The notes under the pieces: generated by a model | What the model was told of the DNA's origin: nothing | The model's input: the letters and a program-made list of their open reading frames with translations, nothing else | The model's database searches: none | Position numbers and translations under genes: made by a program | Shown here: in pieces, positions 1 to 64,000 of the stretch | Layout: each line of letters opens with the position of its first letter | How positions within the stretch are numbered: position 1 is the first letter of the stretch | Assembly (NCBI GenBank): GCA_963765125.1 | Contig: CAVXUZ010000004.1 | Span: 64,792-128,791 of the forward strand | Direction of reading: 5' to 3' | DNA: 64,000 nucleotides | Origin: an uncultured candidate division WWE3 bacterium | GTDB taxonomy: Bacteria > Patescibacteriota > WWE3 > UBA101185 > UBA10185

Positions 1-17
1 CGTACAAGGAGTAGCAG

Positions 18-563
18 ATGGAAAATAACAACAATGCGGGGTACATAATAAGATCCTTTGCAGCAATTACTGATTTTCTTCTTGCTGCATACCCACTCAC
101 AGTTATTTTACTAGCTTCATCGTCAGTCTACTTTTTCGACGTTGGCACCAACACTGCTTTTTTTATTTTTTGTTGTGTCTTTTTATCGCTTATTTTTCTG
201 CTAGCGCCACTAACTATTTTATACACAACCTTCTTCACATCAAAATTTGGGGGCACCATAGGAAAATTAATTTTTGGTCTAAAAATTGTAAATAAAGAAA
301 CCGGTGTGTTACTAGACAGAAAGCAGGCATTCTACAGACTCATTTTAGGTTACGCTTTTTCAAATGAATTTTTTGGCCTAGGATATCTTAAAGTTATTAA
401 AAGCAAAGACAAGCTAGCGTGGCACGATGAGCTATTTGAAACGAAGGTAACAAAAAGTCGAGACTTTGTAACCGGTTTGGTTGCATCAATTTTGGTAATT
501 TTGGTTGGATGGGTAATCTTAGTAATGACAGCATCCTACGTAATTAGCCTTATTAATCTCTAA
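18..563 (+). CDS. RDD-family integral membrane protein (divergent)
   Basis: Multi-TM ORF with AWHDE motif near the C-terminal third, typical of RDD family proteins. aggag RBS just upstream of the ATG. Confidence 0.45.
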   Translation: MENNNNAGYIIRSFAAITDFLLAAYPLTVILLASSSVYFFDVGTNTAFFIFCCVFLSLIFLLAPLTILYTTFFTSKFGGTIGKLIFGLKIVNKETGVLLDRKQAFYRLILGYAFSNEFFGLGYLKVIKSKDKLAWHDELFETKVTKSRDFVTGLVASILVILVGWVILVMTASYVISLINL

Positions 564-579
564 TGCAAGTTTTATAGAA

Positions 580-1050
580 CTATTGGTTTTTTATAACTAA
601 GCTGTTTGCTAACTTGTCATGCCAAGTTTGTTTATTTTTATCCCAAAGCATCCAAAAGAAACCAAGAGATAAAGCGGCGTTAGATAACCATTTTCCCACT
701 GTCTCTCTTAAAATAGCTCTACCTATTGTTAAATTCGCCCCAGTCTCAACATCTTGAACCCTTATCTTCATAATGCTTTTACCTAATGAAGCACCCAGGT
801 TATGTGTGGTTGCAATCATATATATGTAAAAACCTATACCTAATAAAGGATTTGCATAATCTGGGTTGATCTTGAGCATAAACACAAAAGTCGACCCGGC
901 GACAATGAGTAAACAATCTATCATAAGCGCCGCAAACCTCCTCATAAATCCAGCGTATGGGAGTGGCTGTAAAAATTCCCCTTGTGGCGCGACTGGTTTG
1001 ATTTCGCTTGCTGGCAATCGTTGATTAATATTTTGTTCGTTAGTATCCAT
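580..1050 (-). CDS. RDD-family integral membrane protein
   Basis: RRFAALMID near the first TM and a TWHDKLANSLVIK C-terminal motif (conserved R-D-D pattern). Convergent with the previous ORF. Confidence 0.5.
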   Translation of the reverse strand: MDTNEQNINQRLPASEIKPVAPQGEFLQPLPYAGFMRRFAALMIDCLLIVAGSTFVFMLKINPDYANPLLGIGFYIYMIATTHNLGASLGKSIMKIRVQDVETGANLTIGRAILRETVGKWLSNAALSLGFFWMLWDKNKQTWHDKLANSLVIKNQ

Positions 1051-1153
1051 AAATAAATCCTTTTCTAAATTTGATGCATTAATATTCGCACACTTTGGTA
1101 CACATTTAAACGGATGTGTGAAAACGATGTTTTAGTGTAAAATACAGGTGCGT

Positions 1154-1230
1154 CGGGGTGTGGCGCAGTTGGCTAGCGCGTACGCATGGGGTGCGTAAGG
1201 CCGCAGGTTCAAGTCCTGTCACCCCGACCA
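1154..1230 (+). tRNA. tRNA-Pro (anticodon GGG)
   Basis: Manual cloverleaf: acceptor CGGGGTG/CACCCCG, D-arm GCGC-AGTTGGCTA-GCGC, anticodon stem TACGC/GCGTA with loop ATGGGGT (U33, GGG, G37), T-arm GCAGG-TTCAAGT-CCTGT, 3' ACCA. Confidence 0.85.
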
Positions 1231-1284
1231 ACAAAAAAATAAACCCAGACATTTATTAATGGCTGGGTCTAAATTATTTTCTTT

Positions 1285-1548
1285 TTAACTACTGGTTAAA
1301 TCTTTAAGTGTTCGCATACCCTTTGGTGTTATTTCTACGATATTATTACCCAGTTTAAGCAATCGCCTTTTCCTTAACAAACTTATAAACTCAATGGTTT
1401 TACGTACCCTTACATGCTCTTTACCAGATGTAAATATTGATTGACGAGCGAACGAATGGAGTCTGCTCGAACTTATTCTCCCTCCACTTTGTTTGATTCT
1501 CAATAAAAGAGTTTTCACGCAAAAGGTTTCTTCCGTAGAACTATCCAT
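1285..1548 (-). CDS. small basic hypothetical protein, possible winged-helix DNA-binding
   Basis: 87-aa ORF rich in R/K, with no recognisable catalytic motif. Lies immediately downstream of tRNA-Pro, with a shared hairpin at 1239-1270. Confidence 0.3.
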   Translation of the reverse strand: MDSSTEETFCVKTLLLRIKQSGGRISSSRLHSFARQSIFTSGKEHVRVRKTIEFISLLRKRRLLKLGNNIVEITPKGMRTLKDLTSS

Positions 1549-1618
1549 TAGTCACTCTCCTTATGTATTTGTGGGTATTATAGCCGTTAAAACTGATTAT
1601 GCAATTACTGCCTACAGC

Positions 1619-2653
1619 TTACTGTTTGTAGTTTCTATCAATCTCATCGTAAACTTCTTTTGAGATTTTTGAAATTACACTCTCAAGCTTATCTACATCA
1701 CTGCCTTTTGTCATAATACATAGCATATACGGGTGTTGTGGATAGTAGATAATTCCGCAGTCGTGAAGGCTATAGTCTTCTTTTGAGGGGTTAGAATATA
1801 TTCCAAACTTATGTGCTACTTCAACTGTTTCAGGAACACCGGGCCTTAACCCACTAGAAATTTTTGTCTTACTTAACAGTCCCAGCGCATACTCTGAGGT
1901 GGCTCTACCTAAGTAAGATGCGTTATAGAGAATTCTAAACATTGCGGAGTACTGTTTTGGAGAAAGTATATACCTTCCTTCGTCTGTTAATGTGTATTCT
2001 AGACCTAATCTTTTATATACTTCTTGAAATTCTTCGGCTGTAATAACTTTATGTAGTACACCGTATGATGGATTATCGGAGTAGACAATCATTCTTCTTA
2101 AAACCTCGTCGAGTGTATACTCTTTTCCTTCTTCTAACGGCTCGTCTGTAATGTATTTATCTGGCAAAGGTATATTAATATATTCGGAAGTTACCATATA
2201 AAGAATTTTCTTCTGCATAAGTGTTGAATCTTTTTCAACGTGCTCAAGAAATGCAATCATCATGGGAATCTTTATAAGGCTGGCTAGATCGTACTCTTCT
2301 TTTTCATTTATCCCCCACCAAGGTCCGTTGTTTAAATCTCGGTAGTAAACTGAAATCTTTTCTGCCTCGCCATTTGACTGAAGCTCGCTAGTAAGTTTTT
2401 CAACTTCCTGTTTGAAATATACTAACCTCTTATTTTCTAATTCGTTTCCTAGCTCGCACTCAAGTAATGGGTTGATGTATTTATAACTAAGTGTGTCTCT
2501 ACTTTCAAACATAGACGTCTCATCTCTTGTAAGAATACTATCAATGATGGGAATCGCTTTTTCGCCATTTGACGCTACAAACAGCCCAAGAAAAAACGCT
2601 AATACTATTAATAGAGCGACGATTACAAAATTAGCAATAACTTTTCTGTTCAC
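1619..2653 (-). CDS. membrane-anchored class A beta-lactamase-like serine hydrolase
   Basis: N-terminal TM anchor, S-L-I-K (SxxK) motif, a downstream YSDNPS (SDN loop), and an HKFG element resembling the KTG box. Confidence 0.5.
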   Translation of the reverse strand: MNRKVIANFVIVALLIVLAFFLGLFVASNGEKAIPIIDSILTRDETSMFESRDTLSYKYINPLLECELGNELENKRLVYFKQEVEKLTSELQSNGEAEKISVYYRDLNNGPWWGINEKEEYDLASLIKIPMMIAFLEHVEKDSTLMQKKILYMVTSEYINIPLPDKYITDEPLEEGKEYTLDEVLRRMIVYSDNPSYGVLHKVITAEEFQEVYKRLGLEYTLTDEGRYILSPKQYSAMFRILYNASYLGRATSEYALGLLSKTKISSGLRPGVPETVEVAHKFGIYSNPSKEDYSLHDCGIIYYPQHPYMLCIMTKGSDVDKLESVISKISKEVYDEIDRNYKQ

Positions 2654-2767
2654 GCAGTTATTATATACTAAGCGGTTTAGATATATACATAGGTGTAATA
2701 TGCGTTAGGTACAACTATACAACGTAGTTTTTCATCCAATTTAAAAAATCGATGTTTGTTCTACAGG

Positions 2768-3466
2768 CTAGTCGTCAAATGAATCTGATCTTTCCTCCCT
2801 CATCACCACACCTTTTTTAACAAAATCCATAAGTGTGCTGTAGTACTGAGCGTCGTTTCTAAAGTTTACAAGTGCAGTTTCTACTTCTGGCAACATCGAT
2901 AACGCTGAACTATATTTTTCCTGATTAATACTAAATACTTTTACTTTTCCTAAAAATTTCTTTTCTTCGGTAGTGGTTAAAAATCCTTTTTGGGCTAGGC
3001 TGTCTTTAGAAATAGCAATCATATGACCAGATGGTAAATTTTCATCAGCGGATAAAAGATTATAAACTGCGTATTCTAATTTTGTATTGTTTTTAATATT
3101 GGCTAAAAGATTATGTTCAATCCCTGTAATTTCTGCCGAAGCGTCTTTTAGTTTATTTACTATTACATCCTTACCATTAAACAAAATCATTTTCTTAACA
3201 TCTTTAATTTCTATTGATATATATCCATATTTCTTTAAATATTCAAACGCCGCAGCTATCATGAAGTAACCCAAGGTTTTTGCAGGATATTTTTCACCTG
3301 ATGGGTGAGACTCCTGATTAACAAATTTGGCTCTTTCAGAAACAAATTTTTCAGCAAAAAGATATACGATTTCAGAATATGTAAGTTTTGTATTTTCCAT
3401 AATAGAATTATAAACCATTTTTAAAGCCACAATTAGTGGTGCTATACTGAAAATATGAAAAATCAA
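2768..3466 (-). CDS. hypothetical protein
   Basis: 232-aa ORF with no recognisable motif. The start may be at an internal Met. Confidence 0.35.
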   Translation of the reverse strand: MIFHIFSIAPLIVALKMVYNSIMENTKLTYSEIVYLFAEKFVSERAKFVNQESHPSGEKYPAKTLGYFMIAAAFEYLKKYGYISIEIKDVKKMILFNGKDVIVNKLKDASAEITGIEHNLLANIKNNTKLEYAVYNLLSADENLPSGHMIAISKDSLAQKGFLTTTEEKKFLGKVKVFSINQEKYSSALSMLPEVETALVNFRNDAQYYSTLMDFVKKGVVMREERSDSFDD

Positions 3467-3994
3467 GCGTTTATGATTATCCTTGCTGTTCTAATATTAT
3501 TCGGGGGTGTAGCTTTCATAATTTACGGACAAAAACCAACAGGTACAGAGATTGCGACTAGTATAAAAAATGAAGAGCCACAACAAGCAACTGCCACAAA
3601 AGAAACAATAGAAGAAACAGCAGAGATTATGCCCTTGAGAGAAGAGGATATTATTAGAAGATTTTTTGAACATATTAACGAGAATCGTATTCCAGAAGCA
3701 ATAAAAATGATGAGCACCACTATGGCACCCGACGATTCTACAAAACAAGCGTGGGGTGTTCAGTTTAATGACATTGAAAAAATTGGGATGCTAGGTATTA
3801 CACCAAGTTCTGAAGATAGTTGGCTTGATGATTATCACCAATACAAAGTAACTCTAAACGTTGATGTAAATGAATCAGCAAAAGATTTACCGATACCTTA
3901 CTATGGATGGGAAGACAGCCCAAATGTCAGATGGGTTAGTATCGTAAAAGAAAATTATTTGTGGAAAATAAGCGAAATTGCAACTGGACAATAA
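3455..3994 (+). CDS. membrane-anchored or secreted hypothetical protein
   Basis: N-terminal hydrophobic helix (ILAVLILFGGVAFIIYG) followed by a soluble domain. Confidence 0.45.
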   Translation: MKNQAFMIILAVLILFGGVAFIIYGQKPTGTEIATSIKNEEPQQATATKETIEETAEIMPLREEDIIRRFFEHINENRIPEAIKMMSTTMAPDDSTKQAWGVQFNDIEKIGMLGITPSSEDSWLDDYHQYKVTLNVDVNESAKDLPIPYYGWEDSPNVRWVSIVKENYLWKISEIATGQ

Positions 3995-4001
3995 CTAACC
4001 A

Positions 4002-5471
4002 ATGAAAACAAAGAAATTTACTATTCTTCATTCAAATGATATGCACGGAGATTTTCTCGCCGAAAACTCTACAGAAAAAAATAAATTAGTTGGTGGGCTT
4101 TCACTTTTATCTGGTTATATAAATAAAGTTAGAAAAGAGGAAGAAAATGTTCTCTATCTAATCGCGGGTGATATGCTTCAGGGATCTTTAATAGACTCTG
4201 AATATAAGGGACTTTCGACTATCGAAATAATGAATTATCTTGCTCCGGATGTTGTCACGCTGGGAAATCACGAGATAGACTACGGTCTTCCGCATTTGTT
4301 GTTTTTAGAGAAACTCGCAAATTTCCCAATAGTTAACGCCAACCTATACATTAAAAAATATAATAAACGATTAATGCACCCGCATTTAATTCTGAAAAAA
4401 GCAGGTTTTGATATTTTATTTACAGGAATACTCACCGATAAAGTTATAGATTCATTAAAAATGGATAAACTTGTTGGGAGCTTTGTTTCAATTGAAGACG
4501 CGGCAAAAGAAGTTGGAAAAATTTGCAACACATACAAAAATGACGATATTGATTTAACTATTTTATTAACTCACATTGGATATGAATCAGATCTGGAACT
4601 TGCTGGAATGTTAAAACCAGAGTGGGGTGTAGACATGATTATTGGTGGACACTCGCACACAATATTGAATAAACCAGCAAAAGTGAACAATGTGCTCGTT
4701 GCACAAGCAGGGGTGGGAACAAATCAAATAGGACGCTTTGATATTACTGTTGATGATGAAACTAACGCAATAATTGATTACAAATGGCAATTGATAGAAA
4801 TAAACAATGAAATTGCTGAACCTGATAAAAATTTAGAGAAGTTTATTGATTCATTTAAAAGCGAGGTTGATAGAAAATACAGCACCATAGTCACTAAATT
4901 AGCCGTCGAAGCAACTCATCCTAAACGTGAAATCGAAACGTCACTAGGAAACCTTTTTGCCGATGCCCTCGCAGATGCTTCTGAGTGTGACATAGTTTTA
5001 ATCGGCAGTGGCTCAATCAGAACAAAACAATTAGGTCCTATTGTTACGTTAAAAGATTACTTAAGCTGTTTTCCATACGACGATACTTTAACTAAATTTT
5101 TTATAAACGGAGAGACAGTGAAGAAAGTATTTTCTCATTTTATGAGAATAGAAAATCGTGATGGTGAGGGCGAATGCTACCAAATAAATAGTAAGATCTG
5201 TGCAACTTACGATGATAAAAATAAAAAGCTTGAAAGTCTTCTATTCGATGGAAAACCTATCGAAAGTAAAAAAATATATTCTTTCTGCATTCAGGGATAT
5301 CATTTTGCAAACTGCACTGCATATTTAAACGTTACTGCTGACGAGCTACAAAAAAATCAATGCTCAAAATTAGTGTCTACTTCTATTCAAGATATTTTAG
5401 AAGAATATTTGCGCAATCATCAAAATCTCAAACCACAAGTGACGGGGCGTTTAATATATAAACAACTTTAA
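4002..5471 (+). CDS. bifunctional metallophosphatase / 5'-nucleotidase (UshA/CpdB-like)
   Basis: Calcineurin-like metallophosphoesterase motifs HSNDMHG, GDMLQG, GNHEIDYG and GGHSHT, with a C-terminal 5'-nucleotidase-like domain. Confidence 0.8.
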   Translation: MKTKKFTILHSNDMHGDFLAENSTEKNKLVGGLSLLSGYINKVRKEEENVLYLIAGDMLQGSLIDSEYKGLSTIEIMNYLAPDVVTLGNHEIDYGLPHLLFLEKLANFPIVNANLYIKKYNKRLMHPHLILKKAGFDILFTGILTDKVIDSLKMDKLVGSFVSIEDAAKEVGKICNTYKNDDIDLTILLTHIGYESDLELAGMLKPEWGVDMIIGGHSHTILNKPAKVNNVLVAQAGVGTNQIGRFDITVDDETNAIIDYKWQLIEINNEIAEPDKNLEKFIDSFKSEVDRKYSTIVTKLAVEATHPKREIETSLGNLFADALADASECDIVLIGSGSIRTKQLGPIVTLKDYLSCFPYDDTLTKFFINGETVKKVFSHFMRIENRDGEGECYQINSKICATYDDKNKKLESLLFDGKPIESKKIYSFCIQGYHFANCTAYLNVTADELQKNQCSKLVSTSIQDILEEYLRNHQNLKPQVTGRLIYKQL

Positions 5472-8400
5472 TTAATATTTAAACCGTCAATATTCACACC
5501 CTCAGATTCGAATATTCCACAGTCAATAAAAAGCCAGTTTGCGCCGTTGTTACCGCCATCAGTTGAGCTTGCAGCTTTGATTGTTGCAGAGCCTGCTTGG
5601 TAAGAAACGGAGACGTCAATAATTCTAAAAGCACCCGCGCCAGACCAGAATCTTTGCGCTGCGGCAGTTGAGGCAATTACTATATCTTTTGTATCTCCAC
5701 AAGAGGCGCCATTTGAATTTAGTGTAATTTCGCCATAATCGTTAACAACAGCACCTCCAAGTGTGAGATCACCTGTTGAATTATTAGTGTATCTACCATA
5801 ATCATATAGTTGAAGGGAGGTTGTTGCTCCTTCAAGTTGAACACTATCCGTCGTTTGAACAAACTCACCTGAGGTAATTGTTAACGTGTTTGTTACTCTC
5901 AGGTCATCTGGGGACAAAGTTACAACGTCTCCTCCATTTCCTTTATTAATTACTAAGTTATAAAAATTTTCATTTGTACAGGTTGCCGCACTAGCACATC
6001 CGGTGTCTAGTGTTGCGTCACCACCCGTATCTAAATATACTGTCCTTGTTCCTTCTGTGAATGTATCGTTGTTTGTCCAATCACCGCCAACATAGATATC
6101 AAATCCATTAGAATTTAGTGTTCCGCCTGTAATTGTAATGTCGTTATCAACATCCAAATCAGTTGCTATTTGGTAAGTTGCTCCCCCACCAGAATCATTT
6201 AAAGTAAGATTGTAAAACGCTTCGGTTGTTCCTGGTCCGTCGGCGTCAATTGTGTAAGTTGAAGCGCCTGAGCCATCTAGTAAAACCGTGCCAGCTTGAG
6301 CTTCAAACTGGTCGTCGTTATCCCAGTTACCGTGCACTATAATTTGATTGCTTTCACCAGATTTTGTATCTAAAAGTCCTCCAGCTATGGTTAGGTTATT
6401 TCTTACTACTAATGCGTCCTCGATTTCAACTGTTAAAGACCCACCACCGTCATTGATAGTAAGATTATATAAATCCCCTGTTCCATCAGTTATTAGATCT
6501 TCTGTTCCACCGGTTCCATCAAACGTCAGCGTCGAAGTTGCAGGGCTCAGAGTTCCTCCTGTATCCAGCTTAAATGTACCGTCTATGTTAATTGTCTCTG
6601 AACCAGTTGAAGTCCAAGTCCCGTCTATTTCGATGTCATGCCCATCAACATTTCCTCCCGGAGTAAACGATTCGCTAGACCGCACAAATAATTCGTTTCC
6701 GTATTCGACACTTAACGTGTCTGTTGCTGCGTCTTCTGCATCAAAAAGTAAATCGGTCGCATTTTGATCGTTGTCATAAGAATCCATATCAACAATAGCT
6801 AATGCGCTTGATTGCTCATTTTGTAAAACTACGTGGCTTTGATAAAGCTTAACGCCAGTAATGTCGGCAGTTGCAACAGTTGCCTTAGTTACAACGTTAC
6901 CGTGCACAGTTGCGTGGTCGACAAATAAGGTAAGTTGGTCACCGTTCTGTGCGGTAACTTTGCTAATGATAAATGCCCCGCTACCGTCTGTTGTATTACA
7001 GTGGTCACTATCCTGTGTTGCGTTTTTTGCTAAACACACAGAGTACGAACTCAAACGTGAAGCTTCATTGTCGTCTGTATAAGCATTACCTGAAACATTC
7101 ACAAATGAGAGCCCCATTGACACAGCAACAAGTACTCGTTCGTGAAAATCTGCAGCAACTTGATCGGTTGCGGCATCTAAATCAATGTCAACTGAGCTTG
7201 TACCAAAAGTTTCCAGAGATGCTCTATTGAGAAGGTAGTCGTCGTTTGAGTCTTCGTGGTACATACCCTCAGTAGTGTCGTCAAACCCACTAGGAACATT
7301 TGTACCGTCAACCTGCACTCTTATTCTCATATCTTCTCCGACTGTGCCACCGCCTCCCTCGGCCAAGGCTTGACCAAGTATCAAAAACTCCCCCGCGCTC
7401 TGTGGTGCAAAAGGCGTGATAGCTTGAATTTCATTGAATGCGGTATTTGCTGTGTTGTACTCCGCCGCAGTTAACCCATACTCAAAGTCTTCAAATATGG
7501 TTGACGGAAAAGCAATAATCGAACTAAATTCATGATCGAATGAATCCGTTGAGGCATCTGAGTTTTGCAACCTAACATCATATGTATGTGCGCTAGTATC
7601 AGCTTGCGTAAACACATAAATACTACCGCCACCATATCTATCTAACGCATCTTCGGATTCGTGCCTACTGTTGTTAACGGTTGCACCTGTGTCTTGTCTT
7701 AGTCCGTGTATTAACGCATCAGAACCAACTCCATTGACTGCGTCCGCCCTAAAACTATCTAATATAAGTATTTGAGTCTGCCAATCTGGATCACTGGCAG
7801 GAGTGGTTATTGTTGCAAAAGTACTAGGACTACCGTTTGCAGGGATATCACTTGTACTTGTGTCATCATCGTAAACATAGTCTTCGCCGTGCGTGAGATC
7901 GTCAAGACCAATTATGTTCATTGAAAATTTTTGTACCCTCGGGGCTGTAGAGCCTGCTGTATTATATGCTTTTTCTAACCTAAAACCCTGCCCAGCTGTC
8001 TTTGTTACACGTATCACTATTCTCTGAATTTCATTTCTGTCATCTGCGGTTCTGGGCTCTTTAATAATGGTTGTGTTTGGAACTGCGGTTCCTGCCGTTG
8101 TAGAAAGTCTTACGCTATATACTGCGTTAGCATTATTACCATCAAAATTAATGTCAGCTAATATCAGTACCGTCTCTGTGTCAGAAAACCCTGCAGAATC
8201 TAAAGTAGCATCTGAGATAGTTGTGTCTTCAACTTCTTCAAATGTATCAATTGCGGAACCGGCATCAACATCGTCAGTCTCTAAAGACACTGACGCGTGC
8301 GGCAATTCGCTCACAAAATCGACTGCGATTTGCCACTGTCGTAGTTCTTTAAATTCAGCTATCTGCAACTCCCCTATGCTAAAAAAGTTAGGGCTTTTAT

Positions 8401-9793
8401 TTGGTGCGTCGTACCAGTATCCAAAATAGTATGTGTTTCCTTTTTCAAAGTTCACATTCCATTTTATTGATTTATAGAGATCGTGTTCGGACAACGTCTC
8501 CATTTTTTGAACAGACGGTGAGTTTATAAATTTTTCTCCTACTGTGTCTGCATTCGAAATAAATCTAACTGTATCAGTTGATGAAAGATCAAATATTTTA
8601 AAGTCTCGAGGTACCCACTCTGATACGTCACCTGTGTAGTTGACGTTTGCCTTGACGGCAAAAATTACCGGATACTTTTCTCTAGGGAATATTCTTGTCG
8701 AGGTTATTCGCTCAACATCAAAATCAATACTTTCTACAACCTCAAAATAATCGGTCATCTCTTTATCACCGTTTTCTGTTGAGGTTTTTAATTTCATTTC
8801 GTACCTACCTAACCCTTGCTCAATGAGATATGAGGTTTCGTAGTCAGGTTCGAAAATAAATTGTTTCTTACGGCATCCGTCATTAACTATTATGTCACCG
8901 TCAGCGCTAGTCAAATCAACCATGTTTCCTTGGGGGTTAGTAATCTCTAAAATTACTGCGGCATCGCATACCATATCTCCCCTTTCATTAAGTACAGCAA
9001 TTTGTATTTTTGCCGTATCGCCAGGTAAATAGACGCTTTTATTTGTGTTAATTGCCAGAACTCCCCATTCAAAGTCTTGTTCGTGTACAAATGATTTTTT
9101 GCCTCCGTCAAGTTCAACGTGCAGTTTATAAGCACCGGGCCTTAATTCATATTTAAACGGATCGCCAGTTATTTGATAGGTTGTCGGAGAAACTTTATTA
9201 ATTTCTAAAGGCAAACCAATAACTTGAGCTGTTTGTGAATCTAATAAATCTGCTTTAATAGTTACATTTCCGTCTTGTAATACACCAGTTTGTTGAGCAA
9301 ATACATCAGCCACCAGTTTGTTATAAGTTACTTCGTTGGGATCTTTTTCTAATTCGACTTTAAACTCAAGCATATCTTTATTTGAATAAACGTCTTTACC
9401 AACTATAACTGCGTTTTCCAGCAATTCTTCAATTCGAGAAAATTTACTGTTTGCTGAAAGTCCGATAAATACCAGCGCTGTCATTGCGGCACAGATTACA
9501 CCGAGCATAATTATTTTTATTTTTTCCATTCTCAGATACTGTTGCTGAAAAGGTGTAGGTATTTCGTTTACATAAATTTCTTTAGCATTGTAGATCTGTG
9601 TAAGTGTTTGAATTTGCTCAAGTTTATTATAATTTTGTTGGTGATTAACCTGCTGTAAAGAAACCTCATTAGATGTGGTAGGATGTATTAGTTGTGGCTG
9701 TTCGTTAAGGTTTTGAGGCACAGACAACTCCCCCTCTACAAAAGGTGTGTCTTGAATTGCTTCTACATCAAATAGTGATTTAATTTTTTCCAT
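5468..9793 (-). CDS. giant membrane-anchored beta-helix surface protein (paralog A)
   Basis: 1441 aa with an N-terminal TM (IIMLGVICAAMTALVFIGL). Repeated NLTxND/TITGG right-handed beta-helix-like motifs. Collinear homology along its whole length with the ORF at 20016-25052, including near-identical C-terminal ends. An alternative start lies at the second MEKIK (9529). Confidence 0.7.
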   Translation of the reverse strand: MEKIKSLFDVEAIQDTPFVEGELSVPQNLNEQPQLIHPTTSNEVSLQQVNHQQNYNKLEQIQTLTQIYNAKEIYVNEIPTPFQQQYLRMEKIKIIMLGVICAAMTALVFIGLSANSKFSRIEELLENAVIVGKDVYSNKDMLEFKVELEKDPNEVTYNKLVADVFAQQTGVLQDGNVTIKADLLDSQTAQVIGLPLEINKVSPTTYQITGDPFKYELRPGAYKLHVELDGGKKSFVHEQDFEWGVLAINTNKSVYLPGDTAKIQIAVLNERGDMVCDAAVILEITNPQGNMVDLTSADGDIIVNDGCRKKQFIFEPDYETSYLIEQGLGRYEMKLKTSTENGDKEMTDYFEVVESIDFDVERITSTRIFPREKYPVIFAVKANVNYTGDVSEWVPRDFKIFDLSSTDTVRFISNADTVGEKFINSPSVQKMETLSEHDLYKSIKWNVNFEKGNTYYFGYWYDAPNKSPNFFSIGELQIAEFKELRQWQIAVDFVSELPHASVSLETDDVDAGSAIDTFEEVEDTTISDATLDSAGFSDTETVLILADINFDGNNANAVYSVRLSTTAGTAVPNTTIIKEPRTADDRNEIQRIVIRVTKTAGQGFRLEKAYNTAGSTAPRVQKFSMNIIGLDDLTHGEDYVYDDDTSTSDIPANGSPSTFATITTPASDPDWQTQILILDSFRADAVNGVGSDALIHGLRQDTGATVNNSRHESEDALDRYGGGSIYVFTQADTSAHTYDVRLQNSDASTDSFDHEFSSIIAFPSTIFEDFEYGLTAAEYNTANTAFNEIQAITPFAPQSAGEFLILGQALAEGGGGTVGEDMRIRVQVDGTNVPSGFDDTTEGMYHEDSNDDYLLNRASLETFGTSSVDIDLDAATDQVAADFHERVLVAVSMGLSFVNVSGNAYTDDNEASRLSSYSVCLAKNATQDSDHCNTTDGSGAFIISKVTAQNGDQLTLFVDHATVHGNVVTKATVATADITGVKLYQSHVVLQNEQSSALAIVDMDSYDNDQNATDLLFDAEDAATDTLSVEYGNELFVRSSESFTPGGNVDGHDIEIDGTWTSTGSETINIDGTFKLDTGGTLSPATSTLTFDGTGGTEDLITDGTGDLYNLTINDGGGSLTVEIEDALVVRNNLTIAGGLLDTKSGESNQIIVHGNWDNDDQFEAQAGTVLLDGSGASTYTIDADGPGTTEAFYNLTLNDSGGGATYQIATDLDVDNDITITGGTLNSNGFDIYVGGDWTNNDTFTEGTRTVYLDTGGDATLDTGCASAATCTNENFYNLVINKGNGGDVVTLSPDDLRVTNTLTITSGEFVQTTDSVQLEGATTSLQLYDYGRYTNNSTGDLTLGGAVVNDYGEITLNSNGASCGDTKDIVIASTAAAQRFWSGAGAFRIIDVSVSYQAGSATIKAASSTDGGNNGANWLFIDCGIFESEGVNIDGLNIN

Positions 9794-9922
9794 TTATTTA
9801 ACTTTTTTAATTGTATTGTATTGATTACTACAATTAAAGGTCTTTTGTGTTGTATTTACAGTGTTTTTGCTGGTAGCGAGTTGTTGCCTTTAAAATGCTT
9901 AGGGTATACTAATAGCATTGTT
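9794..9922. promoter_or_regulatory. AT-rich divergent intergenic region (probable divergent promoters)
   Basis: 130-bp AT-rich gap between the start of the minus-strand giant gene and the MKQS start of the plus-strand repeat protein. Confidence 0.3.
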
Positions 9923-20015: not shown

Positions 20016-23000
20016 ATGAGAACAATTATGCATAGTAGCGCCAATACTTCAAGTTTGAATAGTCCGCTTTATAATATAAAGGCCAACATATTTAGCCGTA
20101 TTTCAAAAAGTGCAAAAATATTATTCTCTGTTCTCGGTACAATTTTTCTAGTTATTATTCTAACAATTGTTTTGAATGGAAAATCAAAAATTGAAACTGT
20201 ACTAGAAACCGCCCAGATAAAAACCAAAGAGGTTTATAAACTTACAGAAAAATTGGAATTTACTGTTGAATTTAATACAGCTCCTCAAAAAATTGTGTCA
20301 TCAAAACTGCAACCAGCTTACGCAGAAGAGACTAATCAGTATAGTGACGGGTTTGTTCAACTGCGAGCGGAGTTACGTAACAACAAAAATACTGTAGTGC
20401 CAGTTCCTTTTGAAATTAAAAAGCTTGAAGATAACAAGTACCAAATAACCGGAGATGCCCAGGAAATGTACCTTGATCCGGGGAAATATAATCTCAATGT
20501 TGAGATGAAAAGCGGTGGCTATACATATGTTCATGAAAAAGATTTTTCTTGGGGTGTGTTGGCCTTAAACACAAATAAATCCGACTATCTAATAAATGAA
20601 ACCGCAAAGTTTCAGATTGCTGTACTTGATGATATAGGTGATATGGTTTGTGACGCGCTAGTTAGTCTAGAAGTCACTAGTCCGTCAAAAAAGACATCAA
20701 CACTTAGCACAGACGACGGCACAATAACGGTAAATGATGGGTGCAGTAAAAAAGAGTTTATTTGGGAACCAGACTACGAGGCATATTACAAAGTTAACGA
20801 AGAAGTAGGAGACTACGATGTTAGGCTCACCGCGGTCACTAAAAGTGGAGTAAAAACCATAAGTGATAAATTCACTGTAAAAAACAGTAGCGCGTTTGAT
20901 ACTGAGAGAATATCTGTAACAAGGATATATCCACGTGAAAAGTATCCTGTAATTTTTAAGATTAATGCAAATGAAAACTATCAAGGAGAGGTTACCGAGA
21001 TTGTACAAAAAGATTTTAAAATTTTTGAACTATCACAATCTGACGCTGAATACTTTACTAGTGATACAAATATTGAATATTATATTTCGGCGCTAAAAGT
21101 TGATGCCCCTAAAGAATCAAATGAAAACAACCAGTATAAAAATATTAAATGGAACGTAAACTTTGAAAAAGGAAGGTCATATTATTTTGGATATTGGTAT
21201 GACGCTCCGGATAAAAGTCCTAATTTATTTACGTCAGGACCACTTAGTCTTGGTGATGATGTAGCAGAGTCGAGGCGTTGGCAAATAGCTGTCGACTGGG
21301 TTATCTCAATCCCTCACGTTTCGGTATTTACGGACACAGCAGATACGGGCGCGAACACAACAATTAATGTTTTTGAGAATGTTGACAATACTACAATTTC
21401 ACACGCAACGATGGCAACAGCAGGTTTTGACGATACAGACGACGTATTAATTATTATGGATGTTGTAATGGATGGTAACAACGCAAACTCACTTTATAGT
21501 GTACAAGCTGCGACAACAGGCGGTACAGCAGTTTACAGATCCGCCGAGAGAAAGGAACCAAACGCAACTGCGAACAGAGCCCATCACTATAGATGGATTG
21601 GGAGAACAACAAAAACTTCTAGCCAAGGGTTTGTTGTTCAAAAAGCTTATCATACCTTTGGGCAAACCTCCCCCTATGTCTATAAAGCAAGTATGGTTAT
21701 TCTAAGTCTGGGGAGTCTTACTGAGGGAGTGGACTTTGTTTATGCAGAAAACACAACCGATACGGGTGTTCCTGCAAATGCAAGCCCGGGTTCTTTTAGT
21801 ACTGCAACCACACCGGAAAATTCAAGCATTTGGAATGGCAACGTACTTGTACTGCACTCATTTGGCGCGCAAGCAGATGTTGCAGCAGGTGATGAATTAT
21901 ATTCTAGATTATATATAGATGGATCTACCGCGGTAAATATAACTAGCATTGAGTCTGAAGATACTACCGAAGAGCTGGGCGGTGGCGGAATTTACGTTAA
22001 CACTCAAAATGATACAAACGCACACACATACGCGCAACAACTTTACAATAGCGATGGCTCAACTAATTCATATGATCATATTTTTAGCTCTGTTACCGTG
22101 TTTCCGGCAAATCTTTTTGAAGATTTTGAGTATTACAATAATGACGCGGAACTTGATTTGGCAGGAACAACATACGAAGAAATTGGTGGTGTCACACCGT
22201 TTAGCCCACGAAGCACAGGAGATTTCTTAGTTATGGGACATGCGGTAGGCACTGGTGCAGGAGCAACCAACGGTGAAAATACAAGAATAAGAGTGCAAGT
22301 CGGTGGAACAAACGTACCTTCTGGATATGATGACACCGCGGATGGTGGCTATTTTGAAATAACCTCTGATGATTATAATTTTAATGTTGCTTCAATTGAA
22401 AGCTTCAACACCTCCTCGAAAGATGTGGATATGGACGGCGCGTCAAGTGTAAATACGGTAGATTTCTATTATCGTACGCTTGTTGCATTTTCTTTTGGTT
22501 TAAATACTATAGACATTTCTGGAACAGCGTACACCGACGATGACGAGGCTACACCTTTAGCGAGTTGCTCAGTGTGTGTTGCGGTTGACGCCACGTACAG
22601 CCCATCTAATTGTGCAACTACCGATGGAAGTGGTAATTTCACCATTGTTGGAGTTGCGGCCACCGCAGGCGGAGAACAATTAACACTCTTTGTTGATGGT
22701 TCATCCGTAAGAGGAAATATTGTTATGAAAGGAGACGGCGCTGATGTTTCGGGAATCAAACTGTATCAAAATCACGTTGTAGTAAGGTATGAAACTGGCA
22801 CCTCATTAGCAATAACAGATATGGATGCTTATGACAGCGACCAAAACGCAGTAGCTATTCTATTTGATGCCGAAGACGCCACAACAGACACACTTGAATG
22901 GGTAAGGGGTGTTGAGCTATTTGTTCCTAGTGGCTTTACATTCGCTCCCGGCGGAAACTGCGATGGTGCCAAAATAGAGATTGACGGTACCTGGACTTCG

Positions 23001-25052
23001 GCAACCGCACAAACTATAAATCTTGCGGGTAATTTTAAACTAGATACAGGAGGAACTTGGACGTCATCAACTTCTACACTTACCTTTGACAGCGCATCTG
23101 GAGTAAGTGACATTATTACTACCGGTACAGGGGGTCCATATAATCTAACAATAAATGATAATGGCGGTTCTTTAACCGTCGAGGTTGAAGATAGCTTGGT
23201 TGTGAAAAACAATTTAACAATTACAGGCGGGGTACTTGATGTAAACGCCACTGATACAACAACGGTTTACACTACATTTGCTCTAGATGGTACATCCTCA
23301 TTTTTAGTTCCTACAGGAATCACCAGCATTACTGCGAAAGCTTGGGGCGGAGGTGGCGGAGGTGGTGGCGGAGGCAGCTCGAGTTCAGGAGGAAGTGGCG
23401 GTGGAGGTGGGTTTGCACAAGCAACTCTGACTGTTACACCCGGTGAAACACTTTCTATTCATGTCGGAGGTGGTGGTGGTTTAGGTATCTTTGGTGGTAG
23501 CTACTCTGGTTATGGAGGAGGCGGAAGTGGAGAATCCTACATAAGAAGGGCAGGAACACTTCTTCTAGCTGCCGCAGGTGGGGGTGGGGGTGGGGGTGGC
23601 GACAACTCTTCAACAACCGCAGGTGGTGACGGTGGACCTGGAGGTGGAACTTTGGGCACTGACGGATCAGCCTCTGGTACTTCTAACGGGGGTGGAGGGG
23701 GTACACAAGCCACCGGAGGATCCGGAGGAACCGGTGGTGGAAATGCGGGAGCAGACGGGTCTTTAGGAACAGGGGGTTTAGGAGCTAACGGTGGTGCAGA
23801 CTCCTCTGCCGGCGACGGCGGAGCTGCAAACGGCGGAACTACAAACGGCGGTGCTGGCGGTATCTACAGCGCAAGTGGGTACGCAGGCGGAGGTGGAGGT
23901 GGATCTGGATACTACGGTGGAGGCGGTGGTTCAGGCTCAACAGCATCAAACGCAGGAGGAGGTGGAGGTGGAGGTGGCTCTTCTTATACTACCGGCTCTG
24001 GCACTGTAAACACAGCCGGCTCTGGTACATCAGCTGGAAATAATTCTGATGGCGATTACAACGGTTCAGCGGGTATCGCGGGTACGGGGGGTGCAACAAA
24101 CTCTAACGGTACTGATGGAAACGATGGCTATATTATTATTTCCTATACAACAGGCGGGTCGATTACCTCACAAAATAATCAAATAAACGTTGGTAACAAT
24201 TGGGATAATGATGACAGTTTTGAATCAAGAGCAGGTACAGTTATTATGGATGGCTCCGGAGCTACAACTTATACCATGGATGCTGATGGTCCGGGGTCAG
24301 ACACATTTTATAATCTAACCCTAAACGACAGTGGAGGTAACTCAACTTACCAACTAACAACCGTGCTTGATGTAAACAACGATCTAACAATTACAGGAGG
24401 CACTCTGCAAGCAAATGGTAATGATATCTATGTTGGTGGTGATTGGATAAACAATGATATTTTCTCAGAAGGAACAAACACCGTGTATCTTGACATTGGG
24501 CAAAACGCATCCCTAGATACTGGCTGTGCTGATGCTAACACATGTACGAATCAAAATTTCTATAACCTGGTAATTGATAAAGGCTTAGGGGGAGACATTG
24601 TTACACTTACTGACGAGCTTAGAGTAACAAACACATTTACGATTACCTCCGGAGAGTTCGTTCAAACAACAGGTGATGTAAGACTAGAGGGAGCAACAAC
24701 TTCGTTGCTTCTGTCTGACTACGGAAGATACACAAACAATTCAACAGGGGATCTAACTTTGGGGGGAGGAGTAATTAATGATTACGGAGAAATTACATTA
24801 AATTCAAATGGTTCCGGGTGCGGAGATGCTAAAGATATTATTATAGCGTCTACAGCTACAGCTCAGAGGGCATGGTCCGGTGAGGGCGCAAACAGAATCA
24901 TCGACGTATCAGTTTCTTACCAATCCGGCTCAGCAACAATCAAGGCTGCAAGTTCTACTGATGGCGGAAACAACGACACAAACTGGCTTTTTATTGATTG
25001 TGGAATATTTGATTTTGAAGGGTTAAACATTGAGGGAACAAACATTAACTAA
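20016..25052 (+). CDS. giant membrane-anchored beta-helix surface protein (paralog B) with a poly-Gly insertion
   Basis: 1678 aa with an N-terminal TM (ILFSVLGTIFLVIILTIVL). Collinear with 5468-9793, for example YVHEKDFSWGVLALNTNKSDYL versus FVHEQDFEWGVLAINTNKSVYL, and both C-termini read ...IDCGIF..EG.NI.G.NIN. Carries a 260-aa G/S/A-rich insert. Confidence 0.7.
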   Translation: MRTIMHSSANTSSLNSPLYNIKANIFSRISKSAKILFSVLGTIFLVIILTIVLNGKSKIETVLETAQIKTKEVYKLTEKLEFTVEFNTAPQKIVSSKLQPAYAEETNQYSDGFVQLRAELRNNKNTVVPVPFEIKKLEDNKYQITGDAQEMYLDPGKYNLNVEMKSGGYTYVHEKDFSWGVLALNTNKSDYLINETAKFQIAVLDDIGDMVCDALVSLEVTSPSKKTSTLSTDDGTITVNDGCSKKEFIWEPDYEAYYKVNEEVGDYDVRLTAVTKSGVKTISDKFTVKNSSAFDTERISVTRIYPREKYPVIFKINANENYQGEVTEIVQKDFKIFELSQSDAEYFTSDTNIEYYISALKVDAPKESNENNQYKNIKWNVNFEKGRSYYFGYWYDAPDKSPNLFTSGPLSLGDDVAESRRWQIAVDWVISIPHVSVFTDTADTGANTTINVFENVDNTTISHATMATAGFDDTDDVLIIMDVVMDGNNANSLYSVQAATTGGTAVYRSAERKEPNATANRAHHYRWIGRTTKTSSQGFVVQKAYHTFGQTSPYVYKASMVILSLGSLTEGVDFVYAENTTDTGVPANASPGSFSTATTPENSSIWNGNVLVLHSFGAQADVAAGDELYSRLYIDGSTAVNITSIESEDTTEELGGGGIYVNTQNDTNAHTYAQQLYNSDGSTNSYDHIFSSVTVFPANLFEDFEYYNNDAELDLAGTTYEEIGGVTPFSPRSTGDFLVMGHAVGTGAGATNGENTRIRVQVGGTNVPSGYDDTADGGYFEITSDDYNFNVASIESFNTSSKDVDMDGASSVNTVDFYYRTLVAFSFGLNTIDISGTAYTDDDEATPLASCSVCVAVDATYSPSNCATTDGSGNFTIVGVAATAGGEQLTLFVDGSSVRGNIVMKGDGADVSGIKLYQNHVVVRYETGTSLAITDMDAYDSDQNAVAILFDAEDATTDTLEWVRGVELFVPSGFTFAPGGNCDGAKIEIDGTWTSATAQTINLAGNFKLDTGGTWTSSTSTLTFDSASGVSDIITTGTGGPYNLTINDNGGSLTVEVEDSLVVKNNLTITGGVLDVNATDTTTVYTTFALDGTSSFLVPTGITSITAKAWGGGGGGGGGGSSSSGGSGGGGGFAQATLTVTPGETLSIHVGGGGGLGIFGGSYSGYGGGGSGESYIRRAGTLLLAAAGGGGGGGGDNSSTTAGGDGGPGGGTLGTDGSASGTSNGGGGGTQATGGSGGTGGGNAGADGSLGTGGLGANGGADSSAGDGGAANGGTTNGGAGGIYSASGYAGGGGGGSGYYGGGGGSGSTASNAGGGGGGGGSSYTTGSGTVNTAGSGTSAGNNSDGDYNGSAGIAGTGGATNSNGTDGNDGYIIISYTTGGSITSQNNQINVGNNWDNDDSFESRAGTVIMDGSGATTYTMDADGPGSDTFYNLTLNDSGGNSTYQLTTVLDVNNDLTITGGTLQANGNDIYVGGDWINNDIFSEGTNTVYLDIGQNASLDTGCADANTCTNQNFYNLVIDKGLGGDIVTLTDELRVTNTFTITSGEFVQTTGDVRLEGATTSLLLSDYGRYTNNSTGDLTLGGGVINDYGEITLNSNGSGCGDAKDIIIASTATAQRAWSGEGANRIIDVSVSYQSGSATIKAASSTDGGNNDTNWLFIDCGIFDFEGLNIEGTNIN
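23344..24120 (+). repeat. Gly/Ser-rich low-complexity coding repeat (ggtggNggNgg iterations)
   Basis: Protein runs GGGGGGGGGSSSSGGSGGGGG...GGGGGGGGDNSS. Absent from the paralog at the equivalent position. Confidence 0.7.
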
Positions 25053-26211
25053 CAAATTATTTACAGTTGGTTTGGTGATTATATTTGCTGTTGCAGTAAT
25101 CCTTCGCCTAACAGTGTTTACTGAAGTCGGCGGTGACCACGTAACATACAAACAAGCTGTTCTTGAGTTTACATCTGGGATTAATCCTTATAAAAATACT
25201 GTTACGTCTTTTAAAGTCAGCCAGTTAGAACACGGCTACGCATACTTTCCAACACTTTTATACATTCTGACTTTTATGTGGGAGCTTAACGTAATATTTT
25301 CTCTAGACGTTGCAACTGCAATTTTATGGAAAATTCCAGTGCTAGTTGCTGATTTTACGATTGCACTTTTATTATTTAATTATTTCAAAGATAAAAATAA
25401 ACTTGTTGCTTTGTTCTCTGTCGCTTATTGGTTATTTAACCCTTACTTCTTATCAAGATTTGAATTTACAATGTACGATCAATTTCAGGTATTGTTTCTA
25501 TTTTTAGCGTTAAATTATTTAGGAAAAAAAGATTTTCTCTCAGGAACTATGTATGCATTGGCTCTTTCTATAAAAATAATTCCTGTGATAGTTTTTCCAG
25601 TATTTTTAATATTTTCAAAAAATAGATTAAAAACCATAGGTGCTTTATTTTTAACTTTTTTGGTGATTAGCATTCCTTTTTTGCTTACGTTCGATGGTGC
25701 GTACAATTATATTTTTGGTACGCTACTTGTGCATGGCGAACGTGGAGTTCAAGGTAGACCTTTTTTCACTTTCTTAACCTATTATTTACAATCTTGGGAA
25801 ATCAATTTACTTCAAAGCAAGTTCGCACACCTATATACCGTGCTGTCGTTGATATCTGGGCCTATTTTTATAGTTTATCTAGCGTTAAAAAGAAAACTAG
25901 AAAATCCCTACACATTAACCGCAGTGGCATTTGCCTTCTATCTCCTGCTGACGCCCATACTAAGCAGAACACACATTCTCTGGGCGTTACCATTTTTTCT
26001 AATCGCTATATACCACCACTTCAAAGGAAAGTTATTTTATATCTTTGCAATAATTTTATATATGCTGCTTTTTATATATCTATTTTTATGGCAAAAGGGT
26101 TTTAAAGCTCCGACTGAAAACAATAACCGAGTCTGGATAGACGGCGAGCAATCAATAGAATATAAACTCCCGCTTATAGAAAAACTAAAATTTAAAATAC
26201 GTGGCTACTAA
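25030..26211 (+). CDS. polytopic membrane protein, GT-C-like glycosyltransferase (DUF2029/GT87-like)
   Basis: About 10 TM helices. The N-terminal loop GGDHVTYKQAVLEFTSGINPYK resembles the D-x-Y...NPY loop of DUF2029-type mannosyl/arabinosyltransferases. Confidence 0.45.
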   Translation: MREQTLTNKLFTVGLVIIFAVAVILRLTVFTEVGGDHVTYKQAVLEFTSGINPYKNTVTSFKVSQLEHGYAYFPTLLYILTFMWELNVIFSLDVATAILWKIPVLVADFTIALLLFNYFKDKNKLVALFSVAYWLFNPYFLSRFEFTMYDQFQVLFLFLALNYLGKKDFLSGTMYALALSIKIIPVIVFPVFLIFSKNRLKTIGALFLTFLVISIPFLLTFDGAYNYIFGTLLVHGERGVQGRPFFTFLTYYLQSWEINLLQSKFAHLYTVLSLISGPIFIVYLALKRKLENPYTLTAVAFAFYLLLTPILSRTHILWALPFFLIAIYHHFKGKLFYIFAIILYMLLFIYLFLWQKGFKAPTENNNRVWIDGEQSIEYKLPLIEKLKFKIRGY

Positions 26212-26214
26212 TTA

Positions 26215-26712
26215 TTAAAAAGTACCCTCGATGATGTGAGTTTCAGGTGTTTCGTCAACAATCGATTCGAGAGTTATCACAACCTGGTTATACCCCTCAC
26301 TGCTTTCATCTGACATGTACATAAGAGTGTACTCACCTTCTACGGTTTGTTCCATTACTCCTGTTGAGAAAAATTCAAGTTCTGGCTGTTGTTTTACGAG
26401 CCATCCCTCATACGAATGACTTTCCAAAGGTTCTGGCAACATGGCACGCACAAAATGGTATAACTTTCCATTAAGTCTTAGGACGTACGCCATACCGGTA
26501 GAACCGTCGCCAACTACAGAGTGAAGCGCTGTTTTTAAAGTAGCGGGGTTGTTCATAATTTCCTCTGGGCTAATGCCAACTGATGCAACGTCAACCTCCA
26601 TCGGCACTGTGGGTGTTAAATCAGGCTCTACTGTCTTATTTTTAGTTGTCATAACAACAAATACAGCAAGGACAATAATCAATGGTATTACTAGATAGAT
26701 TGGTTTTTTCAT
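26215..26712 (-). CDS. membrane-anchored hypothetical protein
   Basis: N-terminal TM (IYLVIPLIIVLAVFVVM) with an extracytoplasmic domain. Confidence 0.4.
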   Translation of the reverse strand: MKKPIYLVIPLIIVLAVFVVMTTKNKTVEPDLTPTVPMEVDVASVGISPEEIMNNPATLKTALHSVVGDGSTGMAYVLRLNGKLYHFVRAMLPEPLESHSYEGWLVKQQPELEFFSTGVMEQTVEGEYTLMYMSDESSEGYNQVVITLESIVDETPETHIIEGTF

Positions 26713-27398
26713 ACGCTAATTTTATCAAAAAGAAGCTCTTTATTCTGCCCGCAATAGATGTAAAATCTCAAATAGTGAGCAAGAAATACCAAAAAATTAT
26801 CAACCATTTTAAAAAGTGTGACCGTGAAATTGAAAAGTTTATGTCTGAAGAACTTTTTAACAGATATCTTCCGCCTGAAAAACATAAAACCGATGAGCAA
26901 TATTATTTTGATCAGCTTTGTAGAACGATTGCAGGACAACAACTTTCCGGTAAAGCCGCCGATACTATTTATGCAAGATTTGTAAATCTGCTTGGGCGTA
27001 TGAAAATTAATCCTACAAATATTCTAAAACTAGCTGATCAAGACATTCGTAATGTGGGTTTTTCTTGGGCAAAGGTGAGTTACATCAAAGACCTCGCGAC
27101 TAAAACGAAAACGAAAGTGCTTCATCTTGAAAAACTCACAAGTATGAACGACGACGATATTAAAAATGAACTTGTATCGGTTAAAGGGCTTGGTCCGTGG
27201 AGTGCAGAAATGTTTTTGATTTTTACATTAAGAAGAGAGAATATATTTTCGTTTGGTGATCTGGGTTTACTAAACGGAATAAAAAAAGTTTATCACCTTA
27301 CCAACCCGTCACAAAAACAAATTGAAAAAATTATAGCTAAATGGGAACCATACAAAACGTACGGTGCGATTGCCTTATGGAAAAGCCTAGAAAAATAG
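26682..27398 (+). CDS. HhH-GPD base-excision DNA glycosylase (AlkA/3-methyladenine glycosylase II-like)
   Basis: IAGQQLSGKAADTIYARF, the VKGLGPWSAEMFLIF helix-hairpin-helix, and catalytic Asp in FGDLGL. The true start is possibly at 26841 (MSEELF). Confidence 0.7.
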   Translation: MVLLDRLVFSYANFIKKKLFILPAIDVKSQIVSKKYQKIINHFKKCDREIEKFMSEELFNRYLPPEKHKTDEQYYFDQLCRTIAGQQLSGKAADTIYARFVNLLGRMKINPTNILKLADQDIRNVGFSWAKVSYIKDLATKTKTKVLHLEKLTSMNDDDIKNELVSVKGLGPWSAEMFLIFTLRRENIFSFGDLGLLNGIKKVYHLTNPSQKQIEKIIAKWEPYKTYGAIALWKSLEK

Positions 27399-27442
27399 CA
27401 ATATTTCAACATTTTCTTTAAGCGTTATATAATCAAGAAGCA

Positions 27443-28015
27443 ATGATTTTAAGGTTTGTACCGCTGTTTAGCGATTTAAAGAAAGCGATTGTAGTCATAT
27501 CGTTTTTTATCGTAGCCCTTAGCTTATATCTTACGTATACACGCTGGGGCATTGTCGCAATATATGCTTTTTCTTTTGTCTACGCAGTAGGAATGCTTGT
27601 TTTTTTCTTTTTACTGACAAAAAGATACTATATTAAGCTAGACTCTGTGGATAACAAATTAATTATAAAGCGCCCATTTAGAAAAGTTTCCATTCCTATT
27701 GAAGAAGTCTCTCTTATAAATATGTATGAGGCGCCGAAATCATATATTCTCTTAATTGAAACCACCAACAAAAAGAAAGAATTTAACCTATCTGGTTCGT
27801 TAAGTTTTGAAGAACCGCCTTTCGCACCGTTTTTAAGAAAAATGCACGAATTAAAACCAACTGTCGGGTTTGGTGATTTTTGTATAAATATTTTGCACGG
27901 AAACACTGAATTTAAACCATGGTCGTCTAAAATGTATATGACTTACTGGTCCTATATAGGTGTAATGATTGTTTACTATTTACTTATGATGCTCTTTGTA
28001 AATATTCTGGCTTGA
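27443..28015 (+). CDS. integral membrane hypothetical protein
   Basis: Multiple hydrophobic helices and no motif. Confidence 0.4.
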   Translation: MILRFVPLFSDLKKAIVVISFFIVALSLYLTYTRWGIVAIYAFSFVYAVGMLVFFFLLTKRYYIKLDSVDNKLIIKRPFRKVSIPIEEVSLINMYEAPKSYILLIETTNKKKEFNLSGSLSFEEPPFAPFLRKMHELKPTVGFGDFCINILHGNTEFKPWSSKMYMTYWSYIGVMIVYYLLMMLFVNILA

Positions 28016-28187
28016 GTGGACAAAAGTATTCCTTTAACTTATGATATTTGTATTGGTTGCGTGATCAAGCAAACCTTAGTGCTTCCGGGTGCTGGAAAGA
28101 CAAATAACCTTCTTGCTCCCCGCGCTTTGATATGCTTTTTAACTCAGCCTAAATAACCCCGCTGGGGAGCGGGAAAAGAGAGAAGTG

Positions 28188-28250
28188 CGCGGTCAGATTT
28201 GGATAAACAATCTTTTTGATTGCCAACTGACCGCTTACTTTTTTCTGTTA
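28188..28250 (+). terminator. terminator-like hairpin with T-run (part of a GC-rich structured intergenic element)
   Basis: GCGGTCAG...CTGACCGC stem followed by TTACTTTTTTCTG. Preceded by a perfect CCCGCT-GGGG-AGCGGG hairpin at 28157-28172. Confidence 0.3.
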
Positions 28251-28260
28251 GAATTGACAT

Positions 28261-28791
28261 ATGGTTTTAACTATATATTTTGTTAGACACGGACATTACA
28301 GAATTCCACCACATAATCCAAACAATATTTCTTTGGTTGAACCACACTCACTTACAATAATGGGTGTTGAGTCAATCGTAGACTTAGCAAAAAAGTTAAA
28401 AAAGCAAAAAGATAAAATTTGGACTATTTATACCAGCCCTGTTAAACGAACTTTAGAGACCGCACAAATTCTTTCAAAAATACTTTCAAAAGACATTGCG
28501 GTTAGAGATGGGCTACAAGAACAGCACTCAGCTGAAAATACAATTGAACATTATCAAAGTATTTATCAACAGTTTGAAGACGTAGTTTATGAAGCGTTAT
28601 TGCGTGATGACGACGTAACAAATGTAATTGTCTCCCACGAGCTACCAATCAGTTTATTTTTATCAATTAAGTCTGGTGTGAGCTTCGAAGAAATCGTTGC
28701 AGATTATTCACATCTAGAGCTTCTAAATATGGGAGACTGCATTAAAGCTGAGTTTAATGGCAAAGAGCTTCTTAAATATCAGAGAATTTAA
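28261..28791 (+). CDS. histidine phosphatase family protein (phosphoglycerate mutase/SixA-like)
   Basis: N-terminal FVRHGH (RHG catalytic motif) and a second His in the VSHE segment. Confidence 0.55.
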   Translation: MVLTIYFVRHGHYRIPPHNPNNISLVEPHSLTIMGVESIVDLAKKLKKQKDKIWTIYTSPVKRTLETAQILSKILSKDIAVRDGLQEQHSAENTIEHYQSIYQQFEDVVYEALLRDDDVTNVIVSHELPISLFLSIKSGVSFEEIVADYSHLELLNMGDCIKAEFNGKELLKYQRI

Positions 28792-28809
28792 ACCTGATAT
28801 ACTAAAACA

Positions 28810-29748
28810 ATGAAAACAGCATTAATCACTGGCGGAGCGGGTTTTTTAGGTAGTCATCTATGCGATCTATTAATAGAAAAAGGCTACATTGTCTACTGCA
28901 TTGATAATCTTTTCACAGGTAGTAAAAATAATATAAAACATTTGGTTGAGAATAAGAATTTTCACTTTATTAACCACGATATTATCGAACCACTATTTCT
29001 GGATTACGTAATGATTGACGAAATATATAATCTCGCATGTCCAGCATCTCCGATACATTACCAACACAATGCAGTAAAAACAATTAAGGCTAACACAATT
29101 GGTGTAATAAATATGTTAGGTTTGGCTAAAAAACACAAAGCAAGAATTTTGCAGGCTTCAACTTCTGAAGTTTACGGCGATCCTCTTGAGCACCCACAAT
29201 CTGAATCTTACCGTGGAAACGTAAATACAATCGGACCGAGAGCTTGCTACGACGAAGGTAAACGCGTTGCAGAAACATTATTTTTTGACTACCACAGAAT
29301 GCACGGAATAGACATCAGGGTAATCAGAATATTTAATACTTACGGACCCAGAATGGCAAAAAATGACGGACGAGTTGTTTCTAATTTCATATTGCAAGCT
29401 TTAAACAATGAGGATATTACAATTTACGGCGATGGTTCGCAATCAAGATCATTCTGTTACGTAAGCGATGAAATCGATGGAATTTATAAATTGATGCAAA
29501 AAGACGGTGTCACGGGCCCTGTTAACATAGGAAATCCTGATGAATACACAATAAAAGAACTTGCTGAAAAAATTATCAAACTTACAGGCTCAAAATCAAA
29601 GATTATTTATCAAGATTTACCAGTCGATGATCCAAGACAAAGAAGACCAAACATCTCGCTAGCACAAAAAGAATTAAAGTGGGAACCATCTATAAATGTA
29701 GATGAGGGACTTAAAAAAACTGTGGAATTCTTTAAAGCTAATTTTTAA
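28810..29748 (+). CDS. UDP-glucuronate decarboxylase (UDP-xylose synthase)
   Basis: [11 protein letters not shown] Rossmann motif, YxxxK, and [15 protein letters not shown], which is characteristic of UXS/ArnA-decarboxylase-type SDRs. Confidence 0.85.
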
Positions 29749-30703
29749 CTTCGCGAATTACAAAAGTATCACGACCGCTTGCTTCAAAATAAACGCGCAT
29801 CATAAGTTCGCCAAGCATACCAATCATCATTGACTGCACACCGAGAATTAGCATAAGAATAGAAACCATAAAAAGTGGTCGGCTACCAATACTCTCACCC
29901 ATTAATTTAAGAACAAGCATATAAAAAGTACCGAGACCGCCAAATCCTGCAATTATCGCGCCTGTTGCTCCAAATAGCCTTCCTGGCATTGTGTAAAAAG
30001 GTTTCTTTGCAAAATAAAGCATAAATGCAAGCGTGGTGAGATCTAAAAGAACTTTTATAGTACGCTTTTGTTTATTATATGAAGAAACACCAAATTCTCG
30101 GTCTTTAAACTCAACGGGAAATTCTTTCATTTTGGCTCCGTAAAGGCTTACATAGTCGGGAATAAACCTATGCATTTCTCCGTAAAGCCTCATGTTATCG
30201 ATAATCACGCGTCTAAATCCTTTTAAACCGGACCCTCGGTCATTTGAAGTAACACCGCTGATTTTACCTATAATCCTATTTGCCAAACCACTCTTTACCG
30301 CACGATCCCGACCCCAGCGGTTCTTTCTATCTGTATTTACAAAATCGTAACCCTCATCTAAATACTCGATTACTTTATTTATATTATAAAGAGGAATTTC
30401 TAAATCAGCAGCTATAGTAATTACATAATCTCCTTTTGACACCTTAAAACCAGCCATATAGCCTTGCGACATTCCATAGTTAGTCATCATATTCACACCA
30501 ATAATGATTTTATTTTTTGCTGCGTATTTTTCAATTACATTCCAAGTGCTGTCTTTGCTTCCATCGTTTACGGCAATTATTTCAAAATCGTAATGGTGAT
30601 TTTTTGCTAAATCAAGTAACCCGTCTAAAGTTCGATTAATATTTTTTTCTTCGTTGTAACATGGAATTACAATTGAAACTAATTTCTTTTTATAGATTTT
30701 CAC
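29738..30703 (-). CDS. GT2 polyprenyl-phosphate glycosyltransferase (DPM1/ArnC/GtrB-like)
   Basis: [11 protein letters not shown], a DGSKD (DxD-type) motif, a GT-A fold, and two C-terminal TM helices typical of lipid-phosphate sugar transferases. Confidence 0.8.
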
Positions 30704-31776
30704 GATTTTTCCTCCATACTTTTATACCAATCAGGCATCATATTGAAAACCTCTATCTGTCTTTTTAACCCCTCTGCAAATGATACTTTAGGTTCGTACC
30801 CAAGTAGTTTTTTTGCCTTGGTCATATCCGCGTAAGTAATAGGAACCTCAGTCGCCGGTTTATCAACGTGAGTAATTACACCTTTTCCAAAATGCGTTGT
30901 TACTTGTTTAGCCAACTCGTTAACAGTTATCGGCGACCCCGTACCAATATTTATTGTGTCAAAGTTAATATCGGAGTCCATACATTTAATTAAACCATCA
31001 ACCTCATCGTCTATGTAGGTGCTGTCGCGACCCATCTCGCCGTCACCATATATTGTAATAGGCTTATTTTGATATACCTGCCTAATGAATCGTTGTGCGG
31101 CCATTCCGTAAAATCTTTGCAAAGGACCGTATATAGGACCAAATATTCTTGCGTTAACTATTGGAATTTTATAAAGATGATTGTACGTATAACAGATTAA
31201 CTCACCCATACGTTTTGTTGCTGCATACGTCGATATTGGTTTTGATACGTCATCGTCTTCATGAAAAGGAACATTATCTCTCCCGCCATAAACTGACGAA
31301 CTACTACCAAAAACAAATTTCTTAAGTTTAAGTTCTTTAGCTTGCTCAAGTAGATTAATTGTCCCCGTAACATTTACGTCTGAATATAAAAGAGGTTTCT
31401 TTACAGAATAAGGTACTCCTGCCATTGCCGCTAAATGCATCACTACATCTGGTTTATGTTTTTCAAATATTTCTTTTATGAATTCTGTGTCAACTATGTT
31501 GCCTTCGTAAAAAGTGAAAGTACCTGTTTTTGATGATTTTTTTAGACCACGCTGTTCTAGAAGTTTATTATGTATTTTCTCAACATCCTTCTTATTATAT
31601 TTTTGAAGTGGCGCGTCAACCTCGAGATAGATGATGTCTAAATTAAATTCCTTGCACTCTCTAGGATAATAGTCGCTAAAATTATCTATTCCGATAACGT
31701 CGTCTCCGCGCCTTAATAATTCTCTAGTAAGAAAACTGCCTATAAAACCTGCTGCTCCTGTGACTAAAATTTTCAT
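30700..31776 (-). CDS. NAD-dependent epimerase, UDP-glucuronate 4-epimerase-like
   Basis: MKILVTGAAGFIGS, GIDNFSDYY, YxxxK, and GRDSTYIDD (compare RDFTYIDD of UDP-GlcA 4-epimerases). Contains a 45-aa insertion. The longer ORF to 31920 probably includes 5' read-through. Confidence 0.7.
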   Translation of the reverse strand: MKILVTGAAGFIGSFLTRELLRRGDDVIGIDNFSDYYPRECKEFNLDIIYLEVDAPLQKYNKKDVEKIHNKLLEQRGLKKSSKTGTFTFYEGNIVDTEFIKEIFEKHKPDVVMHLAAMAGVPYSVKKPLLYSDVNVTGTINLLEQAKELKLKKFVFGSSSSVYGGRDNVPFHEDDDVSKPISTYAATKRMGELICYTYNHLYKIPIVNARIFGPIYGPLQRFYGMAAQRFIRQVYQNKPITIYGDGEMGRDSTYIDDEVDGLIKCMDSDINFDTINIGTGSPITVNELAKQVTTHFGKGVITHVDKPATEVPITYADMTKAKKLLGYEPKVSFAEGLKRQIEVFNMMPDWYKSMEEKS

Positions 31777-31845
31777 ATTTAACATTATATCAACTATGCA
31801 AACAATAAGCTTTCTTACACAGCCTCTAGGCTGTAAAATCAAGCT

Positions 31846-32577
31846 ATGGCAAAAAGTAATTGGAATAAAATGTCTACCTGGTACGACGGAATGGTTGGCG
31901 AAAAAGGGCATAAATACCACACAGACTACGCAATACCGGCAGTTATGGATATGATGAATTTAAACAAAAGTAGTAAAGTTTTAGACGTAGGATGCGGGCA
32001 GGGTGCTCTTGCTCCTTACGTTAAAAGAGCAGGTGGTAACTACTTTGGTGTAGATATAAGTTCAAATCTCATAAACGCTGCGATGAAACGACACAAGAGT
32101 GATGGTAAGTTTTTTACTGTCGGCGCCGCAGACATTTCTAAATTACCAGAAATTAAAGATATTCGTTTTGACTATATTGTATTTATGCTTAGCATCCAAG
32201 ATATGGACCCAATTGAAACTATTTTACCCGACGCCACAAAGCTACTAAACGCTAATGGTAGTTTAATTATTTTTATGATGCACCCAGCTTTTAGAATTCC
32301 GCGCCAAAGCGGATGGGGTGAAGATAAAAATAGAAAACTAATTTATCGACGCGTTGATAGGTATTTGACGACCGAAACTATCCCGTTAAATACACACGTT
32401 GTTAATAATGGCAAAAGTATAACTTCTTATTTTTACCATCGACCTTTATCAAAATACTTTGAGGAGTTTAAGAAATGTGGTTTACGGGTTGGTGATCTTT
32501 TTGAAATTGCTGAAGATAAAAAAGGCTACGCTGAATTTCCTACATTTCTTGCTTTAATGCTTGTTAAGTCAAGCTAA
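31846..32577 (+). CDS. class I SAM-dependent methyltransferase
   Basis: VLDVGCGQGALA motif I and the acidic motif II GVDIS. Confidence 0.65.
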   Translation: MAKSNWNKMSTWYDGMVGEKGHKYHTDYAIPAVMDMMNLNKSSKVLDVGCGQGALAPYVKRAGGNYFGVDISSNLINAAMKRHKSDGKFFTVGAADISKLPEIKDIRFDYIVFMLSIQDMDPIETILPDATKLLNANGSLIIFMMHPAFRIPRQSGWGEDKNRKLIYRRVDRYLTTETIPLNTHVVNNGKSITSYFYHRPLSKYFEEFKKCGLRVGDLFEIAEDKKGYAEFPTFLALMLVKSS

Positions 32578-32894
32578 TACTGTTGAGGCGGCTCAATGTT
32601 TGGTTCTCGCCCATAATCAGGTAAATCTAACTCTCCTATTGTTTTATTACCATTAGCCCAATTTAGAATATTAGCAATAGTTACACCAATTTTTAAACCT
32701 GTAAAAGACCCTGGTCCAAGGTTTGGAACAACTTCATCAATTTCTTTGCTATTAATATTATTTTTTTGTAGTAATGTTTGTATTTCACCAACTATGTCTA
32801 TGTCGCCGTAAACCTCGTCAATCACCATACCATCTCTAAGTAATAAGATGGATTTATTGACTCTGTCGCTTGTATCTATTTTAAGCTTGTACAT
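32574..32894 (-). CDS. tsaB: truncated TsaB/YeaZ-like t6A biosynthesis protein
   Basis: KIDTS N-terminus and GPGSFTGLKIGV motif. Only 106 aa, so it lacks the usual C-terminal half. Adjacent to tsaE. Confidence 0.5.
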   Translation of the reverse strand: MYKLKIDTSDRVNKSILLLRDGMVIDEVYGDIDIVGEIQTLLQKNNINSKEIDEVVPNLGPGSFTGLKIGVTIANILNWANGNKTIGELDLPDYGREPNIEPPQQY

Positions 32895-33306
32895 TTATTT
32901 TTCTTTCGTTTTCTGAAACATATTCGAATTTTATTTTTACTGTGGAGCTCGGTATTATACTTTCTACCATTTCTGGCCACTCAATAATTTTTATAGCGTC
33001 TTTATCTGCTAACATTTCTTCAATTCCAATGTCTTTTATACTCTCAAGATCTGTTAGCCTGTACAGGTCTAGGTGAAACACCTTTTTTATAACTGCTTGC
33101 TTGTCCTCGTACTGTCTAACGATTACAAAAGTTGGGCTTTGAACTCGCGCATGAACCCCTAAAGCCTCAACAAAATATGATGTAAACGTAGTTTTTCCGC
33201 TTCCAAGATCCCCGTATAGGGCAAAAACATCCCCATTTGAAGCATTTTTAGCTAGCTGTTGAGCCAGTTTCTTAGTTTCTTCGGTAGAATATGTTGTAAT
33301 TTCCAT
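32881..33306 (-). CDS. tsaE: tRNA threonylcarbamoyladenosine biosynthesis ATPase TsaE
   Basis: P-loop GDLGSGKTTF and a conserved SPTF motif. Confidence 0.8.
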   Translation of the reverse strand: MEITTYSTEETKKLAQQLAKNASNGDVFALYGDLGSGKTTFTSYFVEALGVHARVQSPTFVIVRQYEDKQAVIKKVFHLDLYRLTDLESIKDIGIEEMLADKDAIKIIEWPEMVESIIPSSTVKIKFEYVSENERKINVQA

Positions 33307-33623
33307 AGTATCAACACCGCCGTTAACGCAGCGAGTGTATCTATCTTAATATCAAATAAGCTCGGCGAACGCAATTGAATAAACATTTGATGAAACTCGT
33401 CCGTTACTGCGTATAAAATTGAGAAGATAAAGGTTTCTGGAAGTTTTTTGATTGCTTTATATAAAGTTACAGCCAATGAAAAGAATAAGATAATGTGCCC
33501 ATTAATTAAAAAAGATTCTTTATTAACACCTACAGCCTCAATAACTACACCGGGTGTAGAAGAAGAGACAAAGATTAACAGCATCACTAATATTGCTGGT
33601 CCCCATCTATTTAAAAATCTCAT
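33252..33623 (-). CDS. VanZ-like family membrane protein
   Basis: Four hydrophobic segments and TDEFHQMF...DIKIDTLAA, typical of the VanZ family. Confidence 0.4.
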   Translation of the reverse strand: MRFLNRWGPAILVMLLIFVSSSTPGVVIEAVGVNKESFLINGHIILFFSLAVTLYKAIKKLPETFIFSILYAVTDEFHQMFIQLRSPSLFDIKIDTLAALTAVLILWKLQHILPKKLRNWLNS

Positions 33624-34119
33624 TAAGATATTTTAACACTCTGTCTTTTAAAGTCTCTTTTTTAATTTCGTTATCTATATTTTCCACCTCTTTAGTTATT
33701 TCTAGTTTCTTTACAACCGTTTTCGTGTTTTTCAATATTTCGTAAGGATAATAAGTATTTTCATTAGTTTTGTAAATTTCGCCTGTATTTCTGTTTTGAA
33801 TTAAAAAGTGCAGTTTTTCTGGTTTGGTGATGTAAATGCTCAGTTCCATTTTTTCGGCGAGCTTCGGCAGGTTCTCCCAAAGATCTGACGCCGATATCCA
33901 TTTTTCTTCAGTATTTTTAATAAATGTTACACCGTCGTTTATTACCGGTCTTACAACAAATTCGTCAAGCGTATACCCTTTCATATTATGATTAATTTTA
34001 ACCAACGCCTGTTTGTCGTATGAAATAAGGTATGAATCTGATTGAATAGAAAAATAGTCCGCCTTTGCAGTTTTACTAAGCAATTGTATTAAAACAAATA
34101 TTATTAATACTTTTCTCAC
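33607..34119 (-). CDS. secreted hypothetical protein
   Basis: Signal peptide MRKVLIIFVLIQLLSKTAKA. Confidence 0.4.
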   Translation of the reverse strand: MRKVLIIFVLIQLLSKTAKADYFSIQSDSYLISYDKQALVKINHNMKGYTLDEFVVRPVINDGVTFIKNTEEKWISASDLWENLPKLAEKMELSIYITKPEKLHFLIQNRNTGEIYKTNENTYYPYEILKNTKTVVKKLEITKEVENIDNEIKKETLKDRVLKYLNEIFK

Positions 34120-34181
34120 ACAAGAAAAAATACACTGCTATTTATTTTTGTTCTAGATGGTTCTCTCTATTTTTATGAGAC

Positions 34182-35453
34182 TTATTTAAATGCAACAGCG
34201 CTGAGTATTTGAGCAGTAGAGTAATAATCGCCAAAATCAAGATTTGGGCCATAGATTGGATCATGCATCTCGTAATCTCCGTTACTACCACTAACTAAAA
34301 CGATAAAGTGTGTACCTGCTGCGTTGGCTGCTCGCAACTCAACAATAACTGGGTTGTCGTCATCAAGTTCATTGTCGATAGCAGCTCTTGGATAACCGTA
34401 ACCAAGTCTAGAATACTGTCTTCCTCCAGGAGCTGGCCATGGGATTAACATATCACCCCAAAAATAGTATTGATTTTTTGAAGCAAGATCACCAGGATCA
34501 ACATTAAAACCATAGTATTTATGCACCATCGATACGCTTGAAACTAAACATCCAGAATTGTAGACCGTGTAATTTGAGTTGCCAATCTTATCATAAGCCC
34601 ATCTGGAGTCTCTTTGTGAATAGTACCAGCCACCTTCTCCACCTCCAAGCCCGTTAGGACCAATGATTCCTTGTCCCGTGCTGGCAACAAACGAGCTGTA
34701 CGAGTCGAGCTCTCGTTTTGCCTCTAGTAGCATTTCTTGGTATTTAGCTTCGGAGTTACTTGTAATGCTGAGTAGCCTGTCCTTTTCTGCTTTTTCTCTC
34801 TCTAGATCTACACGGTAACTATCTAAATTTGCCTTCTCTTGAAGTAGTTGCGCCTGTAACGCAACTTCATCGTCTTTTTTGTCTTCGTAAAGATCTTTTT
34901 GTCTATTGTAGGTTTTTTGAGTGTTTCTCATTTGAGTCAGTACTTTGTTGTCCTGTAACTCCATCACCTTTAAATAAGATGACTTTTTGACGAGCGCGTC
35001 TAGTGTATTGGTTCCAAAAAGAACCATAAAAGTAGATGTTTCGCGTGTTTTATATCTCTCTATGATTCTTTCCTTTAAAACATCTTGCTGGTACTCAACC
35101 CTTTCCGTCAGCTGGTCTATTCTTTCTTTTAATGAATCTATATCTCCGCTAAGGCGAGAGATTTCTTTTTCTGTTCTTTCAATATTTTTTATGGAGTTTT
35201 GAATTTTTAGTGTGGTGATATTAATCTGAGTATTAGCGGTGTTGATTTCACGTGATAACGATGCCGCCTCACCCTGAAGTTTGTCTATTTCTTCTTCATA
35301 CTTTTCAATTTTTTCTTGTAAATCCTCAACTTTATCGGCGTCTTCTTCAGCTTGCGTTGTTGTGTCATCTACAGCAAAAACGGGTGTTACACTTACTAAT
35401 AAGAGAAACGCTAGTGGAATTAATAATAAGATTGTCAGTGCTTTTTTAATCAT
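34182..35453 (-). CDS. PcsB-like secreted coiled-coil peptidoglycan hydrolase (C-terminal Cys/His CHAP/NlpC-like domain)
   Basis: Signal peptide, long heptad coiled coil, and a C-terminal domain with catalytic-type Cys (YNSGCLVSSVSM) and His (AGTHFIVL). Immediately downstream of ftsE-ftsX. Start taken at MIKKAL (35453). Confidence 0.6.
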   Translation of the reverse strand: MIKKALTILLLIPLAFLLLVSVTPVFAVDDTTTQAEEDADKVEDLQEKIEKYEEEIDKLQGEAASLSREINTANTQINITTLKIQNSIKNIERTEKEISRLSGDIDSLKERIDQLTERVEYQQDVLKERIIERYKTRETSTFMVLFGTNTLDALVKKSSYLKVMELQDNKVLTQMRNTQKTYNRQKDLYEDKKDDEVALQAQLLQEKANLDSYRVDLEREKAEKDRLLSITSNSEAKYQEMLLEAKRELDSYSSFVASTGQGIIGPNGLGGGEGGWYYSQRDSRWAYDKIGNSNYTVYNSGCLVSSVSMVHKYYGFNVDPGDLASKNQYYFWGDMLIPWPAPGGRQYSRLGYGYPRAAIDNELDDDNPVIVELRAANAAGTHFIVLVSGSNGDYEMHDPIYGPNLDFGDYYSTAQILSAVAFK

Positions 35454-35506
35454 AAGGCGGTGTACTAGAATTATATCCTTAAGGGGATATCGTAACAATT
35501 TTGGTA

Positions 35507-36397
35507 TCAGTATTTTAAGTAACGCTTTACGGCAAAAGAGCTTCCAAAATAACCAAGCAAAGTGCCTGAAAGTATTAATAAAAACCATAAAATAAAGGCG
35601 TAAAGTGGCGCTGAGATAAATGCTCCGCTAGCAAACCCGAAACTTAAAGAGGCAGGAATAAACCCTACCTTAGCAAGAATTAAAAGTAACGCAAGAATTA
35701 CAGCTCCAGCAATAAAAGAAGATACCACACCGTAAAAAACTCCTTGATAAATCAAGGGCATTCTGACGTAGGCTGCTCGCGCACCAACTAACTTCATTAT
35801 CTCCAGTTCGACACCTTTTGAGTTGATTGTTGTTCTAAGTGTAGATATTACAACTGCGTACGAAATAACCAAAAAGATTAAAACAAGTGAAAAACCAACT
35901 ACATACGCAATCACGCTAAATTTTCTAAAACTACCCACTACGTCACTAAAAAATCTTACTTCTTCCGCACCGTCTAGTGAATTAAACTCTTCAGCTAGTT
36001 TAGGCAGATTTGCAATATTCTTTGCTCTAATTTCTAAGCTGGCGGGTAAAATACCTGATGTTACCGACTCTAAAAGCACGGGGTCGTCTTTGTTTATTTC
36101 TTTAAAAATATTGTATGCATCGTCTTTAGAAATATAATTCACTGAAAATATTCGGTCGTCCTCAGATAGCTTTTGTTCAAGACCTAATATCTTTTCTTCA
36201 GAAAAATCATCTTTGAAGAAAATGGTAACTTGGGCCTGTTGTTCAAGATTTCTAAGTATTGTTTGTGAAATAGTAATTACGGTAATAAATATTCCTAGCA
36301 AAATAAATGTAATCGTCATAACAAAAATATTGGTTATGCTCATTAACCTTTCGCGCTTTACATTATTTAATGTATTTTTAATATATCTATCACTCAT
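35507..36397 (-). CDS. ftsX: cell division permease FtsX
   Basis: One TM, a periplasmic domain, then three C-terminal TM helices. Directly after ftsE. Confidence 0.8.
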   Translation of the reverse strand: MSDRYIKNTLNNVKRERLMSITNIFVMTITFILLGIFITVITISQTILRNLEQQAQVTIFFKDDFSEEKILGLEQKLSEDDRIFSVNYISKDDAYNIFKEINKDDPVLLESVTSGILPASLEIRAKNIANLPKLAEEFNSLDGAEEVRFFSDVVGSFRKFSVIAYVVGFSLVLIFLVISYAVVISTLRTTINSKGVELEIMKLVGARAAYVRMPLIYQGVFYGVVSSFIAGAVILALLLILAKVGFIPASLSFGFASGAFISAPLYAFILWFLLILSGTLLGYFGSSFAVKRYLKY

Positions 36398-37070
36398 AGG
36401 AACCGCTTTTTTTATCAGAAATTAATACGCCTTTGTTTAATCTTATTACTCTTTTTTTCATACTGTTCACAATGTCTTTGTTGTGCGTTGCCATTATAAT
36501 TGTTGTCCCTAAAGAATTAATTTTTCCTAAAATTTCAACAATTTCGTGTGCTGATTTTGGATCTATCATTCCGGTAGGCTCGTCGGCAACGAGGATGTCA
36601 GGTTCATGAGCTAACGCTCTAGCGATAGATACTCTTTGCTTTTCACCACCAGAAAGATTTTTGGGTAGGCAATTTATCTTACTACTGAGATTCACAAGAC
36701 TTAGTACGTTGGGGACGATGCTCTTAATCTCCTCGTCTGAAACTTCGTCTACCTCAAGTGCAACCGCAACATTTTCATAGATTGTTCTACTTTCAAGTAA
36801 CTTAAAATCCTGAAAAACCACGCCAACGCGCCTTCTAAGTGTAGAGATCTCGTCACCAACTAGTGCGTTAATGTCCTGCTCATCAAACAGTATCATTCCT
36901 GAAGTAGGCTTTTCTTCTCTAATCAACATTCTGACCAGCGATGTTTTACCTGCACCTGACTCCCCGACAATAAATATAAACTCGCCGTTATCGACGGTAA
37001 AACTTACATTGTCTAAAGCCTTGTGGCCTTCTTCATATTCCTTTGTTACTTCTCTGAATTCTATTTGCAT
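36390..37070 (-). CDS. ftsE: cell division ATP-binding protein FtsE
   Basis: Walker A GESGAGKTS, ABC signature LSGGEKQRVSIARAL, Walker B ILVADEPTG. Confidence 0.9.
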   Translation of the reverse strand: MQIEFREVTKEYEEGHKALDNVSFTVDNGEFIFIVGESGAGKTSLVRMLIREEKPTSGMILFDEQDINALVGDEISTLRRRVGVVFQDFKLLESRTIYENVAVALEVDEVSDEEIKSIVPNVLSLVNLSSKINCLPKNLSGGEKQRVSIARALAHEPDILVADEPTGMIDPKSAHEIVEILGKINSLGTTIIMATHNKDIVNSMKKRVIRLNKGVLISDKKSGSYE

Positions 37071-37074
37071 TATT

Positions 37075-37572
37075 TTACTTATTCTTTACGACAACCTTTT
37101 CCACCGTTAGTATTTGTTTTTTGCCATCGGCTGATTTTGTTACTTTTCCTAATACTACAACATCCAACCCCTCAACAACTGTTAGTTTTTCGTCGTTTGC
37201 CTTTAACATTATAATCTCCTTGCCCTCGGGATTAGCGAGATAAAATGAGATGTCATCTTGCGGGTAAAGTCTAGGATCAACAAAAACTACTTTACCTTCA
37301 AATTGTTCGTTCTCGGTTATGGGGATTTGGGTTTCTTTGCCCGTCGGCTCAATTTCATTTTCGTTTAAGTTTTTGCCAATAACATTTCCTATAACTAGGC
37401 CAATAACGGTGAATACAACAAGAATAACAAGAAGTGCAATATATAAATTCTTTCCTTTGAGGTTTTCTGCGTATTCGTAGAGCTTAGTTAGTAGGTTAGG
37501 CATTAGTACCATTATATAGCTTAATTTTCTTAATGCCAAAGGCAAAAATAACAAATGTATAAAAAACTCCAT
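37075..37572 (-). CDS. membrane-anchored hypothetical protein
   Basis: TM (IALLVILVVFTVIGLVIGNVIG) then a soluble beta-rich domain. Confidence 0.4.
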   Translation of the reverse strand: MEFFIHLLFLPLALRKLSYIMVLMPNLLTKLYEYAENLKGKNLYIALLVILVVFTVIGLVIGNVIGKNLNENEIEPTGKETQIPITENEQFEGKVVFVDPRLYPQDDISFYLANPEGKEIIMLKANDEKLTVVEGLDVVVLGKVTKSADGKKQILTVEKVVVKNK

Positions 37573-37986
37573 ATTATAGCTCTTGTACCAAATTCTGATA
37601 AATATACCGTGTATTTGTTCGAAAAAGAGGAAAAATATGTCATTCCAGTAGATTTTTCAGCTTCTCAAGCTAAGCAACTTCTTAGGCCATCGGCGCAAGA
37701 ACAAAATCAACCAAGTATTTATAACACAGCAAGACGCCTAATCTGCGGTCTCGGAGGTAATTTAATTAGCGTTTTAATTTATAAGTATGATGCGGGCGTT
37801 TTTTACACGTATCTAAATGTTGCAACACAGAATAAAAAATTAGATTTCAACGCAAACATTGCTGACGCACTAAACATCGCAAAAAGATTTTCCGCCCCAA
37901 TATACATAAAAAATGAGGTTTTAGACGGGTGCGGGTTTAAAGTTACAAGACAAATATTACGCGACGCCCTCGCTGAAGGTTACTGA
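37555..37986 (+). CDS. bifunctional nuclease domain (DUF151/BFN-like) protein
   Basis: Pattern YVIPVDFSASQAKQL...PSIYNTARRL...NIADALNIAKRFSAPIYIKNEVLD matches the BFN consensus (I.IG..EA.aI...RPLTHDL...RPSDAIALAlr..aPIyV). Confidence 0.45.
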   Translation: MYKKLHIIALVPNSDKYTVYLFEKEEKYVIPVDFSASQAKQLLRPSAQEQNQPSIYNTARRLICGLGGNLISVLIYKYDAGVFYTYLNVATQNKKLDFNANIADALNIAKRFSAPIYIKNEVLDGCGFKVTRQILRDALAEGY

Positions 37987-39092
37987 TTTAGATATGTATT
38001 GATATTTGCTACGTGCTCATCGAGAGTTTTTGCAAAATGGGTTACACCTTTAGAATCTGTTAAATAAAAATAATATTCTGAGGTTTGGTGATTTATTACT
38101 GAATCTAGCGCGTCTAGGCTAAAGCTAGAAATAGGCGTAGGGGGTAAACCAACATATTTTCTCGTATTGTAAGGAGAATCATAGTTTAAGTCGTTTAGTG
38201 TGAGATTATGCGGCCACCAGTCCACACCACCAAGTCCCTGGCCATCTAGACAGAGTTTTTGTTCTGAAGTAATTTGGCAAGCTGTGTCCGCGTCTAAGCA
38301 GTTGTTTGGAAGACAAAATTTAGGCAGCGCAACAGCGTATTGGGTGGTTGCGTCAGCTTCAATTTTCATACCCTCTACAAATCGTTTAATTAAAATGCCC
38401 GCGATTAGTTTTCGATCTTCTTGCTTGGCTGCTTCGCGTTCAATTATCGAGGCTAGGGTTAAAGCTTCGTTTTCTGTCAGCCCAACTTTTGCTAAACGAT
38501 CTTTTGTTATTAAGTCTTCTGTTTTCGTTTCAAACGTTGTACTAAGCAGGTCAAATACATCTTGCTCACTCGCGTCTGATTTTACTAAATACGTATCGGG
38601 GAATAATTTACCTTCATTGCCTTTTGCGAGCGAAAGAAATTTTTCTTTGTCAAAATCTTTTATTGTGTACTGTAAATACTCGGCTAGTTCTTCCATCCTC
38701 CATCCCTCAATAAATCTGACCGTAATATCATTTTTTCCATTTTGAAAAATTGAAGCGAGCTCTACAATTGATGTTTTTTTAGGTACTTCATAAACACCAG
38801 CCTGTAGATTTTTATCCTGACCGCTGATTTTTGCGTATATTCTAAAAACTAAAGGAGAGTCAATAAGCCCTGCGTCTTTTAAATTGCCTGCAATTTCTGA
38901 AACTCCCTGACCGGACTTGATTTCAAAAACCGTGTCTTTTGTTGTTTGTGGGTGATAATTTACTGCGAATCGATATAAAAGATAGGGTATTGTTGGAAAA
39001 GCTAAAATGAGGGCTAAAGCTAAAACCAGCAGAGTATTTCTCCTGCTGTGCTTTTTTTCTTCTTGAGTGATCAACTCCACCTCATTTTCCAT
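37980..39092 (-). CDS. mltG: endolytic murein transglycosylase MltG (YceG-like)
   Basis: N-terminal TM, a YceG domain with GVYEVPKKTSIVELASIFQNG...RFIEGWRMEE, and a conserved catalytic-region Glu. The start is probably at 39092. Confidence 0.75.
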   Translation of the reverse strand: MENEVELITQEEKKHSRRNTLLVLALALILAFPTIPYLLYRFAVNYHPQTTKDTVFEIKSGQGVSEIAGNLKDAGLIDSPLVFRIYAKISGQDKNLQAGVYEVPKKTSIVELASIFQNGKNDITVRFIEGWRMEELAEYLQYTIKDFDKEKFLSLAKGNEGKLFPDTYLVKSDASEQDVFDLLSTTFETKTEDLITKDRLAKVGLTENEALTLASIIEREAAKQEDRKLIAGILIKRFVEGMKIEADATTQYAVALPKFCLPNNCLDADTACQITSEQKLCLDGQGLGGVDWWPHNLTLNDLNYDSPYNTRKYVGLPPTPISSFSLDALDSVINHQTSEYYFYLTDSKGVTHFAKTLDEHVANINTYLNQ

Positions 39093-39137
39093 AGAGCCAT
39101 AATAGCATAATCGCGTATTTTCGGGTAAAATATGGCT

Positions 39138-39471
39138 TGCAGGAAGCTGATAGGCCGCCCGCAAGGGAGGAAAGTCCAGACTGTGTAGAGCAAGGGGACG
39201 GAGGGTAACCTCCGACGCGTAAGCGCTGGTGTTCGTTTAGCGAAAGCATGGCGAAACAGAGGGTGAAACAACATCCTTTGAGAGCAACAGAAACGATCCT
39301 TTATCTAAATCTTCGGACAAGGTAAAGGCTGAAACGGGCAATCCCACCCACAGCAATCCACGAAATTACCGTCATAGCCTGCTCGGCAATTTACCTTAGG
39401 GTAAAACGGTATCAAGATGGAGCGTAGATAGATGGCCTAATAAAACAGAATCTGGCTTACTGGTTTCCTGC
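39138..39471 (+). ncRNA. rnpB: RNase P RNA (bacterial type A)
   Basis: P1 GCAGGAA...TTCCTGC, P4 GGGAGGAAAGTCCAGAC, AGGGTGAAACA, and the 3' P4 strand ACAGAATCTGGCTTACTGG. Lies in a non-coding gap. Confidence 0.85.
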
Positions 39472-39487
39472 ATAAAAATATTTAAAA

Positions 39488-39537
39488 CAATGCGGGGGAG
39501 AAATCTATTTCTCCCCCGCATTTAAATATTTTTTTAT
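39488..39537. terminator. bidirectional intrinsic terminator (rnpB and the AI-2E transporter gene)
   Basis: Perfect hairpin TGCGGGGGAG-AAATCTATTT-CTCCCCCGCA flanked by an A-run on the 5' side and a T-run on the 3' side. Confidence 0.65.
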
Positions 39538-39549
39538 CTTTTTATGCTT

Positions 39550-40539
39550 TTAATTTTTTTCCCCAACTACATTTTTAAATATAATTGCGCCAATCATCAA
39601 AACCGGAACAGCTACTACAGCTCCGATAATTCCAAATAGATTGCTACCGATAAGAAGCGCGATAAGAATAATAATTGGGCTAAAACCAGATACTTTCTGC
39701 ATAACTTTTGGGACAATGACGTTTCCCTCAAGATTTTGGATTAGCGCAAACACTGCTACTACTAATAGCGCCTTTACAGGAGAATCAACCACTGCCACTA
39801 GGGCTGCAACTACGGCTGAGATAACGGGACCAATAATAGGCACTATCTCGAAAAGACCTGAAAGTATGGCTAAAGGAAACGCGAAGTCTACACCGATGAT
39901 GATAAGGCCAATATAGCTAACAACGCCAATCACCAACATTAAAATAAGCTGCCCACGTAACCAGTAACCTACGTTTTGTTCAATTTCTTCTAGAGCTTTT
40001 TTAATTTTCTTCTCGTACTCAGTTGGAAATAGTCCAGAGAATTTTCTTTTTATGTTTTCCCAGTCAATTGAAAGATAAATGGAGAGGATTAATATGCTAA
40101 AAATGGTGGTGATGTTGCTAAATATTGATTTTGTTGCGCTTACAACAACTTCGGTTCCACCTGCAAAGTTTGAAATAACTTCAGAGAATGAGAAGTTAAA
40201 ATTATCACCTAGAGAAATTATGTTTTTATTTTTTATTAATGTTTGAATTAGTTTCTGTGATTGCTGCACTACCGGGTCAAAACCGACGGTAATGGTGGCG
40301 CTTAAAACCACAAACACGATAAGATACGTAAGTAACACTGCAAATGATCGGTTGATATTCTTATTGAAAAGCTTTTTTGTTTTTAACCATTGAACAGCGC
40401 TTTCAAGTGAAATGGTGATTAAAAGAGCAATAAAAAGAACTCCTAAAATACTCCCAAGTCTGTAGATTAAGTAAATTCCCACCCCAAATAATGCTGTGGC
40501 AAGTATGGTTTTAATTGAGATGACGATGTTTTTATCCAT
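39550..40539 (-). CDS. AI-2E family transporter (PerM/UPF0118)
   Basis: About 8 TM helices with the typical AI-2E arrangement, including a large central hydrophilic loop. Confidence 0.65.
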   Translation of the reverse strand: MDKNIVISIKTILATALFGVGIYLIYRLGSILGVLFIALLITISLESAVQWLKTKKLFNKNINRSFAVLLTYLIVFVVLSATITVGFDPVVQQSQKLIQTLIKNKNIISLGDNFNFSFSEVISNFAGGTEVVVSATKSIFSNITTIFSILILSIYLSIDWENIKRKFSGLFPTEYEKKIKKALEEIEQNVGYWLRGQLILMLVIGVVSYIGLIIIGVDFAFPLAILSGLFEIVPIIGPVISAVVAALVAVVDSPVKALLVVAVFALIQNLEGNVIVPKVMQKVSGFSPIIILIALLIGSNLFGIIGAVVAVPVLMIGAIIFKNVVGEKN

Positions 40540-41476
40540 TAATAATATTGTATACGTTTTGTAAAGCGTTGTCTTGTGAAATATCGACCCAATAGTCTAC
40601 CTTCATTTTCTTAAAATAAGTCTGTTGGCGCCTAATGTAAGCGTGTATAGCAAATTTTGTTCTTTGAATTGCCTCTTCTTTTGTTATTTTTCCATCCAAG
40701 TGCTCAGCAGCCTCTTTGTATACCAGCCCGTGGAGTTTATCGGATGTTTTGTATTTTGATTCAAAAAGTATTTTTACCTCTTTAAGAACCCCGTCTTCCC
40801 AAATTTGATCTACCCACGCGTCTGCTTTTTTATAAAGGTAGTCTCTCGTGGCGGTAAACCCAATTGTTATAAACTCATAATTACTTTTTATACTCGGCAG
40901 CTCTATTATTTTTTCTTTTACAAGTGAATTTTTCTCAATTGCTCGAATTAATCTCGCGGGATTATTTTTATCAATTTTCTCAAATTCTTCTGCATTTAGA
41001 CGTTTGAGTTTTCTTTGTAGAGTAATAAGACTTAGTTTTGATAATTTGGCGCGCAGTTTTGGGTTGGGTTCTATTTGCGCAGGGGCTGCCTTACCGGTAA
41101 GCATGTCGATATAGAATCCGGTTCCCCCTACGATAAGTGCACTTTTTTTCGCCTTGACCAACTCGTTTATCTTATTAATGGCGTATTTTGCAAACTCGAA
41201 CGAAGAGAAGTACTCTTTTGGGTCAACCAAATCATAGCCCCACACTTTTACATCGTCAAAACACCAAAAACCAGCCCCCTTAATAACCTTCAATTCCTTA
41301 TTTGTTGGAATTTTTCCTGTACCTACGTCCATATACTTATAAACCTGCCTAGAATCTGCAGAAATAATTTCACTATTAAAATCTTTGCACAGTTTTATTG
41401 CAGTGGATGTTTTACCGGACGAGGTAGGACCAAGCAATATAAATATTTTTACCTTCTCTTTTTTGTTTGTTTCCAT
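40532..41476 (-). CDS. miaA: tRNA dimethylallyltransferase
   Basis: P-loop GPTSSGKTS and the ISADSRQVYKYMDVGTGK motif. Confidence 0.85.
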   Translation of the reverse strand: METNKKEKVKIFILLGPTSSGKTSTAIKLCKDFNSEIISADSRQVYKYMDVGTGKIPTNKELKVIKGAGFWCFDDVKVWGYDLVDPKEYFSSFEFAKYAINKINELVKAKKSALIVGGTGFYIDMLTGKAAPAQIEPNPKLRAKLSKLSLITLQRKLKRLNAEEFEKIDKNNPARLIRAIEKNSLVKEKIIELPSIKSNYEFITIGFTATRDYLYKKADAWVDQIWEDGVLKEVKILFESKYKTSDKLHGLVYKEAAEHLDGKITKEEAIQRTKFAIHAYIRRQQTYFKKMKVDYWVDISQDNALQNVYNIING

Positions 41477-42663
41477 ACTTTGGTTAGTTCTGCATGTCTT
41501 CTTTTTTTCTCTTCGCGAGAAACGTCATCTTTATAGAACTTTTCTGCAGGAGTACCTTTTCTCGGTGAATAAATACTAATAAAGGCTACGTTAAACTTAA
41601 TTTTCTTAAATAATTTTATTGTCTCGTTAAACTGAGCGACCGTCTCTCCAGGAAATCCAACAATAATATCTGTACCAAATTCAATTGCGGGTTTTGCCTT
41701 TTTAATCTCACTAATAAGTTTATAAAATTCTTCTATTTTGTGTCGCCTATTCATTTTTTTAAGTATTTCGTTACTTCCTGACTGTACCGCTATATGCAAA
41801 TAATTAGAGATCTTTGGTAATGAAATTGCTTCAATCAAATCTTTTGTAAAATCAAAAGGGTTTGATGATAAAAACTCAATTTTAGTCACGTTCTCAAGTT
41901 TATGGATGTTTCGCAGTAAATTCGCAAACGGCAGTTTTTTGTTGCTACCAGCACGTATTTTGAATTTTTCCGTCGTAGGTAATCCCCATGAGTTTACGTT
42001 TTGACCACACAATGTAAATTCGGTGTAACCCCTAATAATCAACCTGTTTATCTCGTCAACTATCTCTTTCTCGCTGCGAGAAATTTCTTTGCCACGCGCG
42101 TAGGGCACCACACAGTAGGAACAAAAATTATCACACCCATAAGAAATGTTTACGTAAGCATGCTTACTATCGTTTTGTCTCAACTCAATATTTGAAAGGC
42201 TCAAAGAGCCGGCAGTTTTATTATCGATTATTTTATTTTCAATCAAAAGTTGCGGCAAATCATTTATTTGCGAGGGGTTCATATATAAATCTACCCACGG
42301 TGTTTTTTCATTCAGCTCTTTAAATTCGTACCTTTGGCGCTCGCCCGTTACCGAGCCAACCATACAACCTGAAAGAATCGTAAATGGAACTTTTTTATTT
42401 AAATCTTTTATTGCTTTGAGGGTTTTACCAAGGCCGTACACTTTATCTTCACTTTTTTGTCTTACTGAACATGTGTTAATTATAAAAATTGCGGATTTTG
42501 GAAGTAAATCTAAAAACTCGTCTTTTTCATTGAGGTATTTTTTCTTTGGTATGACAGCCTCAAAACCCAATGCTTCAAGAATTCCAGCCATTTTGCTTGA
42601 ATCTGCAATATTGGCTTGGCAACCGTAAGTTTTAATATAATAAGTTTTTGGATTGTATTTCAT
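41449..42663 (-). CDS. miaB: radical SAM methylthiotransferase (MiaB-like)
   Basis: N-terminal MTTase Cys triad (YGCQAN...C...C), radical SAM CDNFCSYC, and a TRAM-like C-terminus. Adjacent to miaA. Confidence 0.75.
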   Translation of the reverse strand: MKYNPKTYYIKTYGCQANIADSSKMAGILEALGFEAVIPKKKYLNEKDEFLDLLPKSAIFIINTCSVRQKSEDKVYGLGKTLKAIKDLNKKVPFTILSGCMVGSVTGERQRYEFKELNEKTPWVDLYMNPSQINDLPQLLIENKIIDNKTAGSLSLSNIELRQNDSKHAYVNISYGCDNFCSYCVVPYARGKEISRSEKEIVDEINRLIIRGYTEFTLCGQNVNSWGLPTTEKFKIRAGSNKKLPFANLLRNIHKLENVTKIEFLSSNPFDFTKDLIEAISLPKISNYLHIAVQSGSNEILKKMNRRHKIEEFYKLISEIKKAKPAIEFGTDIIVGFPGETVAQFNETIKLFKKIKFNVAFISIYSPRKGTPAEKFYKDDVSREEKKRRHAELTKVWKQTKKRR

Positions 42664-42676
42664 TTTGTGATTACCC

Positions 42677-43381
42677 CTACTGCTTGGTTACACTAACAAG
42701 TTTTCCTACTATTATCAATCTGTTAAGCGTGGTACCAGGGGGCCAGCAGGTCATCAATGTTGCTTTGTCTTCTTTGGTAGGTTCGGTGAGGTAAGTTATT
42801 TGATCTGGATTTACGATACTTTTTTCATTTACTTCGTACTTATAGATAACCTCATCTTTTACGAGATAAAAAACATCCTCATTTTCTAGTTTGTGAAGCA
42901 AGTAAAAAACTGAGTTATAACGATTTGCATTATAAAAATTGTCTGATGAATGAGCAAAGAGAAATGTATTGCCGCCCTGCTCTGGCAAAGGCGAGCCTTT
43001 TGCGTGTGCCACACCCTGTGTGAGCCTCTGCTGATATTCTTGAGAATTATACGGATCTACGTCTTGTACTACTTTAGAATTAGCACCTATTTTTGGCACT
43101 ATAATACTAAAATCCTTATCAACGGGGGCAATTTTATCTTCATCAATAACCGCAGCAATATCAGAAAGAACAATTTCTTTATCGGCGACTTTACCTGGGC
43201 GAGAAAATATATAGCTTGCCTCTTCTTTCAAGATCGGTGAAAACACAGCCACAAAAATTAATGCTGAAAGAAAAACGAGAATAACGCCGGTCCTTATAAA
43301 GGACTCGGCGATTCTCTCATTAGCTAAACTAGATTTGGTAGATTTATTTTTTCTGGTTTTTAATCTTTTTTCTGAGGACAT
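42677..43381 (-). CDS. sortase (Cys transpeptidase)
   Basis: N-terminal TM, catalytic His region, the TLMTCWPPG active-site Cys motif, and a conserved Arg further downstream. Confidence 0.8.
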   Translation of the reverse strand: MSSEKRLKTRKNKSTKSSLANERIAESFIRTGVILVFLSALIFVAVFSPILKEEASYIFSRPGKVADKEIVLSDIAAVIDEDKIAPVDKDFSIIVPKIGANSKVVQDVDPYNSQEYQQRLTQGVAHAKGSPLPEQGGNTFLFAHSSDNFYNANRYNSVFYLLHKLENEDVFYLVKDEVIYKYEVNEKSIVNPDQITYLTEPTKEDKATLMTCWPPGTTLNRLIIVGKLVSVTKQ

Positions 43382-44309
43382 TTAGTAACACCAATGCTAA
43401 CAATATTAGCACAGCCCAAAATACTTTACTCTTTAAAAGCCCTCCTCCAAGATCATCGGTAACCTCTTCGCCCATCGTAGCATCTTCTGACTCAGTGCCT
43501 TCACCTAAAACCTCACCAACAACAGAACCTTCTTCGCCAGTCTGCTCACCTAAGATACTTCCACCCTCAGTAGGAATGGCTCCTTCGGTTACTTCTGTTC
43601 CTTCGTCGGTTGTTTCTGTAGTAATAGTTTCGATGTCATCTACCTCTTGGACACGCACGTCTGATGGATTACCAAACGAGTCAAATGCTCTGGTGGCAAA
43701 AAACCAATCCTTATCGCAATCTGTCCCATACACCTCGTAATCAAAATCGTACTCCTCGTCAGGACCCATACTGTAATCTTTGATCTTGCTACCATCGTTT
43801 ACTTCGATATTTAAGTCATCGTCAGCATAGACCTCAATCTTTGCTGTACCCCCATCTGAATGAGTTTTGACTTCAATTTCGTATTTGCATGAGTTTACTT
43901 TGTTGACTTCGATGTGTCTTGGTCTTTCAGGACCTTCACCGTCGTAATCGACTGTAACTTCGTCGGAGTCTACTACTTCATCCGGGCTATCAGCTGCGGT
44001 TGCAACAACTTTAAACTTGTAAGAACCTTCTTCTGTAAGTTCGCTACTTGTTACATCACAAATCTCTGAGTCACCGCCACTACCAAGTGGGTAGACTGGC
44101 CCAAAATCTGAAAATCCACCTTCGCTTGGTCTTTGCATAAAGCATTGTGCTGACACTTGTCTGTCCAATAAATCTTGAACAACAAAAGTGATACCAAATG
44201 GTCTATTTGCGGTTGCTGCAGGCTCTTCTATTCTCACAAGCAACGCGGCTGCGTTAGCTTTTGGTGAAAAGATGAATGCTCCAAGAATCACCAACCCAAA
44301 TACTTTCAT
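43344..44309 (-). CDS. secreted membrane-tethered protein (second reading unit of the 43344-47924 ORF)
   Basis: Starts with a signal peptide-like MKVFGLVILGAFIFSPKANA 9 codons after the KKK tail of the upstream sorting signal. Ends with GGGLL + TM + RKKIKNQKK. As sequenced it is in frame with the upstream part, with no stop between them. Confidence 0.45.
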   Translation of the reverse strand: MKVFGLVILGAFIFSPKANAAALLVRIEEPAATANRPFGITFVVQDLLDRQVSAQCFMQRPSEGGFSDFGPVYPLGSGGDSEICDVTSSELTEEGSYKFKVVATAADSPDEVVDSDEVTVDYDGEGPERPRHIEVNKVNSCKYEIEVKTHSDGGTAKIEVYADDDLNIEVNDGSKIKDYSMGPDEEYDFDYEVYGTDCDKDWFFATRAFDSFGNPSDVRVQEVDDIETITTETTDEGTEVTEGAIPTEGGSILGEQTGEEGSVVGEVLGEGTESEDATMGEEVTDDLGGGLLKSKVFWAVLILLALVLLNVLRKKIKNQKK

Positions 44310-47300
44310 TCCAAGACTAAATTTCGGCAGGGTAATCTTTTTCTTCATGAGTAAAACTCCCATCAAAATATTTACTAAGCCGATTATTAGAGCAATGAAC
44401 GCGGCGTATATCCAATTTGTGTCTGAACCTGTTGCAGGTAAGAATGTTGAAGCACCGAGTACTTCACCAACTACGATCTTGTTTTCTTCAACGTCAATTT
44501 CTGCTGCGTCTGGTTCTATGTAGTTTAGAACCAGTACATCGGTTCCAACAAAGTTAGTTCCAACATCAGCAGGTACCGCTACGGCAAGTACCGTATCCCC
44601 AACAATGTTTTCTCCTTTTGCCCATGCAAGATCTTTGTATTTTCCTGAATCAGTGCCATCCTGAACAGTTCCAATGTAGGTCAAGGTGATTACCTCATTC
44701 TCTTCTATTTCACCAAGAGACCATGTACCTGGAGAGGCGTATGTGGGTTCTGTTAATAAGCCTGCTAAATTGCCGTGGACACTTGAAGTACCAGTCCAAC
44801 TTGAGGACATATACTTAATGTTGTCTGGTAACAAGTCTGTTAAGTTAACACCAAAAACAGATCCTCTCAAAGCTTTTATTGTCATAGTGAAGATAATGCT
44901 ATCTCCTGACGCTACTGGTGTACCGCCTGTGTCGTTGGATTTGGTAATTTGTAGTTCTACGTCTGTAGGTACATTACCAAATGGATATTCAGGGGCGTAA
45001 ACAGCATTTTGAGAAACTGCAAATCTGTTTGGGTTATTGTCTGGAATAGTTACATCGTGGCAACCTCCACGAGCTGGGTAGGTTTGTTGCCATCCTTCTT
45101 TTTCTATTTCGCAAACCCTGTAGGTACCTGGAATTAAGTCTTCAAACCAATACCAACCAAAGTGCTCACTTTGAGGATCGTCTTCTGTGGTTGTTCGTGG
45201 TTCTCCATCGTCAAGGTCGCCGTTTAGGTTTTCGTCGATGTAAATTGTCCAATCACCAAGCAGCTCTTCGCATTCTTGAGCAGGTTGAGGATCAATTTCG
45301 GTCATAAGACTTCTCAGCAAGGGTGATGATACCTCCGTATTACTTACATCGCAGCTATTAAAATCTCCATCGGCGTTACTATCTAACCACTTGTATCCAT
45401 GGATATCACCTGTTGGCACGTTCCATGCTATGCAAGTGTACGTTTCACCAAAACTTACCTTATCAATCCTATCCCAGTTATCGTAGTTTAATGCATCAAC
45501 GTGACAGTACATTTCGGCACTCACATTATTGCTATTACCGCCCTCAATACCGTAGGTAAAGGGTATATAGCCTTCTTGCCAAACCTCTCTCATCCAAAGG
45601 TTACTCGATGCTGTTACCTCATCTCTTGATAAAGATACGGTTGCTAAACCACTTGAGTCTGTTGGGCCAAAAGTATGCCATTTTGGATTTGATGAGACCC
45701 CAGTATTGTCTCCAGGATTTGGTGCAGTTGGTGTACCCCATTGGAACAACCAACTTGGTTCAAAGTAACAATGACCTTCACTAGTATCTACCCAATTCTG
45801 AGCAATAGACTGTGTTATAGGTGTTTGCCTCCCGTTTAAAGATCCGCCTCTTCCCCAGTTCGGTAAATAGGATTCGTCATCACACATTATTTTATATGCG
45901 TTTATTGTTATGGTAGGAGGTATGAAGGTATTTGTTACGGTTGCTGTTGCTACTTGACCCTCAGCTACGCCAACTGTTTCGGACTCTATAAGCACCGTCC
46001 ACTCGCCACCAGGGTTTGTTTCAAGTACACGATATGAACCTGAAGCAAGGTTGTCCCATGTAAGTACACCGCCGTCATAATCTATACTCTTGCAATCTCG
46101 AGAGTCGCTGTCTACTGGTGATACACAAATTTGAAAGTATCTGCCAGTGTTTGGTGATGTGCCGCTCCAGTCAACTACTTTTGTTACTTCTAAACTTCCT
46201 GTTTTTGTGGCAATTGAGACACTATCTACTCTAAAATACTCGTCATCTTGTGAAGCATCGTTTCTAAACCTCAAACTAAAAACCTTATTGTCCAAAACGT
46301 TAGGCAAGTCATACGATTCGTTGTTCCAAGACATATCACTTAATCGGTGTCTTTCAAGCTCTGTCCAACCAGTTGTACGGTCACAAGTAGTACCGAGCTG
46401 GTATTCAACCCTACCATAGTCGTTAGATTCTGCGTCTTCGTCACCATTCCAAAAATAAGAAAGAGCAAGATTATTCAGTCCAACAGCTGAGAACGCACGG
46501 CAGATAAAACCATCTTCACCAATTTTTGCATATTTTCCATCTATCGGCGCGTTTTCACCAGATCCGCTGTGAATCACAGCTGGTTCGTTTTCTGGCCAAT
46601 CAGGTACGCTGTTACTTTCTGAGGTGCCAAATGATTCGAAAAATGGTATAGCGGTAGATGATACTACTGTAATTCCATTTGTGAGTGTCTCTACGCCCGA
46701 ACTACCTCCACTGCAACCGTTACTACCATAAGCACGGAAAGATATATCGTAAATTCCCACTGTACTTGGTGCGGTCACGCTAAAGTTATAACTATGATAG
46801 CCGGAATAACCAAAATTTGGCCCATCCAAGCATACTGGGCTTTGCCCTTCGATTGCGTACCTGAGAGATTGCCAATTATTATTTGAGGGCGACCCATCAG
46901 TACCAACCCTCAAAGTCGCCTGGACAGACTCTCCAGGGTAAGCAATTACTTGTGTAGCTCCACTAAACTCTGGAAATAAGGTCAAATTCGCCCAAACTAT
47001 CCAAATAGAAAAGTGGTCCAAATCTTTTACTGTAACAGTGCTGTCATCACCTTCTATTTTTTCTTCTTCAATATCTTTAATGTCATCTTTGGTGATTTCT
47101 TCGTCTTTTTCTTTTTCAATGTAAGAAACGTCGGTGTCCACCATTTCATCATTTGGTAGGGTTAGCTCATACACAAAAGAGCCTTCCTCCATATCTGTAT
47201 CAATATCGTATGCGTAGGGAGTCGCAGACATATAACCTTCTGGGAGGTTAAGTTCTTCAATTGCGATTCTCTCAATTTTTAAATTCGATCTCTGCTCTTC

Positions 47301-47924
47301 ATTAGTAGGAAGACAGGTGAAAGTTACCGAAACTTCGGTGTTAAGTGGAAATTCATATTTTTTACCAAGTTCTACCTTGTTTACTGTCTCTGCCTTTTCT
47401 TCGTCAACAGCCCAATCAGACTCTGTTGAAGAATTAATAGGCTCATCCTCGTTAAAACAAACTGTGCTTTCCTCTTCTTCTACGTTAGTACCTTCGGCAT
47501 CTACTGGTGCCAGATCTTCTTCAAGTACTTGCTCACCTTCTGCCGCAGGTTCTTCCGTTACAGGTTCCTCATCCGCAGGCTCTTCAATAACTTCCTCTGG
47601 TGTGCCCTCTTCTATAACTTCGATTGCCGCGTCTTCAGGATTGTCAGAAGCAAGCTCGTCTTCTTGCTCTTCAACTGCAGGCTCTTCCTCCACAGTCGCC
47701 TCTTCTTCCTCTACCGGCTCTTCCTCAGCGGCTGGTTCCTCCTCCGAGGCAGACTCCTCCCCTGTCGTCTCATCTTCGCTTGAAACTTCTTCAACGGTAC
47801 CTTCTTCTGTAGAAAGATCTTCCGCGTATACGATTAGCAGTGGTTGAGACAAATTTATAATAAGGGAAAAAGTAGCTAGAAAACTGATAAGCTGGTTGCC
47901 TATCTTTTTTATTATTTTTTTCAT
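44310..47924 (-). CDS. LPXTG-anchored giant surface protein with CnaB-like domains (sortase substrate)
   Basis: Signal peptide, acidic E-rich low-complexity region, and CnaB-like G[ST]YRV.E motifs. Classic sorting signal LPATG + TM (WIYAAFIALIIGLVNILMGVLLM) + KKK, ending at about 44337. The stop is missing as sequenced, probably because of a 1-nt indel in the A-run at 44334-44345. Confidence 0.6.
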
Positions 47925-48039
47925 ATTTTTAGCACGGTGCAGACGAGCACGGCAGAACTTTAATACTTGGCAGTAATAATATATTTATAGGCTTACAAAA
48001 TGCGTTTGTCAAATATAGATTGGGATGTTTGCAGTTGTT

Positions 48040-48375
48040 CTACTTAACTTTTACACCGTTTTCTACAGGCTCTTTTGGGGTTATAAGGACGGGCTTTTCT
48101 TCACCTGCGTCAACAGCCATTATCATACCCTGAGACTCGAGTCCCATCATTTTTCTAGGGGCTAGATTAACAACAAACAGCACTTGCTGTTCAACAAGTT
48201 CGGCTGGCTGATACCACTTTGCGATTCCAGAGAGTATCTGGCGCTCGCCAAAACCCCCAAAATCAACTTTCAGCTTTAGTAATTTTTCTGATCCTTCTAC
48301 AGGAACGCATTCTTTTATTGTTCCCACGCGCATTTCTACTTTTGCAAAGTCTGAGATTTCAATTGTGTTTTCCAT
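48040..48375 (-). CDS. tRNA-binding protein (CsaA/Trbp111-like)
   Basis: KVEMRVGTI...HPDADKLYV-type OB-fold signature, read here as VEMRVGTIKECVPVEGSEKLLKLKVDFGG...GMIMAV. Confidence 0.65.
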   Translation of the reverse strand: MENTIEISDFAKVEMRVGTIKECVPVEGSEKLLKLKVDFGGFGERQILSGIAKWYQPAELVEQQVLFVVNLAPRKMMGLESQGMIMAVDAGEEKPVLITPKEPVENGVKVK

Positions 48376-48456
48376 CACCAAATAATACAACACAATGCCA
48401 GATTTAAGAATTTCTCGTTGACGTAGCGCCAAAAATCAATTATTATACTGCTCGTT

Positions 48457-48609
48457 ATGCCTAAAAGAGTTTGGCAACCAAAAAAAGTCAAAAGAGTCAA
48501 AAAACACGGCTTTCTAAAAAGAATGTCCACTCCAGGTGGAAAAAGAGTCATTAGAAGAAGGCTTGCTAAAGGCAGAAAAAAGCTCACAGTTTCTTACAAC
48601 GGCAAGTAA
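48457..48609 (+). CDS. rpmH: 50S ribosomal protein L34
   Basis: Manual translation of [50 protein letters not shown]. Not in the ORF track because it is under 60 aa. Confidence 0.9.
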
Positions 48610-48611
48610 AA

Positions 48612-48959
48612 TTGATGTTCAAAAAAGAAAATCGACTTTCCACAAATTTTGAGTTTAATATCACACGAAAATACGGCAGTAAGTATCAAGGTGATTCTTT
48701 CTATTTTTACGCTTTAAAACCAACTAATTACGAAGGCCCTTCAAAGATTGGCTTTGTTGTTTCGAATAAAATTGACGATAGTGCCCCAAAAAGAAATCGT
48801 CTAAAAAGACTTTTTCGTGAGGCGTTTAAACCTCATTTTCAAAGCTTTCCACAAAATTATTGGGTAGTAGTGCACCCAAAGTCGACAAGTTTAGAAAAAT
48901 CATATGAAGAAATTTGCGCTGACGTTAATCAAGTTTTATCAAAAGTTTCTTTCTCCTGA
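48612..48959 (+). CDS. rnpA: ribonuclease P protein component
   Basis: Basic 115-aa protein with the RNR motif [12 protein letters not shown]. Directly after rpmH. Confidence 0.8.
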
Positions 48960-49119
48960 GAATTTTGGTATTCATACCTGCCGTTTTGAACCTAGCTGTT
49001 CCCGTTATGCTTATACTGCGATAGAAAAGTATGGTGTGGTAAAGGGCACTGTTATGGGGGCTTACAGAATTTTGAGGTGTAACCCATTCAACAAGGGAGG
49101 GCACGATCCGGTTAAATAG
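48904..49119 (+). CDS. yidD: membrane protein insertion efficiency factor YidD
   Basis: [11 protein letters not shown] and GHDPV motifs. Overlaps the rnpA 3' end, as is typical. Confidence 0.8.
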
Positions 49120-49159
49120 TTTGCAATTTTTCGTTTATTTCGTAAAATAAACCCTGACT

Positions 49160-49933
49160 ATGCTAAGTACTATATATAATACAATTTTGGTCAATCCACT
49201 TTTTAACCTTTTGGCGATTTTTTATGAATATATTGGTAGTTTAGGTTTCTCTATTATAGGACTCACACTATTCATCAAAATAATTACAATTCCCGTTATG
49301 GCACCCTCGTTGAAATCAATGAAAAAGCAGCGAGAACTTCAACCAGAACTTGAAAAATTAAAGGCTAAGTTTAAATACGATAAAAAAATGCTCGCCGAGA
49401 AACAAATGGCATTAATGAAACAGCACGGGCTAAACCCTGCAGCTGGGTGCTACACGATGATTATCACAATTCTAATCTTTACCGCCCTCTATACAACTAT
49501 TCAGCAAATTACAAATGTCTCTGATGTTGCTGCTATAAATGCAAGGGTATATTTTGAAATGTTTAAGTTTGATTCGCTTGAGCCATTAAAGCAGATGTTT
49601 TTCTATCTCGATCTTGCTAAACCTGACCCTTATTATATTCTCGCAATTCTTGCCGGTATAACACAGCTTGTAGTCGCGAAGATGAGTATGCCCTATGTTG
49701 AAACCGGTGTGCAAGCAGCTAAGAAAACTCCTGACAAGAAAGATGACATAGCATATAATATGCAAAAGCAGTCCCTCTACATTATGCCTGCAATGATGGC
49801 AGTGTTGGGAGCAAGCATGCCCTCGGGTGTCATCATCTACATCATTACATCGACACTCTTCTCAATTGGCCAAACCTATTTTACAAATGGGCTGGGCGGT
49901 TTACAGTCTTGGATAGTAAGAAAGAATAAGTAA
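49160..49933 (+). CDS. yidC: membrane protein insertase YidC (short form)
   Basis: Five-TM core with no periplasmic domain, plus a basic C-tail (WIVRKNK). Conserved position after yidD. Confidence 0.8.
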   Translation: MLSTIYNTILVNPLFNLLAIFYEYIGSLGFSIIGLTLFIKIITIPVMAPSLKSMKKQRELQPELEKLKAKFKYDKKMLAEKQMALMKQHGLNPAAGCYTMIITILIFTALYTTIQQITNVSDVAAINARVYFEMFKFDSLEPLKQMFFYLDLAKPDPYYILAILAGITQLVVAKMSMPYVETGVQAAKKTPDKKDDIAYNMQKQSLYIMPAMMAVLGASMPSGVIIYIITSTLFSIGQTYFTNGLGGLQSWIVRKNK

Positions 49934-50379
49934 TGTCAAAAGCTATTATTGAAAAACATTTAAAAGAGATATTAGGACATATAAAAGTATCACCAAAAAT
50001 TAAAATTGAAGAAGATGGAGAAGCATTCAGAATTGATATTGAAGGCGACGACCTAAACTTTTTAATCGGCTACAGAGGTGAGTCTTTAGAAGCCTTGCAA
50101 AATATTCTTGGTCACGCAGTTTTTAAAGAAGAAAAAGACTGGATTCCCATTACGGTAGACATCAACGGCTACAGAGCCAACAAACTAGAAAAAATTGACG
50201 AGATGGTCAAAAGTTTTGTCGACCGTGTCAGGTTTCACCAGAAGGAAATGAGATTGCCCCCTCTTACTCCTTACGAAAGACGCCACGTTCACACACTTAT
50301 CGCTGACTATATAGATATAGAAAGCGAAAGCAAAGGTGAGGGCGCAAATAGGAGATTATTCCTAAAACCAAAAAATTAG
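49933..50379 (+). CDS. jag: Jag/KhpB RNA-binding protein (KH + R3H)
   Basis: C-terminal R3H-like LPPLTPYERRHVHTL. Sits after yidC in the canonical position. Confidence 0.7.
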   Translation: MSKAIIEKHLKEILGHIKVSPKIKIEEDGEAFRIDIEGDDLNFLIGYRGESLEALQNILGHAVFKEEKDWIPITVDINGYRANKLEKIDEMVKSFVDRVRFHQKEMRLPPLTPYERRHVHTLIADYIDIESESKGEGANRRLFLKPKN

Positions 50380-50392
50380 TAAGGAAAAATAA

Positions 50393-51508
50393 ATGAAATT
50401 TACCTGTCTTCAAGAGAATTTATCAGACGCTTTAAATAAAGTTTATCGTGCAGTCCCTACTAAAAGCGACCTCCCAATACTTTCAAATATTTTAATCTCC
50501 GCCGAAGACAACAGAATAAAAATTTCAGCAACAAACTTATCTACAACAATAGTTACACACATGGGTGCCTCAATTGAAGAAGAAGGCAAAATTACCGTAC
50601 CGGCAAAAATGCTAAAGGAGTTTATTTCAAATCTCAGCTCGAGCTCTATTGAAGCAACTCTCAAGGATGACGTTTTACAAATTAAATCAGATGCAACAAA
50701 ATCTAAATTTAACGGAGTTTCGGCAGAAGATTTTCCTGACCTTCCCGAGGAGAGAAAAGATTTAAAAACAATAGAGATTAAACCAGCAGAGTTTTTTAAT
50801 GCAGTTAGCGCTGTTGCCTTCTGTGCTTCACTCGACGACAGCAGACCGGTGTTTACCGGAATTTATATGAAGTTTAACGGCAGTGACATTACAATGGCTT
50901 CAACAGATGGGTTTAGGCTTTCTGAAATTAAATTTTCTGTAGATAATAAAAATGAGCCGTTTTCAGTAGTTATTCCCGCAAAAACGTTGTTAGATGTTTC
51001 ACGTGTGTTTAGCAGCAACGACATACCTATTATATTTACGCTCGATAAAAACGATAACTTAGCAATTTTCAAACAAGATGAGACACTTATCGCTACGAGA
51101 ATACTCGATGGTGAGTACCCTGACTACACAAAAATTATTCCTAAAGACACTTCTGTTAAGGCGGAGTTTGAAACTTCTGACTTTATGGAGGCTGTAAAAC
51201 TTACCGATATCTTTGCAAAGGAAGCGGACAGCGCTTTGGTGATGAAAATTTCTCCAAAGGGAGCAATTGAAATTGGCGCGCAAGCTCAAGAAACTGGGGA
51301 GCACAGAAGTAAAATAAAAGCAGATGTGACAGGTGAGGAAGAAGTAGAAATTGGATTTAATTCAAAATACTTATTAGACTTTTTGAACAATAATAAAGAA
51401 GCCAGACTTTCGGTAAGCACAGGTGGCAGTACTTCACCCTGTCTGTTTATTCCAATAGGTGTAGAAAACTACAAGCACATTATTATGCCTATGCAAATTC
51501 ACGGTTAA
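50393..51508 (+). CDS. dnaN: DNA polymerase III beta sliding clamp
   Basis: 371 aa with the three-domain beta-clamp N-terminus MKFTCLQENLSDALNKV...LPILSNILI. Confidence 0.9.
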   Translation: MKFTCLQENLSDALNKVYRAVPTKSDLPILSNILISAEDNRIKISATNLSTTIVTHMGASIEEEGKITVPAKMLKEFISNLSSSSIEATLKDDVLQIKSDATKSKFNGVSAEDFPDLPEERKDLKTIEIKPAEFFNAVSAVAFCASLDDSRPVFTGIYMKFNGSDITMASTDGFRLSEIKFSVDNKNEPFSVVIPAKTLLDVSRVFSSNDIPIIFTLDKNDNLAIFKQDETLIATRILDGEYPDYTKIIPKDTSVKAEFETSDFMEAVKLTDIFAKEADSALVMKISPKGAIEIGAQAQETGEHRSKIKADVTGEEEVEIGFNSKYLLDFLNNNKEARLSVSTGGSTSPCLFIPIGVENYKHIIMPMQIHG

Positions 51509-53707
51509 TTATTGTTGGGGTTTATCTTTATCTATTGTAAATGAGTCATTCCCTCGAAGATCGCGTGTATTTCCAGCCTCACCAAACCTTATTCCATCTT
51601 CAGGCGCCTGCTGTGCTTGCGGTGCTTGCGGTGGTTGATAATATGCTGGTTTTACAACATTTTGCTGTGCAGGAGATGCGCCGGCTCGATAGGCTGTCTG
51701 TTCTGGAATATTTTGAGCTCCTGGCGTTCCCACTACGGTAACATTGGGTGGTTGCTGCATATAGGCAGGCCTAATGTTTCCTTGAGCATCTAGAGTTTCG
51801 TATTTGTTAGGGTCAAAAACTGCGTCAGGTGTGGGGCGATAAGTATTTCTTTGCGGAGCTTGCGTTTCTTCGGTTAATTTTCCTTTATCCCTCATACGCA
51901 ATATTTCTTCAGGATTTGTCGTTATGAGATTATGCTCTGCCTGTGACGCTTTAATTCTTATAGCAACGTGATTTGCGCCAGCAAAAAATAATCCTTCTCC
52001 AATATCGGCTGCGAGTAAAAGTCTTCGCTCACCTTCAGAAAGGTAAAATGTTTCTGCAACTCGATCAATTGCCGCCGGATGCTGTTTGAGAAGAATTTGG
52101 ATTGATGAGTTTGTAACGATTGCCTTGCCGTAATCAGAACGTAGAAAATCATCAACATCTTGTGAAACCGTAGTCAGGCCTAAATAATATTTTCTCGCTC
52201 TTTTCGCAACACCATAAATAAATCTCGCGCTATCGTCATTTTGCATAAGATACCAGGCCTCTTCAACGATTAGAATTCTCTTCTTCAAATCTCGGCGTAT
52301 CTTCGTCCAAACAAAATCTAAAATGATATAGAAAGCTACCGGTCGTAAAACTTCGTCTTCAATATTCTTTGTTGAGAAGACTGACATTCTACCGTTTATA
52401 TCTATTGAAGATTGTGAATCAAAAATTCCCGCCATCGATCCTCTAATATATTTCTCTAACCTATCTGCCATTCCGCGCGCCTCTTCTTCTTGTGCGCCCC
52501 GCAACACTTTGTAGAGGTCTTCCATGATTGGAGGCTCATTATTCATCTGGGTTTCAGGGTCTGTGGTAATACCTTTAACTCTGTAGGTTTCGATAAGAGC
52601 ACGATCTAAAATTGCTTCTTCAGACGGGTTGAGCGCTCCCATCATTAATTTAAGTAATGTGTGTAATGAAAGTAATTTTTGGCTTAATTCATTTTCACCC
52701 TCAACAACAACACCCGATAAATCAAAAGGATTTATTTTATGTTTTGAGCTTGGTGAAAAGTCTATATAGTTTCCACCAACTGCAGTACATAAACTTCGAT
52801 ACTCTTCTTCAGGATCGATAATCATAACTTCGGCACCAAAAACCATTAAACGTAAAGCCTCGAGTTTTACATAGTAAGATTTACCAGCTCCAGATTTTGC
52901 AAAAACAACCGAATTGGCATTTTCCATCGAGAAACGGTCAAAGACGACGAGCGACCCGTTGTGCATATTTATTCCGTACATAATTCCCTCATCTGAAGTT
53001 AGATCTGAAGAAGTGAATGGAAATGTCGTCGCCAAACTTGTAGTATCCATATTTCTCGTAATAAGAAGTTTATCTGCAGCCATCGGCAATGACGATTGAA
53101 ATGCTTCTTCCATTTGAAGGGTTGCTGGTTTGGAGATTAGTAGCAATGAACTGAGCGTAGACTCTAGCCTGCTCGAAACTGTGTCGAGTTCATCTACAGA
53201 GTCGGCGGTAATTGTTATATAAAAAGAGAACTGAAAATATTTTTCTACACCTTTAACTAGTTGCTCTTGCAATGATGTTGCATCTTCTAGTGCTGCTCTC
53301 ACGACAGGATCGGTAACTCTTCCTTTTTCACGGTCAGAAAGTTCTGTAGCTTCGAGCTCAGTAATCTTTCTTCGCAAATCTTCCAAAATCATTTTTGCTC
53401 TTACAGGATAATAAAACATCGATAAATCAAGCGAGTGATCGAAGTTGATTATTGGTGAAAGCCAATTTGCACCCACAAACCTTGGGTAGCCTGAGATAAA
53501 TAATGTTCTGTAATAGTTGTTTCCGATTTTTAAGTGGTTAAAGTCAACCTCAATCGCCGAAGGGGCAATAATATCCCTAACGTTAAGCATCCCCCTTGCA
53601 AGAATTTCTGGTGCCGTGCCTTCCCCGCCCGGTCCCTCAACCATAGAGTTATTTGGTGTTTTTTGTTCTTTCTTTTTAAAAAAGTTTAAATCAGGTAATA
53701 ATGCCAT
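51509..53707 (-). CDS. VirB4/TrsE/PrgJ-like type IV secretion ATPase (major part)
   Basis: Walker A FAKSGAGKSYY and Walker B ILIVEEAWYLM (DEAW-type). Conserved Gram-positive VirB4 segment YYRTLFISGYPRFVGANWLSPIIN. Has a P/Q-rich 120-aa C-terminal tail. Confidence 0.75.
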   Translation of the reverse strand: MALLPDLNFFKKKEQKTPNNSMVEGPGGEGTAPEILARGMLNVRDIIAPSAIEVDFNHLKIGNNYYRTLFISGYPRFVGANWLSPIINFDHSLDLSMFYYPVRAKMILEDLRRKITELEATELSDREKGRVTDPVVRAALEDATSLQEQLVKGVEKYFQFSFYITITADSVDELDTVSSRLESTLSSLLLISKPATLQMEEAFQSSLPMAADKLLITRNMDTTSLATTFPFTSSDLTSDEGIMYGINMHNGSLVVFDRFSMENANSVVFAKSGAGKSYYVKLEALRLMVFGAEVMIIDPEEEYRSLCTAVGGNYIDFSPSSKHKINPFDLSGVVVEGENELSQKLLSLHTLLKLMMGALNPSEEAILDRALIETYRVKGITTDPETQMNNEPPIMEDLYKVLRGAQEEEARGMADRLEKYIRGSMAGIFDSQSSIDINGRMSVFSTKNIEDEVLRPVAFYIILDFVWTKIRRDLKKRILIVEEAWYLMQNDDSARFIYGVAKRARKYYLGLTTVSQDVDDFLRSDYGKAIVTNSSIQILLKQHPAAIDRVAETFYLSEGERRLLLAADIGEGLFFAGANHVAIRIKASQAEHNLITTNPEEILRMRDKGKLTEETQAPQRNTYRPTPDAVFDPNKYETLDAQGNIRPAYMQQPPNVTVVGTPGAQNIPEQTAYRAGASPAQQNVVKPAYYQPPQAPQAQQAPEDGIRFGEAGNTRDLRGNDSFTIDKDKPQQ

Positions 53708-53710
53708 TTT

Positions 53711-54409
53711 TTATTCCTCTACAATTGCAGGGTTTACAATGGCAGTCTTGTAATCCTCAATGTTAGTCCTAATTCTCTGCCCGTGCACTGTGCTCGGGTT
53801 GTAAATATCAAAATAAAGTTCAACGAGTTCTTGAGTAGAAAGTTGTCTTGCACGAACTCCTAATCTTCCGAATTCTTTTAGCATGTGGTCGACTTTAGGA
53901 ACGAGTTTAATACTCGCCTCTTTTAATACAGCGTCAACGTTTACGCTCACTCTTTTTTTGTATAACCCTGCAAGTTTAATAAAGAAATCAAACGGTCCGG
54001 ATCCTAAGTCTTTTTCTGTAACAAGCCCCGAGGGAACTACCACATAAAACTTTTTAGAAAGAACTTCGTTGGTTTTTATTGTTTCTTGTACAAACTTACG
54101 ATATGACTCAGCTTGAATCTTCATCAATGGGTCATCAATTTTTTGTTCCATTTTGTGAATTTTTTGTATGTATTTTGTAATATCGAGTTGTTTTGATCGT
54201 AAAACCACTTGAATAGGAAATGTAATTGAGTTTAAAAGCATAGCAAACGCAGATATAGTGGCGTCCTGCTCAATTTCTGAAAGCAAATCAAAATTAACTG
54301 CGGTTGTTTCTAATACTGCGCAAACTCCACCGTTTTTTAAAACAACAAAGTTGTTTTTTATCTCGTGTATTTCTAAATGTTCTTGTGTACTGGCAGTTAT
54401 AGCTTCCAT
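53711..54409 (-). CDS. VirB4 N-terminal domain-like protein (separated from the ATPase by an in-frame TAA)
   Basis: VVLKNGGVCAVLETTAVNFDLLSEIEQDATISAFAMLLNSITFPIQVVL resembles the N-terminal segment of Firmicute conjugative VirB4 proteins. Its stop TAA is in the same frame as, and 3 nt from, the ATG of the downstream ATPase ORF. Confidence 0.45.
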   Translation of the reverse strand: MEAITASTQEHLEIHEIKNNFVVLKNGGVCAVLETTAVNFDLLSEIEQDATISAFAMLLNSITFPIQVVLRSKQLDITKYIQKIHKMEQKIDDPLMKIQAESYRKFVQETIKTNEVLSKKFYVVVPSGLVTEKDLGSGPFDFFIKLAGLYKKRVSVNVDAVLKEASIKLVPKVDHMLKEFGRLGVRARQLSTQELVELYFDIYNPSTVHGQRIRTNIEDYKTAIVNPAIVEE

Positions 54410-54412
54410 AAA

Positions 54413-56120
54413 TTAAGAAGACCTCCCTGAAATTTCTATTGGAGGAATAACCTCTCCCTTTACATCTACAGTGATTATATCAAAGGTTACTCCATCGATA
54501 CCTGTACCAATTTCGATTGTGTACACACCGTTCACCAAGGACGTGCTAATTGCAAATTGCCCAAGGCTGTTCGACTTTACAGCGCGTACTGCCTCACCTT
54601 TATGATTTTTGATGAGCAGCACACTTCCTGCGATTGGCTCCCCCTTTGTGTCTTTTAGATATACCTGAAATAATGTTTGGTTCGTTTGTAATTGGCTGCA
54701 TTTTTATATAGGTAGGATCCTTTTTAGGTTGTTCTGTAAATGCCGCTTCTTTTTCTTTTAAGCGCCTCTGTAATTCAAGCACTTGTTGTTGCAACGCGCT
54801 ATAGTCTGCATTCGTCTTACTCTTCTCTTCCTCAAGTTTTGTTACCAACGCCTGCTTCTGCTGTCTCTGCTGGTCTGACTCTTGTGAATTATTAATATCT
54901 CTTTTCAACTGTTCGATCTCTTCAGAAAGTTTTTCATTTTCTTGTTTAACCTTGTTAACTACATCCTCTGCCTCGTAAATCTTTTGTTTTGAAGATGCGT
55001 CTTGTGGAATATCAGCCGCAGAAATTATTCCTTTAAACTGGTCGTCTCCTTTTATCTGGTTTAATAATTTTCTTAGTTGGTCAGTTCTTTTATTAATATC
55101 TTCTTCAATATTTTGCTGTTCACTGGTCTGCAACACAACCTCTCCCCTTACGGGAAGTATAAGTTGTCCCTCTGACGGCAGTAAATTGGTAAATCTTCTA
55201 CCTACGTGACGTTCGGGAGATGCTTGATTAGCATCAAAGTTTGAGTGGGGAAACGTTCGCTTTACCGGTTTTGTTGTTTGGCTGGCTTCTCTTTGCATTT
55301 TTTTAATAATTGGTTGAATCTGTGGACGTGGCTTTTGTTCTTCTACCGCAGCAGCTACGGGTTGGGGGCTTGGTGCTTCTTGTGGTTTGCTTTGTTGCTC
55401 ATTAACAGCTAATGACTTGTTTGCCTGTACGTCCGGTGCTTTGTTCTGTGATTCAGCTATAGATGCGCTAAAAGGTACAAAAACCTGCGATTCCTGAGGC
55501 ATTGGTGCAGATGGAAATATCTGCGAAGGCTCACTTGGGGCCTCAACCGCAACTTCAACGGGAGCTGCTGCGGCACTTGCAAAGTCTTGTTTTGCTACGG
55601 CAGACTCGCGGCGTACTTCTTGGCCAAACGCGTCTTGAACTTTTTTTAAAAATGCCTGCTCTGGAATGTCCAAAGGGTCGATTTCACGCTCCTCGTGCTG
55701 TTTTTCTAGGTATTCTTCGAGTTTTCTTCTGCTGGATGTCGGCGCTAGAGTTATTAATTCCTGGCGCACCATATGAATATTTTGGTAGGTAAACGCTGCA
55801 GGAAGTATCGCCTCTTTTTTCCACAGTAAGTGTGTTGGCGCGTACACTGCTTTAATAAAATTGATTATCCATTCATCCATACCTCTTTCTTGAATTGGTA
55901 CAAACGCTAAAGCCAACCCAATTAATATAAAAAAGAGAACCGTTGGCAGTTTAAACGCTCCTAAGGGAGAAAGGTTAGCTACATACGCTGCTAACGCAAA
56001 AACAAGAAGGTAGGTAAACTGTCTCATTGTTAAATCACCAATGAGTTTAAATTCAACATCCATTATGTTCTGTGGAACAGCATGCTGAGAATGTGTTTTT
56101 TGAGCTTCTTTAATAGGCAT
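54413..56120 (-). CDS. PrgI/VirB3-like membrane protein fused to a coiled-coil and a C-terminal carboxypeptidase-regulatory-like beta-sandwich (frameshifted)
   Basis: N-terminus VPQNIMDVEFKLIGDLTMRQFTYLLVF + two TM + YAPTHLLWKKE matches the PrgI family. A long heptad region follows. The C-terminal domain LKDTKGEPIAGSVLLIKNHKGEAVRAVKSNSLGQFAISTSLVNGVYTIEIG is split between ORFs 54600-56120 and 54413-54622 by a 1-nt frame change near 54640-54680. Confidence 0.55.
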
Positions 56121-56144
56121 GGCTTAGGTATTTATATTTTACAC

Positions 56145-59100
56145 TTATTCCAACATCACAAACAGTTCCAAATCACCTTTTAGCTCACCAGACGTGAAAA
56201 TTGTGTTTTCTGATGATTTTAGAAACTCAGCACCATCAATAAAGTTCATGCCGAACGGAATCCCAAATGAATACGAGTAGGCGTCTTGGTGCGTCCCCGC
56301 CTGTTTTTGCCATAACAAACTGTATTTTGTTTGTTCTTTGGTGATTGATAAATTCTGGGGTAAATCATAGTAAAGCACTACCTTTGCGCTATTTCCGGGC
56401 TCGAGCTTAAAATTTGTTTCAAAAGAAGTGTAGGGCTCAACATTTGCTATAACAACCTCGTTGAAGATATCGTTTTCTAATGCGGAATTGTAAATAATTT
56501 TTGCACCAGTTAGTTTTGCACCTTTTTGTGCCAATACCCTCAAATAATTTGTGTAAGGTCCGCCGGGCCAAGCGCTATCTGTCCCTGTATGTTCATAATT
56601 TAATGCTAATTCTGCCCTAAGAAGCCCGTCGCGGGTTAAACTCATAACCTTATATGCCATATCTTCCTTAACGTAGTAGTTTGCCTTAGTACCACCTAAA
56701 TTAGCATTTACTACCTGTAGATAGTCACCTTCAGTTTTTTTCAAACTGCCGTTCCAACCTTTGTCCATAAGTACAGCCTCAATGGGGCTTGAAAATAGGT
56801 GAACTTGCAAGTGCCTTTCTTGTAAAACCTCAGAAAGAGCCATACCCAAAACCTGTGTTTTTTCTTTTTCTAATGCAAAAAGCGATTCTAGAAGCTTACT
56901 TCCAAAAACTGTTAGAAATTGTCTTTTTTGTTGAGAGCCAGATTCAAAATTATAAGATGAATGAAATTGTGTACGCTCATATAAATTGTCTACGTTTATC
57001 TCTTCGTTGTAGGCGGTTAAAAATATTGGTCCGGTAATCTTTAGCATTGCGGCGGCAACATTTAAGTCTAGGGCGATAACGCCGTCAATGGTCTCGCCGT
57101 TTAGCCTAAAAAATAAATCCCTAATTGTTTCAGCACTCCTTGGAAAATCCGGATCCCAGTTTGCGTTTCTAATGTAAAGCCTATCTTCGGTTAAAAATTT
57201 GCCGATGGGTTCGGGCGTAATAACTTTTATGTTTCTTACATCCAGCTGACCGTCGGGGTTGTAAATGTCATCAATGCTAAGTTCTTGGATTTTTCCATCT
57301 TTTAGGGATAAGAATGCGTAAGACCCAATAAACCCACCTGTTGGTCTTATTTCGTTGTTATTCTGAAAAAGCACCAAATACTTCTTTGGGGTCTCAAATC
57401 CAATCAAACTGGGTAAATCACCCATCACAGAATTTGCAAGCTCTAGGCCCTCTGTTGAAGTTTTAAGCACCTCCGAATAAGGCTCAACCGCGTCTTTCAT
57501 CAACGCTGGAAGGTAGTTTGAATCAACCTCATTAAACTCGGCAATAGCTAGCTGAAGATTATTTTTTGCGTCTGAGAGATAAAGCTTCGAGTCTTCCAAC
57601 GTTTTGGGATCAAACTGCTTTGTTGAATCAGGTTTTAGTGAGTCCCAAATGTCAGATAGCGGAGAAATCGACATTGATAAATCAGCTGCTACGCTCGAAA
57701 AATAAGACACGGAGTTAATAAATTTTGAAGTAGATTTATAGTCATCGTATTTTCCAAACAATTTATAAATCCAGTCTAAGCTCGAAAAATACTTTTTTGC
57801 GTTTAAAAATTCTTTGTGCGCGTTGTCTGCTTTTACTGCCGCACCCTTAGAATCAAATCTCGTAATCATTTCGGGGACTTCTTCAAGATCTGACATCGCC
57901 CTTTTAGCCGAAGAGTAGGTTTGATAACCCGGCAATATTACAAAAACTGACAGAAAAGATAAAACAACAATTACGAAAACAGAAAATTTACTTGCAAGAC
58001 TTATTTTTGGTAAAACGATGCTGAATTTGCCTAAATTCAATCTTGGTAAATGAAAAGCAATTTTATTTCTTTTTATTTTTGGGATTTCTTTTAAGTTAGT
58101 AATTTTTCTTTGGTTATAGTTTTCTTGGTACGATGACTGCTGTTCTTGCGGTGCCTGTTTTTGAAATGCAAAACTCTGGTATACGGGAAGCGCAGGCGTT
58201 TGCTTTGAGGGGTCAGTTAGCTTATCAATAAGTTTTGCGTTTTTAAACGCGTGCTCGTTTACTTGATAACCAAACCAATTTAAAGTGGTGACGATACCGT
58301 CTTTAAGCGAAACTTTCGGCTCCCATTTTAGGTAAATGAGATTGTAGGTATCTGGCTTAAATTCTTTTACTTCGCTCGTTGCGCCTTCATCTTCGAATTT
58401 AATTTCTACACGCCTATCTGCCAAGCTTCTAATTAAATAGGTGGTTTCAATCAGCGACATCGAATCATTTGGAACTAGAGAGTAAATCCCTCCAGTAGTA
58501 CCATCGTTTAGAAGGGCTTTGATCATTCCTGAAACTGCGTCGTTGATGTAAAGATAATATTCTTTTTTTGCACCATCGCCTTTAATTACAAAAGGTCGAC
58601 CCTCAACCAAATCTCTAAATAATTTACCCAAACTCCCGCTGGCGTCAAAACTCATTCGAGGACCGTATACTTCAGGCAGTCTTACAATTCTGACGTTCGT
58701 ATTGTGTTTTTTGTGGTATTCAAAAACTAATGCCTCGGCGTATCTTTTAGCTTCAGCCATACCATATTTTTTCTCTTCGAACCCGGTTTTTCCAAAATAA
58801 GAATCAATACTGAGCTGTGACATTTTACCTTCATAGACGTCAATCGTTGAAGCCAACAAAAATTTAGCCTCTGACCTATTTGCTAAATCTAAAAGATTTT
58901 TAGTGCCAAGTGCATTTGTCAAAAGCGAATCTAAATCAACAGTGTCTTTGCTAAAAAGATATTCTTCTAAACCAGCTATATGAAAAATATAATCAACAGA
59001 TTCAATATCTTGGGGTAACCCTTCGTTTATATCAACATCGTAAAGAGCGAATTTTGGGTTGGTAAGTAAATGGTTTACGTGAATTTGTTTACCGGTTCTA

Positions 59101-59255
59101 AAATTATCTAATACGATAACTCTCGCTTCTTTTTGGAGTAAAACCTCTGCTAAATGAGATCCTATAAACCCTGCGCCGCCGGCTATAAGAATCGTTGGAG
59201 CAAGGGATGACTTTTTAATCGTACTACTTGTTTGCATCTTGGGCAGTAAATACAA
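56145..59255 (-). CDS. fusion protein: N-terminal NAD-dependent sugar epimerase/dehydratase, TM segment, large C-terminal DUF4012-like domain
   Basis: GGAGFIGSHL Rossmann motif and YxxxK SDR core (about 330 aa). Then a hydrophobic anchor (FSVFVIVVLSFLSVFVIL). Then an about 600-aa domain with IRPTGGFIGSYAFLSL, which I recall as DUF4012-like. Confidence 0.6.
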   Translation of the reverse strand: MYLLPKMQTSSTIKKSSLAPTILIAGGAGFIGSHLAEVLLQKEARVIVLDNFRTGKQIHVNHLLTNPKFALYDVDINEGLPQDIESVDYIFHIAGLEEYLFSKDTVDLDSLLTNALGTKNLLDLANRSEAKFLLASTIDVYEGKMSQLSIDSYFGKTGFEEKKYGMAEAKRYAEALVFEYHKKHNTNVRIVRLPEVYGPRMSFDASGSLGKLFRDLVEGRPFVIKGDGAKKEYYLYINDAVSGMIKALLNDGTTGGIYSLVPNDSMSLIETTYLIRSLADRRVEIKFEDEGATSEVKEFKPDTYNLIYLKWEPKVSLKDGIVTTLNWFGYQVNEHAFKNAKLIDKLTDPSKQTPALPVYQSFAFQKQAPQEQQSSYQENYNQRKITNLKEIPKIKRNKIAFHLPRLNLGKFSIVLPKISLASKFSVFVIVVLSFLSVFVILPGYQTYSSAKRAMSDLEEVPEMITRFDSKGAAVKADNAHKEFLNAKKYFSSLDWIYKLFGKYDDYKSTSKFINSVSYFSSVAADLSMSISPLSDIWDSLKPDSTKQFDPKTLEDSKLYLSDAKNNLQLAIAEFNEVDSNYLPALMKDAVEPYSEVLKTSTEGLELANSVMGDLPSLIGFETPKKYLVLFQNNNEIRPTGGFIGSYAFLSLKDGKIQELSIDDIYNPDGQLDVRNIKVITPEPIGKFLTEDRLYIRNANWDPDFPRSAETIRDLFFRLNGETIDGVIALDLNVAAAMLKITGPIFLTAYNEEINVDNLYERTQFHSSYNFESGSQQKRQFLTVFGSKLLESLFALEKEKTQVLGMALSEVLQERHLQVHLFSSPIEAVLMDKGWNGSLKKTEGDYLQVVNANLGGTKANYYVKEDMAYKVMSLTRDGLLRAELALNYEHTGTDSAWPGGPYTNYLRVLAQKGAKLTGAKIIYNSALENDIFNEVVIANVEPYTSFETNFKLEPGNSAKVVLYYDLPQNLSITKEQTKYSLLWQKQAGTHQDAYSYSFGIPFGMNFIDGAEFLKSSENTIFTSGELKGDLELFVMLE

Positions 59256-59356
59256 ATAACCATTTTTTGTTGTAATTACCTATGTTTAAGTATATTTTTA
59301 AACCCATACTTTTACAATGAGAATTGTATAACTAGCTGTGGTAGAATCGGCTTACT

Positions 59357-59986
59357 ATGGATTTAAAAGAACTACTTATTACAATAAAAAAAGAACGTAT
59401 TTTGGTGTTTATCTTGACCATTTTATTTGCATTTGTTGGTCTGGCAGCAAATTATCTGCTTCCACCTTGGTTTTACGCAAGCGGCTCACTTTTTGTGAAA
59501 AGGGCGGTATATCCATATGCAGAGGATCATTTTACCTATGAAGGCTATTACGGCCAACAGGCGGCAATCGAGTATACAAACTCAATCATTAGTCTCATAG
59601 AGAGTGAAGACGTAAGAGCAGCAACGCTCCAAAAACTTGGTGCAGATATCAATGAAAAAAACCTACGAACATATGATAAAAAAATAAAAACTACAAAAGC
59701 CGGCCCCCAAGTAATTACAGTAACAACAAGAGGTAAAACAAGAGAAGACGCAGAAGCATTATGGAAATCAGTTACAGACAGCACTCTGGCCTCGGTCACA
59801 AAAATAAGTTCTGCTAACGACCCGTTTATAGGAATTACAAAAATTTCAGAAAAACCAGTGTTAAAAGAGAATTATACAGATCCTTCAGTATTTTCCGTTA
59901 CGGGAATGCTAATTGGTTTTGCCTTATCTACGCTTGTACTTGCTGTAAAAAGTTATTTTTCTGATTTAAAAAAACAAAGGAAATGA
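59357..59986 (+). CDS. Wzz/YveK-like polysaccharide chain-length determinant domain protein
   Basis: Two TM helices (N- and C-terminal) flank a roughly 140-aa extracytoplasmic domain, with a basic C-tail. Divergent from the epimerase-DUF4012 gene. Confidence 0.45.
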   Translation: MDLKELLITIKKERILVFILTILFAFVGLAANYLLPPWFYASGSLFVKRAVYPYAEDHFTYEGYYGQQAAIEYTNSIISLIESEDVRAATLQKLGADINEKNLRTYDKKIKTTKAGPQVITVTTRGKTREDAEALWKSVTDSTLASVTKISSANDPFIGITKISEKPVLKENYTDPSVFSVTGMLIGFALSTLVLAVKSYFSDLKKQRK

Positions 59987-60387
59987 CATACAAATTGTTT
60001 ACAGATGGTGGTGCTCGCGGTAATCCTGGTCCTAGCGCCGTCGGTGTTGTAATACAAAATGATGCTGGAGAAATTATCTACGAACTATCTAAATTTATAG
60101 GCAACGCAACAAATAACGAGGCTGAATACAAAGCTCTACTCTACGGTATCAGAGAGGCGGTAGAAAAAAAGGTTGATCATATGGAAGTGTATATGGACAG
60201 CGAACTCGTCGTAAAACAAATGAGGCGTGAATACAAGGTTAAGAACGCACAACTACTTACGACATTTAATGAGATTGTTTCATTATTAAGTAATTTTAAA
60301 AATATTTCTTTTACTCATATAAGAAGAGAGAAAAATAAGAGGGCTGACGCTTTGGTAAATCAAGCGCTCGATCAAAATGGCTTCTGA
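59983..60387 (+). CDS. rnhA: ribonuclease HI
   Basis: LFTDGGARGNPGPSAVGVV, NNEAEYKALL and YMDSELVV carry the DEDD catalytic residues of the RNase H fold. Confidence 0.8.
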   Translation: MTYKLFTDGGARGNPGPSAVGVVIQNDAGEIIYELSKFIGNATNNEAEYKALLYGIREAVEKKVDHMEVYMDSELVVKQMRREYKVKNAQLLTTFNEIVSLLSNFKNISFTHIRREKNKRADALVNQALDQNGF

Positions 60388-61255
60388 AAATCCAAGACCA
60401 AGAGCAAAAGAAAAAGCTTGTGACAGAGCAATTCAAAAAACATTAGCTTATAGTGCGGTGTTCAATTACCCTGTGAGTAAATTTCAACTTTACACATTTC
60501 TCCGCACAAGAAGCAATTTTGAAGAAGAGTTTTTTGAAAAATCTTTAAGAAGACAGGTCAAAAAAGGACACGTTAAAGCACGCGATGGAAAATACTACTT
60601 GCCGCAAAATAGACCAGTCAGTTGGAATTTGAGAGACAAATATACTAAAGATCTTCTCGGAGAATCAAAATTGGGTTTTAGCTTATTAAATAAAATTCCT
60701 TGGATAAAAATGCTTGCCGTAACGGGAGCTGTTGCTTCGAACAATGCGGGCAAAGACGATGATATTGATATATTTATCGTCACGCAAAAAAATAGAGTTT
60801 GGTTAACAAGATTTTTTACATATGTAATTTTAAAAATAATTGACAAATACGCGCAAGGAAAAAACAATCAACGAAAATTCTGCTGCAATCTTTTTGTTGA
60901 TGAAACTAAGATAAAATGGCCTGAAGACAAGCAAAACGCGTATATAGCATATGAGATCGCGAGCATGCATCCAATAATTGACCGTACGCAAACCTATTTT
61001 AGATTTTTAAAACAAAATGATTGGATTTTTTCTTATTTTAAAAATTACCATATAACTTTTCCTGAAAAATTAAAAAAACTCGCCGCGGGAAGTTTCTGGG
61101 TGGATAGACTCGAAGACTTAGCAAGAAAATTTCAACTTAATTACATGAAAAGTAAAAAAACCACAGAGGTCACCACTAAACATCTTATACATTTTAATAA
61201 CCACGATCATACCGAAACTGTTTTACAGCAATTTAAGGAACTTGCCGAAGAATAG
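60377..61255 (+). CDS. nucleotidyltransferase-domain (Pol-beta superfamily) protein
   Basis: G(A)xxxNNAGKDDDIDIFIV matches the GS-x(n)-DxD minimal NTase motif, as in ANT/Lnu-type and other MNT proteins. Confidence 0.4.
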   Translation: MASENPRPRAKEKACDRAIQKTLAYSAVFNYPVSKFQLYTFLRTRSNFEEEFFEKSLRRQVKKGHVKARDGKYYLPQNRPVSWNLRDKYTKDLLGESKLGFSLLNKIPWIKMLAVTGAVASNNAGKDDDIDIFIVTQKNRVWLTRFFTYVILKIIDKYAQGKNNQRKFCCNLFVDETKIKWPEDKQNAYIAYEIASMHPIIDRTQTYFRFLKQNDWIFSYFKNYHITFPEKLKKLAAGSFWVDRLEDLARKFQLNYMKSKKTTEVTTKHLIHFNNHDHTETVLQQFKELAEE

Positions 61256-61273
61256 TAGTGCTATACTCACTAA

Positions 61274-61474
61274 ATGAGTAAATGGGAATATAAAATATTC
61301 AAAGTAAAAGTTTCAAGATTTTTTGAAGGTGACTTCAGTACAGACAAAACAGAAAATTCATATAATCATCTTGGCAAAGAGGGCTGGGAACTAGTAAGTT
61401 CTTTTGATCTAAATATGGACGAGGGTCAATCTAGTATGGTCGTCGCGATTTTTAAAAGACCGCTTCACGAATAA
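61274..61474 (+). CDS. small hypothetical protein (DUF4177-like, MSKWEYK N-terminus)
   Basis: 66-aa ORF followed by a hairpin terminator (AACGCCCGGCGTT). Confidence 0.35.
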   Translation: MSKWEYKIFKVKVSRFFEGDFSTDKTENSYNHLGKEGWELVSSFDLNMDEGQSSMVVAIFKRPLHE

Positions 61475-61525
61475 AAAACGCCCGGCGTTTAACCGAGCGC
61501 TTTTTCTCCATTAACTTTAACTAAG

Positions 61526-63184
61526 TTACATCATTCCCGGCATTCCGCCCATTCCACCCATTCCACCGCCCGGCATTCCCCCTGCGTCATCGTTCTTTTT
61601 TGGTGCGTCTGCTATTAAGCACTCGGTTATTAAAACCATAGTCGCTGCAGAAACTGCATTTTGTAGTGCACTTCTGGTAACCTTTGCAGGATCTATAATC
61701 CCAGCGTCAATCATATTAACGTACTCCATAGAAACCACATCTAATCCGATGTTGGGATCCTTCTTTTCGGAGGTTAGGGCCTCTAGCTCAGCAAGAACCT
61801 TTCCTGCGTCGGCGCCGGCATTTTGGACGATTATTCTTGTTGGTTTTTCTAACGCTTCATAAAGTATTTTTGCTCCAGTTGCCTCATCACCATCAAGTTT
61901 AAGCTTCTTAATAACCTCTCTAGCACGAAGATAGGCAATTCCACCGCCTGCAACTACACCCTCTTCTACTGCGGCTCTTGTTGCGTTTACTGCGTCTTCA
62001 ACCCTTAGCTTCTTTTCTTTCATCTCAGCTTCAGTGGCAGCACCAACACTTATTTCTGCAACGCCGCCTGTTAATTTAGCCAGTCTTTCGTTTAACTTTT
62101 CTTTATCGTAGTCAGAAGTGGATTCATCCATCTGGGTTTCGATTTGTGCAACTCTTGCTTTAATTTCTTTTGTGTTGCCTTTTCCGCCTACAATCGTTGT
62201 GCTCTCTTTATCAGAAATTACTCTGTCAGCGCGTCCCAAATCTTCTACAGTCGCGGAGTCTAATTTTCTTCCCATTTCTTCGCTAATCATTGTCGCGCCG
62301 GTAAGAATGGCAATATCTTCGAGCATTGCTTTTCTACGGTCACCAAAACCTGGTGCTTTTACTGCGAGAACGTTGAATGTTCCTCTTATTTTATTTACAA
62401 CTAGAGTGGCCAAGAGCCTCGCCTTCAACATCTTCTGCAATTATCACGAGGTTTTTTGAGACTTTTACAAAACTTTCGAGCATGGGTAGCATTTCCTGAA
62501 GATTTGCTACTTTTTGATCAGTAACCAAGATGTACGGATCGTTTATTTCAGATTCCATCTTTTCGGCGTTTGTTACAAAGTAGGGTGATGCGTAGCCTTT
62601 ATCAAACTGCATACCTTCTTTGTATTCTAGTTCGATTACAAATCCTTTGCCTTCATTGACTGTAATAACGCCGTTATCGCCAACTTTTTCCATAGTTTCG
62701 GCGATTAGATTACCTATTTCTTTGCTTTGAGCTGAATTGCGCGCAATTTGTGCTTTTTCTTCTTTTGAAGAAATGTCTTTAGCAAGTTTTCCAATTTCCT
62801 CAATCACTGCTTTTGAAGCTTTTTCGAGACCTCCTCTTAAAATCATTGGATTTGCGCCTGCACTAATATTTCTCAAGCCGCTTTCGACTAAAGCCTGGGC
62901 TAATACTGTTGCGGTCGTTGTTCCATCACCTGCAACGTCATTGGTTTTGCTCGCAGCCTCTTTTACAATCTGAGCGCCCATATTTTCAAATTTGTCTTCA
63001 AGCTCAATTTCTTTGCAACGGTTACACCGTCGTTAACAACTTGAGGTGCTCCCCAGCTTTTATCGAGAGCAACATTTCTACCTTTTGCACCCAACGTTAC
63101 CGCTACTGCTTTTGCAAGTGCGTCAACACCTGCTTTTAATTTTTGTCTTGCTTCATCGCCATAAATAATATTTTTTGCTGACAT
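61526..63184 (-). CDS. groEL: chaperonin GroEL, interrupted by two 1-nt homopolymer indels (three ORF fragments)
   Basis: The fragments at 62963-63184, 62391-62981 and 61526-62440 are collinear with GroEL (N-terminus AKxIxYGDEAR, C-terminus [13 protein letters not shown]). Restoring one A at about 63008-63010 gives [17 protein letters not shown]. Removing one G/C at about 62408-62411 gives [13 protein letters not shown]. Confidence 0.85.
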
Positions 63185-63186
63185 AT

Positions 63187-63492
63187 TTATTTCTCCTTTA
63201 AATCCTCTACTATGGCTAAAACGTCTTCTTGTTTAACAAGAAGCATTTCTTTGCCATCAACTTTTATTTCGGTTCCGCCCCATTTTTTGTACATCACGAT
63301 GTCGCCTTTTTTTACGACCATCGCAACTTTTTTGCCGTCAGAGTCGGTTTTTCCTTCTCCAACAGCAATAACTTTACCTTCTTGAGGCTTTTCTTTCGCC
63401 GTATCAGGAATAACAATACCTGATGGCAAAGTTGTTTCTTTCGCTAAAGGCGCGATGAGCAGATTATCAAATAGTGGTTTTATTTTTTGCAT
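63187..63492 (-). CDS. groES: co-chaperonin GroES
   Basis: 101 aa with the [10 protein letters not shown]...[21 protein letters not shown] motif, directly upstream of groEL. Confidence 0.9.
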
Positions 63493-63610
63493 ATTATTAA
63501 TTTATTAAATTTGTACTTACTACACTATAACTTGGTGCTACTGTCGAATTCTATCATAATAGGTGGGGTGGTTCATATAGCTTAGTCTTGTGAAAAATAA
63601 GGAGCAAGGC

Positions 63611-64000
63611 TTATTTTACGTAAACCCTCATCAAACCTTCGCCAATTTTTTCTTGCTTAAATATTTGGAGCTTTCCAATTTCTGAAGTGTTTTTTACATG
63701 AGGTCCACCACAAAATTCTTTGCTTATTGCATTCTTTATAGAATCACCGACAAAATAAACTTTAACCTGAATCGCCATACTTTCCATTGAACTCATGCAT
63801 AGCTCCTGTTTCTTTTGCTTTCTCAGTTGGCATTATTTCAAAATTAACCGGAAGCCCAGCAGAAACCGCTTCGTTCATAATCTCTTCTACCTCTTTAATC
63901 TGCACATCACTTAATTTATCGCTGTGATTAAAATCAAATCTAAAACGCTCACCTGTGATGTTTGAGCCATGCTGTGTTATCTGGCCGCCTAAAACTTTAT
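63611..64000 (-). CDS. alanyl-tRNA synthetase or AlaX-type editing-domain protein (3' portion; the gene continues beyond the window), with a 1-nt frameshift
   Basis: Upstream frame reads ...VLGGQITQHGSNITGERFRFDFNHSDKLS...KYGDSG*, then ORF 63611-63796 reads ...VKVYFVGDS...CGGPHVKNTSEIG. Deleting one T near 63762-63764 joins them (KYGDQVKVYFVGD). Confidence 0.55.

Follow-up and report, generated by a model that had tools for sequence, protein, structure and literature searches.

Origin and identity of the locus

Three consecutive minus-strand genes of an uncultured candidate division WWE3 bacterium resemble components of a type IV secretion system (T4SS), which raises the question of whether they are left over from a conjugative element or belong to a system of the cell itself. 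All three are genuine and lie back to back at 51509-56120 of the window, i.e., the whole 64,000-nucleotide stretch of DNA that was analyzed. They are flanked on one side by rnpA-yidC-jag-dnaN and on the other by an epimerase/DUF4012 fusion, Wzz and groES/EL. The first-pass annotation had described the genes, their families, their Gram-positive type and their position between dnaN and envelope-polysaccharide genes in the same way, and the module is indeed MPF-FATA-like. Two of its observations, a single ORF of about 570 aa and an extracytoplasmic domain, did not hold as worded, and its interpretation was likewise supported only in part. From its sequence, the trio appears to supply a chromosomal Patescibacteria T4SS with its membrane anchor and its motor ATPase, the latter in two pieces:

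51509..53707 (-) VirB4-type T4SS ATPase, 732 aa (family and PDB matches)
53711..54409 (-) TrsD/"TraC-like" (PF26593) protein, 232 aa, soluble, equivalent of the VirB4 N-terminus
54413..56120 (-) PrgI/VirB3-like two-TM protein, much extended at its C-terminus; 506 + 69 aa in the sequence as it stands, 568 aa after frame repair

VirB4 ATPase and TrsD-like protein

The 732-aa product scores 359 bits against NCBIfam conju_CD1110 (cutoff 325) and also matches Pfam P-loop_TraG (5e-31) and AAA_10, while its residues 233-596 match the VirB4 C-domain of PDB 4ag5 (1e-49). The Walker A motif and DEAW-like box reported earlier are both present:

52877..52900 (-) Walker A AKSGAGKS, residues 270-277 (motif position; coordinates computed from the gene start)
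52253..52276 (-) Walker B/DEAW-like box ILIVEEAW, residues 478-485
51512..51910 (-) P/Q/A-rich low-complexity C-terminal tail, residues ~600-732 (translation and composition)

None of the family or PDB matches reach past residue ~600, and orthologues range from 646 to 890 aa. Because the CD1110 match covers only profile positions 182-735 of 752, the product lacks an N-terminal part, namely some 180 positions at the start of full-length VirB4 proteins. TrsD and VirB4 align to consecutive, non-overlapping stretches of full-length VirB4 profiles (103-234 and then 283-893 of VirB4_plasma), which supports the earlier proposal of a split protein. The TrsD-like protein reaches 35.7 bits against NCBIfam TrsD, for which the curated cutoff is 200, and the best structural match of its moderate AF2 model (pLDDT 64) is TrwK. 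In effect, VirB4 is divided into a TrsD-like N-terminal protein and an ATPase carrying the rest of the N-domain and the ATPase domain.

Architecture of the PrgI/VirB3-like protein

The N-terminus is of the PrgI family with two hydrophobic helices, as first annotated, and the long extension with linker, coiled coil and beta-sandwich was also borne out:

55827..56078 (-) PrgI (PF12666) domain, residues 15-98 (Pfam 32.5 bits, gathering score 27)
55902..56027 (-) transmembrane hairpin, residues 32-51 and 57-73, loop of 5-6 residues (AF2 helices of homologue P0002 and hydropathy)
55623..55901 (-) highly conserved post-membrane region, residues 74-166, with invariant LAPTSSRRKLEEYL and DPLDIPE (columns of alignment A1)
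55131..55613 (-) disordered, variable, P/Q/E/A-rich linker, residues ~170-330 (AF2 pLDDT <50; alignment A1)
55116..55211 (-) conserved linear motif RHVGRRFTNLLPSEGQLILPVRGEVVLQTSEQ, residues 304-335 (A1 consensus PITPDMHSGRxFTNLLPSxGELILPIRGE)
54735..54998 (-) antiparallel coiled-coil hairpin, residues ~375-411 and 416-462 (P0002 AF2 model, pairwise alignment)
54413..54692 (-) C-terminal CnaB/transthyretin-like beta-sandwich (CarboxypepD_reg-like), residues ~477-568 (Pfam, AF2, Foldseek)
54653..54656 (-) frameshift site inside the beta-sandwich, an AAAA run that is one A too long for the frame shared by all intact homologues

The transmembrane helices (pLDDT >90) and the coiled coil (P0002 helices 366-402 and 407-453, pLDDT ~90) were mapped onto the window protein from the AF2 model of P0002. 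A phmmer search with PrgI-like residues 1-173 matched 1,224 cluster representatives (E<=1e-10). The linker varies from about 80 to about 900 residues among homologues. The linear motif is carried by 201/242 family members, and the beta-sandwich forms the extreme C-terminus in 223 of the 242. For the carboxypeptidase-regulatory-like domain proposed earlier, the fold is backed by AF2 (pLDDT ~95) and by Foldseek, modelled on a 60%-identical homologue, with matches to CnaB2 8bdw (TM-score 0.71) and to the carboxypeptidase D transthyretin-like domain 5aq0; the family assignment falls short, as the repaired protein matches PF13620 CarboxypepD_reg at 1.6e-5 and 25.6 bits, under the Pfam gathering score of 32.3. 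The long tail is kept across WWE3 and is also found in a Microgenomates genome. A literature search found no description of such a tail on PrgI/VirB3, and this conserved extension of the anchor protein appears to be the one part of the system that is new.

As sequenced, the gene consists of a 506-aa ORF (54600-56120) and an overlapping 69-aa ORF (54413-54622) in a different frame. The protein of about 570 aa in the first-pass annotation is obtained only when one A is removed at 54653-54656, which gives 568 aa colinear with intact homologues; at the repaired junction, SGISK is followed by DTKGEPIAGSVLLIKN, colinear with SGVLKNAEGEPLEGSVLLIKN of P0002.

Conservation, synteny and partner genes

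The PrgI, TrsD and VirB4 genes are adjacent in 58/58 testable species-level WWE3 loci, and dnaN lies within 9 kb of them in 53 of these. Compared with the window, VirB4 has a median identity of 77% (taken across 70 WWE3 loci), TrsD of 66%, the N-domain of PrgI of 57% and DnaN of 49%, i.e., VirB4 is better conserved than DnaN. From groES to rnpA/rpmH, WWE3 relatives at 62% and 37% PrgI identity carry their genes in this same order, which supports the earlier view that the locus is chromosomal and not an integrative and conjugative element. Judged by conservation and synteny, the trio belongs to the core of candidate division WWE3 and is inherited vertically. Among the ~60 ORFs of the window, no match was found to relaxase, VirD4/T4CP, VirB6, pilin or integrase families, in line with the absences noted at first.

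The module is nevertheless not an orphan. The neighbourhood comparison suggested by the first-pass annotation located VirB6-like and pilin genes either at a second locus or directly upstream of PrgI. Relatives with the window-like arrangement encode a four-gene T4SS-pilin array (PF18895) and a TrbL/VirB6-like gene at a second locus, as VirB6-like proteins of PrgI-less loci have exact counterparts in WWE3 genomes with a window-like PrgI locus (RAAC2_WWE3_1, a complete chromosome; RIFOXYC2_FULL_42_13; RIFOXYB1_FULL_43_24; GW2011_GWC2_41_23; and a 715-kb contig). Besides the VirB2-like pilin array and the polytopic TrbL/VirB6-like membrane protein, this second locus contains a candidate wall hydrolase with a SpoIID domain and two giant uncharacterised proteins. 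In other WWE3 lineages the VirB6-like gene abuts PrgI directly upstream (25 loci), with pilin arrays upstream in 17/25, and Microgenomates homologues of the VirB6-like gene come after pilin arrays. For the window's own organism, where our search covered the 64-kb window of a 294-kb contig, we infer such a locus from its relatives.

These data bear on two rival readings. The trio could be the decaying remnant of an integrated conjugative element that has lost its relaxase, coupling protein and channel genes; the absence of other T4SS genes from the window, the frameshift and a best curated family match to the conjugative VirB4 family CD1110 would fit this. However, VirB4 surpasses DnaN in conservation at the same loci, the trio stays intact and adjacent in every testable locus, its core-gene synteny persists over deep WWE3 divergence, and the partner genes are present elsewhere in related genomes. 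This reading is already contradicted by the conservation data, and we regard it as extremely improbable. The frameshift itself is likely an assembly error, because the gene of relatives is intact and groEL in the same window carries two frameshifts, which points to errors rather than decay. If it were instead real, as a strain-specific truncation or a programmed frameshift, the protein of this organism would stop behind the coiled coil, and its beta-sandwich would be missing. The public gene call on the contig gives the same 506-aa product, and in an independent assembly of run ERR12035938 the contig apparently starts ~70 nt downstream of the frameshift site, with a 56-aa gene fragment called upstream of TrsD, leaving the intact frame without independent confirmation. 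We still consider a real frameshift unlikely, as the site falls in a homopolymer, a single frame runs across it in nearly all full-length homologues, the essential groEL gene is interrupted twice in the same window, and the 69-aa downstream ORF is conserved and still without stops.

Proposed function and topology

The explanation we find probable is that the trio is part of a Patescibacteria T4SS with a two-part ATPase, partners at a second locus, a pilus or conduit for host interaction, and a cytoplasmic tether. The PrgI/VirB3-like hairpin would sit in the cytoplasmic membrane, where its conserved juxtamembrane region may dock the soluble two-polypeptide ATPase (TrsD/TraC-like plus VirB4), and the remaining parts would be supplied from the second chromosomal locus in genomes with this arrangement. 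In solved T4SSs, VirB2 is recruited by VirB3 and VirB6 transmembrane segments, and pilus assembly is energised by VirB4 (PMC12624023). By analogy, these segments would recruit membrane-embedded pilins, which the VirB4 hexamer would then extract into a pilus or conduit. Such a structure would serve host-cell interaction and not plasmid transfer; epibiotic growth of Southlakia requires its T4SS (PMC10633639, PMC12857230). The C-terminal extension would most likely act as a cytoplasmic tether that keeps a binding domain near the ATPase.

The location of this extension decides between tether and surface structure. No third transmembrane helix was found in 228 full-length homologues, and the protein has no signal peptide. 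Mean K+R counts (N-tail 3.4, loop 1.0, 30 residues after TM2 4.8) favour an N-in/C-in orientation in 230/230 sequences. Both termini of VirB3 are cytoplasmic (PMC12857230), and natural VirB3-VirB4 fusions are known (PMC12102498, PMC12624023). The cytoplasmic VirB4 itself bears a P/Q-rich tail that resembles the linker. Topology rules and VirB3 homology thus predict a cytoplasmic extension, and the extracytoplasmic label given at first was an interpretation rather than an observation.

A surface-exposed or cell-contact component, with the proline-rich linker spanning the wall and the coiled coil and beta-sandwich forming a stalk or adhesin, is the rival we take most seriously, though we think it rather unlikely. 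Surface proteins of Gram-positive bacteria typically have CnaB/transthyretin-like sandwiches and proline-rich linkers. Among the Foldseek matches of the C-terminal domain, CnaB domains from pilins and adhesins of such bacteria (8bdw, BcpA, UafA, SdrD, RrgA) and the carboxypeptidase D transthyretin-like domain predominate, and some homologues have weak SdrD_B matches. The P/Q/E-rich linker varies widely in length, and the scarcity of VirB8-type periplasmic parts in Patescibacteria (PMC12102498) leaves a structural role unfilled. Against this stand the topology data above; moreover, some cytoplasmic enzymes have transthyretin-like folds too, PucM and dioxygenases in that Foldseek list being examples, and the strongly conserved segments flanking the hairpin need a conserved partner, for which the candidates TrsD and VirB4 are soluble and cytoplasmic. 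Alternatively, the system may move DNA, by relaxase-independent export/conjugation or Ced-like import, instead of building a pilus or delivering effectors. Patescibacteria are unable to make nucleotides and rely on host nucleic acids, T4SS loci of the ABY1 class co-localise with comF, recG and radA, and VirB4 weakly matches the archaeal DNA-import ATPases CedB (1.7e-12) and CedD (2.9e-5). These matches, however, miss their cutoffs by a wide margin and do not come near the conjugative VirB4 match in strength, and the window holds no relaxase, T4CP or DNA-processing gene. Wang et al. (2023) considered DNA transport unlikely given the absent coupling protein and relaxase (PMC10633639), and according to a review, ComEC-dependent DNA uptake leaves T4SS essentiality unexplained (PMC12857230). 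DNA transfer therefore seems improbable to us, and host interaction through a pilus or conduit remains our preferred explanation.

Comparison with known systems

The system as a whole has already been published for the ultra-small Patescibacteria between 2023 and 2025. In that clade, VirB4 is associated with TrsD and VirB3/PrgI, usually relaxase-free and near dnaA/dnaN/rnpA/rpmH (PMC12102498). By gene set and location, the WWE3 trio appears to match this relaxase-less, origin-proximal T4SS (Quinonero-Coronel et al., 2025, Microb Genom, PMC12102498; Southlakia epibionticum SEML1_0006-0019, Wang et al., 2023, Cell, PMC10633639): both have a VirB4 of MPF-FATA affinity, TrsD and a PrgI-type VirB3 beside dnaN/rnpA/rpmH, no relaxase, and genomes that also encode VirB6 and arrays of VirB2-like pilins. 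WWE3 lies outside the "Patescibacteria group" in NCBI taxonomy, and is not named in the text of PMC12102498 or in the two-thirds of its genome table covered here. In contrast to the published accounts, the window's lineage splits the system over two distant loci, and the long VirB3 extension with its C-terminal beta-sandwich is absent from the description in PMC12102498.

TrsC-TrsD-TrsE of staphylococcal pGO1/pSK41 (MPF-FATA subclass; Guglielmini et al., 2014, as cited in PMC12102498) are likewise encoded by three genes in a row, for a small VirB3-like membrane protein, for TrsD as a protein of its own that remotely resembles the VirB4 N-terminus, and for the VirB4 ATPase. Unlike ours, the Trs genes lie on plasmids and belong to a conjugative system that has a relaxase and a coupling protein, TrsK, and TrsC is small; the TrsD score of our protein is also well short of the family cutoff. 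Type-B WWE3 loci, with the order VirB6-like, PrgI, VirB4, resemble PrgH-PrgI-PrgJ of Enterococcus faecalis pCF10, and the window protein exceeds the PrgI Pfam gathering score. However, pCF10 PrgI has 117 aa and short cytoplasmic termini (PMC12857230) compared to 568 aa here, PrgJ is a single full-length VirB4 rather than two pieces, and pCF10 relies on the adhesin PrgB and lacks pilins. The TrwM(VirB3)-TrwK(VirB4) system of plasmid R388 (PDB 7O41/7O42) is diderm, with an outer-membrane core, a one-chain VirB4 and a VirB3 without extension. Its two-TM VirB3 anchors a VirB4 hexamer, an arrangement that our locus would share, and TrwK is the closest structural counterpart of the TrsD-like model.

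Identity and split of the VirB4 genes

Three tightly packed genes, flanked by dnaN (50393-51508, plus strand) and by the gene for a 1036-aa epimerase/DUF4012 fusion (56145-59255, minus strand), are of type IV secretion system (T4SS) type, as the first-pass annotation had proposed.

Genes of the T4SS-type trio
51509-53707, minus strand, VirB4-type ATPase, 732 aa (NCBIfam, Pfam and PDB matches)
53711-54409, minus strand, TrsD/TraC-like protein, 232 aa
54413-56120, minus strand, PrgI/VirB3-like protein (PF12666 and a two-helix hairpin)

Judged by its profile matches, the product of 51509-53707 is a VirB4/TraG-type T4SS ATPase. It scores 359.4 bits against the conjugative VirB4 family CD1110 of NCBIfam (cutoff 325), and in Pfam 108 bits against P-loop_TraG (cutoff 25.8) and 39 bits against AAA_10 (cutoff 27.5). 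A PDB search matches it to the solved VirB4 C-terminal domain 4ag5 (1e-49). The Walker A motif AKSGAGKS is found at residue 270 and the DEAW-type Walker B motif ILIVEEAW at residue 478, with E and not D as the first acidic residue. All close homologues are in WWE3 or Patescibacteria MAGs.

The ATPase spans positions 182-735 of 752 in CD1110 and 283-893 of 894 in the full-length profile VirB4_plasma, and with matches that begin this late the polypeptide does not contain a full-length N-terminal domain. The missing part is matched by the 232-aa TrsD-like protein, whose gene lies directly upstream of virB4 with a gap of 3 nt. This protein aligns with VirB4_plasma positions 103-234 (2.3e-10) and has a predicted fold that is VirB4-like. 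Its NCBIfam match to the TrsD/TraD model has an E-value of 7.4e-9 but scores only 35.7 bits, against a cutoff of 200. One Pfam run returned no match for it, while PF26593 is precomputed for its orthologues and for an identical protein, and a TrsD-like profile found nothing meaningful among PDB sequences.

The C-terminus of the ATPase (51512-51910, minus strand) is a low-complexity tail of ~130 residues, rich in P, Q and A and without a family match, with a composition like that of the linker in the PrgI-like protein. Orthologues range from 646 to 890 aa, and the tail is therefore variable.

Conservation of the locus

Homologues of all three proteins occur in candidate division WWE3 and in Patescibacteria MAGs, and when one genome was scanned for each species, 128 genomes encoded a PrgI relative. 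We fetched 80 loci, 58 of which had sequence enough for an adjacency test. All 58 have PrgI, TrsD and VirB4 side by side, and dnaN follows the trio by at most 9 kb in 53 of them. The order groES-groEL ... RNase H-Wzz-epimerase/DUF4012-PrgI-TrsD-VirB4-dnaN-jag-yidC-rnpA-rpmH is kept in relatives with 62% and 37% PrgI identity. Relative to the window, VirB4 has a median identity of 77%, TrsD of 66%, the PrgI N-domain of 57% and DnaN of 49%.

Family searches on ~60 ORFs of the window identified housekeeping and envelope genes and no relaxase, coupling protein (VirD4/TcpA), integrase, VirB6 or pilin, in agreement with the first-pass annotation on the parts it had listed as missing. The relaxase, coupling protein, and integrase or replication module by which an ICE or a conjugative plasmid would be recognized were thus not found in the window, and in the relatives the trio is flanked by housekeeping genes. 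The earlier view of a chromosomal block that is not part of an ICE is supported: the trio forms a core locus that is inherited vertically and strongly constrained, and is neither an ICE nor a relic. Its setting is of the Patescibacteria type, i.e., chromosomal, beside origin-region genes, with TrsD and VirB3 adjoining virB4 and no relaxase nearby.

In one relative (locus L083), dnaA comes directly after rpmH. In the window, rnpA, yidC, jag and dnaN are present, and dnaA was not found among the ORFs of sufficient length for it. Consensus scans for promoters and terminators between 51.0 and 59.8 kb gave counts no different from those of shuffled sequences, and thus no indication of operon structure. 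The window contains no tandem repeats.

The epimerase/DUF4012 gene lies 24 nt upstream of PrgI on the same strand. Its product combines a cytoplasmic NAD-dependent sugar epimerase/dehydratase, one TM helix (residues 424-442) and an outer part containing DUF4012. The fusion is directly upstream of PrgI in 32 of the 58 WWE3 loci that could be tested, and 45 of all 80 have it in detectable form. We considered it as a stand-in for VirB6 and rejected this because of its single TM helix and sugar-epimerase domain.

Reading frame of the PrgI-like gene

The PrgI-like protein scores 32.5 bits against PF12666 (gathering score 27). The length of about 570 aa proposed earlier is not seen in the sequence as assembled, where a 506-aa ORF (54600-56120) overlaps a 69-aa ORF in a different frame (54413-54622). 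It is recovered when one A is deleted from the AAAA run at 54653-54656, which gives 568 aa that are colinear, residue for residue, with intact homologues. Programmed frameshifting was rejected because nearly all full-length homologues are in frame. The frameshift is most likely an indel error in the assembly, since groEL in the same window (61526-63184, minus strand) is read in three pieces, ORFs of 304, 196 and 73 aa in frames -1, -3 and -1. Two frameshifts in an essential gene point to indel errors in this assembly. An independent 6.4-kb Logan contig carrying the window's VirB4 seems to start ~70 nt downstream of the AAAA run and does not settle the frameshift.

Split groEL is also seen in another assembly, that of a relative (locus L002). 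Elsewhere in the window, a 106-aa ORF adjoining tsaE (32574-32894, minus strand) matches only positions 35-85 of 264 of the TsaD/TsaB family, and may be another gene truncated by an indel.

Extension of the VirB3 homologue

The repaired protein is well beyond the ~100-120 aa and short termini of a small VirB3, and its homologues range from 330 to 1074 aa. From an alignment of 41 full-length homologues, the N-tail is nearly invariant (HAVPQNIMDVEFKLIGDLTMRQF) and is followed by the TM hairpin, with strong conservation up to residue ~166 (LAPTSSRRKLEEYL, DPLDIPE). Beyond this point comes a variable linker rich in P, Q and E, then a conserved linear motif (PITPDMHSGRxFTNLLPSxGELILPIRGE), helices and a conserved C-terminal domain. 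In the AF2 model of a 60%-identical homologue, the TM hairpin and a beta-sandwich are predicted with confidence, the linker is disordered, and the coiled coil forms an antiparallel hairpin. Helices at residues 32-51, 57-73 and 81-93 correspond to two TM helices and a short helix after them, in agreement with hydropathy.

The first-pass annotation had also described a carboxypeptidase-regulatory-like domain. Its fold is supported by structure prediction, as residues 470-561 of the modelled homologue form a seven-stranded sandwich with a pLDDT of ~95, and Foldseek aligns this to the CnaB2 domain 8bdw and to 5aq0 (TM-score 0.71 each). The best structural matches are CnaB2, Gram-positive pilin and adhesin domains and the transthyretin-like domain of carboxypeptidase D. 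The repaired window protein itself scores 25.6 bits against PF13620, short of the gathering score of 32.3; some homologues pass (35.6 and 33.2 bits).

A phmmer search of 1.84 billion cluster representatives, with residues 1-173 as the query, returned 1,711 proteins at E<=1e-3, of which 1,224 had E<=1e-10, and almost all of the best 150 matches are 330-1074 aa long. According to local profiles, 223 of 242 family members have the sandwich at their very C-terminal end, and the remainder are mostly short fragments. No further Pfam domain was found in the long variants. The version in one Microgenomates genome is 343 aa, with a proline-rich linker and without the coiled coil; the sandwich is therefore the constant part and the tether the variable one. 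Databases annotate the extended protein only as 'PrgI family' or 'carboxypeptidase regulatory-like domain-containing', and the literature searched holds no description of the architecture.

Side of the membrane

An extension outside the cell, as in the earlier reading of an extracytoplasmic sandwich, would fit a sandwich fold and a proline-rich linker, both of which are typical of surface proteins. The surface-exposed reading is not supported. The protein has two TM helices, and no third hydrophobic segment was found in 228 full-length homologues. On average, the N-tail has 3.4 K and R residues, the hairpin loop 1.0 and the stretch of 30 residues behind TM2 4.8, and the bias favours the side of the termini as the inner one in 230 of 230 sequences. 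Both termini of VirB3 have been described as cytoplasmic, with a C-terminal helix that binds VirB4 (PMC12857230), and VirB3-VirB4 fusions occur naturally (PMC12102498, PMC12624023). Moreover, the conserved segments flanking the hairpin need a conserved partner, for which the obvious ones, TrsD and VirB4, are soluble, and VirB4, which is certainly cytoplasmic, has a P/Q-rich tail of its own. We infer from this that the extension is probably cytoplasmic.

A new role for the VirB3 of WWE3 and at least some Microgenomates is a tentative idea that we consider rather unlikely in either of its two versions, a cytoplasmic tethered adaptor for VirB4 or a wall-spanning stalk of inverted topology. As an adaptor, the beta-sandwich would be held at the cytoplasmic face by its flexible linker and coiled coil and would capture substrates or partners there on behalf of the VirB4 motor, and the extension would replace the coupling protein that is missing near virB4 in this relaxase-less system. 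As a stalk, the protein would have a topology opposite to every known VirB3 and its extension would span the wall of a monoderm T4SS. Either version, if true, would give a new role to the smallest and least understood core T4SS subunit.

Pilin and VirB6-like genes at a second locus in relatives

Divergent WWE3 loci encode a protein of ~440-500 aa directly upstream of PrgI, with a signal peptide, six to seven TM helices and weak matches to TrbL_4 and to mycoplasma conjugal-transfer proteins. Loci where this VirB6-like gene abuts PrgI are called type B here, and those arranged like the window, without the gene at that place, type A. A local profile found the gene next to PrgI in 25 loci and did not find it in the window or in type-A loci. 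Microgenomates homologues of the gene come after arrays of PF18895 T4SS pilins, and a pilin profile built from these arrays detected further ones in 17 WWE3 loci of type B, at 5-8 kb upstream of PrgI. Neither pilin nor VirB6 genes were found in the 64-kb window with the profiles.

A metagenome scan with a narrow VirB6-like alignment gave 36 loci with PrgI next door and 23 without PrgI within up to 10 kb, the latter mostly with four pilin genes upstream; a further 21 were too short for the PrgI test. By sequence look-up, VirB6-like proteins of the unlinked loci are exact matches to WWE3 genomes with a type-A PrgI locus. Five relatives with the arrangement of the window thus have pilin and VirB6-like genes at a second locus, and UniRef names some of the unlinked proteins 'TrbL/VirB6' or 'Type IV secretion system protein'.

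Unlinked VirB6-like genes in type-A genomes
RAAC2_WWE3_1, complete chromosome, AHB40629.1
RIFOXYC2_FULL_42_13
RIFOXYB1_FULL_43_24, on a 98-kb contig shared with its own PrgI locus
GW2011_GWC2_41_23
715-kb contig

A second locus of this kind (L122, 3346-15184) includes four T4SS_pilin genes, a 205-aa ORF and the VirB6-like gene, and others are L119, L124, L125, L128 and L137. Proteins of 1274 and 1286 aa without a family match are encoded on either side of the VirB6-like gene in L122, and may supply the outer parts that are missing from the machine. A 632-aa coiled-coil protein with a SpoIID domain is encoded upstream.

In other WWE3 genomes everything is in one place, in the order pilin array, large genes, VirB6-like, PrgI, TrsD, VirB4, dnaN (loci L018, L027, L037, L043-L045, L048, L049, L051, L053-L055, L073-L077, L082-L084). 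As both locus types occur in WWE3, the system was split or joined during WWE3 evolution. The reading of the window's trio as an orphan module is thus unsupported, since the other components lie at a second locus in type-A relatives and upstream of PrgI in type B. For the window genome, we infer that the pilin/VirB6 locus lies outside the 64 kb. A database search with the VirB6-like profile gave 35 proteins, none of them on the 294-kb contig of the window, and the same profile found nothing meaningful among PDB sequences. The flanks of the pilin and VirB6-like loci have no genes in common with the window and give no clue to where the second locus lies with respect to it.

In a Shapirobacteria locus (L085, 1-1906), the gene for a 778-aa DUF8128/DUF87/TrwB-like, i.e., coupling-protein-like, ATPase adjoins a tyrosine integrase gene, a few kb from the pilin array and VirB6-like gene.

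Other genes in the window

Two giant proteins of 1441 aa (5468-9793, minus strand) and 1678 aa (20016-25052, plus strand) are rich in G, T, S and D, with one N-terminal TM helix each and almost no family matches. Their genes lie on G+C-rich stretches (0.43-0.48 against ~0.36). The last ~60 residues are nearly identical (…RIIDVSVSYQ[SA]GSATIKAASSTDGGNN…NWLFIDCGIF…N) and may be a C-terminal anchoring or sorting domain. A 927-aa protein rich in A, T, G and S (10425-13208, plus strand), without family match or TM helix, is encoded where the G+C content of the window is highest (0.45-0.47). At 42677-47924 (minus strand), a sortase gene overlaps the end of the gene for a 1526-aa DUF11-repeat protein, which has LPATG at residue 1162, then a hydrophobic segment and ~330 more residues, the last of which form another TM helix with a basic tail. 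Such a layout is odd for a substrate of sortase, and two genes may have been joined by an indel.

Probable assembly and relation to published systems

From T4SS structural work (PMC12624023) and Patescibacteria genetics (PMC12857230, PMC10633639), the most likely course of assembly can be outlined. The hairpin of the PrgI-like protein would anchor the TrsD and VirB4 ATPase assembly at the membrane and, together with the VirB6-like protein, recruit membrane-embedded VirB2-like pilins. VirB4 would then extract the pilins to form a pilus or conduit for host interaction and not for conjugation, with the PrgI extension as a tethered binding module near the motor.

Few machines of Patescibacteria have been shown to be essential for their epibiotic life, and the T4SS is one of them. 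In Southlakia epibionticum, T4SS genes are essential for epibiotic growth, and a pilin array is present while coupling protein and relaxase are missing (Wang et al., 2023, PMC10633639); essentiality and missing parts are restated in a 2025 review (PMC12857230). Should the extension prove to be a receptor for substrates or to span the wall, this would help to explain the working of a relaxase-less, pilus-bearing T4SS in monoderms. As a conserved and structured part of VirB3, it offers a concrete handle for probing what the machine binds.

The main survey covers 3,035 Patescibacteria genomes and describes a monophyletic Patescibacteria VirB4 clade inside MPF-FATA, with TrsD as the commonest associated component and a PrgI-type VirB3 adjoining virB4 (Quinonero-Coronel et al., 2025, PMC12102498). 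WWE3 is not named in its text or in the portion of its genome table considered here, and in the NCBI taxonomy it stands outside the 'Patescibacteria group'. A full-text search for WWE3 with 'type IV secretion' gave a general review only. The WWE3 version, with its extended VirB3 and split locus, is not described in the literature searched. WWE3, apparently absent from the survey, has the same kind of system, encoded at a core locus that is strongly conserved. Moreover, the ATPase genes at the origin region and the pilin/VirB6 genes can lie at two separate loci, so that components will be under-counted where a survey stops +/-20 genes from virB4. In the surveyed genomes, relaxases are nearly always missing and dnaA, dnaN, rnpA and rpmH are often near (PMC12102498). 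The window shares with them TrsD and VirB3 beside virB4, the missing relaxase and the origin-region genes, and its module is therefore most probably a member of the published Patescibacteria system.
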